From contig JBHGNT010000014.1 of assembly GCA_043228905.1 (NCBI GenBank), positions 13,392,001 to 13,456,000 of the forward strand: a stretch of DNA of 64,000 bases, given 5' to 3'. The notes beneath the pieces were generated by a model. It made no database searches. It saw only the letters and a list, made by a program, of their open reading frames with translations, and was not told the origin of the DNA. The translations under genes were made by a program, and so were the position numbers. This DNA is from Azolla caroliniana. Taxonomy: Eukaryota; Plantae; Polypodiophyta. The number at the start of each line of letters is the position of its first letter. Within the stretch, counting starts at the first letter, position 1. Of this stretch, positions 1 to 64,000 are shown piece by piece.

Positions 1-781
1 AGGGTTGGACAAGTAGCAATGAAAGTGTTTGTTGTAGCATAAAATTCAACCCCAAAGCTATATATTTCACACTTTCATAAAGACCCAGAACATCATCAAA
101 TAATTATCAATAAAAGACTATGACATCATAATAAACCATTAAGAACAAAAGAAAAAATCTTCTACATCCAACGAGACCTTCCCAAGATAGGTATGATCAA
201 AATGCCAAACCTATATTTGATCCCAACATTTGCAAACCATGTTTTGGATGTGCAACTATATATTAGGTACCTACTTTAGTAATATATACAAAATCAATAC
301 AACATGTTGACGAGGATCAATAAGAATGATAAGCAATATTTTTTACTTGATGTCTTAAACAATGTGTAATTCCTTGAATATCAATGACGGCTACACTATG
401 GTTACAAACATAAAAGACAAACAAGAGGGGGTATCCAGATGAGGGTAATCATGTACAACAAAATGATGCCATATGGAGGGAGTACTTATATGTTGAATAG
501 TTAGATATATACTTGATGGAATATTGATGAAATGTGCGGTTTTAAACTAGGTTGAGTGGATGCAATGATACAAGCCTTGCCAATTTGATCTTCCAAAATT
601 TTGATTAATGCCCTGTGAAATTTTGCCAAAGTAATTGAAGCCCAACATTGTCCATTGCAATATATGTTTCAAGTTTTATTGGATTTCAAGAGCATGATAT
701 TTAGAATACTTATAAAAACTTTGAACACACATATAAGTGAATCTAATGTTGTGATTGTTTCTGTGCATTGCCTATGTACAG

Positions 782-1178
782 ATGGTATGTTGACACAATT
801 CCCATAAGGATCTATAGGAGATCGTCAATCTCACGTTTGACATATCCAACATCTAAGCCCATGGCGATCTATGGTAGTATTTGGAATGGGGATGATTGGG
901 CTACAAGGGGAGGACTTGACAAGATCAATTATACATATGCACCTTTCACAACAACTTTTAGTAGGTTTCAAATTGATGCATGCAAACTTAATCAATCATC
1001 AATACGACCTGCATGCTTCACCAATACATCATCTTATTGGTGGTCAAACTACACTCTTAGTGAGAGAGAGAAGAAATCCTATAATTTCTATACAAATAAA
1101 TATACAATTTATAACTATTGCAACGATTATGGTCGTTTCCCTATTCAACCGGCGGAGTGTAAAATCCCTCCATGGTAA
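782..1178 (+). CDS. XTH: Xyloglucan endotransglucosylase/hydrolase, terminal exon (GH16 C-terminal part + XET_C); upstream exons lie outside the window
   Basis: WYVDTIPIRIY..YPTSKPMAIYGSIWNGDDWATRGGLDKINYTYAPF...IYNYCNDYGRFP...AEC is the typical XTH last exon; AG acceptor at 780-781 gives a phase-2 junction before W-Y-V-D. Confidence 0.93.
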
Positions 1179-3192
1179 GCATATGATGGACATTTACAAC
1201 ATATCACGCAATTTTATATAGTTCAATCCATCCATTGATCTAGTTCAAATAAACTATTCCCTTCATTTGATTTCTCTAGAATGATGAGATGGCATTCTAT
1301 CATGAACCAAAGCCTCATATAGTTCAATTTCTCGAAGAATTCAAATATTCTATTTTGATTGTCTTGTTTATTTACCTATTGTTTTATTAGGGATCAATTT
1401 ACGATTTGATTTTTAATTCGTATGCTTTAAAATTGATTAAAGGACATTTAATATAACTTCATTAAACAAGTACATGATCTACTAATTTTACAATATGGTA
1501 AAATGTGTTTTTGCTAAGCATGAACAAAAAACTCTCTTCATGATTTCCGCACTTAAGGATCATGATTAATATTCAAGTATTAATGCAATGAATGAACCTA
1601 ATATGGATGAGCAGATTTAAGAGTACAAAGAAATGTCATTATGTTCAAGTTAAAGATATAATGAGCTTTGTTATGGTAGTCACTATAACCTCTTTCAATA
1701 TCCTTACCGAGAGCTTCCTTCATAGTGAAGTGTTCTTCATTAGAACCAACCCAAGGTTGGCATGCACTAATGATGAGCAAATGAATAAGAGATTAAGAGG
1801 AAGAATGGAATAAGGGTGCTTCACCACACTGATCATCCTCGAACGAAGGACAAGAGACAAACATAAAATACCATTGATGTCCTACTGAATATTACCTTAT
1901 GTTGTACCTTGGTCGTTGAATAAAGGTTCCAAAGAAGAGAGCTTCACCTCAAATATACTGTCTTGATAGCGTCTCAGGATGCCATAATGAAGAGTATAGC
2001 TAGCCCCCTTTATATGGCTCAAATTCTTAAACCACTAGGTGTTCCCATGTGTCAATAGGTCCATATGTGCTTGTCGTAGTTCCAAGGATAACTAATTTCT
2101 AGACTATCCCACAGTTAACACATTAAAATTAGCTACAGAATTGGTCTATAAGATTATGCCTATAACAACATCCCACAATCTTACCCTTTTGTTGGCGAGA
2201 GGTGGCCGAGAGTGTCATTTGCCCTAAGCTACAAACGTAGTAACTAACTAATAATACAAGCTCGAAACTCACTCTACAACTTAAAGGTTCATCGGGGACC
2301 CCATGGAAATACATGCTTACATACACAAGATTAACTACTGAAACCATATGAGACTATACCAAATTTTAACGCTTGATAGAAGAGTGACGTAGCGAGAAAT
2401 TATGAGAGGAAGGGGGTGTGGGAGGTGATGTGGGACAAAGTTCGTGAGGAGGAAGGGGGGGCGGAGGGATGGTGAGGATGAAGATCTTTTGTGTAAGGGT
2501 GGAAGTTCGGACAGGTTGATATGTGGGTGGGAAGGAGTATCGGTGAGGTGGCGGAAGATGAGTGGAAGAGGGACTTTTGTGAGATGAGAGGTGAGAGCGA
2601 AAAATTGGGAGATCACATGGGCAAGCCAAGTTTGCATCTTATGGTGGGAAGAGACGATGGGAAGAACACGATTGAAGGTGAAGTATGGAAAAACACAAAA
2701 ATGTGTCTATCATGGACTTAAACATTGTTGAGGTATACCGAAGGTTACTCCAAGCTGCCCAACCACAATTTGACCATCTCATTGATCTTTCAATTCAAAT
2801 ATTGAATCGATGATGTAAGTTGTATCGGAACTATTATATCACAAACATTCAACATCATACGAAGTCCATCTACTACACTTTGATATCCCTTCAAGATTAT
2901 CCTTCGAAAGACCTCACATAGCTGACTGAGCAAAGCAAACTTGATTTCAACATGTTTACTATCTTCTTTATCATACCCCAATTCAAACACCCCATATATA
3001 GAGGAAGTCTTATCAATGACTTCCTAGTGTTGGTTCTCATGTCATTGAAGCTCTTCTATGCAACAAGATCCAGAGAATAGAACAAGTTACGATGCATTCA
3101 AATTCTATTTTATTCATAGATTTTTGTTGGACGTGCATTTTTTTTGTGAAGAGGAAAATGAATGTTATCCATTCATCCTACATTAAAATTTC

Positions 3193-3520
3193 TTGAGTAC
3201 TTCTCCCTCAAGAGTTCAAGTCTTCCCACTAACTAAGTGAGCACTTCTCCTTTGAGAGCTCAAGTCTTCCAATATTATCAAGTGAGCACTTCTCCTTCGA
3301 GAGCTCAAGTCTTCCAATATTATCAAGTGAGCATTTCTCCTTTAAGGGATCATGTCTTCCAATATTATCAAGTGAGCACTTATCCTTCAAGAGTTCAAGT
3401 CGGTATACATGCCTAACATCACCAAGGGAGCACTCCTCCTTCAAGGGTTCAAGTCTTTCCACATCACCAAGTAAGCACTTCTCCTTCAAGAGTTCAAGTC
3501 GGTATACATGCCTAACATCA
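3193..3520. repeat. Degenerate ~45-bp tandem array (~7 units) overlapping the 3' end of the PPR gene
   Basis: aagtgagcacttctcc(t)ttcgagagctcaagtcttccaatattatc recurs at ~3235, 3280, 3325, 3370; a 39-bp block tccttcaagagttcaagtcggtatacatgcctaacatca occurs at ~3383 and ~3482. Confidence 0.85.
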
Positions 3521-5516
3521 AGAGGAAAGCTCGAGAATGATTTTCACTGGTTTTGACTGCATAATCAAATGTGTGACTACCAAGTACACTATCACCTCCC
3601 TTTTGACAAGACCCTATGACTGAAGTCCATGTCACAATATCAGAGTCCAATGAAAATCTCTCTAACAGGGCCATGGCCTCATCTAATTGGCCGGCACGAC
3701 TTAAAAGGTCGACCAAACATGTATAATGATTAACCATCGGAGATATGCAATAAACTTTGGTCATAGCCCCAAAATAGTCTTGTCCTTTACCCAAGGCACC
3801 CTCATGGCTACACGAGGAAAGAATGCTAACAAATGAGACTGCATCTGGGCATATTCCTTCTTTCTTCATCGCCTGAAGTAAATACAAGGCATGTGTAGTT
3901 TCTCCTTGTCGTGCATATCCAGCAACAAGTGCATTCCATCCCACAAGACCCTTAAAAGGTCTAGTGTTAAATACTTTCATGGCATCATCCATGCTTCCAC
4001 ACCTACCATACATGTCAATAAGGGCAACTTCTATGGATGATTCATTGATATGATGGCCATTGTAGAAGTTTTCGATGACTTGGGCGTGGAACTTCCTTCC
4101 TATGTTAAGGGCAGCTGCCTCACCACATGCTTTGAACACACTAAGAAAGGTGACATGATTGGGTAATAACCCTTGTTCTTGCATTTGCATATAGAGTGAA
4201 AGAGCCTTTTCAATCTCTCCCTCCCCAGCATAACCCAAAATTATTGCACTCCATGGCACCACATTTGTAGATAATCCCTCAAGTTGCATCCTCACCATGC
4301 AATCAAATGCTTTATTGTGATGACCATGTGAAGCGTAGCCTGCTATTAACGATGTCCAAGATACAATATCTTTGATAGGCAGACCATAAAATATATGACA
4401 TGCATCAATGAACATACCGCATTGTGCATACATGCCCACTAGAGAATTACCTACAAAAGAATAGCTTTCTAGATTGTGTTTGATAATCCTAGAATGCAGT
4501 TCTTGACCCTTAGTTTTCCATCCTAAATGACTACAAGCTTTCAACATATACACAAATGTGATAGCATTTGGGGATAAACCTTCATGATCCATCTTCTCTA
4601 GGGAAAAAAGTGCTTCTTTCAAAAGTCCATGTTCAACATATCCTTCAATAAGCACATTCCAAGATACTACATCTCGACATGATATAGTATCAAAAACATC
4701 TTGGGCTTTGGAGAGTTGGCCACATTTAGCATACATGTCGACCAAAGTATTACATACAGAGATATCTCCCCCAAAACCACCTCGTAAAATATCATTATGC
4801 AGGGATTTTCCCTTATCTAAACTTCCTAATACACAGCAAGCTTTTAAGGCACAAACAAAAGTTACCTCATTTGGTATTACACCATTCAATTCCATCATTT
4901 CCAAGCATCTAAGAGCTTCTTTAGCATAACCACAATCTACATACACTGAAATCAGTGCATTCCATGCTATAACATCATGGTTCCCATGACAATCAAACAC
5001 ATCTTGGGCTTCTTCTACAGCACCACAATGGCCATACATATTCACCAATGTGTTTACAATGTAAGGATTAATCTCATAACCCTCTTTACAAACCTCATAA
5101 TGCATATTAAACCCCCTTTCCAGGCTATGCATTTTAGAGCAAGCCTTAAGCAGGACAACAAAGATGTAATCATTGACACACATACAATCATCTTGCATCT
5201 TATGATATAGATCAAAAACTTGTTCGTTATTTCCATGGTCAATGCAACAATGCATAAGGGAAGCAAAAGAGCGAGTGTTATGATGAGATAACCTTGAAAA
5301 TATCTGTTGAGCTTGACGAAGAGATCCACAATCAGCAAACAATGGAACAAGCTGATTACCAATTACTCTATCAAGATCTAGGCCATTGTTGCATATGTGT
5401 ATGTGAAATACCCTTGCCTGAGTTAAGTTCCTCTTACCTCTGCAAATTTGCAAGGATTGAATGATGCTGTCGACGGAGGGAATATGATCGAACCCGAAGA
5501 AAACCTCTTCTGCCAT
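3486..5516 (-). CDS. PLS-class pentatricopeptide repeat protein with partial E domain and no DYW (organellar RNA-editing-factor type), intronless
   Basis: 676-aa ORF of repeating P-L-S motifs (NTLVDMYAKCG..AQDVFD..DVVSWNVLI.GY..PNAITFV..LKAC), then YTCLVDLLSRAGQLDEA and an E-like DIVTWTSVIGSC...AFLLMLGMY. Confidence 0.95.
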   Translation of the reverse strand: MAEEVFFGFDHIPSVDSIIQSLQICRGKRNLTQARVFHIHICNNGLDLDRVIGNQLVPLFADCGSLRQAQQIFSRLSHHNTRSFASLMHCCIDHGNNEQVFDLYHKMQDDCMCVNDYIFVVLLKACSKMHSLERGFNMHYEVCKEGYEINPYIVNTLVNMYGHCGAVEEAQDVFDCHGNHDVIAWNALISVYVDCGYAKEALRCLEMMELNGVIPNEVTFVCALKACCVLGSLDKGKSLHNDILRGGFGGDISVCNTLVDMYAKCGQLSKAQDVFDTISCRDVVSWNVLIEGYVEHGLLKEALFSLEKMDHEGLSPNAITFVYMLKACSHLGWKTKGQELHSRIIKHNLESYSFVGNSLVGMYAQCGMFIDACHIFYGLPIKDIVSWTSLIAGYASHGHHNKAFDCMVRMQLEGLSTNVVPWSAIILGYAGEGEIEKALSLYMQMQEQGLLPNHVTFLSVFKACGEAAALNIGRKFHAQVIENFYNGHHINESSIEVALIDMYGRCGSMDDAMKVFNTRPFKGLVGWNALVAGYARQGETTHALYLLQAMKKEGICPDAVSFVSILSSCSHEGALGKGQDYFGAMTKVYCISPMVNHYTCLVDLLSRAGQLDEAMALLERFSLDSDIVTWTSVIGSCQKGGDSVLGSHTFDYAVKTSENHSRAFLLMLGMYTDLNS

Positions 5517-6670
5517 ATCAAAAGCTCAGTCATTGTCTATGTGGATAAAGATACAGCAAACCCCTGAATTCCCCTGAACCATCACATTCTTCTGATGAAT
5601 TTCTACTCCTGAAGAGCATGATGCATGCATGCATGGTTTGGAAGGAGGAGGTATGGATTGGGATGCTTGGAGAGGGTTTGGCCGCCCATGAAGAAGAAGA
5701 AGAAGAAGAAGAAGAAGAGCATTGTAATGTGGAAGGAGAATAGTGGGCGACCGGACGAACCAAATTGTTAGAGATAATTGAGAATCGATTAGATCGGCAT
5801 ATAGAGTTACAATCACAGAAACGTGGTTCGTGATAGCGTATTTTAGATCATCAACCAAATGGTTTTAACTTTTGTATCGTAGATCATCAACCGAGCCCAA
5901 TAGGGAGTGGAGGAGGAGCCACATGATCCGAAATGCTAGAGCTTGACATAAGGTTCCAAAAGTGATGCACTGAACACTTGATGAAGACACGTATGAGGAA
6001 GGAGATTGAGACGAAACATAACATCAGTGGTGTCGTTCGTGGTAGCGTATGGACCGAGATGTTGAGATTCCAACTTGTTGTAGGGGCAAATGGTCTTTAT
6101 GGTAATCCAAAGGAGCCAAGAAATCTTTAAATGCTTGATACTTGGTTGGGAGTAAGGTTTTCGGCTTTTCTGGACTACGAGATAGCATTTGTGTAAGATT
6201 TGTAGAGAGACTGTTGAGATTTGATAATGCGGTAGAGTTGAGATTGTGTTGTTGTTTTAGGATTCAATAATCCTTACTCATTTTCTCCAATCAACTTTGG
6301 ATTGTGATGCTCAAACCAAGGTAAACCAATGACAAACAAATCGTGGGTTGCCCATAACCATGTGAAGTAACTCGTACTCTTCGATTATATCTCAAGAGAG
6401 TATAGGCTTATAACCATTTATGATTGTGGTAGATGTTGGGCAACTCAATGTTTTGAAGAGGATTTTATTTGTTAAAGCAAGTTTTTAGTCCATGAAGCAA
6501 AAGTTGGCTCCGAAATTTAAGAGAGTAGAGGCAATGACTCAATGATATCAAGAAGTACTAAGTTCAACTTATGTCACAAAAACCTTACCAACTCGAATCA
6601 ACACAATGGAACCATTACTTTGGAGTGACTCTACGAATTTTGGGGTGTTTTGTGCTCTCTTTGTGCCTCA

Positions 6671-7044
6671 TGGAACACTTCTATATATCGTTGGAGTTTT
6701 ACCTCCCCTCAATATCGTTGTTACCTTGGGATCAAACTAGTGTTTACCCTTTTGGTGGTGAACCTGGCATAGGTGGTTGTTGAATGCCTCCGAGCCATTA
6801 ACTCGCTTAATGATGTTTGATTAGTGCTTATATCTCTCTCACTCTCTTAGACAAATAGAAATAAAAAATGTATTTATTAATCCCTCTTGCTAAGAGGTCT
6901 AGCACCAACAAGGATGAGAGATTAGTGTCTTTCTACTCAGCACTAGCACTAATCTCTCTTAGGCTTATGATTACAAGAAAGAGGAGAGAAAACTTAGCAC
7001 TCTAATATCTTAGGAGAACTTTTAAACAAATGGAGGAACCATTA
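6671..7044 (-). mobile_element. Left part of an old solo LTR related to the LTR of the 28050-38529 element, split by a copia insertion
   Basis: Shares long blocks (tgctaagaggtctagcaccaacaagga..gagattagtgt, cctccgagcc, tatctctctcactctc) with 28050-28450. Confidence 0.75.
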
Positions 7045-7527
7045 TGTAAAGAATGAGAGGCGTAGGTGATGTTGTGCACCAGAGGTGAACTGTGTGTGTG
7101 CACTCATAGAACAACAGAGAGAGAGAGAGAGAGAGCTTTGAACAAGAAGCTATATTGGTAAACAAATAGAATACATCCAAAAGTAACTAAGTTACAAAGA
7201 GTTGGTTAAAATACCAACTAGTGTATGGCAAGTGCCCTTTCTACTAATTAGAAAACTAGCCTAGTATGATGTCCATTGGTTAGTGTGAAAACTATCTCTA
7301 TGGGAAGTTGAGTTTGATTCTCAACACTCCCCTTCGAACACAATTTCCGGACGCCGAAAAATTGGTTTGGTTTGGAATACTTCGATTCAGCTGAATCGGC
7401 TTCGACTTTCAAATTACTTTGATTCAGATGTTCGGCTTTTGGCTCTCGATTGCTTCGTGCTCCTTGTTCTGTTCAACTGTCATCATCATACTTTGACTCC
7501 TCTGGTCGGCTTCAATCGACTAATCGG

Positions 7528-10500
7528 TTATTCAGTACTCACCCTCAAGCTCAACAATGCAGATATCATGAGGCCAAGGTCTAAAGTAAATTGTCCGAGC
7601 TTGTCGACTCCTAAGGCTTTTGTGAAGATGTCAACTACTTGAAGATTCGTGTTGATGTGTTGTAAATCGACATCTCTAGTGTGAACGCACTCTCGGATGA
7701 AGTGATAGTGCACTTCAATATGCTTGGTCCACGCGTGGAACACGGGGTTCCGAGCTAGGTAGATACTGGTCATGTTATCGGAGTATAGGAGAATCAAATC
7801 CTTGATGGGAACACCCAGATCCTTCAATATGCGCTTCAGCCAGATGGTCTCACATGTTGCGCCCCTATATTTGGCCTCTATGCTCAACAATGCGATTGTC
7901 GATTGCATTTTGCTGCTTCAGGATATCGTTCCACTAATGAGGGAGAAGACAAATCCTAACGTGGATCGTCGATCAACTTTGTAACTGGCCCCATTCGCAT
8001 CTGTGCACCCTTCAAGCCGAATGATCGTATCCGACTTATACATGATGCCGAAATCCATCATCCCACAAACATACCTAAGTACCCTCTTAGCGTAATCGAG
8101 ATGAATATTTTGAGGATTCTGCATGAATTGGCTAAGTAGGCCAACCAAATAGTTGAGGTCGGGTCGTGTGATGGTTAGATAGATTAAGCTACCGATCAGT
8201 TGACGATATTGAGTCGGCTCCTCGCAATCTTTTGTTCCCGAATCAACATCGAGCTTGAGCTTCCGATTGAGAGGGGTTGACATAGGTTTGCACTCAGTCA
8301 TCCCGAACTTGTAGAGTAAGTTGAGAATGTAGTGCCATTGAGAGATCAGTATCCCGACTGGTGTCCAAATTACTTTGATACCGAGGAAGTAATGGAGCTC
8401 GTTCATGTCTTTCAATTTCCTTTCGAATCTGCTGGATAGGAGCGTTTTGACCATATTAATGTCGGCGAGATCCTTTCCTCTGATTACTAGATCATCCACG
8501 TCTAGGATGATGACTCGGGTTGTCCGACTCGTTTCGGATGTATAGGGAGTTGTCTGATTTCGACATTTGGAAGCCTATTTGGTGAAGATATTGAGTGATC
8601 TTTGAATGTCAAGCAGGCGGTGCTTGCTTGAGTCCATATAGCAATTTCTTGAGTTGGCAAACTGCTTTCGGGTGTTTGCTCGATTCGAAACCGGGTGGTT
8701 GAATCATGAAGACCTCCTCTTCTAATTTGCCTTGTAGGAAGGCGTTCTTTACATCCATCTGGTGGAGGTACCACCATTTTGTAGCTACGAGAGCAATGAT
8801 TGTCGAACATTTGTTATCTTTGCCATCGGGGCAAAGGTCTCCTCGTAATCGACTCCATGTGTTTGGGCATATCCCTTCACTACGAGTGTGGCCTTGAAGT
8901 GATTTAACGAGTCGTCAACATTATATTTTACTTTATATATCCACATGCGGCCGATCACTTTCTTATGTGGAGAAGGGGGGACGAGATCCCATGACTCGTT
9001 TTTGCATAGAGCCTGCATTTCTTCGTTCATGGCTTCGATCGCTCGATCCACCATGGATCCTTGCCTACCTCGGAAAAGGTTTCCGGTTCTTAGATTGTTG
9101 CCACCTTCATTATAAAGGCATAATGATATGCCATATAATCATCATAGCCGAAGCGGCTAACCGGGTTTTTCTCTCGAGTGTAGCAATGGGGCTTCTTGTT
9201 TGTAGAGACTAAGGCTTTCTTTTCTCCATTCATTCGGATGATTGGCATGTCAAGGCCTTCAAACTCTCTGTCAAGGGAGTGAGTTGACTTGTTGTCGATC
9301 TGATCTTCGTATTCTAGCATTTTGGCCTTCCCTTTGTCGAGCTTCGGACTCGGCTGAGATGTGCTTTGATCACTCGGGGGCTCTTGTGGTCCACTCAGCC
9401 TTGTCATAATCAAACTTTCTTCAAACATGTGTCCGAGTCGATCTTCATCTTCTATCTCTCGTTTGACTGAATCTAGGCTAATTGTTGTCAAAATCAGAGT
9501 CGTCTCTGGTTCGTACCAGGATGCCGACTCGTTGAAAATGATGTCTCGACTCACCCGAACTTTTTGGGTGGATGGATTGTAACATTTGTACCCCTTTTGT
9601 TTGAGTGAGTACCCTACGAGGATACATTTCTCCGACTTCTGGTCGAGCTTTTGTTGCTTCTCGTCGGGAATATGCACGTAGGAGATGGAGCCGAATATAC
9701 AGATATGTGATAGATCCGGCTTCTTCTCAAAGAATTTCTCATAAGGGATTACGTCGTGCACCCCAGAGGTTGTACATCTATTCATGAGATAGACGGTTGT
9801 GTCCGAACACTTTGCTCTTTTGCTGCATGAGGTAAATCCAGGCGTGCTTGGAGAAATCGTCGATAAATGTGACATAGTATCGGCATCCACTGAATTTGGC
9901 TATTTGTGCCGGTCCCCACACATCTGAATGTATGACATCTAGGATCCCTTTGCTCACGTTCCTCTCTTTCGGGAACGTTTGTTGGTGTGTTTGCCGAACT
10001 GGCAAGCTTCACATACACCAACTATCTCCTTTTCGGTAAATGTTGGGAATCCGATTACGACTCCTTTCGACTGCATTCCTTTAATCTTTTGGAGGTTGAT
10101 GTGGCCAATTCGCTTGTACCACAGGTTCAAGTCGGTTTCGACTTTGAGGCCTTTTGTAAACATGGTTGATTTCACCTCATTCCATTCGAGGATGAAGATT
10201 TGGCCTTCTCTTTGACCGTGAGCTATGATTCAATCGTCTTTTTCAATGAAGCACCCATCATTGTTGAATCGTACTTGCATACCTTGTTCGACAATTTAAT
10301 AGACCGAGACTAGGTTTTTTGTGATGGTTGGTACATGAAGACGTTCTTGAGGTAGGTTTGTTTGCCGTCGTTCCCGAATAGGACATTTCTGATATGCTGA
10401 ATCGAGTGAATTGTGTCATCTCCGGTTTTGACATAACCGGGTCAATCGGGCTTTCTTAACTCTCGAAACCAATCTTCATGAGACACCATATGATTGGATG

Positions 10501-11091
10501 CTCCTGAGTCGACAAACCATACATTATCAGACGAGGAGGTGCTTATCTGACCTTGTGCCGACACCGAATGAGCTTTGTGCCTCATTACGAACATTCCACC
10601 ATGGTCGTCATAATCGGAATTTGTGGTGTAATTTGTGAGTTGTCAACTGGTCGAAGCCAACTCTCATTGCTTCTTTCGGAACTCCACTTCGTAGTGGCCG
10701 AGTTTCGACATAACCGGGTCGATTGGGCTTTCTTAACTCTCGAAACCAAGCTTCATGAGACGCCATATGATTGTGTTGAGAGATCAAGCTCAATTTAGTT
10801 TAGTTAGTTAGTCAACAATGTAACTTCGTAGTTACCTAGATTGAATCTAGTTAGAAGTGTTGACTATAACGCCTTAAATAAGACCTTGTACTTAAGTGAG
10901 ATATTCTAGATCCTTCACTCCTAAGTACATTTAATATAGGACTTACACATTAGTACCTATATTCTACTCACACATGTGCACCTTTGCACATATGATGTAT
11001 ATATACCTCATTGTGGGTATTTTTGTATTTGATGATGATAATGCTAATTTAATATACTTACTCATCCCCCATCTTGTGTTGTTCATAAGTG

Positions 11092-11145
<54 letters not shown>

Positions 11146-12202
11146 TCTCACACACATACACACACATATCACTTACTCTTCCGCTTATCACTTAATCACA
11201 TAATTAGGTACTAATTAATCCTTGCTTAATTAATCTCCTAATTCTTAACAGATTGGATGCTCCTGAGTCGATAAACCATACATTATCGGACGAGGAAGTG
11301 CTTGTCTGACCTTGTGCTGACATCGAATGAGCTTTGTGCCTCATTACGAACATTCCACCATGGTCGTCATAATCGGAATTCGTGGTGTAATTTGTGAGTT
11401 GTCAACTGGTCGAAGCCGACTCTTGTTGAGTTTCCCACATTACGCGCATTCGATCGGGTTGCGATGGCTCGGTCCGGCAAGATGGCTCCCCCTTCTATAG
11501 AACTCCTGAGAATTGTTCCTATCATATTTCCATTGGTGGGAGTTGTGTTCTCAGGTTGGTTGACCCTGTTGCCTTCGGCCGAATCGACCTCTATTTCCTC
11601 GGCCGAATCCTCTTCTATCATCCGCCTGGGAGTAGAGCATCTGACCGTTTGGTGCGTTGCTCCTTTGTCGGCCATGAGTTTCCTCCACTAGTAATATAGA
11701 TTGAAGGTCGAAAAAGGAAGGAGGGTTCTCCCTTGCGAGAATGGCCGATCTCATTATGCCGAATCAAGGTGGTAAGCTACCGAGGCATATTTGTACCATT
11801 TCATCATCATCAATGATGACGTTGATCGATCAAGGGCAACACATAGCTCCTTGATCTTCAAGGTATAGCTAGTGATCGACATGTCCCTTTATTGCCTATT
11901 GTTTAACTCCTGACGGAGTTAGAGTTTACATGCAGTTGCGAAAATCTTCTTGAGATCGTGCCGAGCTTCTTTCAGCGTTTTCGATTCTCGAATATAGCCG
12001 AGCATGATGCAAGGCAATACAACACACGACTTGTGGCCTGCTCCCATGCTAGGTAGTTAGCATGTGTTAGGTTGGGTTGCGTTTCGTGAGCTCCCTCAAT
12101 ATAGCTCCAATACCCTTGTCCGACGAGGTATTGATGCATATTGTACTCCCAATATGCGAAGTTTGTTTTATCAAGCTTCTCTGTAGGAAGAGCACTTCCC
12201 AT
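7528..12202 (-). pseudogene. Copia-1 gag-pol polyprotein (stops and frameshifts)
   Basis: LPTEKLDKTNF (gag), LWYKRIGHIN/CEACQFGK (GAG-pre-integrase), HSDVWGP..FIDDFS (INT), DDLVI (RT), ARNPVFHAWTKHIEVHYHF (RH). Confidence 0.93.
10774..11250 (+). mobile_element. Solo LTR (477 bp) of a related copia family inserted in Copia-1
   Basis: TG..CA ends, perfect 5-bp TSD GATTG (10769-10773 and 11251-11255); begins TGTTGAGAGATCAAGCTCAA like the other copia LTRs here; (CT)n tract inside. Confidence 0.9.
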
Positions 12203-12391
12203 CTAAGTGTTCATGATGTCGATTTCTTCTCTGTTGCTTAAACTGGTTTTGTTGATCGTCAGTGTGTAGCTCAGCATAGTTGAAAAAACTCGATTGGAAA
12301 ACCACACACGCTAATACCATGTAAAGAATGAGAGGCGTAGGTGATGTTGTGTAGCGGAGCTAAACTGTGTCAGTGTGTGTGCACTTGTAGG

Positions 12392-12447
<56 letters not shown>

Positions 12448-12636
12448 TGAACAAGAAGCGATATTGGTAAAAAAAATAGAATACATCCAACAGTATCTAA
12501 GTTACAAAGAGTTGGTTTAAATACCAACTAGTCTAGGGCAAGTGCCCTTTCTACTAATTACAAAACTAGCATAGTATGATGTCCAGTGGCTAGTGTGAAC
12601 ACTATCTTTATGGGAAGTTGAGTTCGATTCTCAACA

Positions 12637-12836
12637 CCTTACAAAGAAACCACCGTGTGGTTTATATAGGTTTTACAATGTGGGTGTGGTCATTTCACAC
12701 TTGGTTGCCTATTGGCTTATCTTTTCCTCTATTGGTTCTTACTACTTCCCTTTTGTGTATCCTTCTAGTTACTTGGTATCCTTGTTGATGCGTTCTTCTT
12801 CATGACAAAGGTATGATGCGTTCCAATTGCTTAACA
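12637..12836 (-). mobile_element. Right part of the split Athila-like solo LTR
   Basis: tgtggtttatatag...ccttgttgatgcgttctt...gcttaaca matches 28460-28616. Confidence 0.75.
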
Positions 12837-13199
12837 ATTTTCTAAACAAATTGCTTTTGTTTTCGTTGGATAATACACATTTATATACTTCATTAGCTAT
12901 TTGGCTAAGAACTTCAAACCTATTGGATGATGCAAGGCTACCACTGGTACAAGGATGGCTAGATGTAATTAGAGTTCATCAAGATAAACTTTAGTACTTA
13001 CTTGATTAAATTGACTTCTAGATCAATGAGGACAATTTATTATTACATGTCATGGGTCACTACAAGATAAACAAACAATTTGTTCGACATTGATGCTTTT
13101 GCTGGACATCGATGCTTTTCGGCCTCAATCAATGGACCTCAACAATGTGCAACATCATCATAGCTATACAAGGCATTGAGTAGAGCTTGAAGGTGGGAT

Positions 13200-13950
13200 T
13201 GCTACCATAGGTGCCTAAGTTTCATTTGTCCTTGAGCGTAATATTTGTTTTCATTCTGAACATGGCTCAACATGCCGATTGTCACATCCTATGTTCGACT
13301 AATTATCCCTTTCAATAATTTTTTATCTTCATGAAAAGTGATAAATAAATCATTCACATCATTGCATAGCCGATAAAGGATCGGATTCATTAATGATTCT
13401 TCATCCCAAATAATATTAGATGCACAAGGAGGCAAATTTCTATTGCATAAGCCGAGCTAGAGAGATTTGCTTGTTTGAATCTTCAAATATTGTTGATTGC
13501 AGTCTTAAACTATTCATATCTCCAAAACTTTCTTGGGATTCCTCAATGAATACATTAAAATCATCTAATAAGGGAGAGTTCTTTTTTAATGATGGTACAA
13601 ACCATTCACATATTATACCTTTCAATAGTGTTCCTACTAAACTAACTCAAGCACATATGTCGGAATGCATCTAGATGACAAGGCACATCAAGTTTGTAAA
13701 TCCATGAGTACTATCAAACTTTCTTGATAGGTTGATCTTTGGTTTATTGTGGTGGCTTTGGAACTTGAATTTTATTGATTAAAAGATAATATTTTCATCA
13801 AGTTGGGAAACATGTTTCAAAGTTCATCACGTTGTTGTGTCTCCTCCACACTTAGTTGTCGTAAATCTTCAATAAGTCTCTTGTTTTCTTCCTTTAATAC
13901 TACAAATTTGGATAATAAACGATCTAGTTCAAAGAGAACGTGCATGTATT
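13200..13950 (-). pseudogene. Ty3/gypsy (chromovirus-type) gag relic
   Basis: Fragments PKINLSRKFDST and WFVPSLKKNSPLLDDFNVFIEE..ESFGD resemble the Retrotrans_gag of Tcn1/Tf2-like elements; boundaries approximate. Confidence 0.65.
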
Positions 13951-15187
13951 GTTGCTTGTTGGTAGATTTCATGGTGATGATGAAACTTGAAGAACTTCCG
14001 AAAATAAGTTATTTGAGTTCAACTTGGTAGCCGAGAACAAGATAGAATGGAGGTAGAGAATAAGAAAATAAGAGAGAAATATGAGGAGAATGTAATCATT
14101 ATAACAATAATTGCAAGCATATGTCAAATATTTGTGTTTAATATGAATTGCTCATCAATGATTAAAGCACTTGCTTATATAGCATGGTTAGACTCTATGC
14201 ATGTTGGCAACCTCACATCCATGCATGACCCCCACTTGGCATTCATACAAGCATGTCATTTGGTGATCATGCGTTAGCCTATTCTAGTGGCAACATCTTG
14301 TAATACATGGCAAGGTAATTGGTTCAAGTTCTCTTAGGACCTCTACATGATGGCTATTGTGGCATTTTGTGTAGGTGTTCATGAGAATCGCTCAAAGTAA
14401 ACTAGGATATTGGCAAGGTTTAAGGGTAAAATGTGAATGGTAAGGAGCAATCCAAATTTGATTCTTGTAATATTGAAGCAAGAAAGGCATAACAAAGCTT
14501 GTATATATGTAATAGTACATCTTGCCACGCATAGGTGATGGCTACACAAATAATTTTCCAATTCACACCAAGCTAATGAGGATGGGCAAGAAACTTTGAA
14601 TCAGATGATGGTGGCTAGCATATGTTGATTACTTGATTCATTCTCGAGGGGACTAGTTCCATGTAACGACATGTCAGCATGTTTGTCGATGCACATGTGA
14701 TAGCTAGCATATAGAATGGTTGTCGGGCATAGCTAGCTAGCTAGCTAGACAGATAGATAGATAGATAGGTTCCATAGAGGACTAGTTCCATGCAGTGAAT
14801 GGTATAGTGTTAGGGAGTCTCTCCATGCATAACAAGTGATGGCGAGCATACTGAATGGCCGAATGATGTGGTCTTTATAGAGAGTTAGTTGGGATGGCCT
14901 CCCAGGAGTGTTGTTCCAGAGAAGAGAAGAGAAGAGAAGAGAAGAGAAGGTCTGTGGGGCAGAGTCCTCTAGGGGCAGTTGAACTTAAAGAAGACTTGGG
15001 TTTTGAAAGGGCATTCATTCATTCATTCAATCATTGTTTTGGTATTGAAGAGAAAGAAGGGGCCAATTCTGTAATTCTGCGGAACATTAGCCTCAGCTTT
15101 CTGTTTCTTATTTCTCTGTTTTCCTTCGCGTTTCTTCTTCTTCTTCTTCTTCTTCTTCTGCGCCGATCCGATCCGATCCGATCCGCC

Positions 15188-15662
15188 ATGGCACACGGGT
15201 ATGTACCGCCTCTCTCTCTCTCTCTCTCTCTCTATTTTTTTTCTACGTCCTGGCTATCTGTTCTTGTCCTGTTTTTTTCTCTCTTTACCGATCTAGTCTC
15301 GTTTCACAGAGTGTTTCATTTCGATCGGTCTTTTGAGGTTTTTTTTTTTTTTTTTTTTTTTTCTCTCGTCACGCGTTTCGTCTGATCGATTCCAGAATTC
15401 CGCATCGTATGTTTCTTCTGATCGATTCCAGAACTTCGCATCGTATGTTTCGTCTGATCGATTTCAGAGTTTCGCGCTTCGTGTTTTCCTTCTGATCGGT
15501 TTTGAGGGTTTTGCATCATGTTTTTCTCTTCGAATCCGTTTTAGGGTTTCATGTAATGTATTTTTCCTCTGATGTATTTAGGATTTCGCTAATTGTGTTT
15601 CTAACCTGTTTCTTTTCTTCTGCAGGTCTTCGAACAGTCGTGTTTCCATGGCGTTTTTCTAG
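15188..15662 (+). promoter_or_regulatory. Candidate spliced uORF MAHGSSNSRVSMAFF* (exons 15188-15198 and 15626-15662, intron 15199-15625)
   Basis: ccgccATGg strong context, GG|GTATGT donor, pyrimidine tract + TGCAG acceptor, CT/CTT-rich 5' leader. Confidence 0.5.
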
Positions 15663-15968
15663 CCTTACGAAAACTCGATCTCGCGATCTCTCCTCTTTCC
15701 TTCGCTTTTCTTTATTACACATTCCTTGTTGTTCTTTGTTTTCCGTTGCCTTTTCTTTTGTTCTGTGCCTTTCCTTTTGCTTCGCGTCACAGTACCTACC
15801 TATTTTGTATATCTTTGTTTTCCTTCTTTTATCTTTCTCTCTGCTCGTTTTTGTTTCTCCTCTTGATTTTTTTTCTTTGTTTTCATTCTCCAGATCAACC
15901 TTTACCTTTCTTTCACACTCCTTTGTTGTGTGCTTGGTTGCGCTTTTTCCGTTTCCAGATCTTGAATC

Positions 15969-16634
15969 ATGATACCTCACATACTTGGCCACGCCGTATC
16001 AGATGTAACAACCTTAGTTCGTCATTACGGACCAAGAATGCAAAGGACATGCAATGAGTGGGTGCAGAGGAGCCTTTCATCGTCAGTTATATGCGGAATA
16101 GGAAGTGGAACCATTGAAGTCCACATGATAAGCAATCAAATCCAGGTCAAAGATTCCACTGCTCCGCCGGCGGTTAAGAAGGGCAGTTATAGGTTCGCCC
16201 CAACAATGTTGACCTATAAACTGCGAAGTGCTAAAAGGCGATCACGTGGACGGGGAGGAGGTAATCGTCGCGATGATGATGATAATGGTGATAATAATGA
16301 TGATGGTGATGGCGATGATGATGGGCCAGGATGGGATGAAGGTGGTTTTGGTGGAAGCAATGGCTGGAATGGAAACGGTGGAAACAATGACAAGTATTGG
16401 GGCTCGTATAATAGTTGGAATCACGAGAATGAGAATGATAATGAATGGTGGGAAGGTGCAAGTGATGCAGTTCTCACTTTCCTCTATCAAGTTGCTTGCT
16501 GGATCTCTCTCTCGCAATGCTTGCAATTTGTGATAAAGAAATTTCTTGATGCTCATGAAGAAACTAAAGGAGTATCAATGGTGGTTGATGATTACTTATC
16601 TTGCTCGATTCGAACGAGTAGTGCTTCTTCATGA
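15969..16634 (+). CDS. Uncharacterised Gly/Asp/Asn-rich plant protein with a hydrophobic C-terminal helix
   Basis: 221-aa ORF with basic-acidic-Gly/Trp low-complexity core and C-terminal DAVLTFLYQVACWISLSQCLQFVIKK; preceded by a gene-like 5' leader and intron. Confidence 0.75.
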   Translation: MIPHILGHAVSDVTTLVRHYGPRMQRTCNEWVQRSLSSSVICGIGSGTIEVHMISNQIQVKDSTAPPAVKKGSYRFAPTMLTYKLRSAKRRSRGRGGGNRRDDDDNGDNNDDGDGDDDGPGWDEGGFGGSNGWNGNGGNNDKYWGSYNSWNHENENDNEWWEGASDAVLTFLYQVACWISLSQCLQFVIKKFLDAHEETKGVSMVVDDYLSCSIRTSSASS

Positions 16635-19581
16635 AAGCAGGTTTTCTCATGTATATATGTCTTTGCTTCTTTCTTGATGTGGATTGGTTGCGGATTATGT
16701 CTAGTGGACTTTGTGTGCTCACAAATAAACTAAAGCAATACCAAATGGTGGTGGACAAAGACAATTACTTCATCCCGAGCACTAAAATCATGTATATACA
16801 TTTGATTCTTTCCTTTGGTTTGTTCGTTGACAATTAGAAAGAACGATATACTGTAATTAACTGCTCACTGGATTAAAGCTTAAGCTTAGAAATCCATGAG
16901 CCCATGTTCATTTCCCAGCTGAAGCACAACAGCTATTTTGTATATATAGTTTCAATTTGTGATTCATCCGAAAAGAACATGTATATATTCTCTTTCTTCC
17001 TGTGAGTCGTATTTAACCTCTGGGATTCTAATTATATTTCTCAGCCTAATCATAACTGTAACTCTTTGTTACAGAGGTAGACTATACTGAGCTATTGTAT
17101 TGAACATAGATTAAGAGATCTATGCTGTTATATGGTACTCCTTTATGGTAATCCTTGCCTTTATTTGAAGACTCTTCCGAGGGTTCACATATTAGTGTTA
17201 GTTGTGTTGCCTTATATAAAATTCTTTAACCTCTTGGTACCCACAAATTATGTTTCCAAGCCTATATCATAACATCGAACTGTCTGTTAGGTCAGTAAAT
17301 CATACTACCCAATTGTGTTCCACGGATTCTTATCAAGGTTGAGTTGGAATGCTGATCTCATGCTAGAATTGGCATTTAAAATGGTTCCACACAATATTAT
17401 GGTCTCTGTTTTTAGTGAATGGCCTGACTAGTAAGGATCATAGGTTCATGGTCTAAGTTGAGTATAAGATTTAACGTGCTTATTTAATATAATGTGTTCT
17501 TAACCATTACTGATAAGTAGTTTATGCGAGCACATGAAATGCCCATGCTTTAATAGTTGTATTCTAACTCCAATGCCATATTTGAACCACATAAAATCCG
17601 AATCCTATAATGTTATGTTCATTTTGTGGTGTTCTTTATCGCACCAGAATGATTACTCAATCGTATGGAAATACATTCATTTGTTGAGAAATGGGCAGGT
17701 GAGCTTCGTAATTCATGAGGCAAGCATTTTTTTGTATGTTATGGAGCTTTTAAAAGTTTGCCTTTATCCTTACATGACCAATGCATGACCATATACATAA
17801 CATATTCATAAAATACCCATGACCATATATTCCATTTTGTGTCCCACCATGAATTCTCCTAGTACAATCTTTGTTAGATGTCTTTTACACATCCATGGCA
17901 TTCAAAAATTGCTCTTAAATTTTATGCACTAGCATGAATTCGAAAAATCATATGACTTTCATGGGAGATCCTTTACATATCCATGGATTAACTTGAGACA
18001 TATGTAAGCTTCACAATTCTATGTCCATTAACTTAAGGCAATTTTCATGAAAGTTCTCATTGGATTCCATGGAGCTAACTATTAACATAATCTCATCATT
18101 AGCATAATTTAACAAGTCATCTTTATCATACCGTTAACTTAAAATTCATTGTTGTGGATATGTGTTAGTATGGTACCATTGGCAACGAAAATAAAAGCAA
18201 AGCAAAATAAAATGAAAGTAATTATTACCCATTTAAGCTGAAAGTAATCATTGGTCACCTAACCAATAGATCTCACTTTATGGCCAATTGGCAAGATGGT
18301 GACCTACCTAAGATATGTAAATATTGACTACTATAAAACATCAAGATGTATCATGTATCTATACATTTGTCCTTAAATCCTTTACCTTATAAAACAACAC
18401 TTGTATTGATATTTCGTAATGTAATCTATTTATACATTATTCTCCAACTATACATATCACCTTACTTTATTTTCCTACTCTTCTTTGTGTTTAACCATAA
18501 GTGGGGAAAGAACAATGAGAGGGAGTAAGAGGAGCGAAGGGTGTATGTCACTATAGGCATAACCTTAAAGATAAAATTTAACGCTAATTTTAATAGTGTA
18601 AGGGTATAATTTTAATAGTGTAAGGGTATGATAAGTGTGAGTTTAGTTATCCTAGAACTTGGGCAAACCAATGAGGACATATGACATTTGAGAACATGTG
18701 GTGTTCTATGAACCTAAGGAATTGGATAACGACATCTTGGGACATAGTTGAAACTTTGTTGATGAAGCAAAGCTCTTTTCTTTCTCTTCCGTTTGTCACA
18801 ACATCCAAAGTATAGCATATAGCAATATTTGGTGATATAGGATAATAGGACAATGATGATATTTTATGTTCATCTAATGGGGACGATTGGTATGGTTAAG
18901 TATAGTTAAACCCTTCTTCTCTTAATCTAAATATTGAACATTGATAAGTACTAATTATTTCTTTCTCTATTTTGTTCTTTTGCTCTTGGACAATCAACGA
19001 GCAATTATCAAAGTATGGTTGTTGATAACCATGAAGTAATTTCTTATTTGAGGCAATGTAGAGGGCTTCTAAAAAGTTTCGCCATGACACCTAAATTGGA
19101 TCTTCTATTTCTGGAATTTCCTTTAAGCATCTTACATAATAACACGATGTTGCCACTTGTAGGTGCCAAGAAGAAGTCATGAACCTGCCATTGGTAGGCC
19201 TAGAAGTGTGTTATTGAGGGATGTTGTATATGTTGCATCAAATGATAATATTTATGATTTTGTGCTCGAATGGATGAAAATACATTATCTATGATTATAG
19301 GAGAGGAAGGAGGTTTTATCACCAAGATTGATTTGCCTTATTCTATTTCCAATTACGTCGTCAAGGAAGCTTTAGAAAGTGTTTTTTCTCCTACATTAGA
19401 TGATGGCATTGTCTATGAGTTAGTTTTTTAAATCTTCTTTGATAAAAGCGAAAGGCCTCATTGAAAGAAACTAGTAGCAAAGAAGGATGATATATATGGG
19501 AAATTCACTGAATAGTCATAGAGATATTGTATAGTCAAGGTAGTTGCATTTGAGATCCCACATCAACGATGCATTGTATAC

Positions 19582-22500
19582 CTAGATTTTAAGACAGAGT
19601 GACATGTCCGAGTTAGTATAACCTTTCAGTGTGGGGTTAGCCGAACCAAAACGAAGATACACGTTCAAGGGGCCTTTTAGATACCAAAGTACCCACTTCA
19701 CAACAACCCAATGCTCTCTTCCGGGGTTGCTCATATATCGGCTAACCACGTTGACTGCGTATCCTATGTCCATCCTGGTACATACCATCGCGTACATTAG
19801 GCTTCCGACTGCTGAGGGATAAGGAACTTTTGACATCTCAACCTTCTCGGTTTTCGATTTCCGACATTGTTCTTTGCTTAGCTTGCAGTTCGTCGACAGT
19901 GTCGAGCTGACCGATTTCACACCTTCCATGCCGAATCTCTGGAGCACCTTTGTCACATATTTTTCTTGTGACAACCACAACAATTTCTTTGTTCAATCCC
20001 GAACAATGTGCATCCCCAGGATTTGCTTTGTCGTACCCATATCCTTCATCGAGAACGATCAGCTCAAGGCCTTCTTTAGCACTCAGATCTTCATATGGTC
20101 CCGTCCGAAAATCAACATGTCGTCCACGTACAACAGGAGGATAAGGAAATATCCTCCGTCGAATTTCTTCATAAATACGCAGTGATCGGCTTGCGTTTTG
20201 TGGTACCCGTTGTCGATAATGAAGGATTCAAATTTTCTATACCATTACTGAGGTGCTTGCTTCAGCCCGTACAGGCTCTTCCTTAATCGGCATACCAGAT
20301 TTTCTTTACCTTTTTCCACGAATCCTTCCGACTGGTGCATGTATATCTCTTCCTCCAAATCTCCTTGGAGGAAGGTAGTCTTGACGTCCAGTTGTTTGAC
20401 TTTGAGATCCATGTTGTTCGCGATGCTCAACATGGTTCGGATTGACGCCATCTTTACGACCGGGGCAAATATTTCATCGAAATGAAAACCCTTCTTCTAC
20501 TAAAAGCCTTTCACGACGATTCATGCTTTGTACCTGGGTGGATTCCCGCCATCTCCCGGTTTCAACTTGTATACTCATTTATTCCGAAGTGCCTTCTTTT
20601 CTCTTAGCAGTTCTGTCAGTTCATATGTGTGGTTTACATGCAAGGAATCCACTCCTCTTGCATGGCACTCAACCACTTTTGGTTGTGGGTATCTTCCTTA
20701 GCTTCTTCAAAGCTTTCCGGCTCCCCCTCATCGGTTAGCAGTACACGCTTTTCATCCGAAACCTTCTGGGGGCCCTCCTTTCTCTTAGGGGATATCTTCG
20801 GCTCCTGTTCGGCACGGTCGGTTCTTCTTCGACTTCTTCGGCCGATTCAAATTCGGTTCCTTGTTCGGCTGTTTCCCCTTGTTCTTCAGTCAGTTCTCGA
20901 TTTTGTTGAGTGTTAACTCGGTCGATTAGCTCAGATTCGATTTCGATCGATTTAGCTTCTACTCCATTCGACCGAGCGTTTGATTCTACTCGGAAGGATG
21001 TTTGATTTTGCTTGCCGGCCAAGCAATCACTGCACTTATCAAGTTGCATGTTTTTCACCTCCGGAATGAGGCTATCCTCGGCAAGCTTTCACATCCCCAT
21101 CTGGTTCATATGGCACAACCTCCTGTGCCACAATTCACCGACCGTTTCGGCTACCACGTTTGCTTCCCCTCGGCATATTCGAGCATTCATTATTTATAAA
21201 GTGTTGGTTTTCTGAGCTCGAGCAACGATCAGGCTTCCTCGGCAGAACTTCATGGCACCATTCTGGATGCTACCCGTGTAGCCTTCATCATGTAACCGAT
21301 CGACTGATATTATGTTCAATCAAACATCTGATACGTGTCTTACATCTCTCAACGGGCTCTCAACACGAGAGTGCACCCGGTTGAGGTTTCCAAACACACA
21401 TCTCCAATGTCGACGATTCGACACGCTCCTTCATTTCCCATCTTTACGGATCCGAGATCTCTGGTTCTATAGGATCAGAAGCACTTTCGGTCAAGGGTTA
21501 GGTGGAATGATGCACCTTAATCAACCACCCATGTTGATTCTTCGCTGGCGAGATTCACTTCATTTTGCTCACTGATAAGCAACAACTCCTCCTCACTCGT
21601 GGCGATTGTTGAGGTGTTCTTTCTATCTGGGATTTTCTTCAGCTCTACACCATCAGCTCCCCCTTTCTCCTTTTAAAAGTGTCGGTAGTTTTTTTGGAAT
21701 TCCTCCAGCTTCCCACAATAGAAGCACTTGGGTCTCCCCCTTGACTTCGACTTGGTCCCCGACTTATCTCGGTTCTAGGGACTTCAATTTCGGCTTCTTC
21801 CCCAAATTGTGTCACCTTCTGTTACTAGGGCCTTCTAGTTGGTATTGAACTCTCGGTTCTTTTGACGAGCTTCTTCGTTTAGCAAGCTCGACTTCACTTG
21901 CTCTAGGAATAAGTGTTTCCCTTCCAGTCTCGCGTTGCCTAACATGACAACCAGCGTTTCCCAACTGTTCAGAAGGGATCTTAGCAACAACACTGTTAAT
22001 ACCTCATTGGCCAGAGGTACTTCTAGAGAGGTGGTTTGGTTCATCAATCCTTGGAAGGCATTGATGTGCTCCGCCATACTGAAGCCATCTTGATACCAGA
22101 GCCTCACGATTTTTCGTAATACTGAGACTCGATTCATGACGTTCTTGTTTTCAAACATGACATCAATCTTCTTCCATAGGACGCTTGCTTCTATTTCTTC
22201 ACCGAAGTTGTTGTATAGACTCATGTCTATAAAACACCTTATATATACAGCTACCTTCAGATGCAACACTTCCCAAGTTGATACATCAATCTTGTCTGGT
22301 CTTTTATCTTCAAACTACACCAATAGCCAACTAGAGGTCTTTGCACAGGAGCATGTCTCTCATGTTTGACTTCCACACTAATTAGTTGGAGCTGGTTAGC
22401 TTAAACATGCCGCCGAACGAGTCTTCCATCGGTTTGATACCACTTTGTTAGGATTCGATCGGCCACAACTGATTGCAAGTTTGTATTCGTGTGCAGAAAT

Positions 22501-22956
22501 CAAATCTAGTACACAGACGAAAAACGTGAAGACACAGAGAAACCGATATTTTATGTGGAAAACCTGAAATGGGAAAAACCACGGGGGTTCCCAAACCCCG
22601 AGAAACAGATCACTATAGTAGAGAGGAAGTACAAATACGAAACTCGGAGGCAACGACCTCAAGTTCTCCTTTGTCTGACAAACGGCTACAGAGTTACACT
22701 CTCACTCTCTCACTCATGGTTACAAAGGCAACGACCTCGTTCTAATTGTTCAATAATGGTCAACTACACCTTACTAAAGTTTGCCCTAGTTGCTTATAAA
22801 CAAAAGCAACTTTCTGGCTATTTACAAGTATAGCCGACAAGGGCATTTTAGACTATTTACAATTATAGTCTTCCGAAACAATTTCGGTTTTTTATTACGA
22901 TTTCGATTTTGGTTTCGGCCTCAGCCTATCGGCCTCGGCCAAGATACTCACCAACA
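19582..22956 (-). mobile_element. Tnt1-like Ty1/copia, 3'-truncated, integrase core deleted
   Basis: 5' LTR 22446-22956 (TG..CA) next to a tRNA-Met PBS (tggtatcaaa); gag 21835-22269; RT motifs QLDVKTTFLQGDLEEEIYM, SLYGLKQAP, KVPYPSAVGSLMYAMVCTR; CSDCLAGKQ joins directly to the post-INT linker. Confidence 0.88.
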
Positions 22957-25196
22957 CGGTACTTCTCTTCCCATCCGGAGGGACATGTTTCCCAATAGTT
23001 TATTAGAGATAAAGCGGTTGCATATAGGAACCTTTTTGGCATGCCTTGGTAATCTTTAACCATAGAGGACAACCCATATGTTATAAAGAACATTCTCTAT
23101 GTACTAACATACACGCATATCAACAGTTGAAAATTAAAAATTAAAAAGTTTCAATTAAAAACATAAATAAATAATAGAAATGGGCAATGATTGTACAAGA
23201 GTGATGCAATTAGAAATGGGCAAAGCGATGTGTTCCTACATTGATAACACCCTATTATGTGATAGTATATGAATGTCGAGATGGAGCATCTATCTGTCCT
23301 TGTTGTCTTCCTTGGCAATATACAATCACAAAATTGAAATTTGTGTAAGAAATTGTTGCGAATGAGCATGTCCCTAGAGCATTTGAAAGTGCTTTTGTAT
23401 GATGTGCATGTTCACCAATTTCTACAACAATTACAAAAGTATGGTGTTTATGCATATAGGAGCATGATGTGCATGTTCGCCAAGTGTTATAACAATTACA
23501 AAAATATGGTCTCTATGCTCAATTCAAGAAGCTTTAATTGCAATGTGGTAGACTAGTAAACACCATGATCCATGCGACGTGTGTGGAGTCAAGGTGGAAG
23601 AACTGCCGAAATCTCAAACGAGCTTGGAATAACAAATCAAAAGGGTGTTAGAAACCACCGACAACAAGATGCAATGAAACTGTTTAAACTTGAGGATATC
23701 CCTCAGATAAATCTTACCAAAAATCCTACATCTTTAACTTCTTATAAATTTTATAATCTATTATGTAATGCCACTGGTTATTGAATTGGGATCATTTAAA
23801 ATGTTTTGGTTTGTGATTTTGAAATTGGCGCAAGAAGTTACATTATGTATTTTATCCAAGATTTACGAAAAGACAAGTTCTTGAATTATTGGTCTGTAAA
23901 AACCACACTATCGAAAGAAGAGTTCATCGTGAGATTCTTTTTAGATTTTTCGAAATGTGATTCTGATCATCACATGAGAAGTTGAAGCCTTCTACTCCTC
24001 CTCGAGCCTTCTCCTTCTCCAATGTTCGAAAAGGAAATAAAATAATAATATGAGTGTACAGGGCTAATGTGCCACATAGATGTAATCATGCAAAGCAAGA
24101 TTTGACCTGTGCATCTATAGAGTTAAAAGCATTGTATTTATTAATAGACAAACCCTTTGCGCACAAAATCAAATATAACAATTTGAGTCCGCAACCCATC
24201 CTCTTTGGTTAAATTCTCCGATGGTCCCACTTCAGTTTCACACACACCTATGTAACTTTGTAACAACACTTCCACTTAAGTGGGCCATTAAGTGCGTTTT
24301 TTCAGAGGTCAAAGTCGAGATAAAAAGAAAGATACTACCTCATGACAATTACATCAAATCAAATTGAGATCATGTTCTAAACATTTAAAAACAACAATAT
24401 CTATCAACAAAAATCATATTTCTAAGTCTTTCTCATTTCATACCAAAATCATGTAAGGTCATTTGCCTACTTTTAGCTACATGCTTAGAAAAATAACAGT
24501 AAAATTTGACTCTTGAATGATTCTATTAGCACTTGATAAATTTGATTTTACTTGCTTTGTGTTTTCTGAACTCAAATATGTTGTTGCCATGATCAAATTG
24601 AGCATGCGTTCACTATCAACAATATGTTGCAATGGTTCGAGAATAATTGTTGAGAATCAAGCTCAACTTGGTCTAGTGTGTGAACTCACCTTGAGAGTGA
24701 ATAGACATTCCAACGGTTAAGAGTCACCATTATGTCACCACTTTGTATTCTAGCATTTAGTATGAGTCATAGAATCATATTCTATGACACATAACTTATG
24801 AGCTTTCACATTCCCCATGCTCCATGAGTCTTGTAGTTAATGAAGAGAGAGGGTGACTATATAAAGCACCCTCCTCCCACCTTGTATAATGTTGAGTCTT
24901 TCTCCTTTATTAATACACTTTACCTTACGTATTCTTTGTGTCTTCTCCTTGTCTCTCTCACTCACACACACTCTCTCTCTCATACACACACAGTTCATAT
25001 CTATTCTGCTGCACAGAATCCATCTCTTGATTCTTTACATGGTATCAGAGCAATTTGGTAGGTCGATCTAGCCCATTCGCCTCATTGTGATCGTGTGTTG
25101 TGCTCCACGCTGACGACCAAGAACCGGCTCATCGCTATCATGGCTTAGCTACATAGCTCGCATTCAAAGAGAGAAAAAGAAGAAGGAGAATCAACA

Positions 25197-28049
25197 TAGC
25201 TCGCGCTCTCCCTACCGAGAAGTTGGATCGAAACAACTTCGCATCTTGGGAGTACAAGATGCACCAATACCTTGTCGGACAAGGCTATTGGAGCTACATC
25301 AAAGGAGAGCACGAAGACCGACTTGCCGAAGCGGCTCCCGGATACGCGACATGGGAGCAGGCCGCAAGCCATGTGATGTATTGCTTGGCAACATGTGTTC
25401 ACGATCACATGCTTGGCTACATTCGCGAAGCCAAGACGCCGAAGGAGGCATGAGAAAATTTACGAAAGATTTTCGCGCCGAACACAACCGCAAGAAGGCT
25501 TCAACTCCGCCAAGAGTTGAACAACATTTAACAAAGGGACATGTCCATCACGACATACACCTCAAAGATCAAGGAGCTTTGCGATTCGCTCGGCTCAATA
25601 AGCGTAAATATCGACGATGATGAGATGGTGCAAATATGCCTCGGTGGCCTCGCACCACGGTTCGGCGTGATACGAACCGCCATTCTAGCACGGGAAAAAT
25701 CTCCCTCCTTCTTCGAGCTCCAATCAATGCTATTGGTCGAAGAAAACTACGTGCGTACAAGGAGCAATGAGTCGGAAGGCCACATGCTCTACACGCACTC
25801 GAACGGAGGAAGAGGACGCAGACGAGCAAGAGGCCGATTCGGCCAAGGACAAGGTGGACGAGGTCCGACCTACGATAACAACTCCCAATTTCGGCCGCAA
25901 AACGGAAGCTAACGAGGAACTTTCGCAAGAAGGGGAAGCTTCCACTCCGGCCCGAGCCGTCAAAACGCAACTGAATGCGGATATTGCGGAAAGCTCGGCC
26001 ACCACGAAGAAGAGTGCCCAAAGAAGATGCGTGAATCGGCTTCCACAAGCCGACAACTCACGAATTACGGGCACAATTCCGACTACAAAGAGTATAGTGG
26101 AATGTACGGGCACAACTCCGACTACGAAGATCGTGGCGGAATGTATGCACGCAACTCCGACCGTGGCGGAATGTTCATGATGAAACATAGAGCAAACTCT
26201 ATGTCGGCCTCTACCTCAACTAGTGCCCTCAATTCGGAGGACGTATGGTTTGTTGACTCCGGAGCCTCAAACCATATGACATCTCATAAAGAATGGTTTC
26301 TTGAACTTTGAGAGCTGGAGCGACCTGGTTATGTCGAAACCGGAGATGACACTATGCACCCGATTCGGCACATCGGCAATGTTCCGTTCAACGAAAGAGG
26401 TAAGCAAACATACATTAAAAATTTCTTGCATGTTCCCACCATCATGTAGAATTTGGTATCGGTTGGCCAAATGATTGAGCAAAGGATCCAAGTACAATTC
26501 GACCAAGAAGGGTGCTTCATCGAAAAAGAGCGCCGAATCATCGCGCACGGAAGAAGAGAGGGCCGGATATTCATTCTCGATTCACACGAGATGAAATCCG
26601 CCATGTTCGCAAAAAGCACGAAAGCCGACTCCGACATAGAGCTATGGCACAAGCAAATCGGCCACATCAATCTCAACAAATTCAAAGCAATGAAATCGAA
26701 AGGAGTCTTCATCGGACTCCCGACATTCAAAGAGAAGGAGATTGAAGGTGTATGTGAAGCGTGCCAATTCGGCAAGCAACACCGACACCCATTCCCGAAA
26801 GAGCAGAACGTGAGTAAAGGCCTACTCGACGTAGTCCATTCCGACGTATGGGGACCGGCGTAGACGGTTACATTCGTTGGATGCCGATATTACGTGCTCT
26901 TCATCGACGACTTCTCTAGGCACACTTGGATCTACCCGATGCGGCAAAAGAGCGAAGAGTTCGGACACTTCCAAAAATTCAAGAATGAAGTTGAGAAAGC
27001 CACGGGCCGTCATGTACGATGCCTTCGATTGAATGGCGGCAAGGAGTACTTCTTGGATGATTTCACGACGTATCTCCAAAAGGAAGGAATTCAGCGAGAA
27101 TTCACTTGCCGACACACTCCGCAACAAAACGGAGTAGCCGAATGCAAAAATCGGCACATTCTTGAAGTAGCGCGGGCCATGATGAACGAGAAGCACATGC
27201 CCAAGTCATATTGGGCCGAAGCTGCAAATACTGTCGTCTACCTAATGAACCGGTGCACAACATCGGGTGTGCACGAACTTACTCCGCACGAGAAGTTCTT
27301 CGGAATGAAACTGGACCTATCGCATGTTCGGATATTCGGCTCCATTGCGTACGTGCACATCCCCGACGAGAAGCGTCAAAAGCTCGACCCGAAGTTGAAG
27401 AAATGTATCCTCGTAGGATACTCACTGGAGCAAAAGGGGTACAAGTGCTACAACCCCTCAACTCGAAAATCTCGCGTAAGTCGAGACGTCATTTTCGACG
27501 AGTCCGCATCCTGGTACGCACTAGAGACAACTTCGACTTCGATTCTGCTCGACCCGGATTCCGCCGAAATAGAGATAGAAGCCGAAGATCGACTAATGCG
27601 CATGTTTGAAGAAAGCCCAATTACGACAAGGCTTAGTGGGCCACAAGATCCCTCGAGCGATCAAAGCATATCTCGGCCGAGTCCGAAGATGGACAAAGGC
27701 AAGGCGAAAATGACGGAATATGAAGACGATCGCTTCGACGACAATGAGTCGACTCACTCACTCAACAGTGAGTTCGGCGGCTTCGATGTACCAATCGGAG
27801 CTAAGAAAGCCCTCATCTCTGCAAATGAAAAGCTCCGTTGCTCCACCCGTGAAAAGAATCTGGTCAGCCGATTCGGCTACAATGACTACATGGCATATCA
27901 CTATGCCTTTATGATGAAGGTGGAGGCAGTACGCGAACCAGAAACATTTTCCGAAGCAGTCAAGGATCCACGATGGATAAAAGCCATGAACGAGGAGATG
28001 CAATCACTACGCAAGAACGAGACGTGGGATGTCGTTCCCACCTCACCAC
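25197..28049 (+). pseudogene. Copia-3 gag-PR-INT (5' part of the polyprotein)
   Basis: DRNNFASWEYKMHQYL, CGYCGKLGHHEEEC knuckle, WFVDSGASNHM protease, FIDDFSRH..TPQQNGVAE integrase. Confidence 0.93.
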
Positions 28050-28627
28050 TGTTAAGGATCTATGTATCGATGGAGTAAGCTCCTCGATATCGTGGCGGGG
28101 TTCGGACTGGCGTATACCCTCTTGATGGCGAATCGAGCGGAGATGGTTGTCAAATACCTCCGAGCCTCACACTCACTCAATGATTAGTAAATGATTAAGC
28201 ACGATATCTCTCTCACTCTCTCAAGCTCTCTCTCATAGACAATAGATTAATAGATATAGACAATAAGAAGCAAGAGTATGTCTATTATTAACCCTCTTTG
28301 CTAAGAGGTCTAGCACCAACAAGGAGAGAGATTAGTGTTCTCTAACTCAACACTTCACTAATCTCTCTTAAGCTCAAAGGTTACAAGAAGGAGGAAAGGA
28401 AGTTCTAGCTCTAATCAATAGGAGATCTTTACAAATGGGAGAACCCCCACAAAGCCACTACTATGTGGTTTATATAGTTTCACGTTTAGGGTATGGGCCT
28501 TTCACATTTGATCGTCTCTTTGCTTTCCTTTCCTCTTGTTGTTTCCTCTTCGTACTACGTCCTTGTTGATGCGTTCTTATTCGTGACTGGTTGTGTTGTT
28601 ATCCCAACGCTTAACATCCCCCCCAAC

Positions 28628-31600
28628 CTAATGAGTGCACACTTCCGGGTGCACTGTGGGAGGGGAGCTTCGGGCGTCGGGGGTGAGTAGAATTGAGTAG
28701 GGGGGTTCGTCGGGGGGCGGGTGGCCGCGGAGATGATGGCGAACACGACGGATGTTCAATGGTGGTGGCCGGATTTCCTGCAGTTGGTCGGTTGTTGTGA
28801 AGAAATCTTTCTTGGGGTTGGTGAGCCAGATGTAGGTGTTGTGGCCGGTGAAGGGAGAAGGGGGGTTTCGACTAAAGCTTATGTAAGCGGGGAAAAAATG
28901 TGTGTCGATCATGGTTTCAAAATCCCGTTTGTAGGTTGCGGGTGGAGTATGTTGACGCGGGTCCAAAGGCCGACTAGTTGGCGACGAGTTGGACCTTTGT
29001 TCAAATCGAAGGCGAGGCCCCACGCTGGGTGGTTGTGCCGTTGGAAGGGGGGGGCTTCGTATGGGCCAGAGTCAAGGAGAATGAGTAGAAGTTGTAGAAA
29101 ACGAAGGCTGGCTTGAATGTTAGGGTTCGGGACGTCGAGGTATGTACGTAGGAATCGTCGCATGACCGGGATCATGTTGGGTTCGGTGGGGGATGTGTGC
29201 GGGGGTCGAGGGAACAACGTCCAGTTGAATTGAAGAGTGGGTAGGCGTGCCTTGGCGGCGCGAAAATTGGGCCATGGCCAATGACGAGGAAGGGGAAAAA
29301 AGGTGGGGCTGGTGCGCAGCTCGGGGGGGTGGAGGGCGAGCCATTCGCGGAAGGATGTGTGTGCGAACCAAGGGAGACGCCATGGGGGTTGGGTGCCGGG
29401 AGGTTCGAGGAGGGGGTCGACGATGGGGTGGTGCCACCCTCGAGTGGGGATGGGGTTTGCGGTTGCCCAAGTAGACATCTTATCGCGGTAAACATGGGGG
29501 TAAAGGAAGATGTCGACTTGGGGTTTGGAGGCGACTTCGGGGTAATAGTTGTAGAGGCGGGTGAGGATTAGGAGGGTCTCACAGAAGTTGAACTCCTAGG
29601 GAATGGGGGCTGCAGACTGATTGTCAAGACGAGTGTCCCAACTGGTACCACTTTCGATGCAATCAAGGGTGGTTTAGAGGTTGTGGGTGAGTTGGTAGCG
29701 GTCGACCAAATCAGCGTAGAAGGCCGCAACGTTGAAGCGGGCGCTCGAGGTGTGGAGTAAGGGAGGTGTAGTGAAGATGGGGAGGGGTAGTTGTTGGTGG
29801 AGCATGAGGTGGGCGAGGGGATGGTTGAAGGGGAGAGCTTTGCGGAGGATGGCCTCCGTGAATGTCCGACCGGGGTGGGTGACGACCCGTGTGTGGAGGG
29901 GGAAAGGGTCGGGTGGTGGGGGGGGAAGGGGGTGAGCCTAGGGGGGTGTGCGAAAGGGGTTGTCACCGAACATGGGATGTGTGTGGTCGGGGACATGGTG
30001 TTCACTGAGGTGAGGGTGTGGGGGCGAGTGGTGAGGGGGGAAGGGAAGTGGGCTAGTAGGTGGTGGGGGTGCGGGGGGGGGGCTTGGAGGCGGGGAGGAG
30101 GGAGGGTGAGGGCTAGGAGGTGGTTGGGTGTCGGGTTCATCAGGTGAGTCATGGTCCCACTCTAGGTCGATCTCTGGGGGGGGGGGAGCACGAGCACGAG
30201 CCTCATCGAACATCCTGAGTTGATACTCGCGGGAAACATCGAGGTATAGGGCTAATTCCGGTATGTCATCAGCCTCGAGGTCGGTGGGCCAGTTGAATGT
30301 GGCATATTCGATGCTGAATATGTGAGTACGAACCCCGACGTCCCAGGCGGTTTGCCAAGCGCGTATTAGCCAGAGGAAACTGAAAGGGGGTACGGAGGTC
30401 GTTGTGTTTTCCAATAGGGTGCGGGTGCGGGTGTCGGCGATGTGGTGTAAGCGCACCAGTGTTGGGAAGAGGTGGGCCAGCTGGTCTTCGGTGACTTGCA
30501 TCGTGACATCATAAGGGTAGGTGAAATAGATCAGGTTGGAGATATCTAAGTCGGGGGTGAGGGCGGTGTGAAGGTAGGCCATACCTTTGAGGAACAAAAT
30601 GGGGAGGTTTTGGGGGAAGAGGTCGCCGGTTGGGGGAGCAGGTTCTTCGGTGGCTTCCTAGTACAACATGAAGAGGGCAAGGGCGTGGTTGTCTTCGGGG
30701 AGTACTCGGATGAAGGTCTACCGGTCTGGGGGTGTGGTGTCGTCAAAGAATACGCGATGCGTGGCGGCTAACGACCGAAGGACGCACGTTGCTTGGATGA
30801 GGAGGGTGCGTGGTGTGCGTGGTGCAGTGAAAAGTTCGAAGAGCAGGGAGGTCGAGGTCACGTACACCGAGAGTGCCTGGATCATATTCAGAGAGCCAGT
30901 TGGGGGAAGGAGAGGGGTCTGAACGGTGGAGGGGTCCGTCATGCCGGGGTTGAGGGCGTGTTCAAGGGCGGCTTTGGACGTGCGGAGTTGAAGGATGTCC
31001 TTTTCGAGGTTGGCGCATTGGCGGCGGTGTTTGATGAGGAGACATCGGTTGCGTTCATTGGCGACTTCGACTTGGTGGACCATGGCGTCTCGTTTAGCCT
31101 TGAGGGTGCTGATCTCGCTCGTGAGTTGGTGAGTGGTGGCCATGGCGGCGGCCAGGGCCTCGAATCGTTCGGAGAGATCAGCCGTCACGGCTGCGAGTCG
31201 GGCCTCGGTCAGTTGGTGTTGGGTGGTGAGGCGGACGTACTCGGCCGAAAGTTCGGCATGTGTTTACGCTGCGCGTTCCGGGTCGTGGTGCCAGGTTGTT
31301 CGAGCTTGTTGGAATTCGTTAGCGAGTTGTTGGTGTCGGGTTTGTGTTGTCAGGAGTTCTTGCTTGACGAGGTCGTGGGCGGCCGCTCCGTACCTCGGCG
31401 GCCAAGATCTCGTTCCGTGTAGAGGTCTCGTGTTGGTCGGTGGCGGTCTGTTGAGCCTGTGCCTGAACTTGAAGTAGGCGACGGTTCACGACAACAGTCA
31501 TCTTGAGGAGGTCGGCCACCATGTCGGTTAAGGGTTTGGGGGGGACGGCGAGGGAGGGGGTAGGGTGAGTAGTAACTGCAGTGAGGGAGGTTGAGTAAGG

Positions 31601-32909
31601 CACGAAGGTCGGGAGTGGGGGTGGGGGTGGCAGTGGCGGGGTTGCCATCTGGGCCGGGCCGATGGTGGGTTGGAGGGGAACTGCCGGGGTTGCGGTCGAG
31701 GGCCAGTCGGGGGTTTCGGTGTCGGGAGCGGCGTGGTGGGTGAGTTTAAGGGGTCAGGGTTCGGGTTGTCATCGGTGGTGGTGGACGGGAAAGGTGGGGT
31801 AGTTGTGGCTGGGGCGGGGGAGAGGATTCGTGGGGTAGAGGGGTTGGCGAGGTGGGGGGAGGCGGGGCTGGCGGGTTCCGTTGGGTGCGCAAGATTGACT
31901 CAGTGGTGCAGTTGCGGGAACGCAGAGTCGTGGTTGTGTTCTGATGTGACACATAGTGGAAAGTAGTGGACAAGGCTTGGATTTCGGTGGGGGTGAACTC
32001 GTGTGTCTAGAATTCCTTGACACGATTCGTGATATCCTCAGGGGTGTCGAGGTTAGCTTTGGCTGACACGTGAGTGATCGGGGGTTGTTTGTGCGCCGGT
32101 GGCCGTGCCTGTTCACCTTGGTGTACCTGTTGTAAAAAGTCGCGTTCGAGTTGGCTTGGGACAGTGATCTTGCGGAAGCATTCTTGTCAGCATACGAAGG
32201 GAGGGGCGGGGGGTCCGATGCTGAACTTTCCGCACAAGTAGCGGGTGAGGAACCACGCGAAATTGACAGTCGATTTGGGCCGTGTGTGCCATTCTCGGAC
32301 CCAGCGGACAAGCTCGTGAGCCCATTGGACCGGTTGCGGATCATGTGCCCACTTGAGGTACTCACCGGTGATACGAGCGGTGGCATCGGTAGATGCGGTG
32401 TCGCCGATTTGGGCAATTGCGCTACAACGGTCGTGCAGATGGAGAGGGATTTCGGTGTAACGCCAACCTTCGCGTCCAGAATATTCGGCGTAGGCGACAT
32501 GAATGATGCCAGGGACAACCCCAGGGGTCCTCATGGTGCGGAAGGGGGCGCCCTCGAGGGGTAAATGCAGCGTAGCACAAACGTCGGCCGCGGTGAACTG
32601 GAATTTGATGGGGGGGGAGTCTGTGAAAGGCTGCATATCGACGTGGCCCGTATTGGGGTTGTACCCCATGAGGAAACGGTTGACCAGTTCGGGTAGGACG
32701 CCCCACAGCCCGATCCCAAGGAAGAACTTGAGGCCAAGTCGTGAGAGAGTGGTGAACACGTCGGGTTCAAGGTACTTGAGCTGTGTGGCGGCCGTGGGAA
32801 CCCGGTAAGTACATCGGGTATTGTTGAACACCACTAGAATGACTAAGGAACCGCACCCTACGTCGGGGTAGTATGCGTGGAGGAGTTTGATGAATTGGGG
32901 AGACGTCAT
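28628..32909 (-). pseudogene. Disrupted ~1,400-codon accessory ORF of unknown function (N-terminal plant-mobile/ATHILA-ORF-like domain, Pro-rich linkers, coiled coil)
   Basis: Consecutive minus-strand ORF pieces join through single stops (32187, 32007, 31264, 30718, 30658, 29938, 29674, 29596) and a few frameshifts; final stop is 11 nt from the LTR. Confidence 0.75.
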
Positions 32910-33071
32910 CGTTTGCAACCTGCGAGGAAAAATATTAGTATAGTTAAATGTGGTGACGAATCAGCTACGTCGGGGTAGTATGCGTGGAGGAGTTTGATGA
33001 ATTGGGGAGACGTCATCGTTTGCAACCTGCGAGGAAAAATATTAGTATAGTTAAATGTGGTGACGAATCAG
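32858..33071. repeat. Perfect 107-bp tandem duplication covering the splice acceptor and start of the accessory ORF
   Basis: ctacgtcggggtagtatgcg...gtgacgaatcag at 32858 and 32965. Confidence 0.9.
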
Positions 33072-33289
33072 CAAGTATGGGTAGTTTCAATAGATTCCCT
33101 GTTTTTTTTTTTTTGAGAGCAGGACGTGGAGTCCTAACTACAGAGTAACTCAGTTAAATGTGGTGACGAATCAATAAGTTCAGGTAGTTTCAATAGATTC
33201 CCTTTTTTTTATATTTTTTATTTATAGAGAGCGGGCCGTGGGGTTCTAACTACGTAGTAACGTAACAACTAAGAGTTACGTGGTCTAGG

Positions 33290-33515
33290 AGTTGGGCTCC
33301 TCGAACAACGCGTGGTTCAAGGAGTTGGGTTGGGTGTGGTTCGAGGGGTTCGACTCCTCGAACAACGGGCAGCTCGAGGGGTTGGGCTCCTCGAACACTA
33401 TGTAGTTTGAGGGGTTGGGCCCCTCGAACATTGTGTGATTCGAGGGGTTGGACCCCTCGAACAACGGGTAGTTTGAGGGGTTGGCACAGTGTTCGAGGGG
33501 TTGGGTCCCTCGAAC
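33290..33515. repeat. 33-bp minisatellite (EGPNPSNxxLF repeats) at the point where pol breaks off
   Basis: tcgaggggttgggctcctcgaacaac-type units, about 6-7 copies. Confidence 0.8.
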
Positions 33516-33559
33516 CACGAGGCGGAGTGGTCTGTAAACGGCCAACGACGTGGGGAGGG

Positions 33560-36500
33560 TGATCAAGGACGCCTCCTCGTCGGGCTGGAAATCTACGACT
33601 ATGAACACCGGTTTGGAGTCTGTCCCTTTCCCGAGGTTGATTTCTTTCACCCTTGCTAGTCCATCATAGACTTCTCCTAGGCCTTGGGGGTTGTGTTGCG
33701 GTCTCTTACAAGCCACTGCCCTACTCCCTTGTTAATAGAGTTTGAAATGCTCTGGGAAGTCCGCTTCCGTCACAGCCTCCTGAGTGGTTGTGACGTCACC
33801 CGGATGTGTGACTCGTTGTACCAGTTCTTCGTCCTTTACGTCTAGTTCTTTTCACCGGGGTCCCAAGGTGGTGACGTTGAAGCATGAGATTGTTTCTCCT
33901 TCCTCGTCACAACACTTTGTACCTATAGGGTACATTGCGTCGGTTGTGGCAAGAGCGTGCACGCAATTCCTCTCTGACGTCTCGGAAGTGACAGATTGGT
34001 CGTCTCTCTCACGTGCGTTCTCCTCTTTGGAAGTGGTGAGGCTTTGAGGAAAGTGTTGGCCTCTGGTCAAGAGTTGAACTGTCTTTGTGGGGTTGCATGC
34101 TAGGAGGTTGGTCTCGAACTCAATGGTTTCTGACCAATCATCTACGAGAGGGCTGCCTTCTTGTTCATGCACTTTTTGTGTGTATGCTTTGATGCGGAAG
34201 GTTTTGTTGTCCTTTCGCATATAGATTATATTGTTCCCAAAATCTATTACTAGGCGGCTTATACGTAGGAATGGTCTTCCTAATAAGCACTCGTAGGCTA
34301 CATGGTTGGACAATCTTGTGACAACGAAGGTGAGATTGAACTCCACTCCGTGGATAGTGAAGTGATGCGCATGAATCATGCCTTCCGGTCTTTGGATGGA
34401 CCCATCTGCCATTCGTAGTTTGACATCGGAAGGCAGCATTCTTGGGCTCCCCCACTTACACGAACATTCGTAATTGACGATACTTACCCCTGCTCCGGTG
34501 AAAGTGATGGTGTCACACACCTTACCATTGACACAGATTGGTACAGTGAAACTAGTGTCATCGCTCTCGAAGTGAGATTCGTGGACGTCGACTGGCGGTC
34601 CTTTGGGTTGTTTGAGGACTGTGGACGTGTGAGGAGTGTGGGTGTGTATCCCTTCACCATATCTCGCCGATAGGCCACCATTGAGGCGTGAGAGGACGTC
34701 GTGCCACGGTTGAATGTCGAGTTTTAGTTCTTCGAGGGTGAACTCTATTTCCTTGGCGAGTAGAGGTCGTAGCAGGGGGTTGTCGGTGGTGAAGGTGCCA
34801 ATGTAGCTCTGCACTTCGCGTAATGTGAGTCGCAATCTTAAATTTAAGATTTGTTGGAGTAGGGCTGTGTTGACCTCTTTGATCAGGGTAGGATGGCAAG
34901 TGCGGGTGTCGGTTGGTGTGACAACGAGGGGAGGTGAGGGGTTATTCTTCTAGTTGGTCGAAGTTTAAGCTGGGGAGGCTAAGTGATTTTTCAAACTGTT
35001 CGTGGTGTATGAGTTTGATGTATTCTTCTACTTTTTGTTTCTCAGCTACTGGGTTTGGGTATGCCGCTAGGTGCGCCGGCAGTTCTTGATTCGGATTGAC
35101 AGGTAATGTTTCTGTGTCTCCCTCCAGTTCTTGATCTTGTTTTGAGGTCTGCGTGGAATTATTCTTTCTAGATTTGCGTCTCTTACGTGCGGTCATGGGG
35201 AGACCTTGATCTTGGTATTTTAAATTGTGCGCTACTCGTTGGGCTCGTGTGATGACATTGGACGCTCGTGGATGGTACAATGGACAACAGATTTGTGCCG
35301 ACCCTTTTCTTCTTTTCCGGGCAATCAGGTACTAGGTGTTCTTTACCACACCCTGGGCATGATGCATCTCTTTGGAACCATTCGATGAGGTCTTGCGACT
35401 GTTGGGTGGGCCCTTGCGCAAGTGGTTGCGGGGGCGTGTCGAGTGAGAGGTGTCGTGGTCGTTGGGCCATCCGGTTGTAGTACTCATGTTTGGTTGGGCA
35501 CTTGCTAACCATATGTGGGCCTTGGCAGTTGAAGCATTTCAATTCTGACCTCCTTAGACCATTGTTGTTGCGGTATCCCATAGGGGTTCCACGTTGTTCC
35601 CCTCTCAGGACGTACACTGGTATTTGGTCGCCTTCAAAATCCACGAAATGGGACAACACCTCTTCTTAAATGCCATACTCCTGGTACGAGTCTTCATATT
35701 CGGGGGTGCTCGCTCTGACCTGGGTTTGGTTATCTGTGGTATACTCCAGTTCAGCGAGGCGGGCGCCGATGCGCGGTAGTGGGGGTTGTTGAGGGAGTAT
35801 CGCTGGTAGTGGTGGGCGACTAAGTGGTGGGGGAGAGCGTGGGTGTTCCACCATTGGCGTTTGGTCGTACCATCCAGTGGGGGCTTGCCAGCAGTTCTCT
35901 TGCGTATGCATCACGAAAGCTTTGCACCACTTATAGAATTGAGGCCGTCGTTGATGAAGGAGGGGACACTCATGTCCCGTGTGGTGTCCGTGACATACCG
36001 TGCACCTTACATTTTCTCGTTGGGCATATGCTTGGGGTCTTTCTATACGGGGTATTCGCGGTGGTGTGGGTAGAGTAGGGGTGGAGTCGGAGGATTTCTC
36101 GCGGTTGTTCGTGGGTGCGTGAGTGGGTATTTGTAATCCACTCATCAAATCTTCAAAGGTCATCACTACTGTGTAGGCTTCAGCAAACGATCGACACATC
36201 TTGGCAATCAGGAAATTTTGGAGTGTCGGATCGAACAACCCATTAATGAAACGGCTCATCAACTTGTCATCTGACATCTTGTCGTTCGGACTACAATGAT
36301 GATGCAGGATTTTCGTGTGATGTATGTAGTCCCTAACGATTTCGTTCGCTTCTTGCTTGAGGGCGAAAAGTTGATCAATCGGGTTCTATTTATTCCCTCT
36401 GCAAGCGAATTTTATCAAGAAATCATCGATGACATACTCGAAATCGGCGGCGATGTCTTCATTCAAGGTTCGAAACCAGATTCCGGCTTGGTCATCAAGT

Positions 36501-37165
36501 GTAAGTCCAAACGTGGCTACCTTAGTGATCTCTGTGAGGGGTTCATAAGTGCGACAAATCTGTTTGAACCTCTCGACATGGTCATAGGAATCGCCGAAAC
36601 CGAGGAAACAAGGTACTAGTTTAGAAATGGAAGCACTCTTCCCACTGTCATTTGTGAGGTTTCTCGGATGGTCTGTGGGTGCTCACTCTTTTTCCATCAA
36701 TGCTACGAGAGTTTGGATGGATTGTAGCGCTAGTGCGAGTTCGGCGTTTGGAGGTGTAGGGGTAGCTTGGTTAGGTGTAGGGATTGTGCCCATGTGTGGT
36801 AGTGTCGGGTGTCGTTGTGTGCGGGTTTCGTTCGGGCTATCGCCCGTTGTGCTCGAACGCGATACGGGGTTGTGCTTCTGACTTCCGCGATGCATGTGCG
36901 ACGATGTTCCTAGGAGGTGAAGTTTTTGTTGCACTCGTGCGAATCTATCCTTCCTTTCTGCCAAAGCGGCTTCGATATCTCGAGTGGTGCTTTCCGGTTG
37001 TCCTCCTTTTGCAAGTTGTACCGTCCATAGATTGATTTCATGTTCTATCACCTGTAACTCTTGCGCTGCGTCTCGTATATGTCGTTCTACACTGAGTGGG
37101 TCTACCATTGGGCTCTCATGTAGTGGGATAAGTGCTTTAGTTCCTGGGCTCGATGGGAGGTTCAT
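33560..37165 (-). pseudogene. Gag (Retrotrans_gag + four CCHC-type knuckles), aspartic-protease-like region and pre-RT linker of the nested element
   Basis: DQAGIWFRTL..KLMSRFINGL; CTVCHGHHTGHEC, (Y)KWCKAFVMHTQENC, CFNCQGPHMVSKC, CPGCGKEHLVPDC; DTITFTGAGVSIV..LRMADGS..YECLLGRPFL; KEINLGKGTDSKPVFI. Confidence 0.85.
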
Positions 37166-37334
37166 GTTTGGTAGTATCCCCAGAGTTAGCCACCCTCGTG
37201 GTACTGAGTCAGGTTAGGTGGGACAGCATCGTGGGTTTGGTTGGTTTGCGTGGACTCCTTCGGGCATGTGGGTAGGGTTTTGAACATCTCTGTCCATGAG
37301 GATCCGGCCATGTTTTCCGGTCAAGCTTTTATAG

Positions 37335-37850
37335 GTTCGTCGAAGGATGAATATTAGTCGAAGGCTGAATCTTCGTTGAAGGTTGAATCTTCGTCGAAGG
37401 CTGAATCATCGTCGAAGGATGAATATTAGTCCAAGGATGAATCTTCATCGAAGGCTGAATCTTCGTCGAAGGTTGTTCTTTCGACGAGCTTTGCGTGGGA
37501 AATTCAAACTTTTTGGCGCCAACGGTCGTTTCGTGACCCGTGGAGTGACCGTAAGCTGCAAGACTCGCGGTGATTATGCTTGCCCCGTAACAACCTAATC
37601 TCCACAATGTTTAATGTTAACTGAGCGAATGAACGAAAAATCGACTTAATTAACCTATGGAATAATCAGAAAAAACGGAAAATGGAACTTAATTAAACTA
37701 TGAAATGATAGAAAAAAACAGAAAATGGAACTTAATTAAACTATGAAATGATAAAAAAACAGAAAATGAAACTTAATTAAACTATGAAATGATGAAAAAA
37801 AAGAAAATGGAACTTAATTAAACTATGAAATGATGAAAAAACAGAAAATG
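37335..37850. repeat. Two tandem arrays in the 5' UTR of the nested element (18-bp and ~43-bp units)
   Basis: cgtcgaagg(a/c)tgaat(ctt/attag) x~7 at 37338-37470; aaaatggaacttaattaaactatgaaatgat..aaaacag x4 at 37680-37850. Confidence 0.8.
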
Positions 37851-37937
37851 GTGGTTCTCTTGTGATTTCTTCCTTCGTTGAGTGGTTTGCCTCCAAGTTT
37901 TTGACTACTCAAAAATAGGCTTCAAGCATCGATCGTA

Positions 37938-37955
37938 TCCCCGGTAGCGGCGCCA
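37938..37955 (-). promoter_or_regulatory. Primer-binding site, tRNA-Asp type (Athila-like)
   Basis: TGGCGCCGCTACCGGGGA 6 nt downstream of the 5' LTR; Athila consensus is TGGCGCCGTTGCCGGGGA. Confidence 0.8.
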
Positions 37956-38529
37956 AATAGATGTTCAGGATCTATGTATCGATTGAGTAAGCTCCTCGAT
38001 ATCGTGGCGGGGTTTGGACTGGCGTATACCCTCTTGATGGCGAATCGGGCGGAGATGGTTGTTGGATACCTCCGAGCCTCACACTCACTCAACGATTAGT
38101 AAATGATTAAGCACGATATCTCTCTCACTCTCTCAAGCTCTCTCTCATAGACAATAGATTAATAGATATAGACAATAAGAAGCAAGAGTATGTCTATTAT
38201 TAACCCTCTTTGCTAAGAGGTCTAGCACCAACAAGGAGAGAGATTAGTGTTCTCTAACTCAACACTTCACTAATCTCTCTGAAGCTCAAAGGTTACAAGA
38301 AGGAGGAAAGGAAGTTCTAGCTCTAATCAATAGGAGATCTTTACAAATGGGAGAACCCCCACAAAGCCACTACTATGTGGTTTATATAGCTTTCACGTTT
38401 AGGGTATGGGCCTTTCACATTTGACCGTCTCTTTGCTTTCCTTTCCTCTTGCCATTTCCTCTTCGTACTACGTCCTTGTTGATGCGTTCTTATTTGTGAC
38501 TGGTTGTGTTGTTATCCCAACGCTTAACA

Positions 38530-39987
38530 ACCACACAAAAAGGCGATCGGATGCAGATGCATTTACAAAGTGAAGTACAATGCCGACGGTTCCGTCAACC
38601 GCTATAAAGCGCGACTCATAGCGAAAGGCTACGCCCAAACGCACGGAGTTGACTACAAGGAGACCTTTGCCCCATTAGCAAAGATGACAACGGTACGGAA
38701 TGTAATTGCACTTGCCGCGGCAAAAGGGTGGCACCTCCATCAAATGGACGTCAAGAACGCCTTTCTACAAGGCGAATTAGAAGAGGTGTACATGATACAA
38801 CCACCCGGCTTCAACTCAAGCACCCATCCGAAAGTTGTATGCCGATTCAAGAAGCCACTCTACGGCCTCAGGCAAGCATCGCGTGCTTGGCATTCGAAGA
38901 GAACGCAATATCTTCATCAAATCGGCTTCCGTATGTCAAAATCGGACAACTCCCTCTACATACGAAGTGATTCTGCAAGTCCGATCGTCATCATCTTATA
39001 TGTGGATGGCCTAGTCATTGGAGGTGAGCATCTCGTCGAAATCAATAAAGTCAAATCCCTCCTTTCCGAAAAGTTCGAGATGACGAACATGAAGGAGCTC
39101 CACTACTTCCTCGGCATCAAGGTAATTCAGACTCAAGCCGGAATCATGATCTCTCAACGGCACTACATCCTCAACTTGTTATACAAGTTTGGGATGGCTG
39201 AGTGCAAATCCGCGGCAACCCCGCTCAATCGCAATCTCAAACTAGATGTGAACTCCGGCACCAAAGCGTGTGAACCGACTCAATATCGGCAACTCATCGG
39301 GAGTCTCATCTACCTCACGATCACTCGACCCGATCTCAGTTATTCAGTCAGTCTCCTTAGCCAATTCGTGCAAACACCGCGTGATACTCACTTGGATTGC
39401 GCTAAGCGAGTTGTACGATACGTGAGCGGCACAATGGATTGCGGCATCCTCTACAAGACCGCGATGCCAATACGACTCGAGGGGTACACATACGCCGATT
39501 GGGCCGGCTACAAAGCTGATAGAAGATCAACCTCCGGATTTGTTTTTTCCCTCGGCAGCGGAGCAATATCCTGGAGCAGCAAAAAGCAACCAACCGTCGC
39601 TCTTTCGAGCACAGAGGCGGAATACAAGGGCACGACAGTGGCCGCATGTGAAGCCATATATGGCTCAAAAGGATACTCAAGGATCTGGGCGTACCCATCA
39701 AGGATCCGACTTCCCTTTACTGTGACAACATGAGTAGTATCTATCTGGCTCGGAACCCGGTGTTCCACGCGCGGACAAAGCACATCGAAGTGCACTATCA
39801 CTTCATCCGAGAGCGCGTTCTAGCTGGTGATGATGACCTACAACACTTCAGCACCAATCTTCAAACAGTCGACATCTTCACTAAAGCCTTAGGAACTGAC
39901 AAGCTATGGCAATTCATGACTGATCTCAGATTGACGATCCCTGACCTGCCAAGCTTGAGGGGGAGTACTGAAGACGCTACGCAATAA
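38530..39987 (+). pseudogene. Copia-3 RT-RNaseH (3' part of the polyprotein)
   Basis: RYKARLIAKGY, HQMDVKNAFLQG, LYVDG (for YVDD), YADWAG..RRSTSG, HARTKHIEVHYHF. Confidence 0.95.
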
Positions 39988-40843
39988 CGCGTGGATTCCG
40001 CAAACCGCACACACTACGCAATAACGTGTGTTTTCTGCAACCGCGCAACGAAGCCGCGAAGAGCCAACCTACCGTGCAAAGCCGCGAAGAAAGACGCAAG
40101 CCGAAGCACAGACTTCGCAACTACGCGCAACGAAAGCCAAAGCACGGATTCCGCAACTCCGCATAAAGCGAGTCAACGGGGACTCCGGAACGCGAGTCGA
40201 AGCGGATTTCGGATACCATCTGAAACCGACCCGACTTGAGCTTGAGGGAGCGTGTTCAGAATCAAGCTCAACTTGGTCTAGTGTGTGAACACAACTTGAG
40301 AGTGAATAGACATTCCAATGGTCAAGAGTCACCATTATGTCACCACTTTGTATTCTAGCATTTAGTATGAATCATAGAATCATATTCTATGACACATAAC
40401 TTATGAGCTTTCACATTCCCCATGCTCCATGAGTCTTGTAGTTAATGAAGAGAGAGGGTGACTATATAAAGCACCCTCCTCCCACCTTGGATAATGTTGA
40501 GTCTTTCTCCTTTGTTAATACACTTTACCTTGCGTATTCTTTGTGTCTTCTCCTTGTCTCTCTCTCTCTCATACACACACAGTTCATATCTATTCCGCTG
40601 CACAGAATCCATCTCTTGATTCTTTACAATAATCATATCTTCTTCTCTTACGCGTCCATGCAGATCTGGTATGTCAACTAGCTTAGAATTTGAGTTTATA
40701 TTTTCATAATATGTGAGTGGTTCATTTGTGTTGGAAGCTTGTGTGGAAGTGTCTACTATAACTTCACCAATCCTTTAAGTAGATTTTACTTAGGTTTTTT
40801 TTATTCCTTTTCATATGCATTGACACATTCCATGATTTTATCT

Positions 40844-43800
40844 TGTTGAGCGGCAAGCTCAACTGGAGCCGGTTCGGCTGAAAAGCCTGAGCCGGTAAGT
40901 GAGACAGATCGGTATGCCGGTGAGCAACCAAGCCGGCAAGCTACAGAGTCGGTGAGCAGAGAGCCGGTTAGCCGGATCCAGAAGTAACCGGAAGCCTAGT
41001 AATAAGTTAGATTACTAGGTAGTTATAGTCTCAGAGTTAGTGTCAGATGCTCGTGTGACCATTGAAGTACACAGTACTTCTGTCAGTCCGCGTAGGACTT
41101 GTATAAATAGTGTTACTGAGCACATAGTATGTAAAGAGTGTTTACTATTATTTTGAATATAACTTTTACATTCTGCTCTCTCTGTCTCTCCCACGTACTC
41201 TCTGCATATTTTCTGTTTTCTCTGCTTCTCTAACGCTTCCGCAAGCAATCGTTCACATGATATCAGAGCACGAGGGTTGAGAACCTCTATTGCAGACATT
41301 CGCCTTGAGAAGCAAAACCCAACAGGTCGCAAGAATAGACACTGAAGCGGTTATGCACAGAGGTATGGCAAGTTCACTTCCCACAGAGAAACTCGACCGG
41401 AGCAACTATGTGTCTTGGTCGTACAAAATGCATCAGTACCTATTGGGGCATGTGTATTGGAGTTTCGTGGAACGAACGAACGAAACAACACCTAATACGA
41501 CACACGAGGACTTCCCAACGTGGGAACAATCGGCAAGCAGAGTGATGTACTGCTTTGTGTCCAGTGTCGGGGATCAGCTTCTGAGCCAAATTCGAGACGC
41601 CAAGACGCCGAAGGAGGCTTTGGGGAAACCTGAAGAAGGTTTTCACCACAAGCACTACAGCCCGAAAGCTGCAACTCCGACAAGAGTTGAGCAATGTCCG
41701 ATAGAGGGACTTGTCGATGGCTGATTATACGTCCCGGATCAAAGAGATCTATGACTCGCTTGCCTCTATTAACGTCACCGTAGAGGAAGACGAGATGGTA
41801 CATGTCTGTCTTAGGGGCTTGGCGTCTAAGTACAAAGCCTTTCAGACGGCGGTTTGTACAAGGGAGAATACGCCGTCATTTTTTGACTTATAGTCGATGC
41901 TCCTTGTAGAGGAGAACCACGCCGGTGTGTCAACTAGCGCACCCACTGACAGCTGGATGTTGTACACAGAGGCGGATCGGTCCCGTGGGCGTGGTGGACG
42001 AGGCAGGTCGGCACGCAATGGAGGTGGCCGGCACAGAGATCGTGCTGACAACAATTCCGGACCCTCTGGGAGCAGGGGGAGTCAATGCGGTACTGGAGGC
42101 CGGCAAAACAAATCCGCAACGGAATGTTGGTACTATGGCAAGAAGGGCCACAAAGAAAGCGAGTGCTAGAGAAAGCGCACCGATTCGGACAAATCTGGAT
42201 CCGGCAAGGCTGGCAAGGATGGCCGGCAAAGCTTGCACTACGCAAACGAATCGGGAGGATCCAAGAACGGTAAGGGGCCAGCCTTGGTGATGAAGCACAA
42301 GGTGAACTCAATGAAGAAGACCACTTCCAAATCGAAGGAAGTGTGGTAACGTTCATTCCGGCGCGTCAAACCACATGACGAGCCACAAGGAGTGGTTCTC
42401 TTTGTTGGAGAAACTGGATCAACCAGGAGTAGTCAAAACCGGAGACGACACTCCTCACCCAATCGTGCATGTCGGAGAAATCCCTTTGAGCCACGTCGGA
42501 CAGAAGGGGAAGCTGATGAACGTGTTACACGTTCCAACAATCATGAAGAACCCGGTGTCGGTCGGACAGATCGTTGACCAGGGGATGCAAGTGCGGTTTA
42601 CGCACCTTGGGTGCTTCATTGAGGATGAGGGTGAAGTTATTGCGCAAGGGCGCAAAGACAAGAGGATGTTTATCCTTGACACCAATGACATCGGCACCGC
42701 TCTATTCGCAAAAGGACAGAAGGTCGAGTCAGACATCGACCTATGGCACAAGCGGATAGGCCACGTCAATTACGGGAGGCTTCAAGACCTGCGAACGAAA
42801 CAAGTTGTTTTCGGTTTGCCAAAGTTTAGCAGCCGGAGAGCCCAAGTATGTGAAGCTTGCCAACTCGGGAAACAACACCGGCTTCCATTCCCCACTAAAC
42901 GAAACCGGAGCCGTAACAAGCTCGACCTTATCCATTCGGATGTGTGGGGACCGGCACAGAATGTTAGTCTTGGCGGGAGTCGATATTTCGTCTCCTTCAT
43001 CTACGACTATACACGGCACACATGGATCTACCTCATTGAGCGGAAGAGTGAAGTCTTCGAATGTTTCCGGAGCCTCCAGAAGATGGTGGAACGGGAATCA
43101 GAGAGGAAGATCAAATGCCTGTGGTCGGATGGCGGAAAAGAATATTTTTCCGGCCAATTCAACAGCTATCTGCAGCAAAAAGGAATTCGGCACGAGTACA
43201 GCTACAGATACACACCGCAACAGAACGGTGTCGCCGAAAGGAAGAACCGGTCGCTTGTTGATGCGGCAAGGGCAATGCTGGAGGAGAAGAGCATGCCCAA
43301 ATTCTACTAGGCGGAGGAGGTCCGGACAGCCGTCTACATCCAGAACCGGATTGGTGACAAGGTGTCAGCTCACGAGCTGTATTTCATCTGTGCATGTGCC
43401 GGATGAGAAGCGGAGGAAGCTGGATGCAAAATGCATCCTCGTCGGCTATGCTCAAGAGCAAAAGGGTTATAAGTGTTATAACCCTCGGACAAAGCAGGTC
43501 CAAGTTAGCCGAGATATCGAGTTCGATGAATCGGCATCATGGTATTCCTTACCGACTCCAACTTCCGATCCCGTGCCGATGCCGGAGGATGAGGCTAGTG
43601 AGCCACAACCGGCCCAGGTAGAGGATGATGAAGCGTGGACTCAAGATGAGAGTCTGGAATTGTTTCGGTTGAGCGGACCGAACGAGAGACTGAGTCAATC
43701 TGACTAGTCCGATGAGGAACCGGTGAGTAGTGGAGACTTTGTCGTGCTCTCCCCGCGCAAGGAACCGAGGAGACGGTTCACACGCAAAGAGAAAGGGAAA

Positions 43801-46800
43801 AAGAAGATGTCGGAATTCGAAATCGGCAACGATGAGTCGGATCGGTGTGCATCCGACTTTGGCAAGGAGAAAGGCAAATCTTCGGCAACGAAATCCGGAC
43901 CGGCCAAGAAAGGCCTCAATACAGGCAACGGTGAATTACGCCAGTCCACCCACCAGAAGGATCCCGTCAAGCGGTACGGGTACAATGAGTACATGGCGCA
44001 TCACTATGCGTACATGACTAAGGTGGTGGAAGTGCGTGAGCCGGAGAGCTACACATAAGCGGCAAAGGACGCAAATTGGCGTGCCGCTATGGAGGAAGAA
44101 ATGCAGGCACTGGATGCCAGCGAGACATGGGACCTGGTTGACCCTCCCCGTCACTGCAAACCGATTGGATGCAAGTGGGTGTCCAAGGTAAAGTACAACA
44201 CTGACGGTTCAGTTAACCGATACAAGGCCCGGTTAGTGGCGGAGGGGTACGCGCAGACCCACGGAATTGATTACGACGAGACCTTCGCTCCTATCGCGAA
44301 GATGACGACGGTTCGTGTGGTGCTGGCGGTTGCTGCGGCAAGGGGGTGGCATCTTCACCAGATGGATGTGAAGAATGCCTTCCTTCAAGGAGATCTTGAA
44401 GAACGGTTCTATATGATCCAACCCCCTGGTTTCCAATCAGAGATGAACAAGTCGGCGGTATGTCGACTGAAGAAGTCACTTTACGGCTTGAAGCAAGCCC
44501 CCCGAGCTTGGAATGCGAAAATCACACACCGGTTGTGTAAGATGGGATTCGCGGCCTCCAAGTCAGACTCTTCATTGTTCATCCGGAAAGGCTCAGACGG
44601 TCCGGTATGTATACTGTTGTATGTTGATGATTTAGTCATCACCGGACCGGGCCTTTCTGAAATCAACCGGGTCAAGTCCCAGTTGTCGGACGCATTTGAG
44701 ATGAAGGAACTGGGGAACCTTCATTACTTCCTCGGGATTGAGGTGATCCACACCCCAGATGGCATATTGCTCTCACAACGGCATTACGCGTTTAATATGT
44801 TGTACAAGTTCAGCATGACAGAATGCCGACCTGTCTCCACACCCTTGGACCAGAACCAGAAGCTCTGTCCCAACTCCGGACCAGCCTGCAATGAGAAACG
44901 GTTCCGACAAATCGTTGGAAGCCTTATATATTTGACCATCACCCGACCCGACATCAGCTATCCGGTCGGAGTGATAAGCCAATTCATGCAGAAGCCGACT
45001 GTGGAGCACCTTTAGTGCGTGCAACGAATATTGCGATATGTAAGCGGCACGAAGGACCGGGGACTGTTATACCGGCGAAGTATAACTTTAGAGCTGGTCG
45101 GCTACACGGATGCCAACTGGGTCGGTGATACGTCAGATCGCCGATCGACTTCCGGATTTATGTTTTCTCTTGGGAGTGCAGCTATTGCGTGGAGCAGAAA
45201 AAAGCAACCAACAGTGGCTCTGTCTAGCACTGAGGCTAAGTACCGGGGCGCGACCATGGCTACCTACGAAGCCATTTGGCTTCGGCGACTGCTGCGAGAC
45301 TTGCAGATCAAGGTACCAACCCCGATCCCGATTTATTGTGATAACATTAGCAGCATGCAGCTCGCCAAGAACCCTGTGTTCCATGCTCGCACGAAGCACA
45401 TAGAAGTGCATTATCATTTTGTGCGTGAGCGGGTCCTGAGCGGTGAAGTTGAACTTCGGTATGTTCACACGGATTGGCAAGTTGCCGACATCTTCACCAA
45501 GCCGCTCGGATCTGACAAGTTGCAACACTTTACCGACATGCTTGGTGTTTAGCATCTCGACGTGCCGCAATTGAGGGGGAGAAGCAAGGGCAAAGACACT
45601 ACCGAAACGGGCAAAGGCAAAGAAACTGTTGAACCCATCGGTAAGAGAAGAACCGGAAGAAGGGGAGACAAGAAGAAGAAAGAAGTTGAGCTGACGAAGG
45701 AAATCGACACATCCGAACAAGTCGGAGCAAGCAGCTGTGGTGGCAGATTCAAGAAGGACAGAGCCAACCGGAAGGAAGAAGAAGGGTGCACTCAGGAAGA
45801 GAAGTGCATGTTGTGCGGAGGTCATCACGGCAGTAATGACCATGATGCGGAGTCGAATGAAGAATTCGATTTCGGTGAACCGGTTGAAGAAGCCGAGGGA
45901 AGCACGGAGAAGGCCAAGACCCAGACGTGGTCTGATGTGGTGAAAGGCCTGATGTCGGAAGTCGAATCGGAGGATATCACGGTGGTAATGACCATGATGC
46001 GGAGTTGAATGAAGAATTCGATTTCAATGAACCGGCTGAAGAAGCCGAGGGAAGCACGGAGAAGGCCAAGACCCGGACGTGGTCTGATGTGGTGAAAGGC
46101 CTGATGTCAGAAGTCGAATCGGAGGATACTGATTCAGACAAGAGCTGGAATGAGTCGGAGACAGCCGATTTGCATCAAGAGTTGGATCCGGATGAGTCGG
46201 ATCAACCAAAGGCCAAGGAAACACGGACGTAGCGGAAGTCAATGCCATCGCGGAGGAACCGACGGATCGGCAAGCGCCGGAGTCATAGCAGCGAAGGAGC
46301 TGAGATGGGCCTGATGAGCAAACATGCCGACCGAGAAGGTCGAGGCGCGCAGAACCAGAGCGGTTGCGGCAAATAGGACCGGGCCGGACGAGGAGCGCGA
46401 GCAAGGCGGAGCGACGCCAGGAGAAGTCGGTTGAAAGAACCGGCCACCACAGAGAATGACACTACAACCCGACCTCGAGTTGAGCTTGAGGGGGAGTGTT
46501 GAGCGGCAAGCTCAACTAGAGCTAGATCGGCTGAAAAGCCTGAGCCGGTAAGTGAGACAGATCGGTATGCCGGTGAGCAACCAAGCCGGCAAGCTACAGA
46601 GTCGGTGAGCAGAGAGCCAGTTAGCCAGATCCAACAGTAACCGGAAGCCTAGTAATAAGTTAGATTACTAGGTAGTTATAGTCTCAGAGTTAGTGTCAGA
46701 TGCTCGTGTGACCATTGAAGTACACAGTACTTCTGTCAATCCGCGTAGGACTTGTATAAATAGTGCTACTGAGCACAGAGTATGTACAGAGTGTTTACTA

Positions 46801-46910
46801 TTATTTTGAATATAACTTTTACGTTCTGCTCTCTCTGTCTCTCCCACGTACTCTCTGCATATTTTCTGTTTTCTCTACTTCTCTAACGCTTCCGCAAGCA
46901 ATCGTTCACA
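40844..46910 (+). mobile_element. Ty1/copia LTR retrotransposon (Copia-4), full length, degenerate
   Basis: 414-bp LTRs 40844-41257 and 46497-46910, perfect TSD TATCT, PBS TGATATCAGAGC at 41258, PPT GAGGGGGAG; gag-PR-INT-RT (LYVDDL)-RH fragments 41365-45552. Confidence 0.97.
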
Positions 46911-46989
46911 TATCTCGAATTTCTTCTACATTGTATGCATTTCAAGCAATTTGCCATTACATAACAAAGCAATAAGATCAACAATGCAT

Positions 46990-47900
46990 TGATCTTCCAT
47001 TTCAACAATTTCGGCATTAATAATATGAAATGACGGAATAATATCCACCTTATTGTAGCAATTAAAAAGTTTCTCATGCTTTATCTCATTCTAAGCAATA
47101 ACAATGAGATTGGCATCATCTAACAAATATGTTGACTTTCCAAAAACGAAACCAATAAAACCTAATTTCATATGTTTAGTTGCATCCTCCAAATGAATCT
47201 TAACATATTCTAGAGTATCATGATATGAAAAAATTTCTCTTATCAAATGATATTTGTACCCCTTTTATCGAAGCCGTGATGGTTGCCATATCCATAGAAG
47301 CATTATCAAATATAACACGCACTCTATGATTAGTTTGAGAATGAACAAAAGGTCAAAACCACGTATTAAAGCTAAGGGTATTAATCCAAACATTCTTTGT
47401 GCAAAAATAAGGTAATGGCATTTCCAACAATACAAGGAGGTTCCTTACCCTTTCCAATCATTGTAATTGGAACTTTTCAATTCTAGTGGGATTACAATAA
47501 ACAACTCGAGTAACTCTATCTAGCAATTTTTTCTTACCTCAAATTATTTTCGGATCTGCACTAAGCAAAAGAATTGGTATCTTGAAATCAATAAAAACAA
47601 TAAACCTGTTCCATCCATATTGTAAACACAACTAGGATCATACTCATTGACTATAGCCTTTTGAAAGAAGCCAACAATTTAGAGTCATTTTGGTCAATTG
47701 CCTCTCCTTCACGGTTCACCATACAAACTCATTGTAGCCAAACATTGGCAATGACGAAATTTCCTAAAGAAGCCTCAAGTTGCCTTGAAACATCATCAGA
47801 AATATTCATTTGTGTAGCAATTTGTCAAGCTTTCTTCATTATAGTTGGAGGCATGCAATTGACAGCCGATGAGATGCATCAATCCAAACATACAAGCATT
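46990..47900 (-). pseudogene. pogo/Tigger-like (Tc1/mariner superfamily, DDE_1) transposase relic
   Basis: Hand translation of the minus strand gives, in order, YDPSCVYNMDGTGL, DRVTRVVYCNPTRIEK, PITMIGKGKEP, LPYF..KNVWI...FNTWF, VIFDNA; boundaries approximate. Confidence 0.75.
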
Positions 47901-49837
47901 CCTCTAATTTAGGATATTTACTTTTTGATCCTCTAAAAGTAGAGCACATATTTGTACTTCATTGTTTCTTTACCAAAATTTTCGATAGCAAATTCACTTA
48001 TACCAAATTTTCTACCTATGTTGTGAAGAGGAGATGATGGTTGTTCCACTAAATTCGAAATTTGTAGCTTCTATTCAACATTCAAACGAGGTTCAATGCT
48101 TCACTTGTGGGTTGAATTCATCTATGTAAACACAAATGGATGAAGGAAGGTTTTTGACTTTGATTGAAAAGGTTTCAAATTCCATAAAAAAACACCAATT
48201 GAAGGACATGCATCTAAATTGTAAAAGTGAAAAAATAACCAAGTATAAAACATACGTGTTTTCCCAATGAATGCCTATCTACATGGAATGAAAACTACAA
48301 ACAAGTATATCTACATGTTAATAGTTAGGGATATTAAGTAAGTTTACTTTATGAAACCAAGGGTGTGCAAAGCAAGGATATAGGAAGGCCAAAGGTTCTG
48401 AGAATGAAGAGGGGGGGGCTTAAAGTCTTGGCCAAAGACTTGTTGGAGGCTTTTCTTACCCAAAACACCATCTTTTTAGAGCCATTATTGTACATTATAA
48501 TGTTTGCCTTTCCATATCCTAACATTATTTCCATTCATATGAAATAGTATTATTTTACACAAAACATGTTGCCCCTAAAAATAGATCTTCATTCTGAACA
48601 CCTCAATGCTAATGCTACATAATCCTCGAAGCTTCTATCTTTAATGCCTCTTGTAAGATTCAACTCAACCGTGATAGATATGTAATATCACTTAATGCCA
48701 TGATCTCAAATTAATCGCCTATTATCCTGCTCTAATTTGAAACTCACTAGCCATGACTTAATTCTTGTTAACCCTTTGAAATGTTTCACATCTATTAATC
48801 TTTTTAACCCTTCGAAATTGGTAGAATTTATGAGAATATGAGGTACTAGAGTCCATAGATTATGTGTTCCTTTAAACTTATATTTCTTGTTATTGTTATA
48901 ATTGACCAATGGCACGTAATTGCATGGTTGACATAAAATATAAGCATGTAAATGCTCATGGATAGCCATTGCTATATATTGGATGGTCATGCATAATCTT
49001 GGATAGAGCATGGATGGTTTTATGGATGGTCGTCGAGAGAAAAGAGCAATCTAAACTTATCAATCTTCATCAAAATCTTGCCTTGAAGTTCACCCATAAA
49101 AACAACCTTCAAGCTCAGCCATACCCTTATTGGTCTCCAAAATTGACCATGATGCCTTTGTTTTGTCAATGCACATTTAAAGGAAGTTTGAGGTTAAATA
49201 AAGTATGTAGTTATATAGGGGTTAGAAGATATTCGGGGAAAGGTTGAATGTCCAACATATTTCCTTTCTTCTTATGTAACACATTCTCTAAATTCATACA
49301 CTTGATCTAGAAATCATAGAACTCACCTGTCCTACTTTGAGATTGTGAGTGGGAGAGACTTACAATCAATGTCCAATGAATTATTGCAATACTGAAACTT
49401 GACCTTTTTGTTGGTCTTTTGCTTAGTTATACCATTCCAATTTTTTTTTGATCCTTCACTTCCTATAGACAATTCAAAAATCTTCATCGCACTTGCCAAG
49501 TCATTCTCATCCTCCTCATAGTCAACTCCTCCACTTTACATTGATCACCCTGTACAATGAAATAATGGGATCTGGAGTCAATTAAATATTTTAATCCCAT
49601 TTATTTTGAAAATACATCACATAGACTTTGGAACTAATAATAGATATCTATGTCGATGACAACTTCAATAAACAAATTGATATTATTTAATCTATGTGTA
49701 TTATGTTTATCCCAATGTTCACACTATCGAAATGCTTAAATATCTTAATTAATATGAGGTTCCAAATATATATGAAAGCGACTTGTGGTTGTAAATAGTA
49801 AATAGTAGAATATCTATAGATACTTAGAGTGTACATA

Positions 49838-50261
49838 TAACAATCGGCAACGATTCGGTTTGAACCAAACCAAACCGCGAAACCGTCGTTTAAATGGTTC
49901 TATTTGGTTTCAACAGTTAGAAACCACGGTTTAAACGATTTAAAGGTTTATTATTATTCTGTTTATTTTTTATTTTTTTAACTTAAAAAAAAATAAAAAA
50001 TTGGTTTAAAACAATCTTTTCATTTTCATGCCTTATTCTCACATTTTAGGAAAATCTTTAAAAATTTTAAAATTTAAAATTTAAAATTTAACCTAAGCTG
50101 AAAACCGAAACCGAACCACGAAATTGCGGTTTTACCAGTTTAATGGCTTAACGGTTCAATTTTTTTAATGGTTCGGTTTAACGGTTTGGTTTGGTTCAGG
50201 TTTTTAAAATGTTAAACGGTTCGGTTTGGACCTCCTTGAACTGAAATGTTGCCAATTGTTA
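49838..50261. mobile_element. hAT-type MITE (424 bp)
   Basis: TIRs taacaatcggcaac / gttgccaattgtta, perfect 8-bp TSD TGTACATA, many AACCG/CGGTT subterminal motifs. Confidence 0.85.
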
Positions 50262-50781
50262 TGTACATAGACTGATTTGTATATACGATTCACCTAACTA
50301 ATGGGAAACAGTTTTGTCTAAAAAAGAAGAAGAAAGAAGACTTTATTTACAATCTAAGGCTATTTTCTATGCAAAGATAATCAACTTATTTACAAGGTAT
50401 GACCATTTTACTTTCTCATTTTACATAAAAGTTTCTTGTTTTATTCTATTTTAATGCTCGGAAAGAATGTTTTTCGAAACTTTGAGTTCAATACCTCAAT
50501 CTCATTAGACAGAACTTCAATAAGTTCAAGCTCTACTTTTAGACAATATTTTGCTTTATTATTATTATAACTCTTCATGCATCATCAACAAGATTGTAAT
50601 AGAAAACGAATGATATATATTGGTGCCACAATTGACAAAGTGTACCATGGCTACATTCTTTTATTTGAGAAAGCATACCCTCGCTGATAAGTAGAATACT
50701 CACACTTAATGACTAGTGGGGAGGGGGTTCAAATCCAGCCATGGAATGAGTCTCCATTAATATAAATACACGCACGTATAC

Positions 50782-51147
50782 CATTGTTGTAAAATACTTA
50801 GCATAAAATACGTATATATTCTAAGTATTCTACAAATATTTTAACTTTTTAAAAAAAATACATAGAATACATCTTTTATAGATAAAATATGTTAAATACG
50901 TTAAATACTTAGAATACGTGTAGAATACTTAGAATACATGTAGAATACTTGTGAAATATGTTAAATACTTCTTAAAAGTTTATTTAAAAAATGATAAATA
51001 CTTGTTAAATATGTAGAATACACCAAATTTTTAGAATACGTCAGATTTTTCAAAACAGCAGTTCTAAAATGTAGAATACATGTAGAATACTTTAGAGTAT
51101 GCTAAAACATACTCTAAACGTAGAATACACGTTTTTTAACAACTATG
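50782..51147. mobile_element. Probable hAT-type MITE with internal TAGAATAC repeats
   Basis: Imperfect TIRs cattgttgtaaaa / ttttaacaactatg, AT-rich interior, TSD degenerate. Confidence 0.55.
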
Positions 51148-52218
51148 ATGCACGCACCACACACACAACACACACACACACACCAACATGTTGTGTGCCC
51201 AACCTTATCCTCACACCTCACATTATGTTATTAGAAGGGCTCACAAAATAAATCCTATTTGATAACCGAACTAGAGTACCTACTACCTCATAATCAGAAT
51301 CTTTAGTGGAAAAATAGTTAAAATTCAAGGATATCGAGTTCGATCGAAACATTTTCCCGCTTTTAGGTAAAGGACAAAGACTACGAAATGCCAGAAACTC
51401 CATTGCTTAAGTGAGATAGCTAAGATGTACAGCACCCCTTGAATTGCCCCTTGAATTAGTTGTATATATAATATGGAGGAATATCTTATGATTGGGCAAA
51501 GGCCCACCTCATCCTTGTGCAATTTTTAGAGTGGTCTTGATTTTGAGCACTTGTATTCTTATCAAATATGGGCTTTAGAGTAACTCTTCAAACTAGGCCC
51601 ATCCCCCCCAACCCCAAGAACAACAAACATTTATATAGCCAACAACTTTCGGAACATAAAAAATGATGTGGTTCCTCCAAACGATTAGAACACAAAAATG
51701 TTAGATTGATGTTGTGGGCCTTTGACATTGGAAAAAACGATCGCAAACTTGCGGAGTCCTACCCACGAGAAAGACAAAAATAAATAAAGAAATCTCGTTG
51801 ATTCCGTGCTCCTCATTTTCACGAGTTCTCGGGGATGGTCCCATTTAGATTCCGTGCTTATAAATGACGGGAATTGCCAACAATTTATGCTTATATGTAT
51901 GTATATGTGAGGAAAGAATGAAGATTGGTTTCTTGGGTGTCTTCAAAATTTAGTGGCATATGCTTGATCCCCCAAGTCACTAATGAAAAGATTAGCTTAA
52001 TCGGCTTCTTAATCTCGATCAATTTTGCTCATAATCGGAATGACCGCAAGCTCGATCGATTTTGCTTGTAATGGGAGTCACAATCTTGATCAATGTTGCT
52101 TGTAATGTAGCACTTGTAATTAGCAGAACTCTGAGATTGTAGGGTTATTGTTATTTGTTGGGTTTAAGATTCATTAACCCCTGACTAAGGATAGTTCAGT
52201 ACTTTGGAGAACCAAACT

Positions 52219-54021
52219 ATGCAATTCATGATTCAAACCATCTACCTGTACATGATTATAACACTTAACCTACCATCAATGGAAGCTTCTTCTGTGCTTG
52301 ATATGTCAGAGTATGCTTCTACAACTGGAATTGTGACCATTAGAAATTCGTCGGATTCGAGCTCACCTATACTAATCAGCAGTGATGGATCTTACTCTTG
52401 GCAATTCTACCCTTACCACAATGATGATCACATGAAGGAGCAATACCTCCTTGTGATTCTCAATACCATGGTCAATACCACCACCATAGTATGGATGGCC
52501 AATCGAAACCGCCCAGTTTCGCCCGAAACCGCTCTCGACTATGCCTTACCGTCCCGACAATTCATCCTCCGGGATCGGAAAACTGCCGACGATTCGTCAT
52601 CTATGATATGGTCTTCTCCGGAAGGAGTTTTTAGTGTAGAGATGAATGCGACCGGAAACCTCATCATGCGGGATGCTCGATACTCGACCCTCTGGCAAAG
52701 CTTTGACCATCCGTCGGACGTAATGGTGGCCGGACAAAGCTTGAGAGCGCATCAAACCCTAGTGTCTAGGGTTTCGTCTGAGGATGTATCGGCCGGTAGA
52801 TACACCCTCAAGGTGGAGCCTGGAGGTGTGGTCTTCTATGCTACTTTAGATGAGCAACAAAAGAATGTGCCCTATGAATTGTTCACATATTCGGCCACAT
52901 ATGCATTAGATCGGTATAGTGGCACCGATGCGACAGGGTCGAGCGGAGGAAACCTATCCGAGGCCCTCCATTCATGGTGTAATCAAACATATATTGTGTA
53001 TGAAGCTGATGGGGTTCAGCTCTCCCTCAAACAAGAGGGCTACAACATAACACCTGAGTGCCAATCCGAGGCGGGGGGGTTCACCGTCCACGGGGTCACT
53101 TTCACCACACGGTCGGGCGGGATCTCGGGATTCCGATACCTCAAGCTCATGCCCAATGGCGATGTCCGGACATTCCTGGTGTCCGGATCGGAAGGCCTCG
53201 TGATCCCCCTCAATGAGCCCACCCAGGGTTTCTTTCCCACAAATTGCAAGCTCCCTTCCTATTGTGGCATCAATAGCCTGTGTAGCTCCTACCAAACATG
53301 CTCCTGCCCCGATCTCTTCGAAGCCATCAACGCTTCGGATACGTCCAAGGGTTGCCGCTTGGTATCTGGGCTGTTGGATTGTTCCGGCTCGATAGATCAC
53401 CAGTTCCTCGAGATTCCGAGGGCCAATTACTTCGCAAACTCCTACATCCCCCCGGTCATAGATATGGTATCTCCCGAAGAATGCAAGGATTTGTGCCTTC
53501 TTAATTGCTCCTGCACCGCGGCATTCCACAACAACATTACCGGCGCTTGTTACCTATACAATCAAGTTCACACCATGCAATCTGATACTAACCCTTCCAT
53601 AACTGCATTCCTTAAAGTTCCGCATCCGCCATCATCTAACGACATCTCCCCCGATTTCAAATTCTCCATCATCGTGGCTTGTTTCGTGCTCTTGGTCATC
53701 GGCATTCTTGGACTGTGGGTCGGAAAGAAATTGAATGAATTGCCAGACATGAAGCTCGATCAAAATTATCCAGATTCGGAGGAGGAGGAGTTCCTCGAAA
53801 GCTTGCCCGGTCTTCCTCCAAGATACTCCTACAAAGAGCTTCATTTAGCCACACGAGGTTTTAGCAAGAGGCTCGGGAGGGGGGGCTCGGGTTCGGTCTA
53901 TGAAGGCCACATTACCATATGCCCTTTAGATAACTACAAACGACAATTTATGGTAGAAGCCGGGAGAGATGAACACGACATCGACAAGGTCACGGCCACT
54001 GTTGCCGTGAAGGAGCTCCAG
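52219..54021 (+). CDS. G-type lectin S-domain receptor-like kinase (SD2-like), exon 1: B-lectin, EGF-like, PAN, TM, start of kinase
   Basis: IVWMANRNRPV, GNLIM..LWQSFDHPSD, CKLPSYCG..CSCP, CKDLCLLNCSCTAA, TM FSIIVACFVLLVIGILGLWV, LPPRYSYKEL..LGRGGSGSVY..VAVKELQ|GT. Confidence 0.92.
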
Positions 54022-54339
54022 GTCCCTCCCTTCCTACCTCTCTTTCATTTACAGGATCAAATACCTATGGCATTGTATCGAATTTGCTCTTTATCCAATC
54101 GAGTTCCTTCCTTCTTTGATTGTTATGATACTTGAATCCATCATATTCAGCTTTATTCTTGGGCATCCTAGCATCTAACTTTACTTGCAACATTATTTTC
54201 TTTCCAAAGAGTTATATATACCATTTCCATATGTTTTTATTAGATTGTGGATAGAAAATCCCTTCGTTTCTTCCATGGCCTTTCTAAACTTTGTGTTGAT
54301 TCTATGTGTGTGCTTGTGTTTGAAAAATGAATGGTGCAG

Positions 54340-55350
54340 ATGACAACAGTGGGGAGCTCCAGCATGCCAGCAGTAGGGAAAAAGCTGTTCCGAGCAGAGG
54401 TAGCAGCATTGGGCAACATAAGCCATGTCAATTTGGTTCAGTTGAGGGGTTTTTGTGCTGAAGGAGTGCACAGGCTTCTTGTGTATGAGTACCTAGAGAA
54501 TGGATCATTAGACAAGTGGTTGTTCTGTGATAGCAACGGCCATGGTGACGAAAGTGTCGAGGAGATGAACCATCGTGGTGTCCGAGACATCGATAAATGG
54601 AATGTCCGATACCAAATAGCCATTGACACGGCCCGAGGACTCCAGTTCCTACATGAAGGGTTTCGCGACAAAGTGTTGCACCTGGACGTGAAGCCCCAAA
54701 ACATATTGCTCGATGGGATGTTCAGGGCGAAGTTGTCGGACTTTGGCTTGAGCAAGCTCATCGAGAGGGAACAACGAGGAGGTCATATGCAAACACAGAC
54801 CACGATGAGGGGCACTCCGGGCTACATTGCACCCGAGTGGTTCCTAAATCTACCGGTCACGGAAAAGAGTGATGTATTCGGCTATGGCATGGTGTTGTTG
54901 GAGCTTGTCGGGGGCAAAAAGAACGAGGATTTGTATGTCGACGTCAATGATGGCCTAGTAGAGAGACATAATAATGGAGATTCTAAACAAGTAGGAGGGT
55001 GGTATTTTCCGTCTTGGGTTGTTAAACAAGCTATGTTCAGTAACACGCTTGATATTATCGACAAAAGGTTATTAAACAATGTTAGCCAAGAGTGTGAAGA
55101 AGATGCAATATTGAGCCTTATCCGACTCATCCATGTTGCTTTTTGGTGTATCCAAGAGGACCCTATTTCTCGGCCTTCAATGAGCACTGTAGTCTTGATG
55201 CTTGAAGGGTATGTGCAAGTTCCAGAGCCTCCCCTTCAACTCCCTTACATTCCTCAACAAGTCATACACCCTTCATCAATAATTGTTCCTTCCTCTACTT
55301 CAACTCGAACTTTAACAACGCTATTAACCGGATCAAAACCATGTCACTAA
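54340..55350 (+). CDS. G-type lectin S-domain RLK, exon 2: non-RD Ser/Thr kinase domain
   Basis: TGCAG acceptor, phase 0; HVNLVQLRGFC, HLDVKPQNILL, DFG, GTPGYIAPEW, KSDVFGYG, WCIQEDPISRPSM. Confidence 0.93.
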   Translation: MTTVGSSSMPAVGKKLFRAEVAALGNISHVNLVQLRGFCAEGVHRLLVYEYLENGSLDKWLFCDSNGHGDESVEEMNHRGVRDIDKWNVRYQIAIDTARGLQFLHEGFRDKVLHLDVKPQNILLDGMFRAKLSDFGLSKLIEREQRGGHMQTQTTMRGTPGYIAPEWFLNLPVTEKSDVFGYGMVLLELVGGKKNEDLYVDVNDGLVERHNNGDSKQVGGWYFPSWVVKQAMFSNTLDIIDKRLLNNVSQECEEDAILSLIRLIHVAFWCIQEDPISRPSMSTVVLMLEGYVQVPEPPLQLPYIPQQVIHPSSIIVPSSTSTRTLTTLLTGSKPCH

Positions 55351-55913
55351 GGGAAATTTTGATTCATCCTCATCAACCTAGACAATAATTAATCTACAAG
55401 ACATAAACTATGACATCATTATACAATAATGGCACAAGAGACCATTGTTTTTGGAAACCATGTCAACAATGGATGTTATTAAAGAGAATATATTTTGGCC
55501 ATGTACAATGCTCACAAGGTTCTGCTTTCAGGCTGTATCAATACCAAGAGAAGTTGTTACTTGTTGACACTATGTTGTCAACTTGCGTGATCCAAGTAGT
55601 TGTGGAAAATTTAGTGTGACCAATGACATAGTGTGAACTAACTCTAAAGCACAAATTTTTCATATTTCATAATAATGTGAAAATTTCTTTTGAATGTAAC
55701 CAAATATGAAACCTCCTAGTATCAAAACATGTACCATATTTATAAGGAGCAATGTGAATACCCATAGAATAACAATTGTATGTGGAGACCCCTTGGAAAA
55801 CCCTATGTAAAGACCTTGGATTATGAGGTGAGGAGTAGGGAAGAGAAACAAAAAAGACACCATTCTTATAAGCTAATAATGCAATATGAGAACTTTTTTT
55901 CACTATTTAGTAG

Positions 55914-57281
55914 CATTGTTCTTGTAATTATCCTATCTCGTTTCTACATTAAGTTCTTGGTTTAGATATCCCTTGAGTTTATGCCACAACCTTTATCCTA
56001 ATATTTCCATATATTTTTCACTTAACCAAAATTTACTTCTCAAATTTTGTTTACCTCATCCATTTACTAGTCTAGAACCATGGACATTGTTCTTGTAATT
56101 ATCCTATCTCGTTTCTACATTAAGTTCTTGGTTTAGATATCCCTTGAGTTTATGCCACAACCTTTATCCTAATATTTCCATATATTTTTCACTTAACCAA
56201 AATTTACTTCTCAAATTTTGTTTACCTCATCCATTTACTAGTCTAGAACCATGGACATTGTTCTTGTAATTATCCTATCTCGTTTCTACATTAAGTTCTT
56301 GGTTTAGATATCCCTTGAGTTTATGCCACAACCTTTATCCTAATATTTCCATATATTTTTCACTTAACCAAAATTTACTTCTCAAATTTTGTTTACCTCA
56401 TCCATTTACTAGTCTAGAACCATGGACATTGTTCTTGTAATTATCCTATCTCGTTTCTACATTAAGTTCTTGGTTTAGATATCCCTTGAGTTTATGCCAC
56501 AACCTTTATCCTAATATTTCCATATATTTTTCACTTAACCAAAATTTACTTCTCAAATTTTGTTTACCTCATCCATTTACTAGTCTAGAACCATGGACAT
56601 TGTTCTTGTAATTATCCTATCTCATTTCTACATTAAGTTCTTGGTTTAGATATCCCTTGAGTTTATGCCACAACCTTTATCCTAATATTTCCATATATTT
56701 TTCACTTAACCAAAATTTACTTCTCAAATTTTGTTTACCTCATCCATTTACTAGTCTAGAACCATGGACATTGTTCTTGTAATTATCCTATCTCGTTTCT
56801 ACATTAAGTTCTTGGTTTAGATATCCCTTGAGTTTATGCCACAACCTTTATCCTAATATTTCCATATATTTTTCACTTAACCAAAATTTACTTCTCAAAT
56901 TTTGTTTACCTCATCCATTTACTAGTCTAGAACCATGGACATTGTTCTTGTAATTATCCTATCTCGTTTCTACATTAAGTTCTTGGTTTAGATATCCCTT
57001 GAGTTTATGCCACAACCTTTATCCTAATATTTCCATATATTTTTCACTTAACCAAAATTTACTTCTCAAATTTTGTTTACCTCATCCATTTACTAGTCTA
57101 GAACCATGGACATTGTTCTTGTAATTATCCTATCTCGTTTCTACATTAAGTTCTTGGTTTAGATATCCCTTGAGTTTATGCCACAACCTTTATCCTAATA
57201 TTTCCATATATTTTTCACTTAACCAAAATTTACTTCTCAAATTTTGTTTACCTCATCCATTTACTAGTCTAGAACCATGGA
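55914..57281. repeat. Tandem array, 8 x 171 bp, essentially identical copies
   Basis: Unit starts at 55914, 56085, 56256, 56427, 56598, 56769, 56940, 57111; only one substitution noticed (~56625). Confidence 0.97.
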
Positions 57282-58974
57282 TGTTCCACCTACAGTTGCA
57301 TAGATCCAATGACTATTTGCATGACATTTGGTGAACTTGATGTGAAGAGCCTTGGAAACTAATAAAGACAACGATACCAAAAAGAACTGAGCTCCTAAAC
57401 ACAAAATATCACATGTTTTATGTGACAGTAAACATTGTTTTATGCGAAATTATGTGTTTGAATGGTCTAGCACCCTTTCTTGCTTATTTTCTCCCTAATT
57501 TCCCTTAATGTTAAAGTAGTTTCTTAGAATTCGTATCAGAGCATGGTTAATGTTTCTTGTGTTTGCCTATTTTTTGTTTTTTCTTAACCCTAGACCAACT
57601 AACTACGTACATCTTCTTGATCTAGGGGCATCAACTCCAAAACTTTGGTATCTCTCTTTTTTACTTTGGCTTTTTGCATCATCTTATTTTCTCTCTTGTT
57701 ATGTTTGAGTTTTCATGTCCCTTACATGCGTATGGTGATTGTACTATGTGTAAATATTATATTTTGTGTGGATATTTGTATATATATGTGTGTGTTAATG
57801 TGGTGTTTCCATCCCACGATAAACACAAATAAGGGTGTTTGTGACTTGTGCCATTACCAACAATGTGGTTCCATGCTTAGGGATTCATTTCCATGGCAAC
57901 CGTCTTAACACGAAGGAGAGGATTTTTTATCTTTTTTATTTTATTTTCTATTTTACATATTTCTTGCCCCTCTCATTGTGGTTTATGGTGGGTGTTGGCT
58001 CTTGCAATTCAGCACTAGCAAGTTGTATTAAGCGCAATGTCGTTGATGCTACAAGGTAGTAGATGGTTGCAGTATCACATAAAGACATGTGTTGTGCTAC
58101 TCGAGTGGTGTCGTGTAAACACACGTGCGTGGGCTACTTGAGTGGGACCATTGGGGTCTTCGACCAGGGAGTCGAAAAGATGGAGGAGTCCAAAGGGAGT
58201 AAGTCAAAGACTCGTGCTTGTCGAAAGGTTGAACTGGTCGAAAGATCGAGTTAGTCAAAGGCTCGCGTTAGTCGAAAGATCGAGCTAGTTGAAGGCTCAC
58301 AATAGTCAAAAGATCAAACTAGTCAAAGGCTTGCTCTTGTCGAAGAAACACGTATGTCTAAAGCACATGCTTGTAGAAGACTTGGAGCAATGCTTGCAGA
58401 GCACAGGTTTGTTAGAAACATTGGGTCATTTGAAATAGGTAATATGTCACATTTTAAGAACTCTCCGTAAAAAAGAGAGCACAAAATAGGTCGTGTCACA
58501 AAAAGGGGTGCCACATGTGTAAAGATTTTTAAAAAATGACCCAAAATGATTTATTTTTAGCATGTCCAAAAGTTTAGGGTTTTCCAAAAATGCCTAAATA
58601 ATAGACACACCAAACTTACAAAAGAATGTACGAAATTTACAAAAGGACTACCACCTATATTTATACATATTCGTGAATCGACATTTTGATGTAAAATACA
58701 ATATTTACAATTCATGTATCAAAACAATCACTTCCCAAAGCTATGCCATCATTTTCAGAACCATCCGATAAACTAGAAGAGCTTTGTGAGGTCTCATCCT
58801 CATCATCACTAACAACCAACGCATTGTCTTCATCCAATTGTAATCCAACGTCATCATGATTATGAGACATGATCCTTGTTCGTCTTTGTGTCATGTCGGG
58901 AGCTACGTTTGGGATCTTCTCTTTTTATTATCTTGATTGTGGTCTATTTTAGATGGCATGTTTTGGTCAAGAAG

Positions 58975-60548
58975 TGTAAAAGATTACGTGTGGAAGCGTT
59001 AGATGAAGCACACAAAGTACACAATCGGTTATCCAAAAATATAACAGTTAGGTAACCACAGAGTATAGAAATACACAGTGAGAGAGACAGAGATAGAGCA
59101 AACAACAAAACTTCTATTAGCAAAAATTCTTTGTGTATATATCCAATGTACTCAATGAGCACTATTTATACAAGTCCTCAAAAGGACTGACAGAAGTATT
59201 GACCAATATTTCAATGCTCATAAATGAGCTATTGACATTGACATCTAAAATATTCCTATGAGGAATATTGGTCCTAACGGCATGCCGGCTCCCCGTCGAT
59301 CGGTCTCCATCCGATTCGGCTCCCGGCTTCTTAAGCCGATCCGGGCCTAACCAATCGGTTTCCATCCTATTCGGTTCTCAGCTTCTTCAGCCATTCCGGC
59401 CCAAGTTGAGCTTGCTCTCACAACACTCCCCCTCAAGCTCAACTTAAGGTTCTTCGTAAGCTCCAGCTGGTCCACCGCTCTAGTTGCCCTTGGCTTCACG
59501 CCTCCTAGTTTGTGCTCCTTGACCCGTTTGATCCAATGCTCCTTGACTTGCTCGGTTAGCTTGTCTGCTACTAAGGCATTTGTCAGCCTTCTTCTTGCCT
59601 TTGTGACTTCGACGCCCCTCGATCCGTCGGCTCTTTTGCCTTGGCATCATCTTCGGCTGCCTTCTCGTCTATCTGTCCTTCATGCAATTGGCTCTTCCGA
59701 ATCACTCTCCTAGACAGAATCGGTTGTCTCTGATTTGTCTTCTTGCAAGCCCTTGGCCACATGTGACCACGTCCTGGTCTTAGCCTTCTTGTTTAGGTTA
59801 GATCTGCCCTTCTTTGCTCTACCAACCACCTTTCCTTTTTCATCTCGCTCTCCCCCTTGTTCAATTGGCTCCGACTCATTCTTTTGGTTTCTCCTCCTGC
59901 ATCCATGCTCGACTTCTTCAGTCGATTCGGATGTCCAACCGACTCTTTCAGTCATTCCGAAATCGAATTCCACATCCGATTCCGCTCTTTGGCCTTCATC
60001 TCTCTCCCTCTTGCTTTCATTTCTCTTCCTCAAGTTCGGCATGTTGAGATGTTGCAAGCCAAGCATGCTTGAAAAATGGCGCAACTTGTCCATGCCGAGA
60101 GGTTTGGTGAGGATATCGGTAGCCTGCCGATTCATTGGAACTTACATTAGTTCGATTTCACCGGAGAGGACTCACTCGTAGACAAAACATTAGTGCACCT
60201 CAATGTGCTTTGTCCAAGCGTGAAAAGATGGGGTTCTTGGCTATCTAGATATTGTTGAGGTTGTCAAAGTGTATGATTGTCGGCTCATACACCTCCACAT
60301 GCAGATCCTTCAAAGAGCCTCTTGAGCCATATGAATTCACAAGTCGTGACAACTCCTCCTCGGCCTCAGTACTTGACAGTGCTATTGTCGGTTCTTTCTT
60401 GCTGCTCCATGCGATCGCGGTGCTTCCAAGTGAAAATGCAAACCTTGATGTAGACCTACAATCCCATACATTTCCGTCCTAGTCGGCATGCGTGTAGCTA
60501 ACTAACTATTCAATTACGCTTGCGCGATAGCAACCCTCTATCCTACAT
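58975..60548 (-). mobile_element. 3' end of a Ty1/copia (Copia-5, related to Copia-4): 3' LTR, PPT and RNaseH relic
   Basis: LTR 58975-59425 with ends homologous to the Copia-4 LTR; PPT ctccccct at 59426; QATDILTKPLGMDKL RH tail; cut at 60549 by another LTR. Confidence 0.88.
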
Positions 60549-61094
60549 TGTCGTGAAGATCCGTTACTACATGCAGATCGCGAGGCGGAACCGCCAAGGT
60601 TCTAAACCGGAAGGATTCGAAGTTGCACTAGCTTTAGCGAGAAAGGAATTAAGATAGATTGGAAGAGAGAGAGATTGAGATACAATAGAACACTTGATTT
60701 TAGATTAAGAGAGCTTAAGATTGGACCCTTGACTTTAGGTTTAAGAAACAAGATACACCATCAATTCGAGAATGAATTTCTTCTTCTTAAATTCTTGACT
60801 CATACACAACATACCTTTGATCTTTTTCATCCATCATTTTATAGATGCTCCCATGCATATGATGCATGCGGGTACAAGGCATCCATACATGGAATGCATG
60901 TGATGCATGTTTGCCATTTGGCGCTCATGCATCACATGTCACTCAATCAAGCTCTAATATGAGAATTTACATATAAAATTATAATGATATGAAAAACATT
61001 TCTAAAGAAATGATATAGCCTAGTGGTAAGTCTATAGACTCTCAACATGGAGGTGCAAAGATCAAGTCTTCACTTGCACTCCTTTTGAATTTAC

Positions 61095-61128
<34 letters not shown>

Positions 61129-62683
61129 TATTATTAATGTATTTTTACAAGGCGTTTCTCCGTCCGGTCGTCGTTTCGCCGGCTCCGTCGGTTGCCGTTG
61201 TCGGATGATGTCGGATGTCGGATGCCGGATCCCGATCTCACCGGCTCAATTGGTTGCCGTCGCCGAATCCATCGCTGAATGTCGGATGCCGCTGGTTACC
61301 GTTGGTCGCCGTCGATCGGTCACCGTCGATATATGTTTATTATTAATGTATTTTTACAAGGCGTTTCTCCGTCCAGTCGTCGTTTCGCCGGATGATGCCG
61401 GATGCCGGATGCCGGATCCCGTTGTCGCCGGCTCTGTTGGTCGCCGTCGCCGAATCCATCGTCGAATGCCGGATGTTGCTGGTTACCGTCGGTTGGTCAT
61501 CGTCGCCGGATTCATCCAAAACACGTAGTTATATGCATTTGGCTACATCCATTCGTTAAGTCATACAACTTAACCTTTCTATGCTCCACACATAAACACA
61601 AAGATAGTAGCTTTTGCTCTACTTTATATATGGCGGGATCTTTATTTGTCCTGTCTATGTGGGATAAATATTTTTCTCTTCTTCTTTGCAAACTTAATAC
61701 CCACATAACTTGACACTTAGATGTCTGTTTCCTACGTAGTAAAGTACATTCAAAAGCTCTTCAAGACCTCCATCTTTTTGTACCAAGATATTAAACTTAT
61801 TTAAAATAGTATCTTTACTATTATTGTTTTATATTTCGTGAGAAGAACCACACTTGATTTCGTATGTTCCTTACAAGTTTCACACTATCGCTGAAAATCT
61901 TCACGACATCCATCCCCACCAAACCGCACGTCCTCCGGTACATGCCAAGAAGAGAGAGTGCAAGATTTCAGCGAGGGTGATCAATCAGATTCTTCCACGT
62001 CTTCATTCACATCCGCTCTATTACCTTCATCGTCGAGGTGATCGAGGTCAGGATCCTCGTCTTGTCTTTTCTTGAAAATCTTTACTCTTTTTCCCGCAAT
62101 GGGTATGGCCAGCCTTGATCCATCTAGCTCCACAAGGTGGTATGTTGCATTGTCATTGGCACTTATCACTATATATGGTCCGAACAATCTTCTTGCGAAC
62201 TTCCTTGTTGTACTGTGTTGATTGTCAAGGCTTTTTTCGTAGACCAATACCCAATCTCCTTCTTCGATCTTCTTGGGATGCAGTCGATGCGTCTTATCGA
62301 ACCGAATTTTGTTCTTCACTCGAGCTACCTCCATCATTTTTTGCGCATGTTCTAGATCTTCAGGTCTCCTTTCAAGTTGCCTTATCCGTGCCACTAATAA
62401 TTCTTCTCGGCTCATCTCGTTCTCCTATGGTATCACTACCCATGAGGCGATCGTCCTTTCGATGGGCATCACCGGCTTTTGTCCATACATAAGCTCCGTT
62501 GGCATCTACCCTGTCACCGAGCTGTGTGTTGTTCTGTCGGCCCACAAGTCATAGGGTAATTGTCATGGCCAATTCTCGACTCGACCGTTGCATGCTCGTA
62601 CGATGGCTTTGACGATAGGTCCATGCCCTCGCTCGATCTTCCCATTCGCTTCTGGATTGTAGGCAGTCGTGAGGGAGAGCTTC
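60549..62683 (-). mobile_element. 3' end of a non-chromovirus Ty3/gypsy element: ~1.36-kb 3' LTR, PPT and integrase C-terminus
   Basis: LTR 60549-61908 with 12-bp terminal inverted repeat tgtcgtgaagat/atcttcacgaca; PPT-like tccatccccacc; GDWVLVY..KFARRLFGPY..NATYHLVELDG (61981-62415); AYNPEANGKIERGH near 62650. Confidence 0.8.
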
Positions 62684-62787
62684 TGTCATGAACAATACTG
62701 AGACAGAGAAGGAATTAGTACTACACGAAGGATTAGTACTATGAGAGGTGTGGAACTTCTTCGAGAGAAGGAAGAAGTGAGCGAGAC

Positions 62788-62821
<34 letters not shown>

Positions 62822-64000
62822 TGAGTGATGATAAGAAAGATATTTATTATATGAAGAGAATATACAACGGTGGCTAAAAGGCTTAAGACTGGCGTTGAAC
62901 CAATTTGGTTCAACATAATGCCTAGTGCCCTCTTTTATAGTGTTTTCAGGAGTAATCCGGAAGCTTCTAGAATGTTCCAGAGAAATCTGGAATATACACT
63001 AATTTCCTATAATAAAATGTAAATGAAAATAATATCCTACATATTACAATAGATGGTCTAATGGTCAAGAGCTCGACCCATATAACCTAAGGTCATGGTT
63101 TCGAGTCTTGCCATATCATGACACTATCCCCCCTTTAAAACGACGAGTGTCACGAGTCGTCTTGGATTGAGGACCCGGTTTGTGTGGATATTGACGATGG
63201 AAGTCTTCAAGAAGAGCACGAGCATTGGTTACATTCTCGATCGGTTCCCAAGTACGTTCGCTGGGACTATAGCCTAGCCAATCGACTAGATAGTAGAGCT
63301 TGTTGCGAACAATCTTGGAATCAAGGATGGTGGCAACCTCGTACTCCGGCCTATCTTCAAGCTCGATCGGGGGTGGAGGTTGGATAAGACGTTCTGGGAT
63401 GCTGCTCTCGTGGTAGGGTTCGAAGAGAGAACTATGAAACACCGGATGTATTCGAAGTTGAGGAGGTAGATCGAGACGAAAAGCGACATCATTAATCTTT
63501 CCAATAATACGGAAAGGACCTAATCGCCGATAATCCAACTTCTCACATGGGCGAGTAGTCTTGATGTGTCGTCGTAGTAGCCACACCCGATCTCCAATAT
63601 TAAAACTCGATGGAGGTCGATGACGATCCGCGTAGACCTTGTGTGTTTGTTGAGCTTGCTGGAGATGAGTAGATAAATCCGCTTGTATCTTGCGTAACCG
63701 CTCCAAACGATCCTCGCACGGATTTGTGGACACCTCTGGGGTTTCAAGTACACTCCACCGGGGGTGACATCACGTATAAGCATAAAATGGCGTAACTTTA
63801 GTGGATGCGGGGATAGAGTTGTTATAGGCAAATTCGGCGAAGTGGAGAATATCTGCCCAGTCGTCCTGATGATAGCTGAGAAAGCACCGCAGATACTGCT
63901 CCAACGTTTGATTTGTTCGTTCAGCTTGGCCGTCAGTTTGTGGGTGGTAGCCGGAAGAGAGGTTACAAGTGACCTTGAGCATATTAAAAAGGTGCTTCCA
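62684..64000 (-). mobile_element. Chromovirus (Tcn1-like Ty3/gypsy) 3' end: LTR 62684-63123, PPT, integrase + chromodomain; continues beyond the window
   Basis: TGTCATGA..TCATGACA LTR; PPT ctatcccccc; SSGYHPQTDGQAERTNQTLEQYLR, LGPFRI..IHPVFHSSL, EYEVATILDSK..YYLVDWLGYSPSERTWEP. Confidence 0.93.

Follow-up and report, generated by a model that had tools for sequence, protein, structure and literature searches.

Is the 10.5-kb LTR element at positions 28050-38529 of the window (the whole 64,000-nucleotide stretch of DNA analyzed) a working parasite that has lost reverse transcriptase (RT), RNase H (RH) and integrase (INT) and carries a giant extra gene of its own, or is it something more ordinary? 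The reading we lean toward is that it is a nested, inert Athila-type copy retaining gag and protease only, that it was mobilized by a helper, and that its "extra gene" is the normal 3' ORF of its lineage.

The element is complete and lies on the minus strand, and all four structural signals listed in an earlier note on this DNA are present: an intact LTR pair, the target site duplication (TSD) ACCAC, a tRNA-Asp-type primer-binding site (PBS) and a polypurine tract (PPT). Its features are:

28045-28049, no strand: left TSD, ACCAC, read directly; same as 38530-38534
28050-28616, minus: 3' LTR (element sense), 567 bp, TG..CA, 97.5% identical to 37962-38529
28617-28627, minus: PPT GTTGGGGGGGA, directly past the extra-ORF stop codon
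28628-32909, minus: decayed remains of a ~1,400-codon extra ORF (3' forward eORF), 4.28 kb, coding-derived, broken
32858-33261, minus: three ~105-bp units
32920-32943, minus: splice-acceptor-like motif (branch-point-like CTATACTAAT, pyrimidine run, CAG then G), 10 nt upstream of the extra-ORF ATG
33335-33499, minus: 33-bp minisatellite, palindromic unit, ~4.4 copies, 71-79% alike
33549-33550, minus: pol-deletion breakpoint, in the PR-RT linker at about codon 1255 of the L022 gag-pol, where homology to RT-bearing relatives ends
33550-34934, minus: protease-like region and PR-RT linker (KEINLG..KPVFI), 2 stops
34945-37290, minus: gag remains, half a Retrotrans_gag domain and three CCHC knuckles, 4 stops, 2 frame changes
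37336-37851, minus: 5' leader; tandem arrays of 18-bp (37336-37472) and 41-bp (37637-37851) units
37938-37955, minus: PBS TGGCGCCGCTACCGGGGA, with the 6-nt AT-rich spacer TCTATT between it and the 5' LTR
37962-38529, minus: 5' LTR (element sense), 568 bp, TG..CA, 97.5% identical to 28050-28616
38530-38534, no strand: right TSD, ACCAC

The two LTRs differ by 14 substitutions (11 transitions, three transversions) and one indel, giving K=0.025, which corresponds to insertion roughly 1 Myr ago under a grass-like rate; the rate for the host plant may differ. The insertion lies precisely within RT-coding sequence of a Ty1/copia element, whose flanks rejoin as one copia pol frame. The 3' LTR is 76-86% identical to the LTRs of four related contigs (L004, L006, L009, L022). 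There is also a related LTR (70-83% identity) at 6671-12836, interrupted by a copia element, where an older, diverged solo LTR had been proposed; the relationship holds, but no matching TSD that would confirm a solo LTR was found there.

What the element has lost is defined by L022, a contig of 13.8 kb whose source is a closely related plant. It is collinear with the whole window element, the only non-collinear part (L022 9633-13843 plus 1-164) encoding RVT_1, RNase H, Integrase_H2C2 and rve; as the earlier note had it, RT, RH and INT are gone while gag, protease (PR) and a very large extra region are kept. In L022 this ~4.4 kb of RT-RH-INT lies within a 2,553-codon gag-pol (Retrotrans_gag at residues 265-354, PR 927-1019, RVT_1 1332-1489, RT_RNaseH 1551-1680, Integrase_H2C2 and rve 1788-1953), in the Ty3/gypsy order PR-RT-RH-INT and with a 600-codon tail beyond integrase; the link from pol to the extra ORF goes via the contig's two AT-rich ends, not through continuous sequence. 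The 18-bp leader array is common to both (L022 5353-5743), and so is the order CAT TAG GTTGGGGGGGA TG at the end of the extra ORF, the PPT and the LTR.

To which lineage do these elements belong? The PBS of ATHILA elements is TGGCGCCGTTGCC, of the tRNA-Asp/Asn type, following an AT-rich spacer of 3-6 nt (bioRxiv 10.64898/2026.03.20.713144), and in the Calypso/Diaspora group a tRNA-Asp PBS starts 5 bp past the LTR. The L022 PBS, TGGCGCCGTTGCCGGGGA, has the exact ATHILA/tRNA-Asp form, and that of the window copy carries two transitions within the signature. No chromodomain match was found in the L022 pol or its 600-aa tail. An additional archaeal-type RNase H (aRH) is the defining trait of Tat (PMC6317226); none was found in the PR-RT, RH-INT (only 108 aa) or post-INT intervals of L022 at E up to 5, a search that a very diverged aRH might escape. 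Placed by structure and PBS, not by RT phylogeny, the window element is supported as an Athila-type member of the OTA clade, that is, a non-chromovirus Ty3/gypsy element.

The ~4.3 kb of coding-like DNA previously noticed up to the PPT (32909 to 28628) is coding-derived but broken: its path runs through frames -3, -2 and -1 with 11 stops, and an open stretch of 243 codons remains at its start (32918-32187). Intact ORFs collinear with it occur in L004 (1,007 aa), L006 (987 aa), L022 (754+690 aa) and L005 (637 aa), and the ORF adjoins the PPT and 3' LTR in L004, L005, L006, L009 and L022; the L009 contig includes true genomic flank, and in L022 and L006 the assembly passes unbranched through one LTR into the PBS and gag-pol. 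Because L022 has this ORF together with RT-RH-INT, it is not special to the RT-less form, and the tie once proposed between the giant gene and non-autonomy falls away. Alternatively, the pol gap might have captured a host gene or part of another transposon, which would now form the 4.3-kb region of a chimeric or transduplicating element. The region does lack retroelement Pfam domains, and no source is known for the filler repeats at the junction; capture is nonetheless extremely improbable, given that the same ORF ends at the PPT in the same position in RT-bearing relatives and several diverged sublineages (recent capture is rejected on this ground), and that a scan of 1.84 billion representative proteins gave no host gene family: it returned only fragments, of which all those looked up came from one metagenome series, one weak legume match and one spurious match.

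What kind of protein might the ORF encode? Along its length dN/dS is 0.06-0.29 among the relatives, against 0.105 for the protease region, as measured between contigs of families that include RT-bearing members. It has no Pfam or PDB match. PF03078 ("ATHILA ORF-1") matches neither the window pieces (E up to 1) nor the intact relatives' ORFs (E up to 0.01-0.1); this domain occurs in only 16-29% of ATHILA members and is not an essential trait. A central segment of ~200 aa gives weak matches to coiled-coil families. No transmembrane helix is predicted (highest Kyte-Doolittle 19-residue mean 1.35 across all intact relatives), and the N-terminus in intact relatives is not hydrophobic, giving no sign of a signal peptide; an Env identity was rejected on these predictions. 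The product is thus predicted to be a soluble coiled-coil protein, under purifying selection in the relatives, and the intact relatives define a large retroelement ORF family with no detectable homologues beyond one plant lineage. The ORF is probably expressed via a spliced subgenomic RNA, as suggested by the conserved acceptor-like motif: of the diverged lineages in the alignment, nearly every one retains CTAAT or CTAAC with a CAG after it (L020 has lost it), while the sequence upstream is unconserved among them. No splice donor was found in the 5' leader. A bolder idea, and an unlikely one, is that the ~1,400-residue protein is a new non-Env accessory protein restricted to the lineage, made by splicing and kept by RT-less forms along with gag-PR because it would act on the RNA or particles of the element itself (in packaging, nuclear entry, targeting or suppression of silencing). 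If this were true, the recurrence of the gag-PR-only deletion far from Brassicaceae would point to a general, selected route to parasitizing autonomous Athila elements.

Could the window copy itself make such proteins? Gag and a protease-like region are present, as first described: half of a Retrotrans_gag domain is matched (E 4.9e-5, 23.9 bits against a cut-off of 24.1) and split by a stop, three CX2CX4HX4C knuckles are present, and for the protease-like region the match is to gag-asp_proteas (E 8e-5, short of Pfam's cut-off). Here the catalytic DTG has become FTG, without the catalytic Asp. Together gag-PR (6 stops, 2 frameshifts) and the extra ORF (11 stops, 2 frameshifts) hold 17 in-frame stops, and their net frameshifts number at least 4. 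The copy is unable to supply any protein; the earlier proposal that it provides its own capsid and a large accessory protein fails on these lesions. A working non-autonomous element that makes Gag, protease and the large protein and borrows only pol would be in keeping with the retention of gag, PR and extra ORF while RT-RH-INT is gone, with the open first 243 codons and with purifying selection in relatives, but that selection was measured across families with RT-bearing members, and for the window copy the stops, frameshifts and FTG protease lead us to reject it; as a general account it is very unlikely. Its source copy seems to have been no better off. From the LTR age 3.3-5.9 stops are expected (upper bound 9.9), against the 17 observed (P(>=17) <= 0.02), an excess that may be inflated by LTR gene conversion or by faster C-to-T decay of the GC-rich interior. 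Since the stops exceed the prediction from LTR age, the source RNA was probably defective before insertion.

The same excess bears on when pol was lost. Homology to three independent relatives breaks off at 33550 (L002), 33550 (L022) and 33554 (L025), agreeing with the initial observation that pol stops right after the pre-RT linker at a 33-bp minisatellite (also delimited as 33339-33484), which homology stops short of by about 40 nt. A full-length autonomous element may instead have inserted here and later lost RT-RH-INT locally, by illegitimate recombination or slippage, leaving a private junction and no RT-less lineage; this is a real possibility, though the less likely one. All three relatives crossing the homologous point continue into RT, but they are only ~77% identical and belong to another species and another subfamily, which differs from a count of copies in the same genome. 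The sample for the deletion is one copy with the 33550 junction, a 26-mer spanning it has no match in the metagenome contig collection, and the minisatellite has none in any relative. Tandem arrays sit right at the junction, which looks unstable: two of the ~105-bp units are a perfect 107-bp tandem duplication (32858-33072), in which the acceptor-like motif is repeated along with codons 1-17 of the extra ORF, and where ~3 differences would be expected at the age of the LTR pair. The frameshifts, too, are compatible with decay after insertion, given one indel per LTR pair. Against later loss, the stops are more than post-insertion decay predicts; differences of 12-29% separate the units of the minisatellite and set off the third ~105-bp unit, compared with 2.5% between the LTRs, and the repeat filler is therefore older than the insertion; and the same type of derivative is a common mobile form of ATHILA elsewhere.

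Under the favored reading of a helper-mobilized gag-protease-only copy, the ancestor would have had an LTR, a tRNA-Asp PBS, a single gag-PR-RT-RH-INT ORF, an AT-rich or repeat spacer, the ~1,400-codon extra ORF, a PPT and an LTR. Some 4.4 kb, from the PR-RT linker through the end of pol, would then have been lost in the lineage, with the cis signals (LTRs, PBS, leader, PPT) all surviving. Proteins of an autonomous relative most likely carried out the reverse transcription and integration of the copy, from an RNA whose own ORFs were probably defective already, and integration would have made the 5-bp TSD inside the copia element, at the time given by the LTR divergence. The 4.3-kb "extra gene" would be the lineage's ordinary 3' ORF, probably served by a spliced subgenomic RNA.

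The window copy itself is ordinary genomic debris. Its wider value would lie in the appearance of the same derivative, with gag and protease kept and RT-RH-INT lost at the PR-RT linker, in a plant without a close annotated relative, a recurrence that fits the recombination-prone point suggested in ATHILA pol. RT-based LTR annotation tools would miss or misclassify such copies. The ORF family, in turn, bears on the question of whether extra ORFs in Athila/Tat elements have a function.

Among known systems, TR-GAG elements are reportedly short and encode Gag only, and LARDs are said to have a long non-coding interior. Both resemble the window element in being non-autonomous LTR elements that need a helper; the window element differs in its 10.5 kb and in containing decayed versions of gag, PR and a large ORF, and a TR-GAG identity was rejected on its size, PR-like region and 4.3-kb ORF remnant.

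The OTA clade is the usual home of large forward ORFs past pol and of repeat-rich spacers, and 79% of its eORF-3'F in REXdb, like the ORF described here, have no known domain (Neumann et al., 2019, PMC6317226, a study that questioned eORF function). The window lineage's ORF is set apart by its unusual length, by spanning the entire interval to the PPT, and by clear purifying selection. The "envelope-class" Athila, Calypso and BAGY-2 elements (Wright and Voytas, 2002; Vicient et al., 2001, PMC311225; PMC1142308) are likewise Ty3/gypsy with a tRNA-Asp PBS a few bases past the LTR, and have a forward ORF between pol and PPT; a coiled-coil segment and expression by splicing would be further traits in common. 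The window lineage lacks their defining Env-like features, because neither a transmembrane segment nor a signal peptide is predicted, and its extra ORF has no detectable sequence similarity to theirs. We take it to be two to three times the length of their env-like ORFs.

The closest parallel is a kind of RT-less Athila derivative described earlier in Arabidopsis and related plants. In the ATHILAfinder preprint (bioRxiv 10.64898/2026.03.20.713144), which draws on Wlodzimierz et al. (2023), gag-protease-only ATHILA that lack ~3 kb of RT-RH-INT are reported to be common, with recent activity, and to be the commonest intact form (934 of the 2,322 intact elements from six species of Brassicaceae). 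Their RT-less form is mobile, whereas that of the window is known from one copy. The window deletion is larger, because pol in its lineage has the 600-codon tail after integrase; the gap contains the 33-bp minisatellite and ~105-bp repeats, and the 3' ORF has ~1,400 codons and no PF03078 match. In plan the two agree: the window element has the same structure of LTR pair and TSD with gag and PR present, and shares with these ATHILA the intact LTRs, the 5-bp TSD, the TGGCGCCG..CC PBS past a short AT-rich spacer, one internal deletion removing RT, RNase H and integrase from just past the protease, and a 3' ORF region that was kept.

The element at 28050-38529 lies on the minus strand, and is complete; the structural parts that the earlier note described are all present:

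28050-28616 (567 bp) and 37962-38529 (568 bp), minus-strand element: LTR pair, direct repeats starting with TG and ending with CA
28045-28049 and 38530-38534, flanking both LTRs: target-site duplication (TSD) ACCAC
Minus strand, after the 5' LTR and then TCTATT: primer-binding site (PBS) TGGCGCCGCTACCGGGGA
Minus strand, directly before the 3' LTR: polypurine tract (PPT) GTTGGGGGGGA

An alignment of the two LTRs shows 14 substitutions (11 transitions, 3 transversions) and a single indel (K = 0.025). The flanking ORFs, with an integrase SH3-like domain (26894-28078) and RVT_2 (38570-39733), are two parts of one Ty1/copia pol, so that the insertion is precisely nested. This Ty1/copia element spans about 24648-40552, with 97% identical LTRs near 24648 and 40253 and an age similar to that of its insert; a second copia follows directly (about 40844-46796; LTRs near 40844 and 46497, 96%).

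The gag remains (minus strand) include a piece that matches Retrotrans_gag over its latter half (E 4.9e-5), a stop interrupting the domain, and three CX2CX4HX4C knuckles. Downstream of gag, a 327-codon piece weakly matches an aspartic protease (E 8e-5, which falls short of the Pfam cut-off), and the KEINLG..KPVFI linker after it leads into a 33-bp minisatellite: gag, the protease-like region and the end of pol are all as the earlier note described them. From 32909 down to 28628 lie overlapping ORFs in several frames, without a Pfam match, which we refer to as the extra ORF.

Relatives of the protease piece and of the 243-codon ORF with which the extra region opens were found only in one ENA metagenome series (ERZ10343xx-10344xx and re-assemblies). 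Because an orthologue of a PPR gene in the window, 94% identical (coding DNA 93.7%, flanking DNA about 88%), occurs in these samples too, the contigs are assigned, on sequence similarity, to a plant closely related to the source. This gene and two other coding features of the window are:

3486-5516, minus strand: intact PPR gene of 676 codons, its only close relative (94%) being in the ENA series that holds the retroelement relatives
52204-54135 (B_lectin/PAN) and 54331-55350 (kinase): G-type lectin receptor-kinase gene
63116-63733, minus strand: integrase tail fragment of a chromovirus-type Ty3/gypsy element (SH3_Tf2-1 and chromodomain)

The best named matches to the PPR protein, from a lycophyte, ferns and gymnosperms, have 30-44% identity, values that may partly reflect word-based preselection of candidates; the source plant seems to be poorly represented in annotated databases. 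Just downstream of the receptor-kinase gene is a 171-bp tandem array (55914-57281; 8 copies, 99-100% identical). Neither the Rfam scan nor the tRNA scan gave a match in the window.

The most informative relative, the 13,843-bp contig L022, contains in order the extra ORF (754 + 690 codons), PPT, one LTR, PBS TGGCGCCGTTGCCGGGGA, leader and gag-pol, with gag, protease, RT, RNase H and integrase in a single ORF of 2,553 codons. Its assembly crosses the LTR unbranched and ends on both sides in AT-rich low-complexity DNA, and it looks like a collapsed assembly of LTR-interior-LTR; a search for direct pol-spacer-ORF overlap between contigs gave only low-complexity AT-rich matches. The L022 pol has neither a chromodomain nor an extra RNase H, and an additional archaeal-type RNase H (aRH) between protease and RT, as in TatI/TatII-like elements, was not found in it. 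A short AT-rich spacer followed by the PBS signature TGGCGCCGTTGCC agrees with Athila. Assignment to Athila, in the OTA clade of Neumann et al. (2019; PMC6317226), would fit, its basis being the lack of chromodomain and extra RNase H together with the PBS signature rather than an RT phylogeny. The 600-codon tail after the L022 integrase carries a second domain resembling an aspartic protease, in which DTG is intact (about 12481-12744; gag-asp_proteas, E 1.3e-6). Between PBS and gag, the 5' leader contains an 18-bp tandem array in both elements (window 37336-37472, L022 5353-5743), which are about 70% alike there.

A related, older LTR lies on the minus strand at 6671-12836, interrupted by a copia element whose own LTRs, of 168 bp, occupy 7160-7327 and 12470-12637. 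The earlier note took it for a diverged solo LTR: the relationship stands (70-83% identity to the LTR studied here), but its solo status is in doubt, since no PBS or PPT adjoins it and its flanks do not match (AAAAT vs TGAGG), so that it may be something other than a simple solo LTR.

The window element and L022 are collinear at 72-84% identity except for L022 9633-13843 plus 1-164, about 4.4 kb comprising RT, RNase H, integrase and the 600-codon tail. Two further contigs, L002 and L025, also continue into RT exactly where homology to the window ends (33550-33554). In place of the missing DNA the window has 605 bp (33549-32945), consisting of the minisatellite and repeats of about 105 bp that match nothing else. 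These RT-bearing relatives do not refute an RT-less lineage, because they represent a different subfamily in a different species.

The best protein-guided path through the gag-protease region of the window copy uses frames -1, -2 and -3 and meets 6 stops, and that through the extra ORF uses frames -3, -2 and -1 and meets 11, giving 17 stops in 2,664 codons; the protease motif, DTG in L022, has become FTG. This copy is unable to make any of its proteins. The earlier note's model, a trans-mobilised lineage supplying its own capsid and a large accessory protein while borrowing pol from a helper, is borne out as to the absence of RT-RH-INT and the remains of gag, protease and extra ORF, but the stops and the altered protease motif speak against self-supply by this copy. 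Stop gain was simulated as decay at the LTR-implied rate; transitions were favoured to the extent observed, G and C sites were optionally allowed to change faster, and stop-free natural segments of three relatives served as a codon proxy. New stops numbered 3.3-5.9, rising to at most 9.9 when LTR divergence was set to its upper confidence bound, with 17 or more in at most 2% of runs. Because the observed stops exceed this simulated post-insertion decay, the RNA copied into the locus was probably already defective, an argument that LTR gene conversion or faster decay of a GC-rich interior could weaken; a defective source RNA points to mobilisation in trans.

The stop excess also bears on when pol was lost. 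One possibility is that RT-RH-INT disappeared from this locus after insertion: next to the junction, a perfect tandem duplication of 107 bp (32858-33072), which repeats the acceptor-like motif, ATG and first 17 codons of the extra ORF and is probably younger than the insertion, indicates recent instability, and an exact 26-mer across 33550 had no match in metagenome_contigs, so that a second copy of the junction was not found. Against this stand the surplus of stops and the filler repeats, which are old, since their units differ by 12-29%, far above the LTR difference, and we consider post-insertion loss possible but less likely. Given the stop excess and the old filler, we lean, with modest confidence, toward transposition of an already deleted form: the pol deletion would be older than the insertion, and an RT-less RNA would have been copied into the locus.

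The extra ORF itself is open for 987 codons in L006, 1,007 in L004 and 637 (up to a stop) in L005. Because the piece in L006 overlaps that in L005 without a change of frame, the natural gene is estimated at about 1,400 codons, ending with a TAG directly against the PPT. In L009 the order extra ORF-PPT-LTR is followed by unrelated flanking DNA, which makes it a real genomic insertion. In comparisons among natural contigs, the N-terminal 245 residues have a Nei-Gojobori dN/dS of 0.10, the proline-rich linker one of 0.29, the coiled-coil part 0.17 and the C-terminal 625 residues 0.16. When the first ORF of the window, which is still open, is compared with its relatives, the ratio is 0.06-0.11; for the protease region it is 0.105. 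These ratios indicate a real gene under selection.

The predicted protein is not envelope-like by the usual criteria, since none of its hydrophobic stretches is long enough to cross a membrane and it has no relative in Pfam or, by sequence and profile searches, in PDB. Profile scans of genome_contigs and viral_contigs with the N-terminal domain found no relatives, and AlphaFold gave no usable model (mean pLDDT 36 for the N-terminal domain, 19 sequences; 32 for the C-terminal 637 aa, 9 sequences). A plant mobile domain (PMD), suggested by an N-terminal motif, was rejected, since Pfam detected it neither in the window ORF (E up to 1) nor in any of 19 family members (E up to 10). A 1,131-aa database match was a spurious bacterial Cna_B repeat protein (P0020), and a weak match from Senna tora (P0018) was not confirmed by tblastn.

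Just ahead of the ATG lies an acceptor-like motif that nearly all aligned sublineages share, although their sequences are unrelated further upstream: CTAAT/CTAAC resembling a branch point, then a stretch of pyrimidines and CAG (missing from L020). This suggests that the extra ORF may be expressed from a spliced subgenomic RNA. No donor site with 8/9 consensus positions was found in the leader. Envelope-class elements of plants have been reported to use such spliced RNA (Vicient et al., 2001, as cited in PMC1142308). The pol-to-ORF spacer is highly variable: in one sublineage (L006 1-1338 and upstream parts of L004, L005, L007 and L008) it is AT-rich, non-coding and 1.3 kb or more in length and contains direct repeats of about 340 bp, compared with a short AT-rich spacer in L022.

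Most OTA elements have extra ORFs, in hundreds of unrelated groups mostly lacking known domains, and repeat-rich spacers (PMC6317226). In Arabidopsis, non-autonomous intact ATHILA with a deletion of about 3 kb removing RT, RNase H and integrase are abundant and occur in several unrelated families, suggesting a recombination hotspot in pol (ATHILAfinder preprint, bioRxiv 10.64898/2026.03.20.713144). Since intact elements with this deletion are thus already described, the Azolla element is a further example of the type. It stands out by a 3' ORF that is notable for its size and is not of the envelope type, by the repeat filler at its deletion, and by a host that may lie outside the well-annotated plant groups.

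Follow-up and report, generated by a model that had tools for sequence, protein, structure and literature searches.

An accessory gene conserved in a Ty3/gypsy retrotransposon family, with a palindromic array as a candidate target

Extra open reading frames are known by the thousand from plant LTR retrotransposons, with 3,372 gypsy elements counted in the survey results of PMC6317226, and most of them have no recognisable domain or function. The window (the whole 64,000-nucleotide stretch of DNA analysed here) raises the question of whether a series of broken frames lying just before the 3′ LTR of such an element is the remnant of one gene, as an earlier note on this DNA had proposed, and of what the product of that gene might do. 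The host element is a 10.5-kb Ty3/gypsy LTR retrotransposon on the minus strand, inserted inside a copia element (Table 1), with a 5-bp target-site duplication (GTGGT) and LTRs that differ at 14 of 567 sites (2.5% divergence). Its gag and protease are present and its reverse transcriptase (RT), RNase H and integrase are missing from this copy; the sister contigs from all three DNA runs cease to match at 33549-33554 and continue in different sequence. The primer binding site is what we take to be a tRNA-Asp-like one, and the sister locus L008 has a near-identical site after its LTR. The pol stub carries a motif (EINLG...VFI) that presumably places it nearer to Tat elements than to Athila. The element has a Retrotrans_gag-type gag followed by a retroviral-type aspartic protease (PF13975, E 9.4e-5, which falls short of the curated cut-off), as do members of the non-chromovirus Ogre/Tat/Athila (OTA) superclade, together with a non-Met tRNA primer site, a 5-bp target duplication, an extra ORF and long non-coding regions, the last four of which are described as OTA features in PMC6317226. 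A search of viral contigs found nothing related to gag or to the extra protein.

Table 1 Coordinates of the gypsy element, its extra gene and the predicted signals in the window
Feature	Position	Strand	Details
5′ LTR	37962..38529	-	568 bp, TGTT...AACA; TATA ~38388
Primer binding site, non-Met tRNA type	37938..37955	-	6 nt past 5′ LTR
5′ UTR tandem repeats	37336..37851	.	18-bp x7.6 and 41-43-bp x5.2
gag frame	35186..37213	-	Retrotrans_gag PF03732, E 2.3e-9, and Cys/His knuckles; 3 internal stops
Aspartic protease region and pol stub	33554..34949	-	Ends just short of expected RT start
33-bp tandem array of inverted repeat GTTCGAGG-N9-CCTCGAAC	33284..33520	.	Motif search
Exact 107-bp tandem duplication	32858..33071	.	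32858-32964/32965-33071; doubles acceptor and start codon
Predicted branch point (CTAAT at 32938), pyrimidine tract, acceptor AG	32920..32940	-	Sequence pattern
N-terminal globular domain, ~245 aa	32175..32909	-	dN/dS; Atlas lead DUF1985/PMD
Short second module and Pro-rich linker 1, two frameshifts	31560..32174	-	
Predicted coiled coil, ~200 aa, frameshift near 31390	30950..31559	-	Heptad pattern
Acidic helical domain, ~240 aa	30190..30949	-	Low-confidence helical prediction
Pro-rich linker 2	29950..30189	-	
Trp/Pro-rich C-terminal domain and tail, frameshift near 28945	28628..29949	-	Stop TAG, 28630-28628
Polypurine tract	28617..28627	-	11 nt, immediately 3′ of the extra gene's stop, then 3′ LTR at 28616
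3′ LTR	28050..28616	-	567 bp

The extra gene runs from 32909 to 28628 on the minus strand and is interrupted in this copy by eight in-frame stop codons (starting at 32189, 32009, 31266, 30720, 30660, 29940, 29676 and 29598) and four frameshifts (at ~31820, between 31780 and 31730, close to 31390 and close to 28945); the stop at 31756 may be a ninth in frame. All eight of the stops through which the earlier note had joined its fragments were found in the frames it gave. Between 31749 and 32909 the coding frame contains two stops, against seven and eight in the other two minus frames, and between 28912 and 31386 it contains six, against 18 and 24. The statement that 32909-31746 is a single frame holds for the stops at 32187 and 32007, but the coding frame is left at ~31820, before 31746 is reached. 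The last piece does end 11 nt short of the LTR, the polypurine tract filling the gap, and this layout of stop codon and polypurine tract is identical in all four sisters that reach that far. What did not survive comparison with the sister copies is the claim that each stop arose by one C>T change: four of the eight are compatible with C>T, one is compatible with G>A and three with neither, and the claim in any case carries no information, since any stop codon can be reached from CAA, CAG or CGA by a single C>T. The stop density is, as had been suggested, similar to that of the host copia (eight in ~1,425 codons versus six in ~1,365 codons of copia gag-pol), and the element's own gag frame has three stops in 676 codons. 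On the earlier note's suggestion that the gene may have been intact at insertion the counts point both ways: eight stops exceed the 1.7-3.6 expected from 2.5% LTR divergence (P 0.0004-0.03), but the host copia is similar to the gypsy element in both LTR divergence and stop density. The 107-bp duplication had escaped the earlier note; its upstream copy opens a dead-end frame of 36 codons. With its stops, its frameshifts and the absence of RT-RNase H-integrase, the window copy of the element is dead.

Natural sister copies code for the same protein in one frame (P0038, 1,429 aa; P0019, 1,332 aa), and the gene is open in the sister locus L001 (positions 172-4458). Comparison of the window with L001 gave a dN/dS of 0.16 [0.14-0.19], with differences by codon position of 241/207/656, and six other pairs gave 0.19-0.29, so that the pairwise ratios (0.16-0.29) lie below 1, the value against which the earlier note had proposed to check its hidden gene. 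The N-terminal domain is the most constrained part (0.07-0.15 in seven of seven pairs), with values of 0.17-0.24 for the coiled coil, 0.18-0.32 for the acidic helical domain and 0.11-0.20 for the C-terminal domain and tail; the ratios of both Pro-rich linkers were set aside, since pairing codons across frames by best local identity makes them unreliable. The extra gene is thus conserved in its Ty3/gypsy family as an accessory gene, open in natural copies and under purifying selection on every globular part, as the proposal of one large hidden gene would have it. That it might instead have been captured from the host, or be a frame left open by chance in C-rich DNA, and be of no use to the element, gains something from the 59% G+C and strong C skew of the region, which lower stop frequency, and from the fact that three of four full-length sister loci are broken. 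Against this stand dN/dS values far below 1 across subfamilies with dS up to ~1, the common start, the stop at the polypurine tract, the conserved acceptor, and the lack of any named cellular homolog among 45 HMMER matches (10 of them looked up) or 22 word-search matches. Chance as the origin of the frame is largely refuted, and capture and chance together we hold to be very improbable indeed.

The start of the gene suggests how it is expressed. The earlier note had placed a branch point and acceptor just before the ATG at 32909; we find the predicted acceptor AG at 32921-32920, separated from the ATG by 10 exon nt, and the pattern of branch point, acceptor and ATG occurs only twice on both strands of the 64 kb, both times at the start of the extra gene. 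The layout is present in 11 of 13 loci (L012 does not reach it and L013 is without the AG stretch), and the CTAAT and CAGG are invariant, with identical spacing, in five of five upstream types. In five of six pairs the intron DNA upstream of the acceptor is no more similar than shuffled sequence. Because the branch point and acceptor are invariant while the predicted intron upstream is mostly unrelated, it is likely that the extra protein is made from a spliced RNA. Two runs that may be of RNA yielded no contig on the gene, which weighs on neither side. A candidate donor, GTGAGT, lies at 38088-38083 in the 5′ LTR and recurs at that position in each of the element's two LTRs and in all three sister LTRs checked; this would be the donor used.

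The predicted product, of about 1,430 residues, appears to be without a clear known relative among Pfam and PDB sequences. Pfam searches with the window pieces, six natural sisters and 20 alignment members gave no match to PF10536, PF09331, PF20167 or PF03078 at E up to 1-5, a negative to be read with the knowledge that HMMER filters discard most weak matches, and PDB sequence searches gave nothing for the extra protein. For the coiled-coil region Pfam gives weak coiled-coil matches only; the acidic helical domain has distant relatives at 33-50% identity, and the C-terminal domain matches 22 database proteins, all from ENA and all unnamed. AlphaFold models of an open sister have a pLDDT too low for use (35.2 for residues 1-330 and 34.8 for residues 655-1429), and Foldseek and VIA-align returned only noise with the first of these models (pLDDT 35). 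A match between alignment profiles of the N- and C-terminal halves was dropped as an artefact, one protein overlapping both.

For the N-terminal domain, the earlier note had seen a likeness to ATHILA-ORF, Transposase_32 and PMD-like domains, and we likewise assume that its helix-strands-helix pattern (LV..FL.GY...F...DV...L.LP..G) resembles that of the PMD/DUF1985/Transposase_32/ATHILA clan. In the ESM Atlas, DUF1985 (0.85) and PMD (0.83) were the only named families among the matches listed, with 117-129 of 256 features shared, scores that lie below family-member level and are to be set beside shuffled proteins, which reach 0.8 one third of the time. The Atlas thus leans towards the likeness, and the absence of a Pfam match and a fold prediction at pLDDT 35 lean away from it; the domain may have a remote PMD/DUF1985-type fold, a weak reading of the sequence. 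The Atlas gave no usable match for the C-terminal domain, and a scan of 20 other ORFs in the window showed none of PMD type. DUF1985 is identified in PMC5735166 as a domain of VANC and is described as structurally like PMD (bioRxiv 10.1101/2024.09.27.615353; PMC13547354), and coiled-coil oligomerisation is among the predictions reported for VANC and for the Athila domain (PMC13547354).

An env-like or movement protein that carries particles between cells has been proposed for the 3′ sense ORFs of Athila and BAGY-2, and the position, orientation and splice-acceptor layout of the extra gene are those described for Athila ORF2 and BAGY-2 (PMC7197481, PMC7264820). The protein itself speaks against such a role: two natural sisters have maximum 19-residue Kyte-Doolittle means of 1.28 and 1.35, and therefore there is no clear transmembrane helix of the kind expected of an Athila/BAGY-2 env-like ORF, as the earlier note had anticipated in calling the protein no classic env. 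The 1,429 residues also contain no obvious hydrophobic leader and only four N-glycosylation sequons, and we regard transport between cells as very unlikely.

Upstream of the acceptor, within the predicted intron, lies the tandem array of an inverted repeat, for which a pattern search returned three exact matches in the array and none in 100 shuffles. The array was found in three of eight sister upstream regions examined, the remaining ones of which may not reach its position. In these three (L004, L005 and L007) the arms are the same and the spacers, mostly of 11 nt, are unrelated, so that the arms are kept in two subfamilies while spacers and flanks differ; the sisters also carry unpaired extra half-sites. 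The array is a candidate target of the extra protein, as judged from its sequence. We consider it a serious possibility, short of probable, that by analogy with VANC, which acts for VANDAL, the accessory product is a soluble nuclear protein that binds the palindromic array of its own element and counters silencing. The long predicted coiled coil, as predicted also in VANC and the Athila domain, speaks for this, and the conserved palindromic array lends anti-silencing an indirect argument. On the other side, the change in spacer, from 9 to mostly 11 nt between subfamilies, would be awkward for a rigid dimer site, and with 22 K+R against 23 D+E the N-terminal domain is not basic. The CpG observed/expected ratio is 0.8-1.5 in the gypsy element outside the LTRs and 0.9-1.2 in the neighbouring copia elements; it is thus no higher, and there is therefore no footprint of protection from methylation.

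A variable loop length fits hairpins, and because the array lies inside the predicted intron it would be present only in unspliced genomic RNA, where a protein made from the spliced RNA could bind it, like retroviral Rev, and promote the export, stability or packaging of the genome. Accessory-factor roles are among those proposed for plant extra ORFs (PMC7264820), and as RNA the array, upstream of the acceptor as it is, folds into stable hairpins (-107 kcal/mol, z -10.5), a z-score that is not independent evidence, since good folding is to be expected of every palindromic array. The stems are conserved in sequence and do not covary, sisters carry extra half-sites that are unpaired, and no known RNA-binding domain was found in the Pfam and PDB sequence searches; RNA regulation of this kind seems to us distinctly unlikely. 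The array could also be unrelated slippage and the protein a scaffold, in the nucleus or associated with particles, that serves another step of the cycle, be it the targeting of integration, tethering to chromatin or the chaperoning of particle assembly. In Tat-type elements the stretch from pol to the 3′ LTR commonly holds tandem arrays, for which no function is known according to PMC11963269, many host contacts are predicted for accessory transposable-element proteins (PMC13547354), and the modular layout with its long coiled coil and Pro-rich linkers, under selection on all modules, would suit a scaffold. A scaffold would leave unexplained both the retention of the palindrome arms while spacers and flanks change and the DUF1985/PMD lead, and we rate it as unlikely, if deserving of weight.

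Returning to anti-silencing, splicing from the 5′ LTR donor would remove the primer binding site together with gag-pol, and the spliced RNA would yield a soluble nuclear protein of ~1,430 residues. Its N-terminal domain would have the remote PMD/DUF1985-type fold, its coiled coil would serve oligomerisation and its two orphan domains would recruit host factors; bound to the palindromic array as DNA, the protein would counter host silencing as VANC does for VANDAL. In its full form, as a gypsy counterpart of VANDAL/VANC in which a 1,430-residue anti-silencing protein, made from a spliced RNA and combining a remote PMD/DUF1985 fold with two domains not described before, recognises the palindromic array of its own element, we think the proposal rather unlikely to hold at every point. 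The gene is well suited to a functional test, having a naturally open copy, purifying selection on five modules, a clean conserved acceptor and a candidate target array. Our literature search found no sequence-specific anti-silencing system demonstrated in an LTR retrotransposon; were the N-terminal domain PMD/DUF1985-like and able to bind the array, this would be one. The PMD/VANC fold would then be part of a sequence-specific counter-defence of a retroelement, and this would inform PMD ancestry (PMC5418596), including whether host PMD genes derive from gypsy elements. Should it prove otherwise, the gain would still be a large family of proteins in which two domains are orphans.

Among known systems, Athila ORF2 and BAGY-2, for which a spliced subgenomic RNA is reported (PMC7197481, PMC7264820), likewise have a sense ORF between pol and the 3′ LTR behind a splice acceptor, a non-Met tRNA primer site and a 5-bp target duplication, whereas the extra protein is without a transmembrane helix or a PF03078/PF20167 match, has two orphan domains, and is about three times as long as the 487-aa sunflower Athila ORF (PMC11728184). 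The TRP28 ORFs of Retand, Grande and RIRE2, for which DNA binding is proposed (PMC11963269), likewise lie in a long region from pol to the 3′ LTR that combines an accessory ORF with tandem repeats particular to the family; they differ in being antisense with their own promoter, the extra gene being in sense orientation behind a splice acceptor and without a match to Transposase_28. The PMD-A ORFs (PF10536) of Ogre-type gypsy elements, described from angiosperms (PMC5418596), with PMD reported in 57% of Ogre elements (PMC6317226), are also gypsy-borne accessory ORFs with a possibly similar PMD-type fold, the extra protein differing in being much larger and multi-domain and in having no Pfam match. 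From VANC (DUF1985) of the VANDAL DNA transposons our system differs in belonging to a retrotransposon and in having a palindromic motif, and binding and demethylation would be carried over from VANC by analogy only; what the two share is an element-encoded accessory protein with a coiled coil, tandem repeats of a short motif within the non-coding part of the element and, at sub-threshold level, DUF1985 as the named family that scores highest in the Atlas for the N-terminal domain.

The extra gene (product ~1,430 aa) is carried by a gypsy element that sits inside the host copia element, between integrase and RT (see table). The two gypsy LTRs differ at 14 of 567 sites (K2P 0.025), a 5-bp target duplication (GTGGT) flanks the element, and the primer site after the 5′ LTR is of a non-Met type; the gag frame (PF03732, E 2.3e-9) is followed by an aspartic protease region (PF13975, E 9.4e-5). 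Its pol frame ends at ~33554, and RT, RNase H and integrase are absent from the window copy. Sister contigs in all three DNA runs match the window as far as 33549-33554 and carry other sequence beyond, which by eye maintains the pol frame and resembles the start of an RT. Because pol breaks at this point while the sisters continue in RT-like sequence, the window copy probably derives by deletion from an autonomous Ty3/gypsy family, one that probably belongs to the Ogre/Tat/Athila superclade. Summed contig depth, which does not equal copy number, is ~3-fold higher over gag-protease (33554-37900) than over the extra gene, hinting that in part of the family the gene is missing or more diverged. 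As for the surroundings, the PPR, XET and lectin receptor kinase genes mark the host as a land plant, empty-site joints of the host copia were found in three DNA runs, the second copia retains pieces of gag-pre-integrase, integrase and RT, and the two LTR-like pieces either side of the copia-like element suggest an older related LTR divided by insertion.

Features of the window around the extra gene
Feature	Position	Strand	Remarks
Xyloglucan endotransglycosylase exon	747-1178	+	
Long PPR gene	3486-5525	−	
LTR-like pieces	6680-7040, 12637-12730		~70-80% like the gypsy family's LTR
Copia-like element	7044-12637		
Host Ty1/copia element	24648-40628		LTRs 24648-25039 and 40253-40628, 2.7% apart
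Gypsy LTR element		−	10.5 kb, encloses extra gene
5′ LTR of gypsy element	38529-37962	−	from sequence
Palindromic array	33284-33520		
Acceptor AG	32921-32920	−	
Extra gene	32909-28628	−	
3′ LTR of gypsy element	28616-28050	−	from sequence
Second copia	40844-46911		LTRs 3.4% apart
Tandem duplication	45816-46119		152 bp, within second copia
Lectin/PAN receptor kinase	52195-55350	+	
Tandem array	55914-57281		171-bp unit, ~8 copies, >99.7% identical
17-bp tandem repeat	58199-58334		TCGA-rich, in style like the 18-bp repeat in the gypsy 5′ UTR
Chromovirus integrase-chromodomain end	61981-63769	−	

Used as a query, the first 240 residues matched four longer proteins (76-93% identity) whose clusters include members of 1,429 and 1,332 aa, collinear with the entire window region, and 13 sister loci came from scanning metagenome contigs. 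Four loci cover the whole gene, with an identical ending of stop, polypurine tract and LTR; one, L001, is open over 1,429 codons and the others break after 1,006, 474 and 986. Because these short-read contigs of a multicopy element may each average several copies, "open" is safer as a description of the family than of a single insertion. The earlier note had proposed dN/dS below one as a check, and pairwise Nei-Gojobori comparison of the window with L001 gives 0.16 (0.14-0.19), with 241, 207 and 656 differences at first, second and third codon positions; six other loci give 0.19-0.29 against L001. By domain (linker values dropped, transition bias uncorrected, some dS near saturation), the ranges are 0.07-0.15 (N-terminal), 0.17-0.24 (coiled coil), 0.18-0.32 (helical), 0.13-0.17 (C-terminal) and 0.11-0.20 (tail). 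We are nearly certain that this is a real, selected accessory gene; that it is a captured gene or a chance frame is highly improbable. With residues 1-986 of a sister as query, HMMER matched 45 proteins among 1.84 billion representatives, mostly fragments and with identity down to ~30%; the ten looked up had no informative name, nor did any of the 22 matched by a C-terminal profile. In one sister form (proteins P0019 and P0011, locus L008) the second Pro-rich linker is missing together with ~80 residues at the start of the C-terminal domain, by natural deletion or assembly artefact; the frame of P0019 (1,332 aa) is intact despite this loss.

All eight stops that the earlier note placed in the window copy are present, the coding frame is clearly stop-poor (2 stops against 7 and 8 in the other frames, and 6 against 18 and 24), and the last stop does lie 11 nt from the LTR, a gap filled by the polypurine tract. 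Comparison with the sisters puts frameshifts at four points: near 31820, between 31780 and 31730, near 31390 and near 28945. A stop at 31746, previously taken as a frame end, thus falls outside the coding frame, and a ninth stop, at 31756, may belong to it. The proposal that each stop is one C>T change is uninformative as worded: opposite the eight stops the sisters are C>T-compatible at four, G>A-compatible at one and neither at three, and among 58 aligned sister codons two are themselves stops. An exact 107-bp duplication, previously overlooked, doubles the acceptor and start, and a 36-codon dead-end frame now comes first. From the divergence of the LTRs, 1.7-3.6 stops would be expected, fewer than the eight observed; as had been suggested, the density of these eight is akin to that in the host copia (6 premature stops in ~1,365 codons, no frameshifts seen; 3 in 676 in the element's own gag). 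It is plausible that decay came after insertion, with some earlier damage also possible. At the 28942-28945 frameshift site, sister contigs in all three DNA runs are divided between the window form and another; a version ending ~105 residues early may be common to many copies, or this may be alignment noise at contig ends.

The acceptor proposed ahead of the ATG is conserved: CTAAT and CAGG are unchanged, with identical spacing, 10 nt before the ATG in all five distinct upstream types, and the site is present at 11 of the 13 loci. Similarity 35-140 nt upstream is not above that of shuffles in five of six pairs among four upstream types, and the branch-acceptor-ATG pattern was not found elsewhere in the window. 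A candidate donor hexamer, GTGAGT, occupies the same place in five LTRs, ~300 nt past the TATA box but still ahead of the primer site; splicing from it would take both this site and gag-pol out of the transcript. Judging from these sequence signals, the extra gene is probably expressed by splicing.

The layout of the protein is as first described: an N-terminal domain, a Pro-rich linker, a predicted coiled coil of ~200 residues, an acidic helical domain, a second linker and a Trp/Pro-rich C-terminal domain. No transmembrane helix was found, and an env-like protein is very unlikely; a scaffold for targeting or assembly is a less remote alternative, albeit an unlikely one. Pfam and PDB held no match, neither of two structure predictions was usable, and fold searches returned noise. 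The ESM Atlas scored three unnamed clusters at 0.86-0.87 for residues 1-330, two of them listed as plant, and gave nothing for the C-terminal domain. The suggestion of a PMD-like N-terminus lacks a Pfam match but retains two leads, DUF1985 (0.85) and PMD (0.83), the only named neighbours among those shown and under the level typical of family members; the domain's core sequence pattern also resembles, in our view, the PMD/DUF1985 clan. We put the chance of a remote PMD/DUF1985-like relationship at about even. DUF1985 is reported to be structurally similar to PMD (bioRxiv 10.1101/2024.09.27.615353; PMC13547354) and occurs in the anti-silencing protein VANC (PMC5735166). The extra protein would, by this analogy, be a VANC-like DNA-binding anti-silencing factor, a role we propose tentatively.

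A candidate target lies between the pol stub and the acceptor, where GTTCGAGG-N9-CCTCGAAC forms a 33-bp tandem array, with eight exact half-sites in 290 bp versus one in 53 kb outside the element. Arrays also occur at three loci of another subfamily (L004, L005, L007): the arms are the same, the spacers are unrelated and mostly 11 nt long, and lone half-sites are added, all within otherwise unrelated DNA. The array was not seen in the other five of eight upstream regions examined, which may stop short of it. At L004-L008, an AT-rich stretch of ~1.2 kb with no relation to the window separates palindrome array from acceptor, and L006 opens with a degraded gag-like piece. That a VANC-like factor would bind this array is doubtful, however: such arrays are common at this position in Tat-type elements, without known function (PMC11963269), and CpG content reveals no protective footprint in the element. 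Moreover, as RNA the array folds into hairpins within the predicted intron, which suits a Rev-like RNA regulator instead, itself an improbable reading.

Extra ORFs are common in the superclade (314 unrelated groups, about one fifth with any known domain; PMC6317226), so the arrangement is already known; the protein itself appears new as far as our searches reach. A keyword search of largely open-access literature found neither a paper on this protein nor a demonstrated LTR-retrotransposon anti-silencing protein. In carrying a 3′ sense ORF with a predicted spliced subgenomic RNA, the window element resembles ATHILA (PMC7197481) and BAGY-2 (PMC7264820), for which such RNAs are reported.
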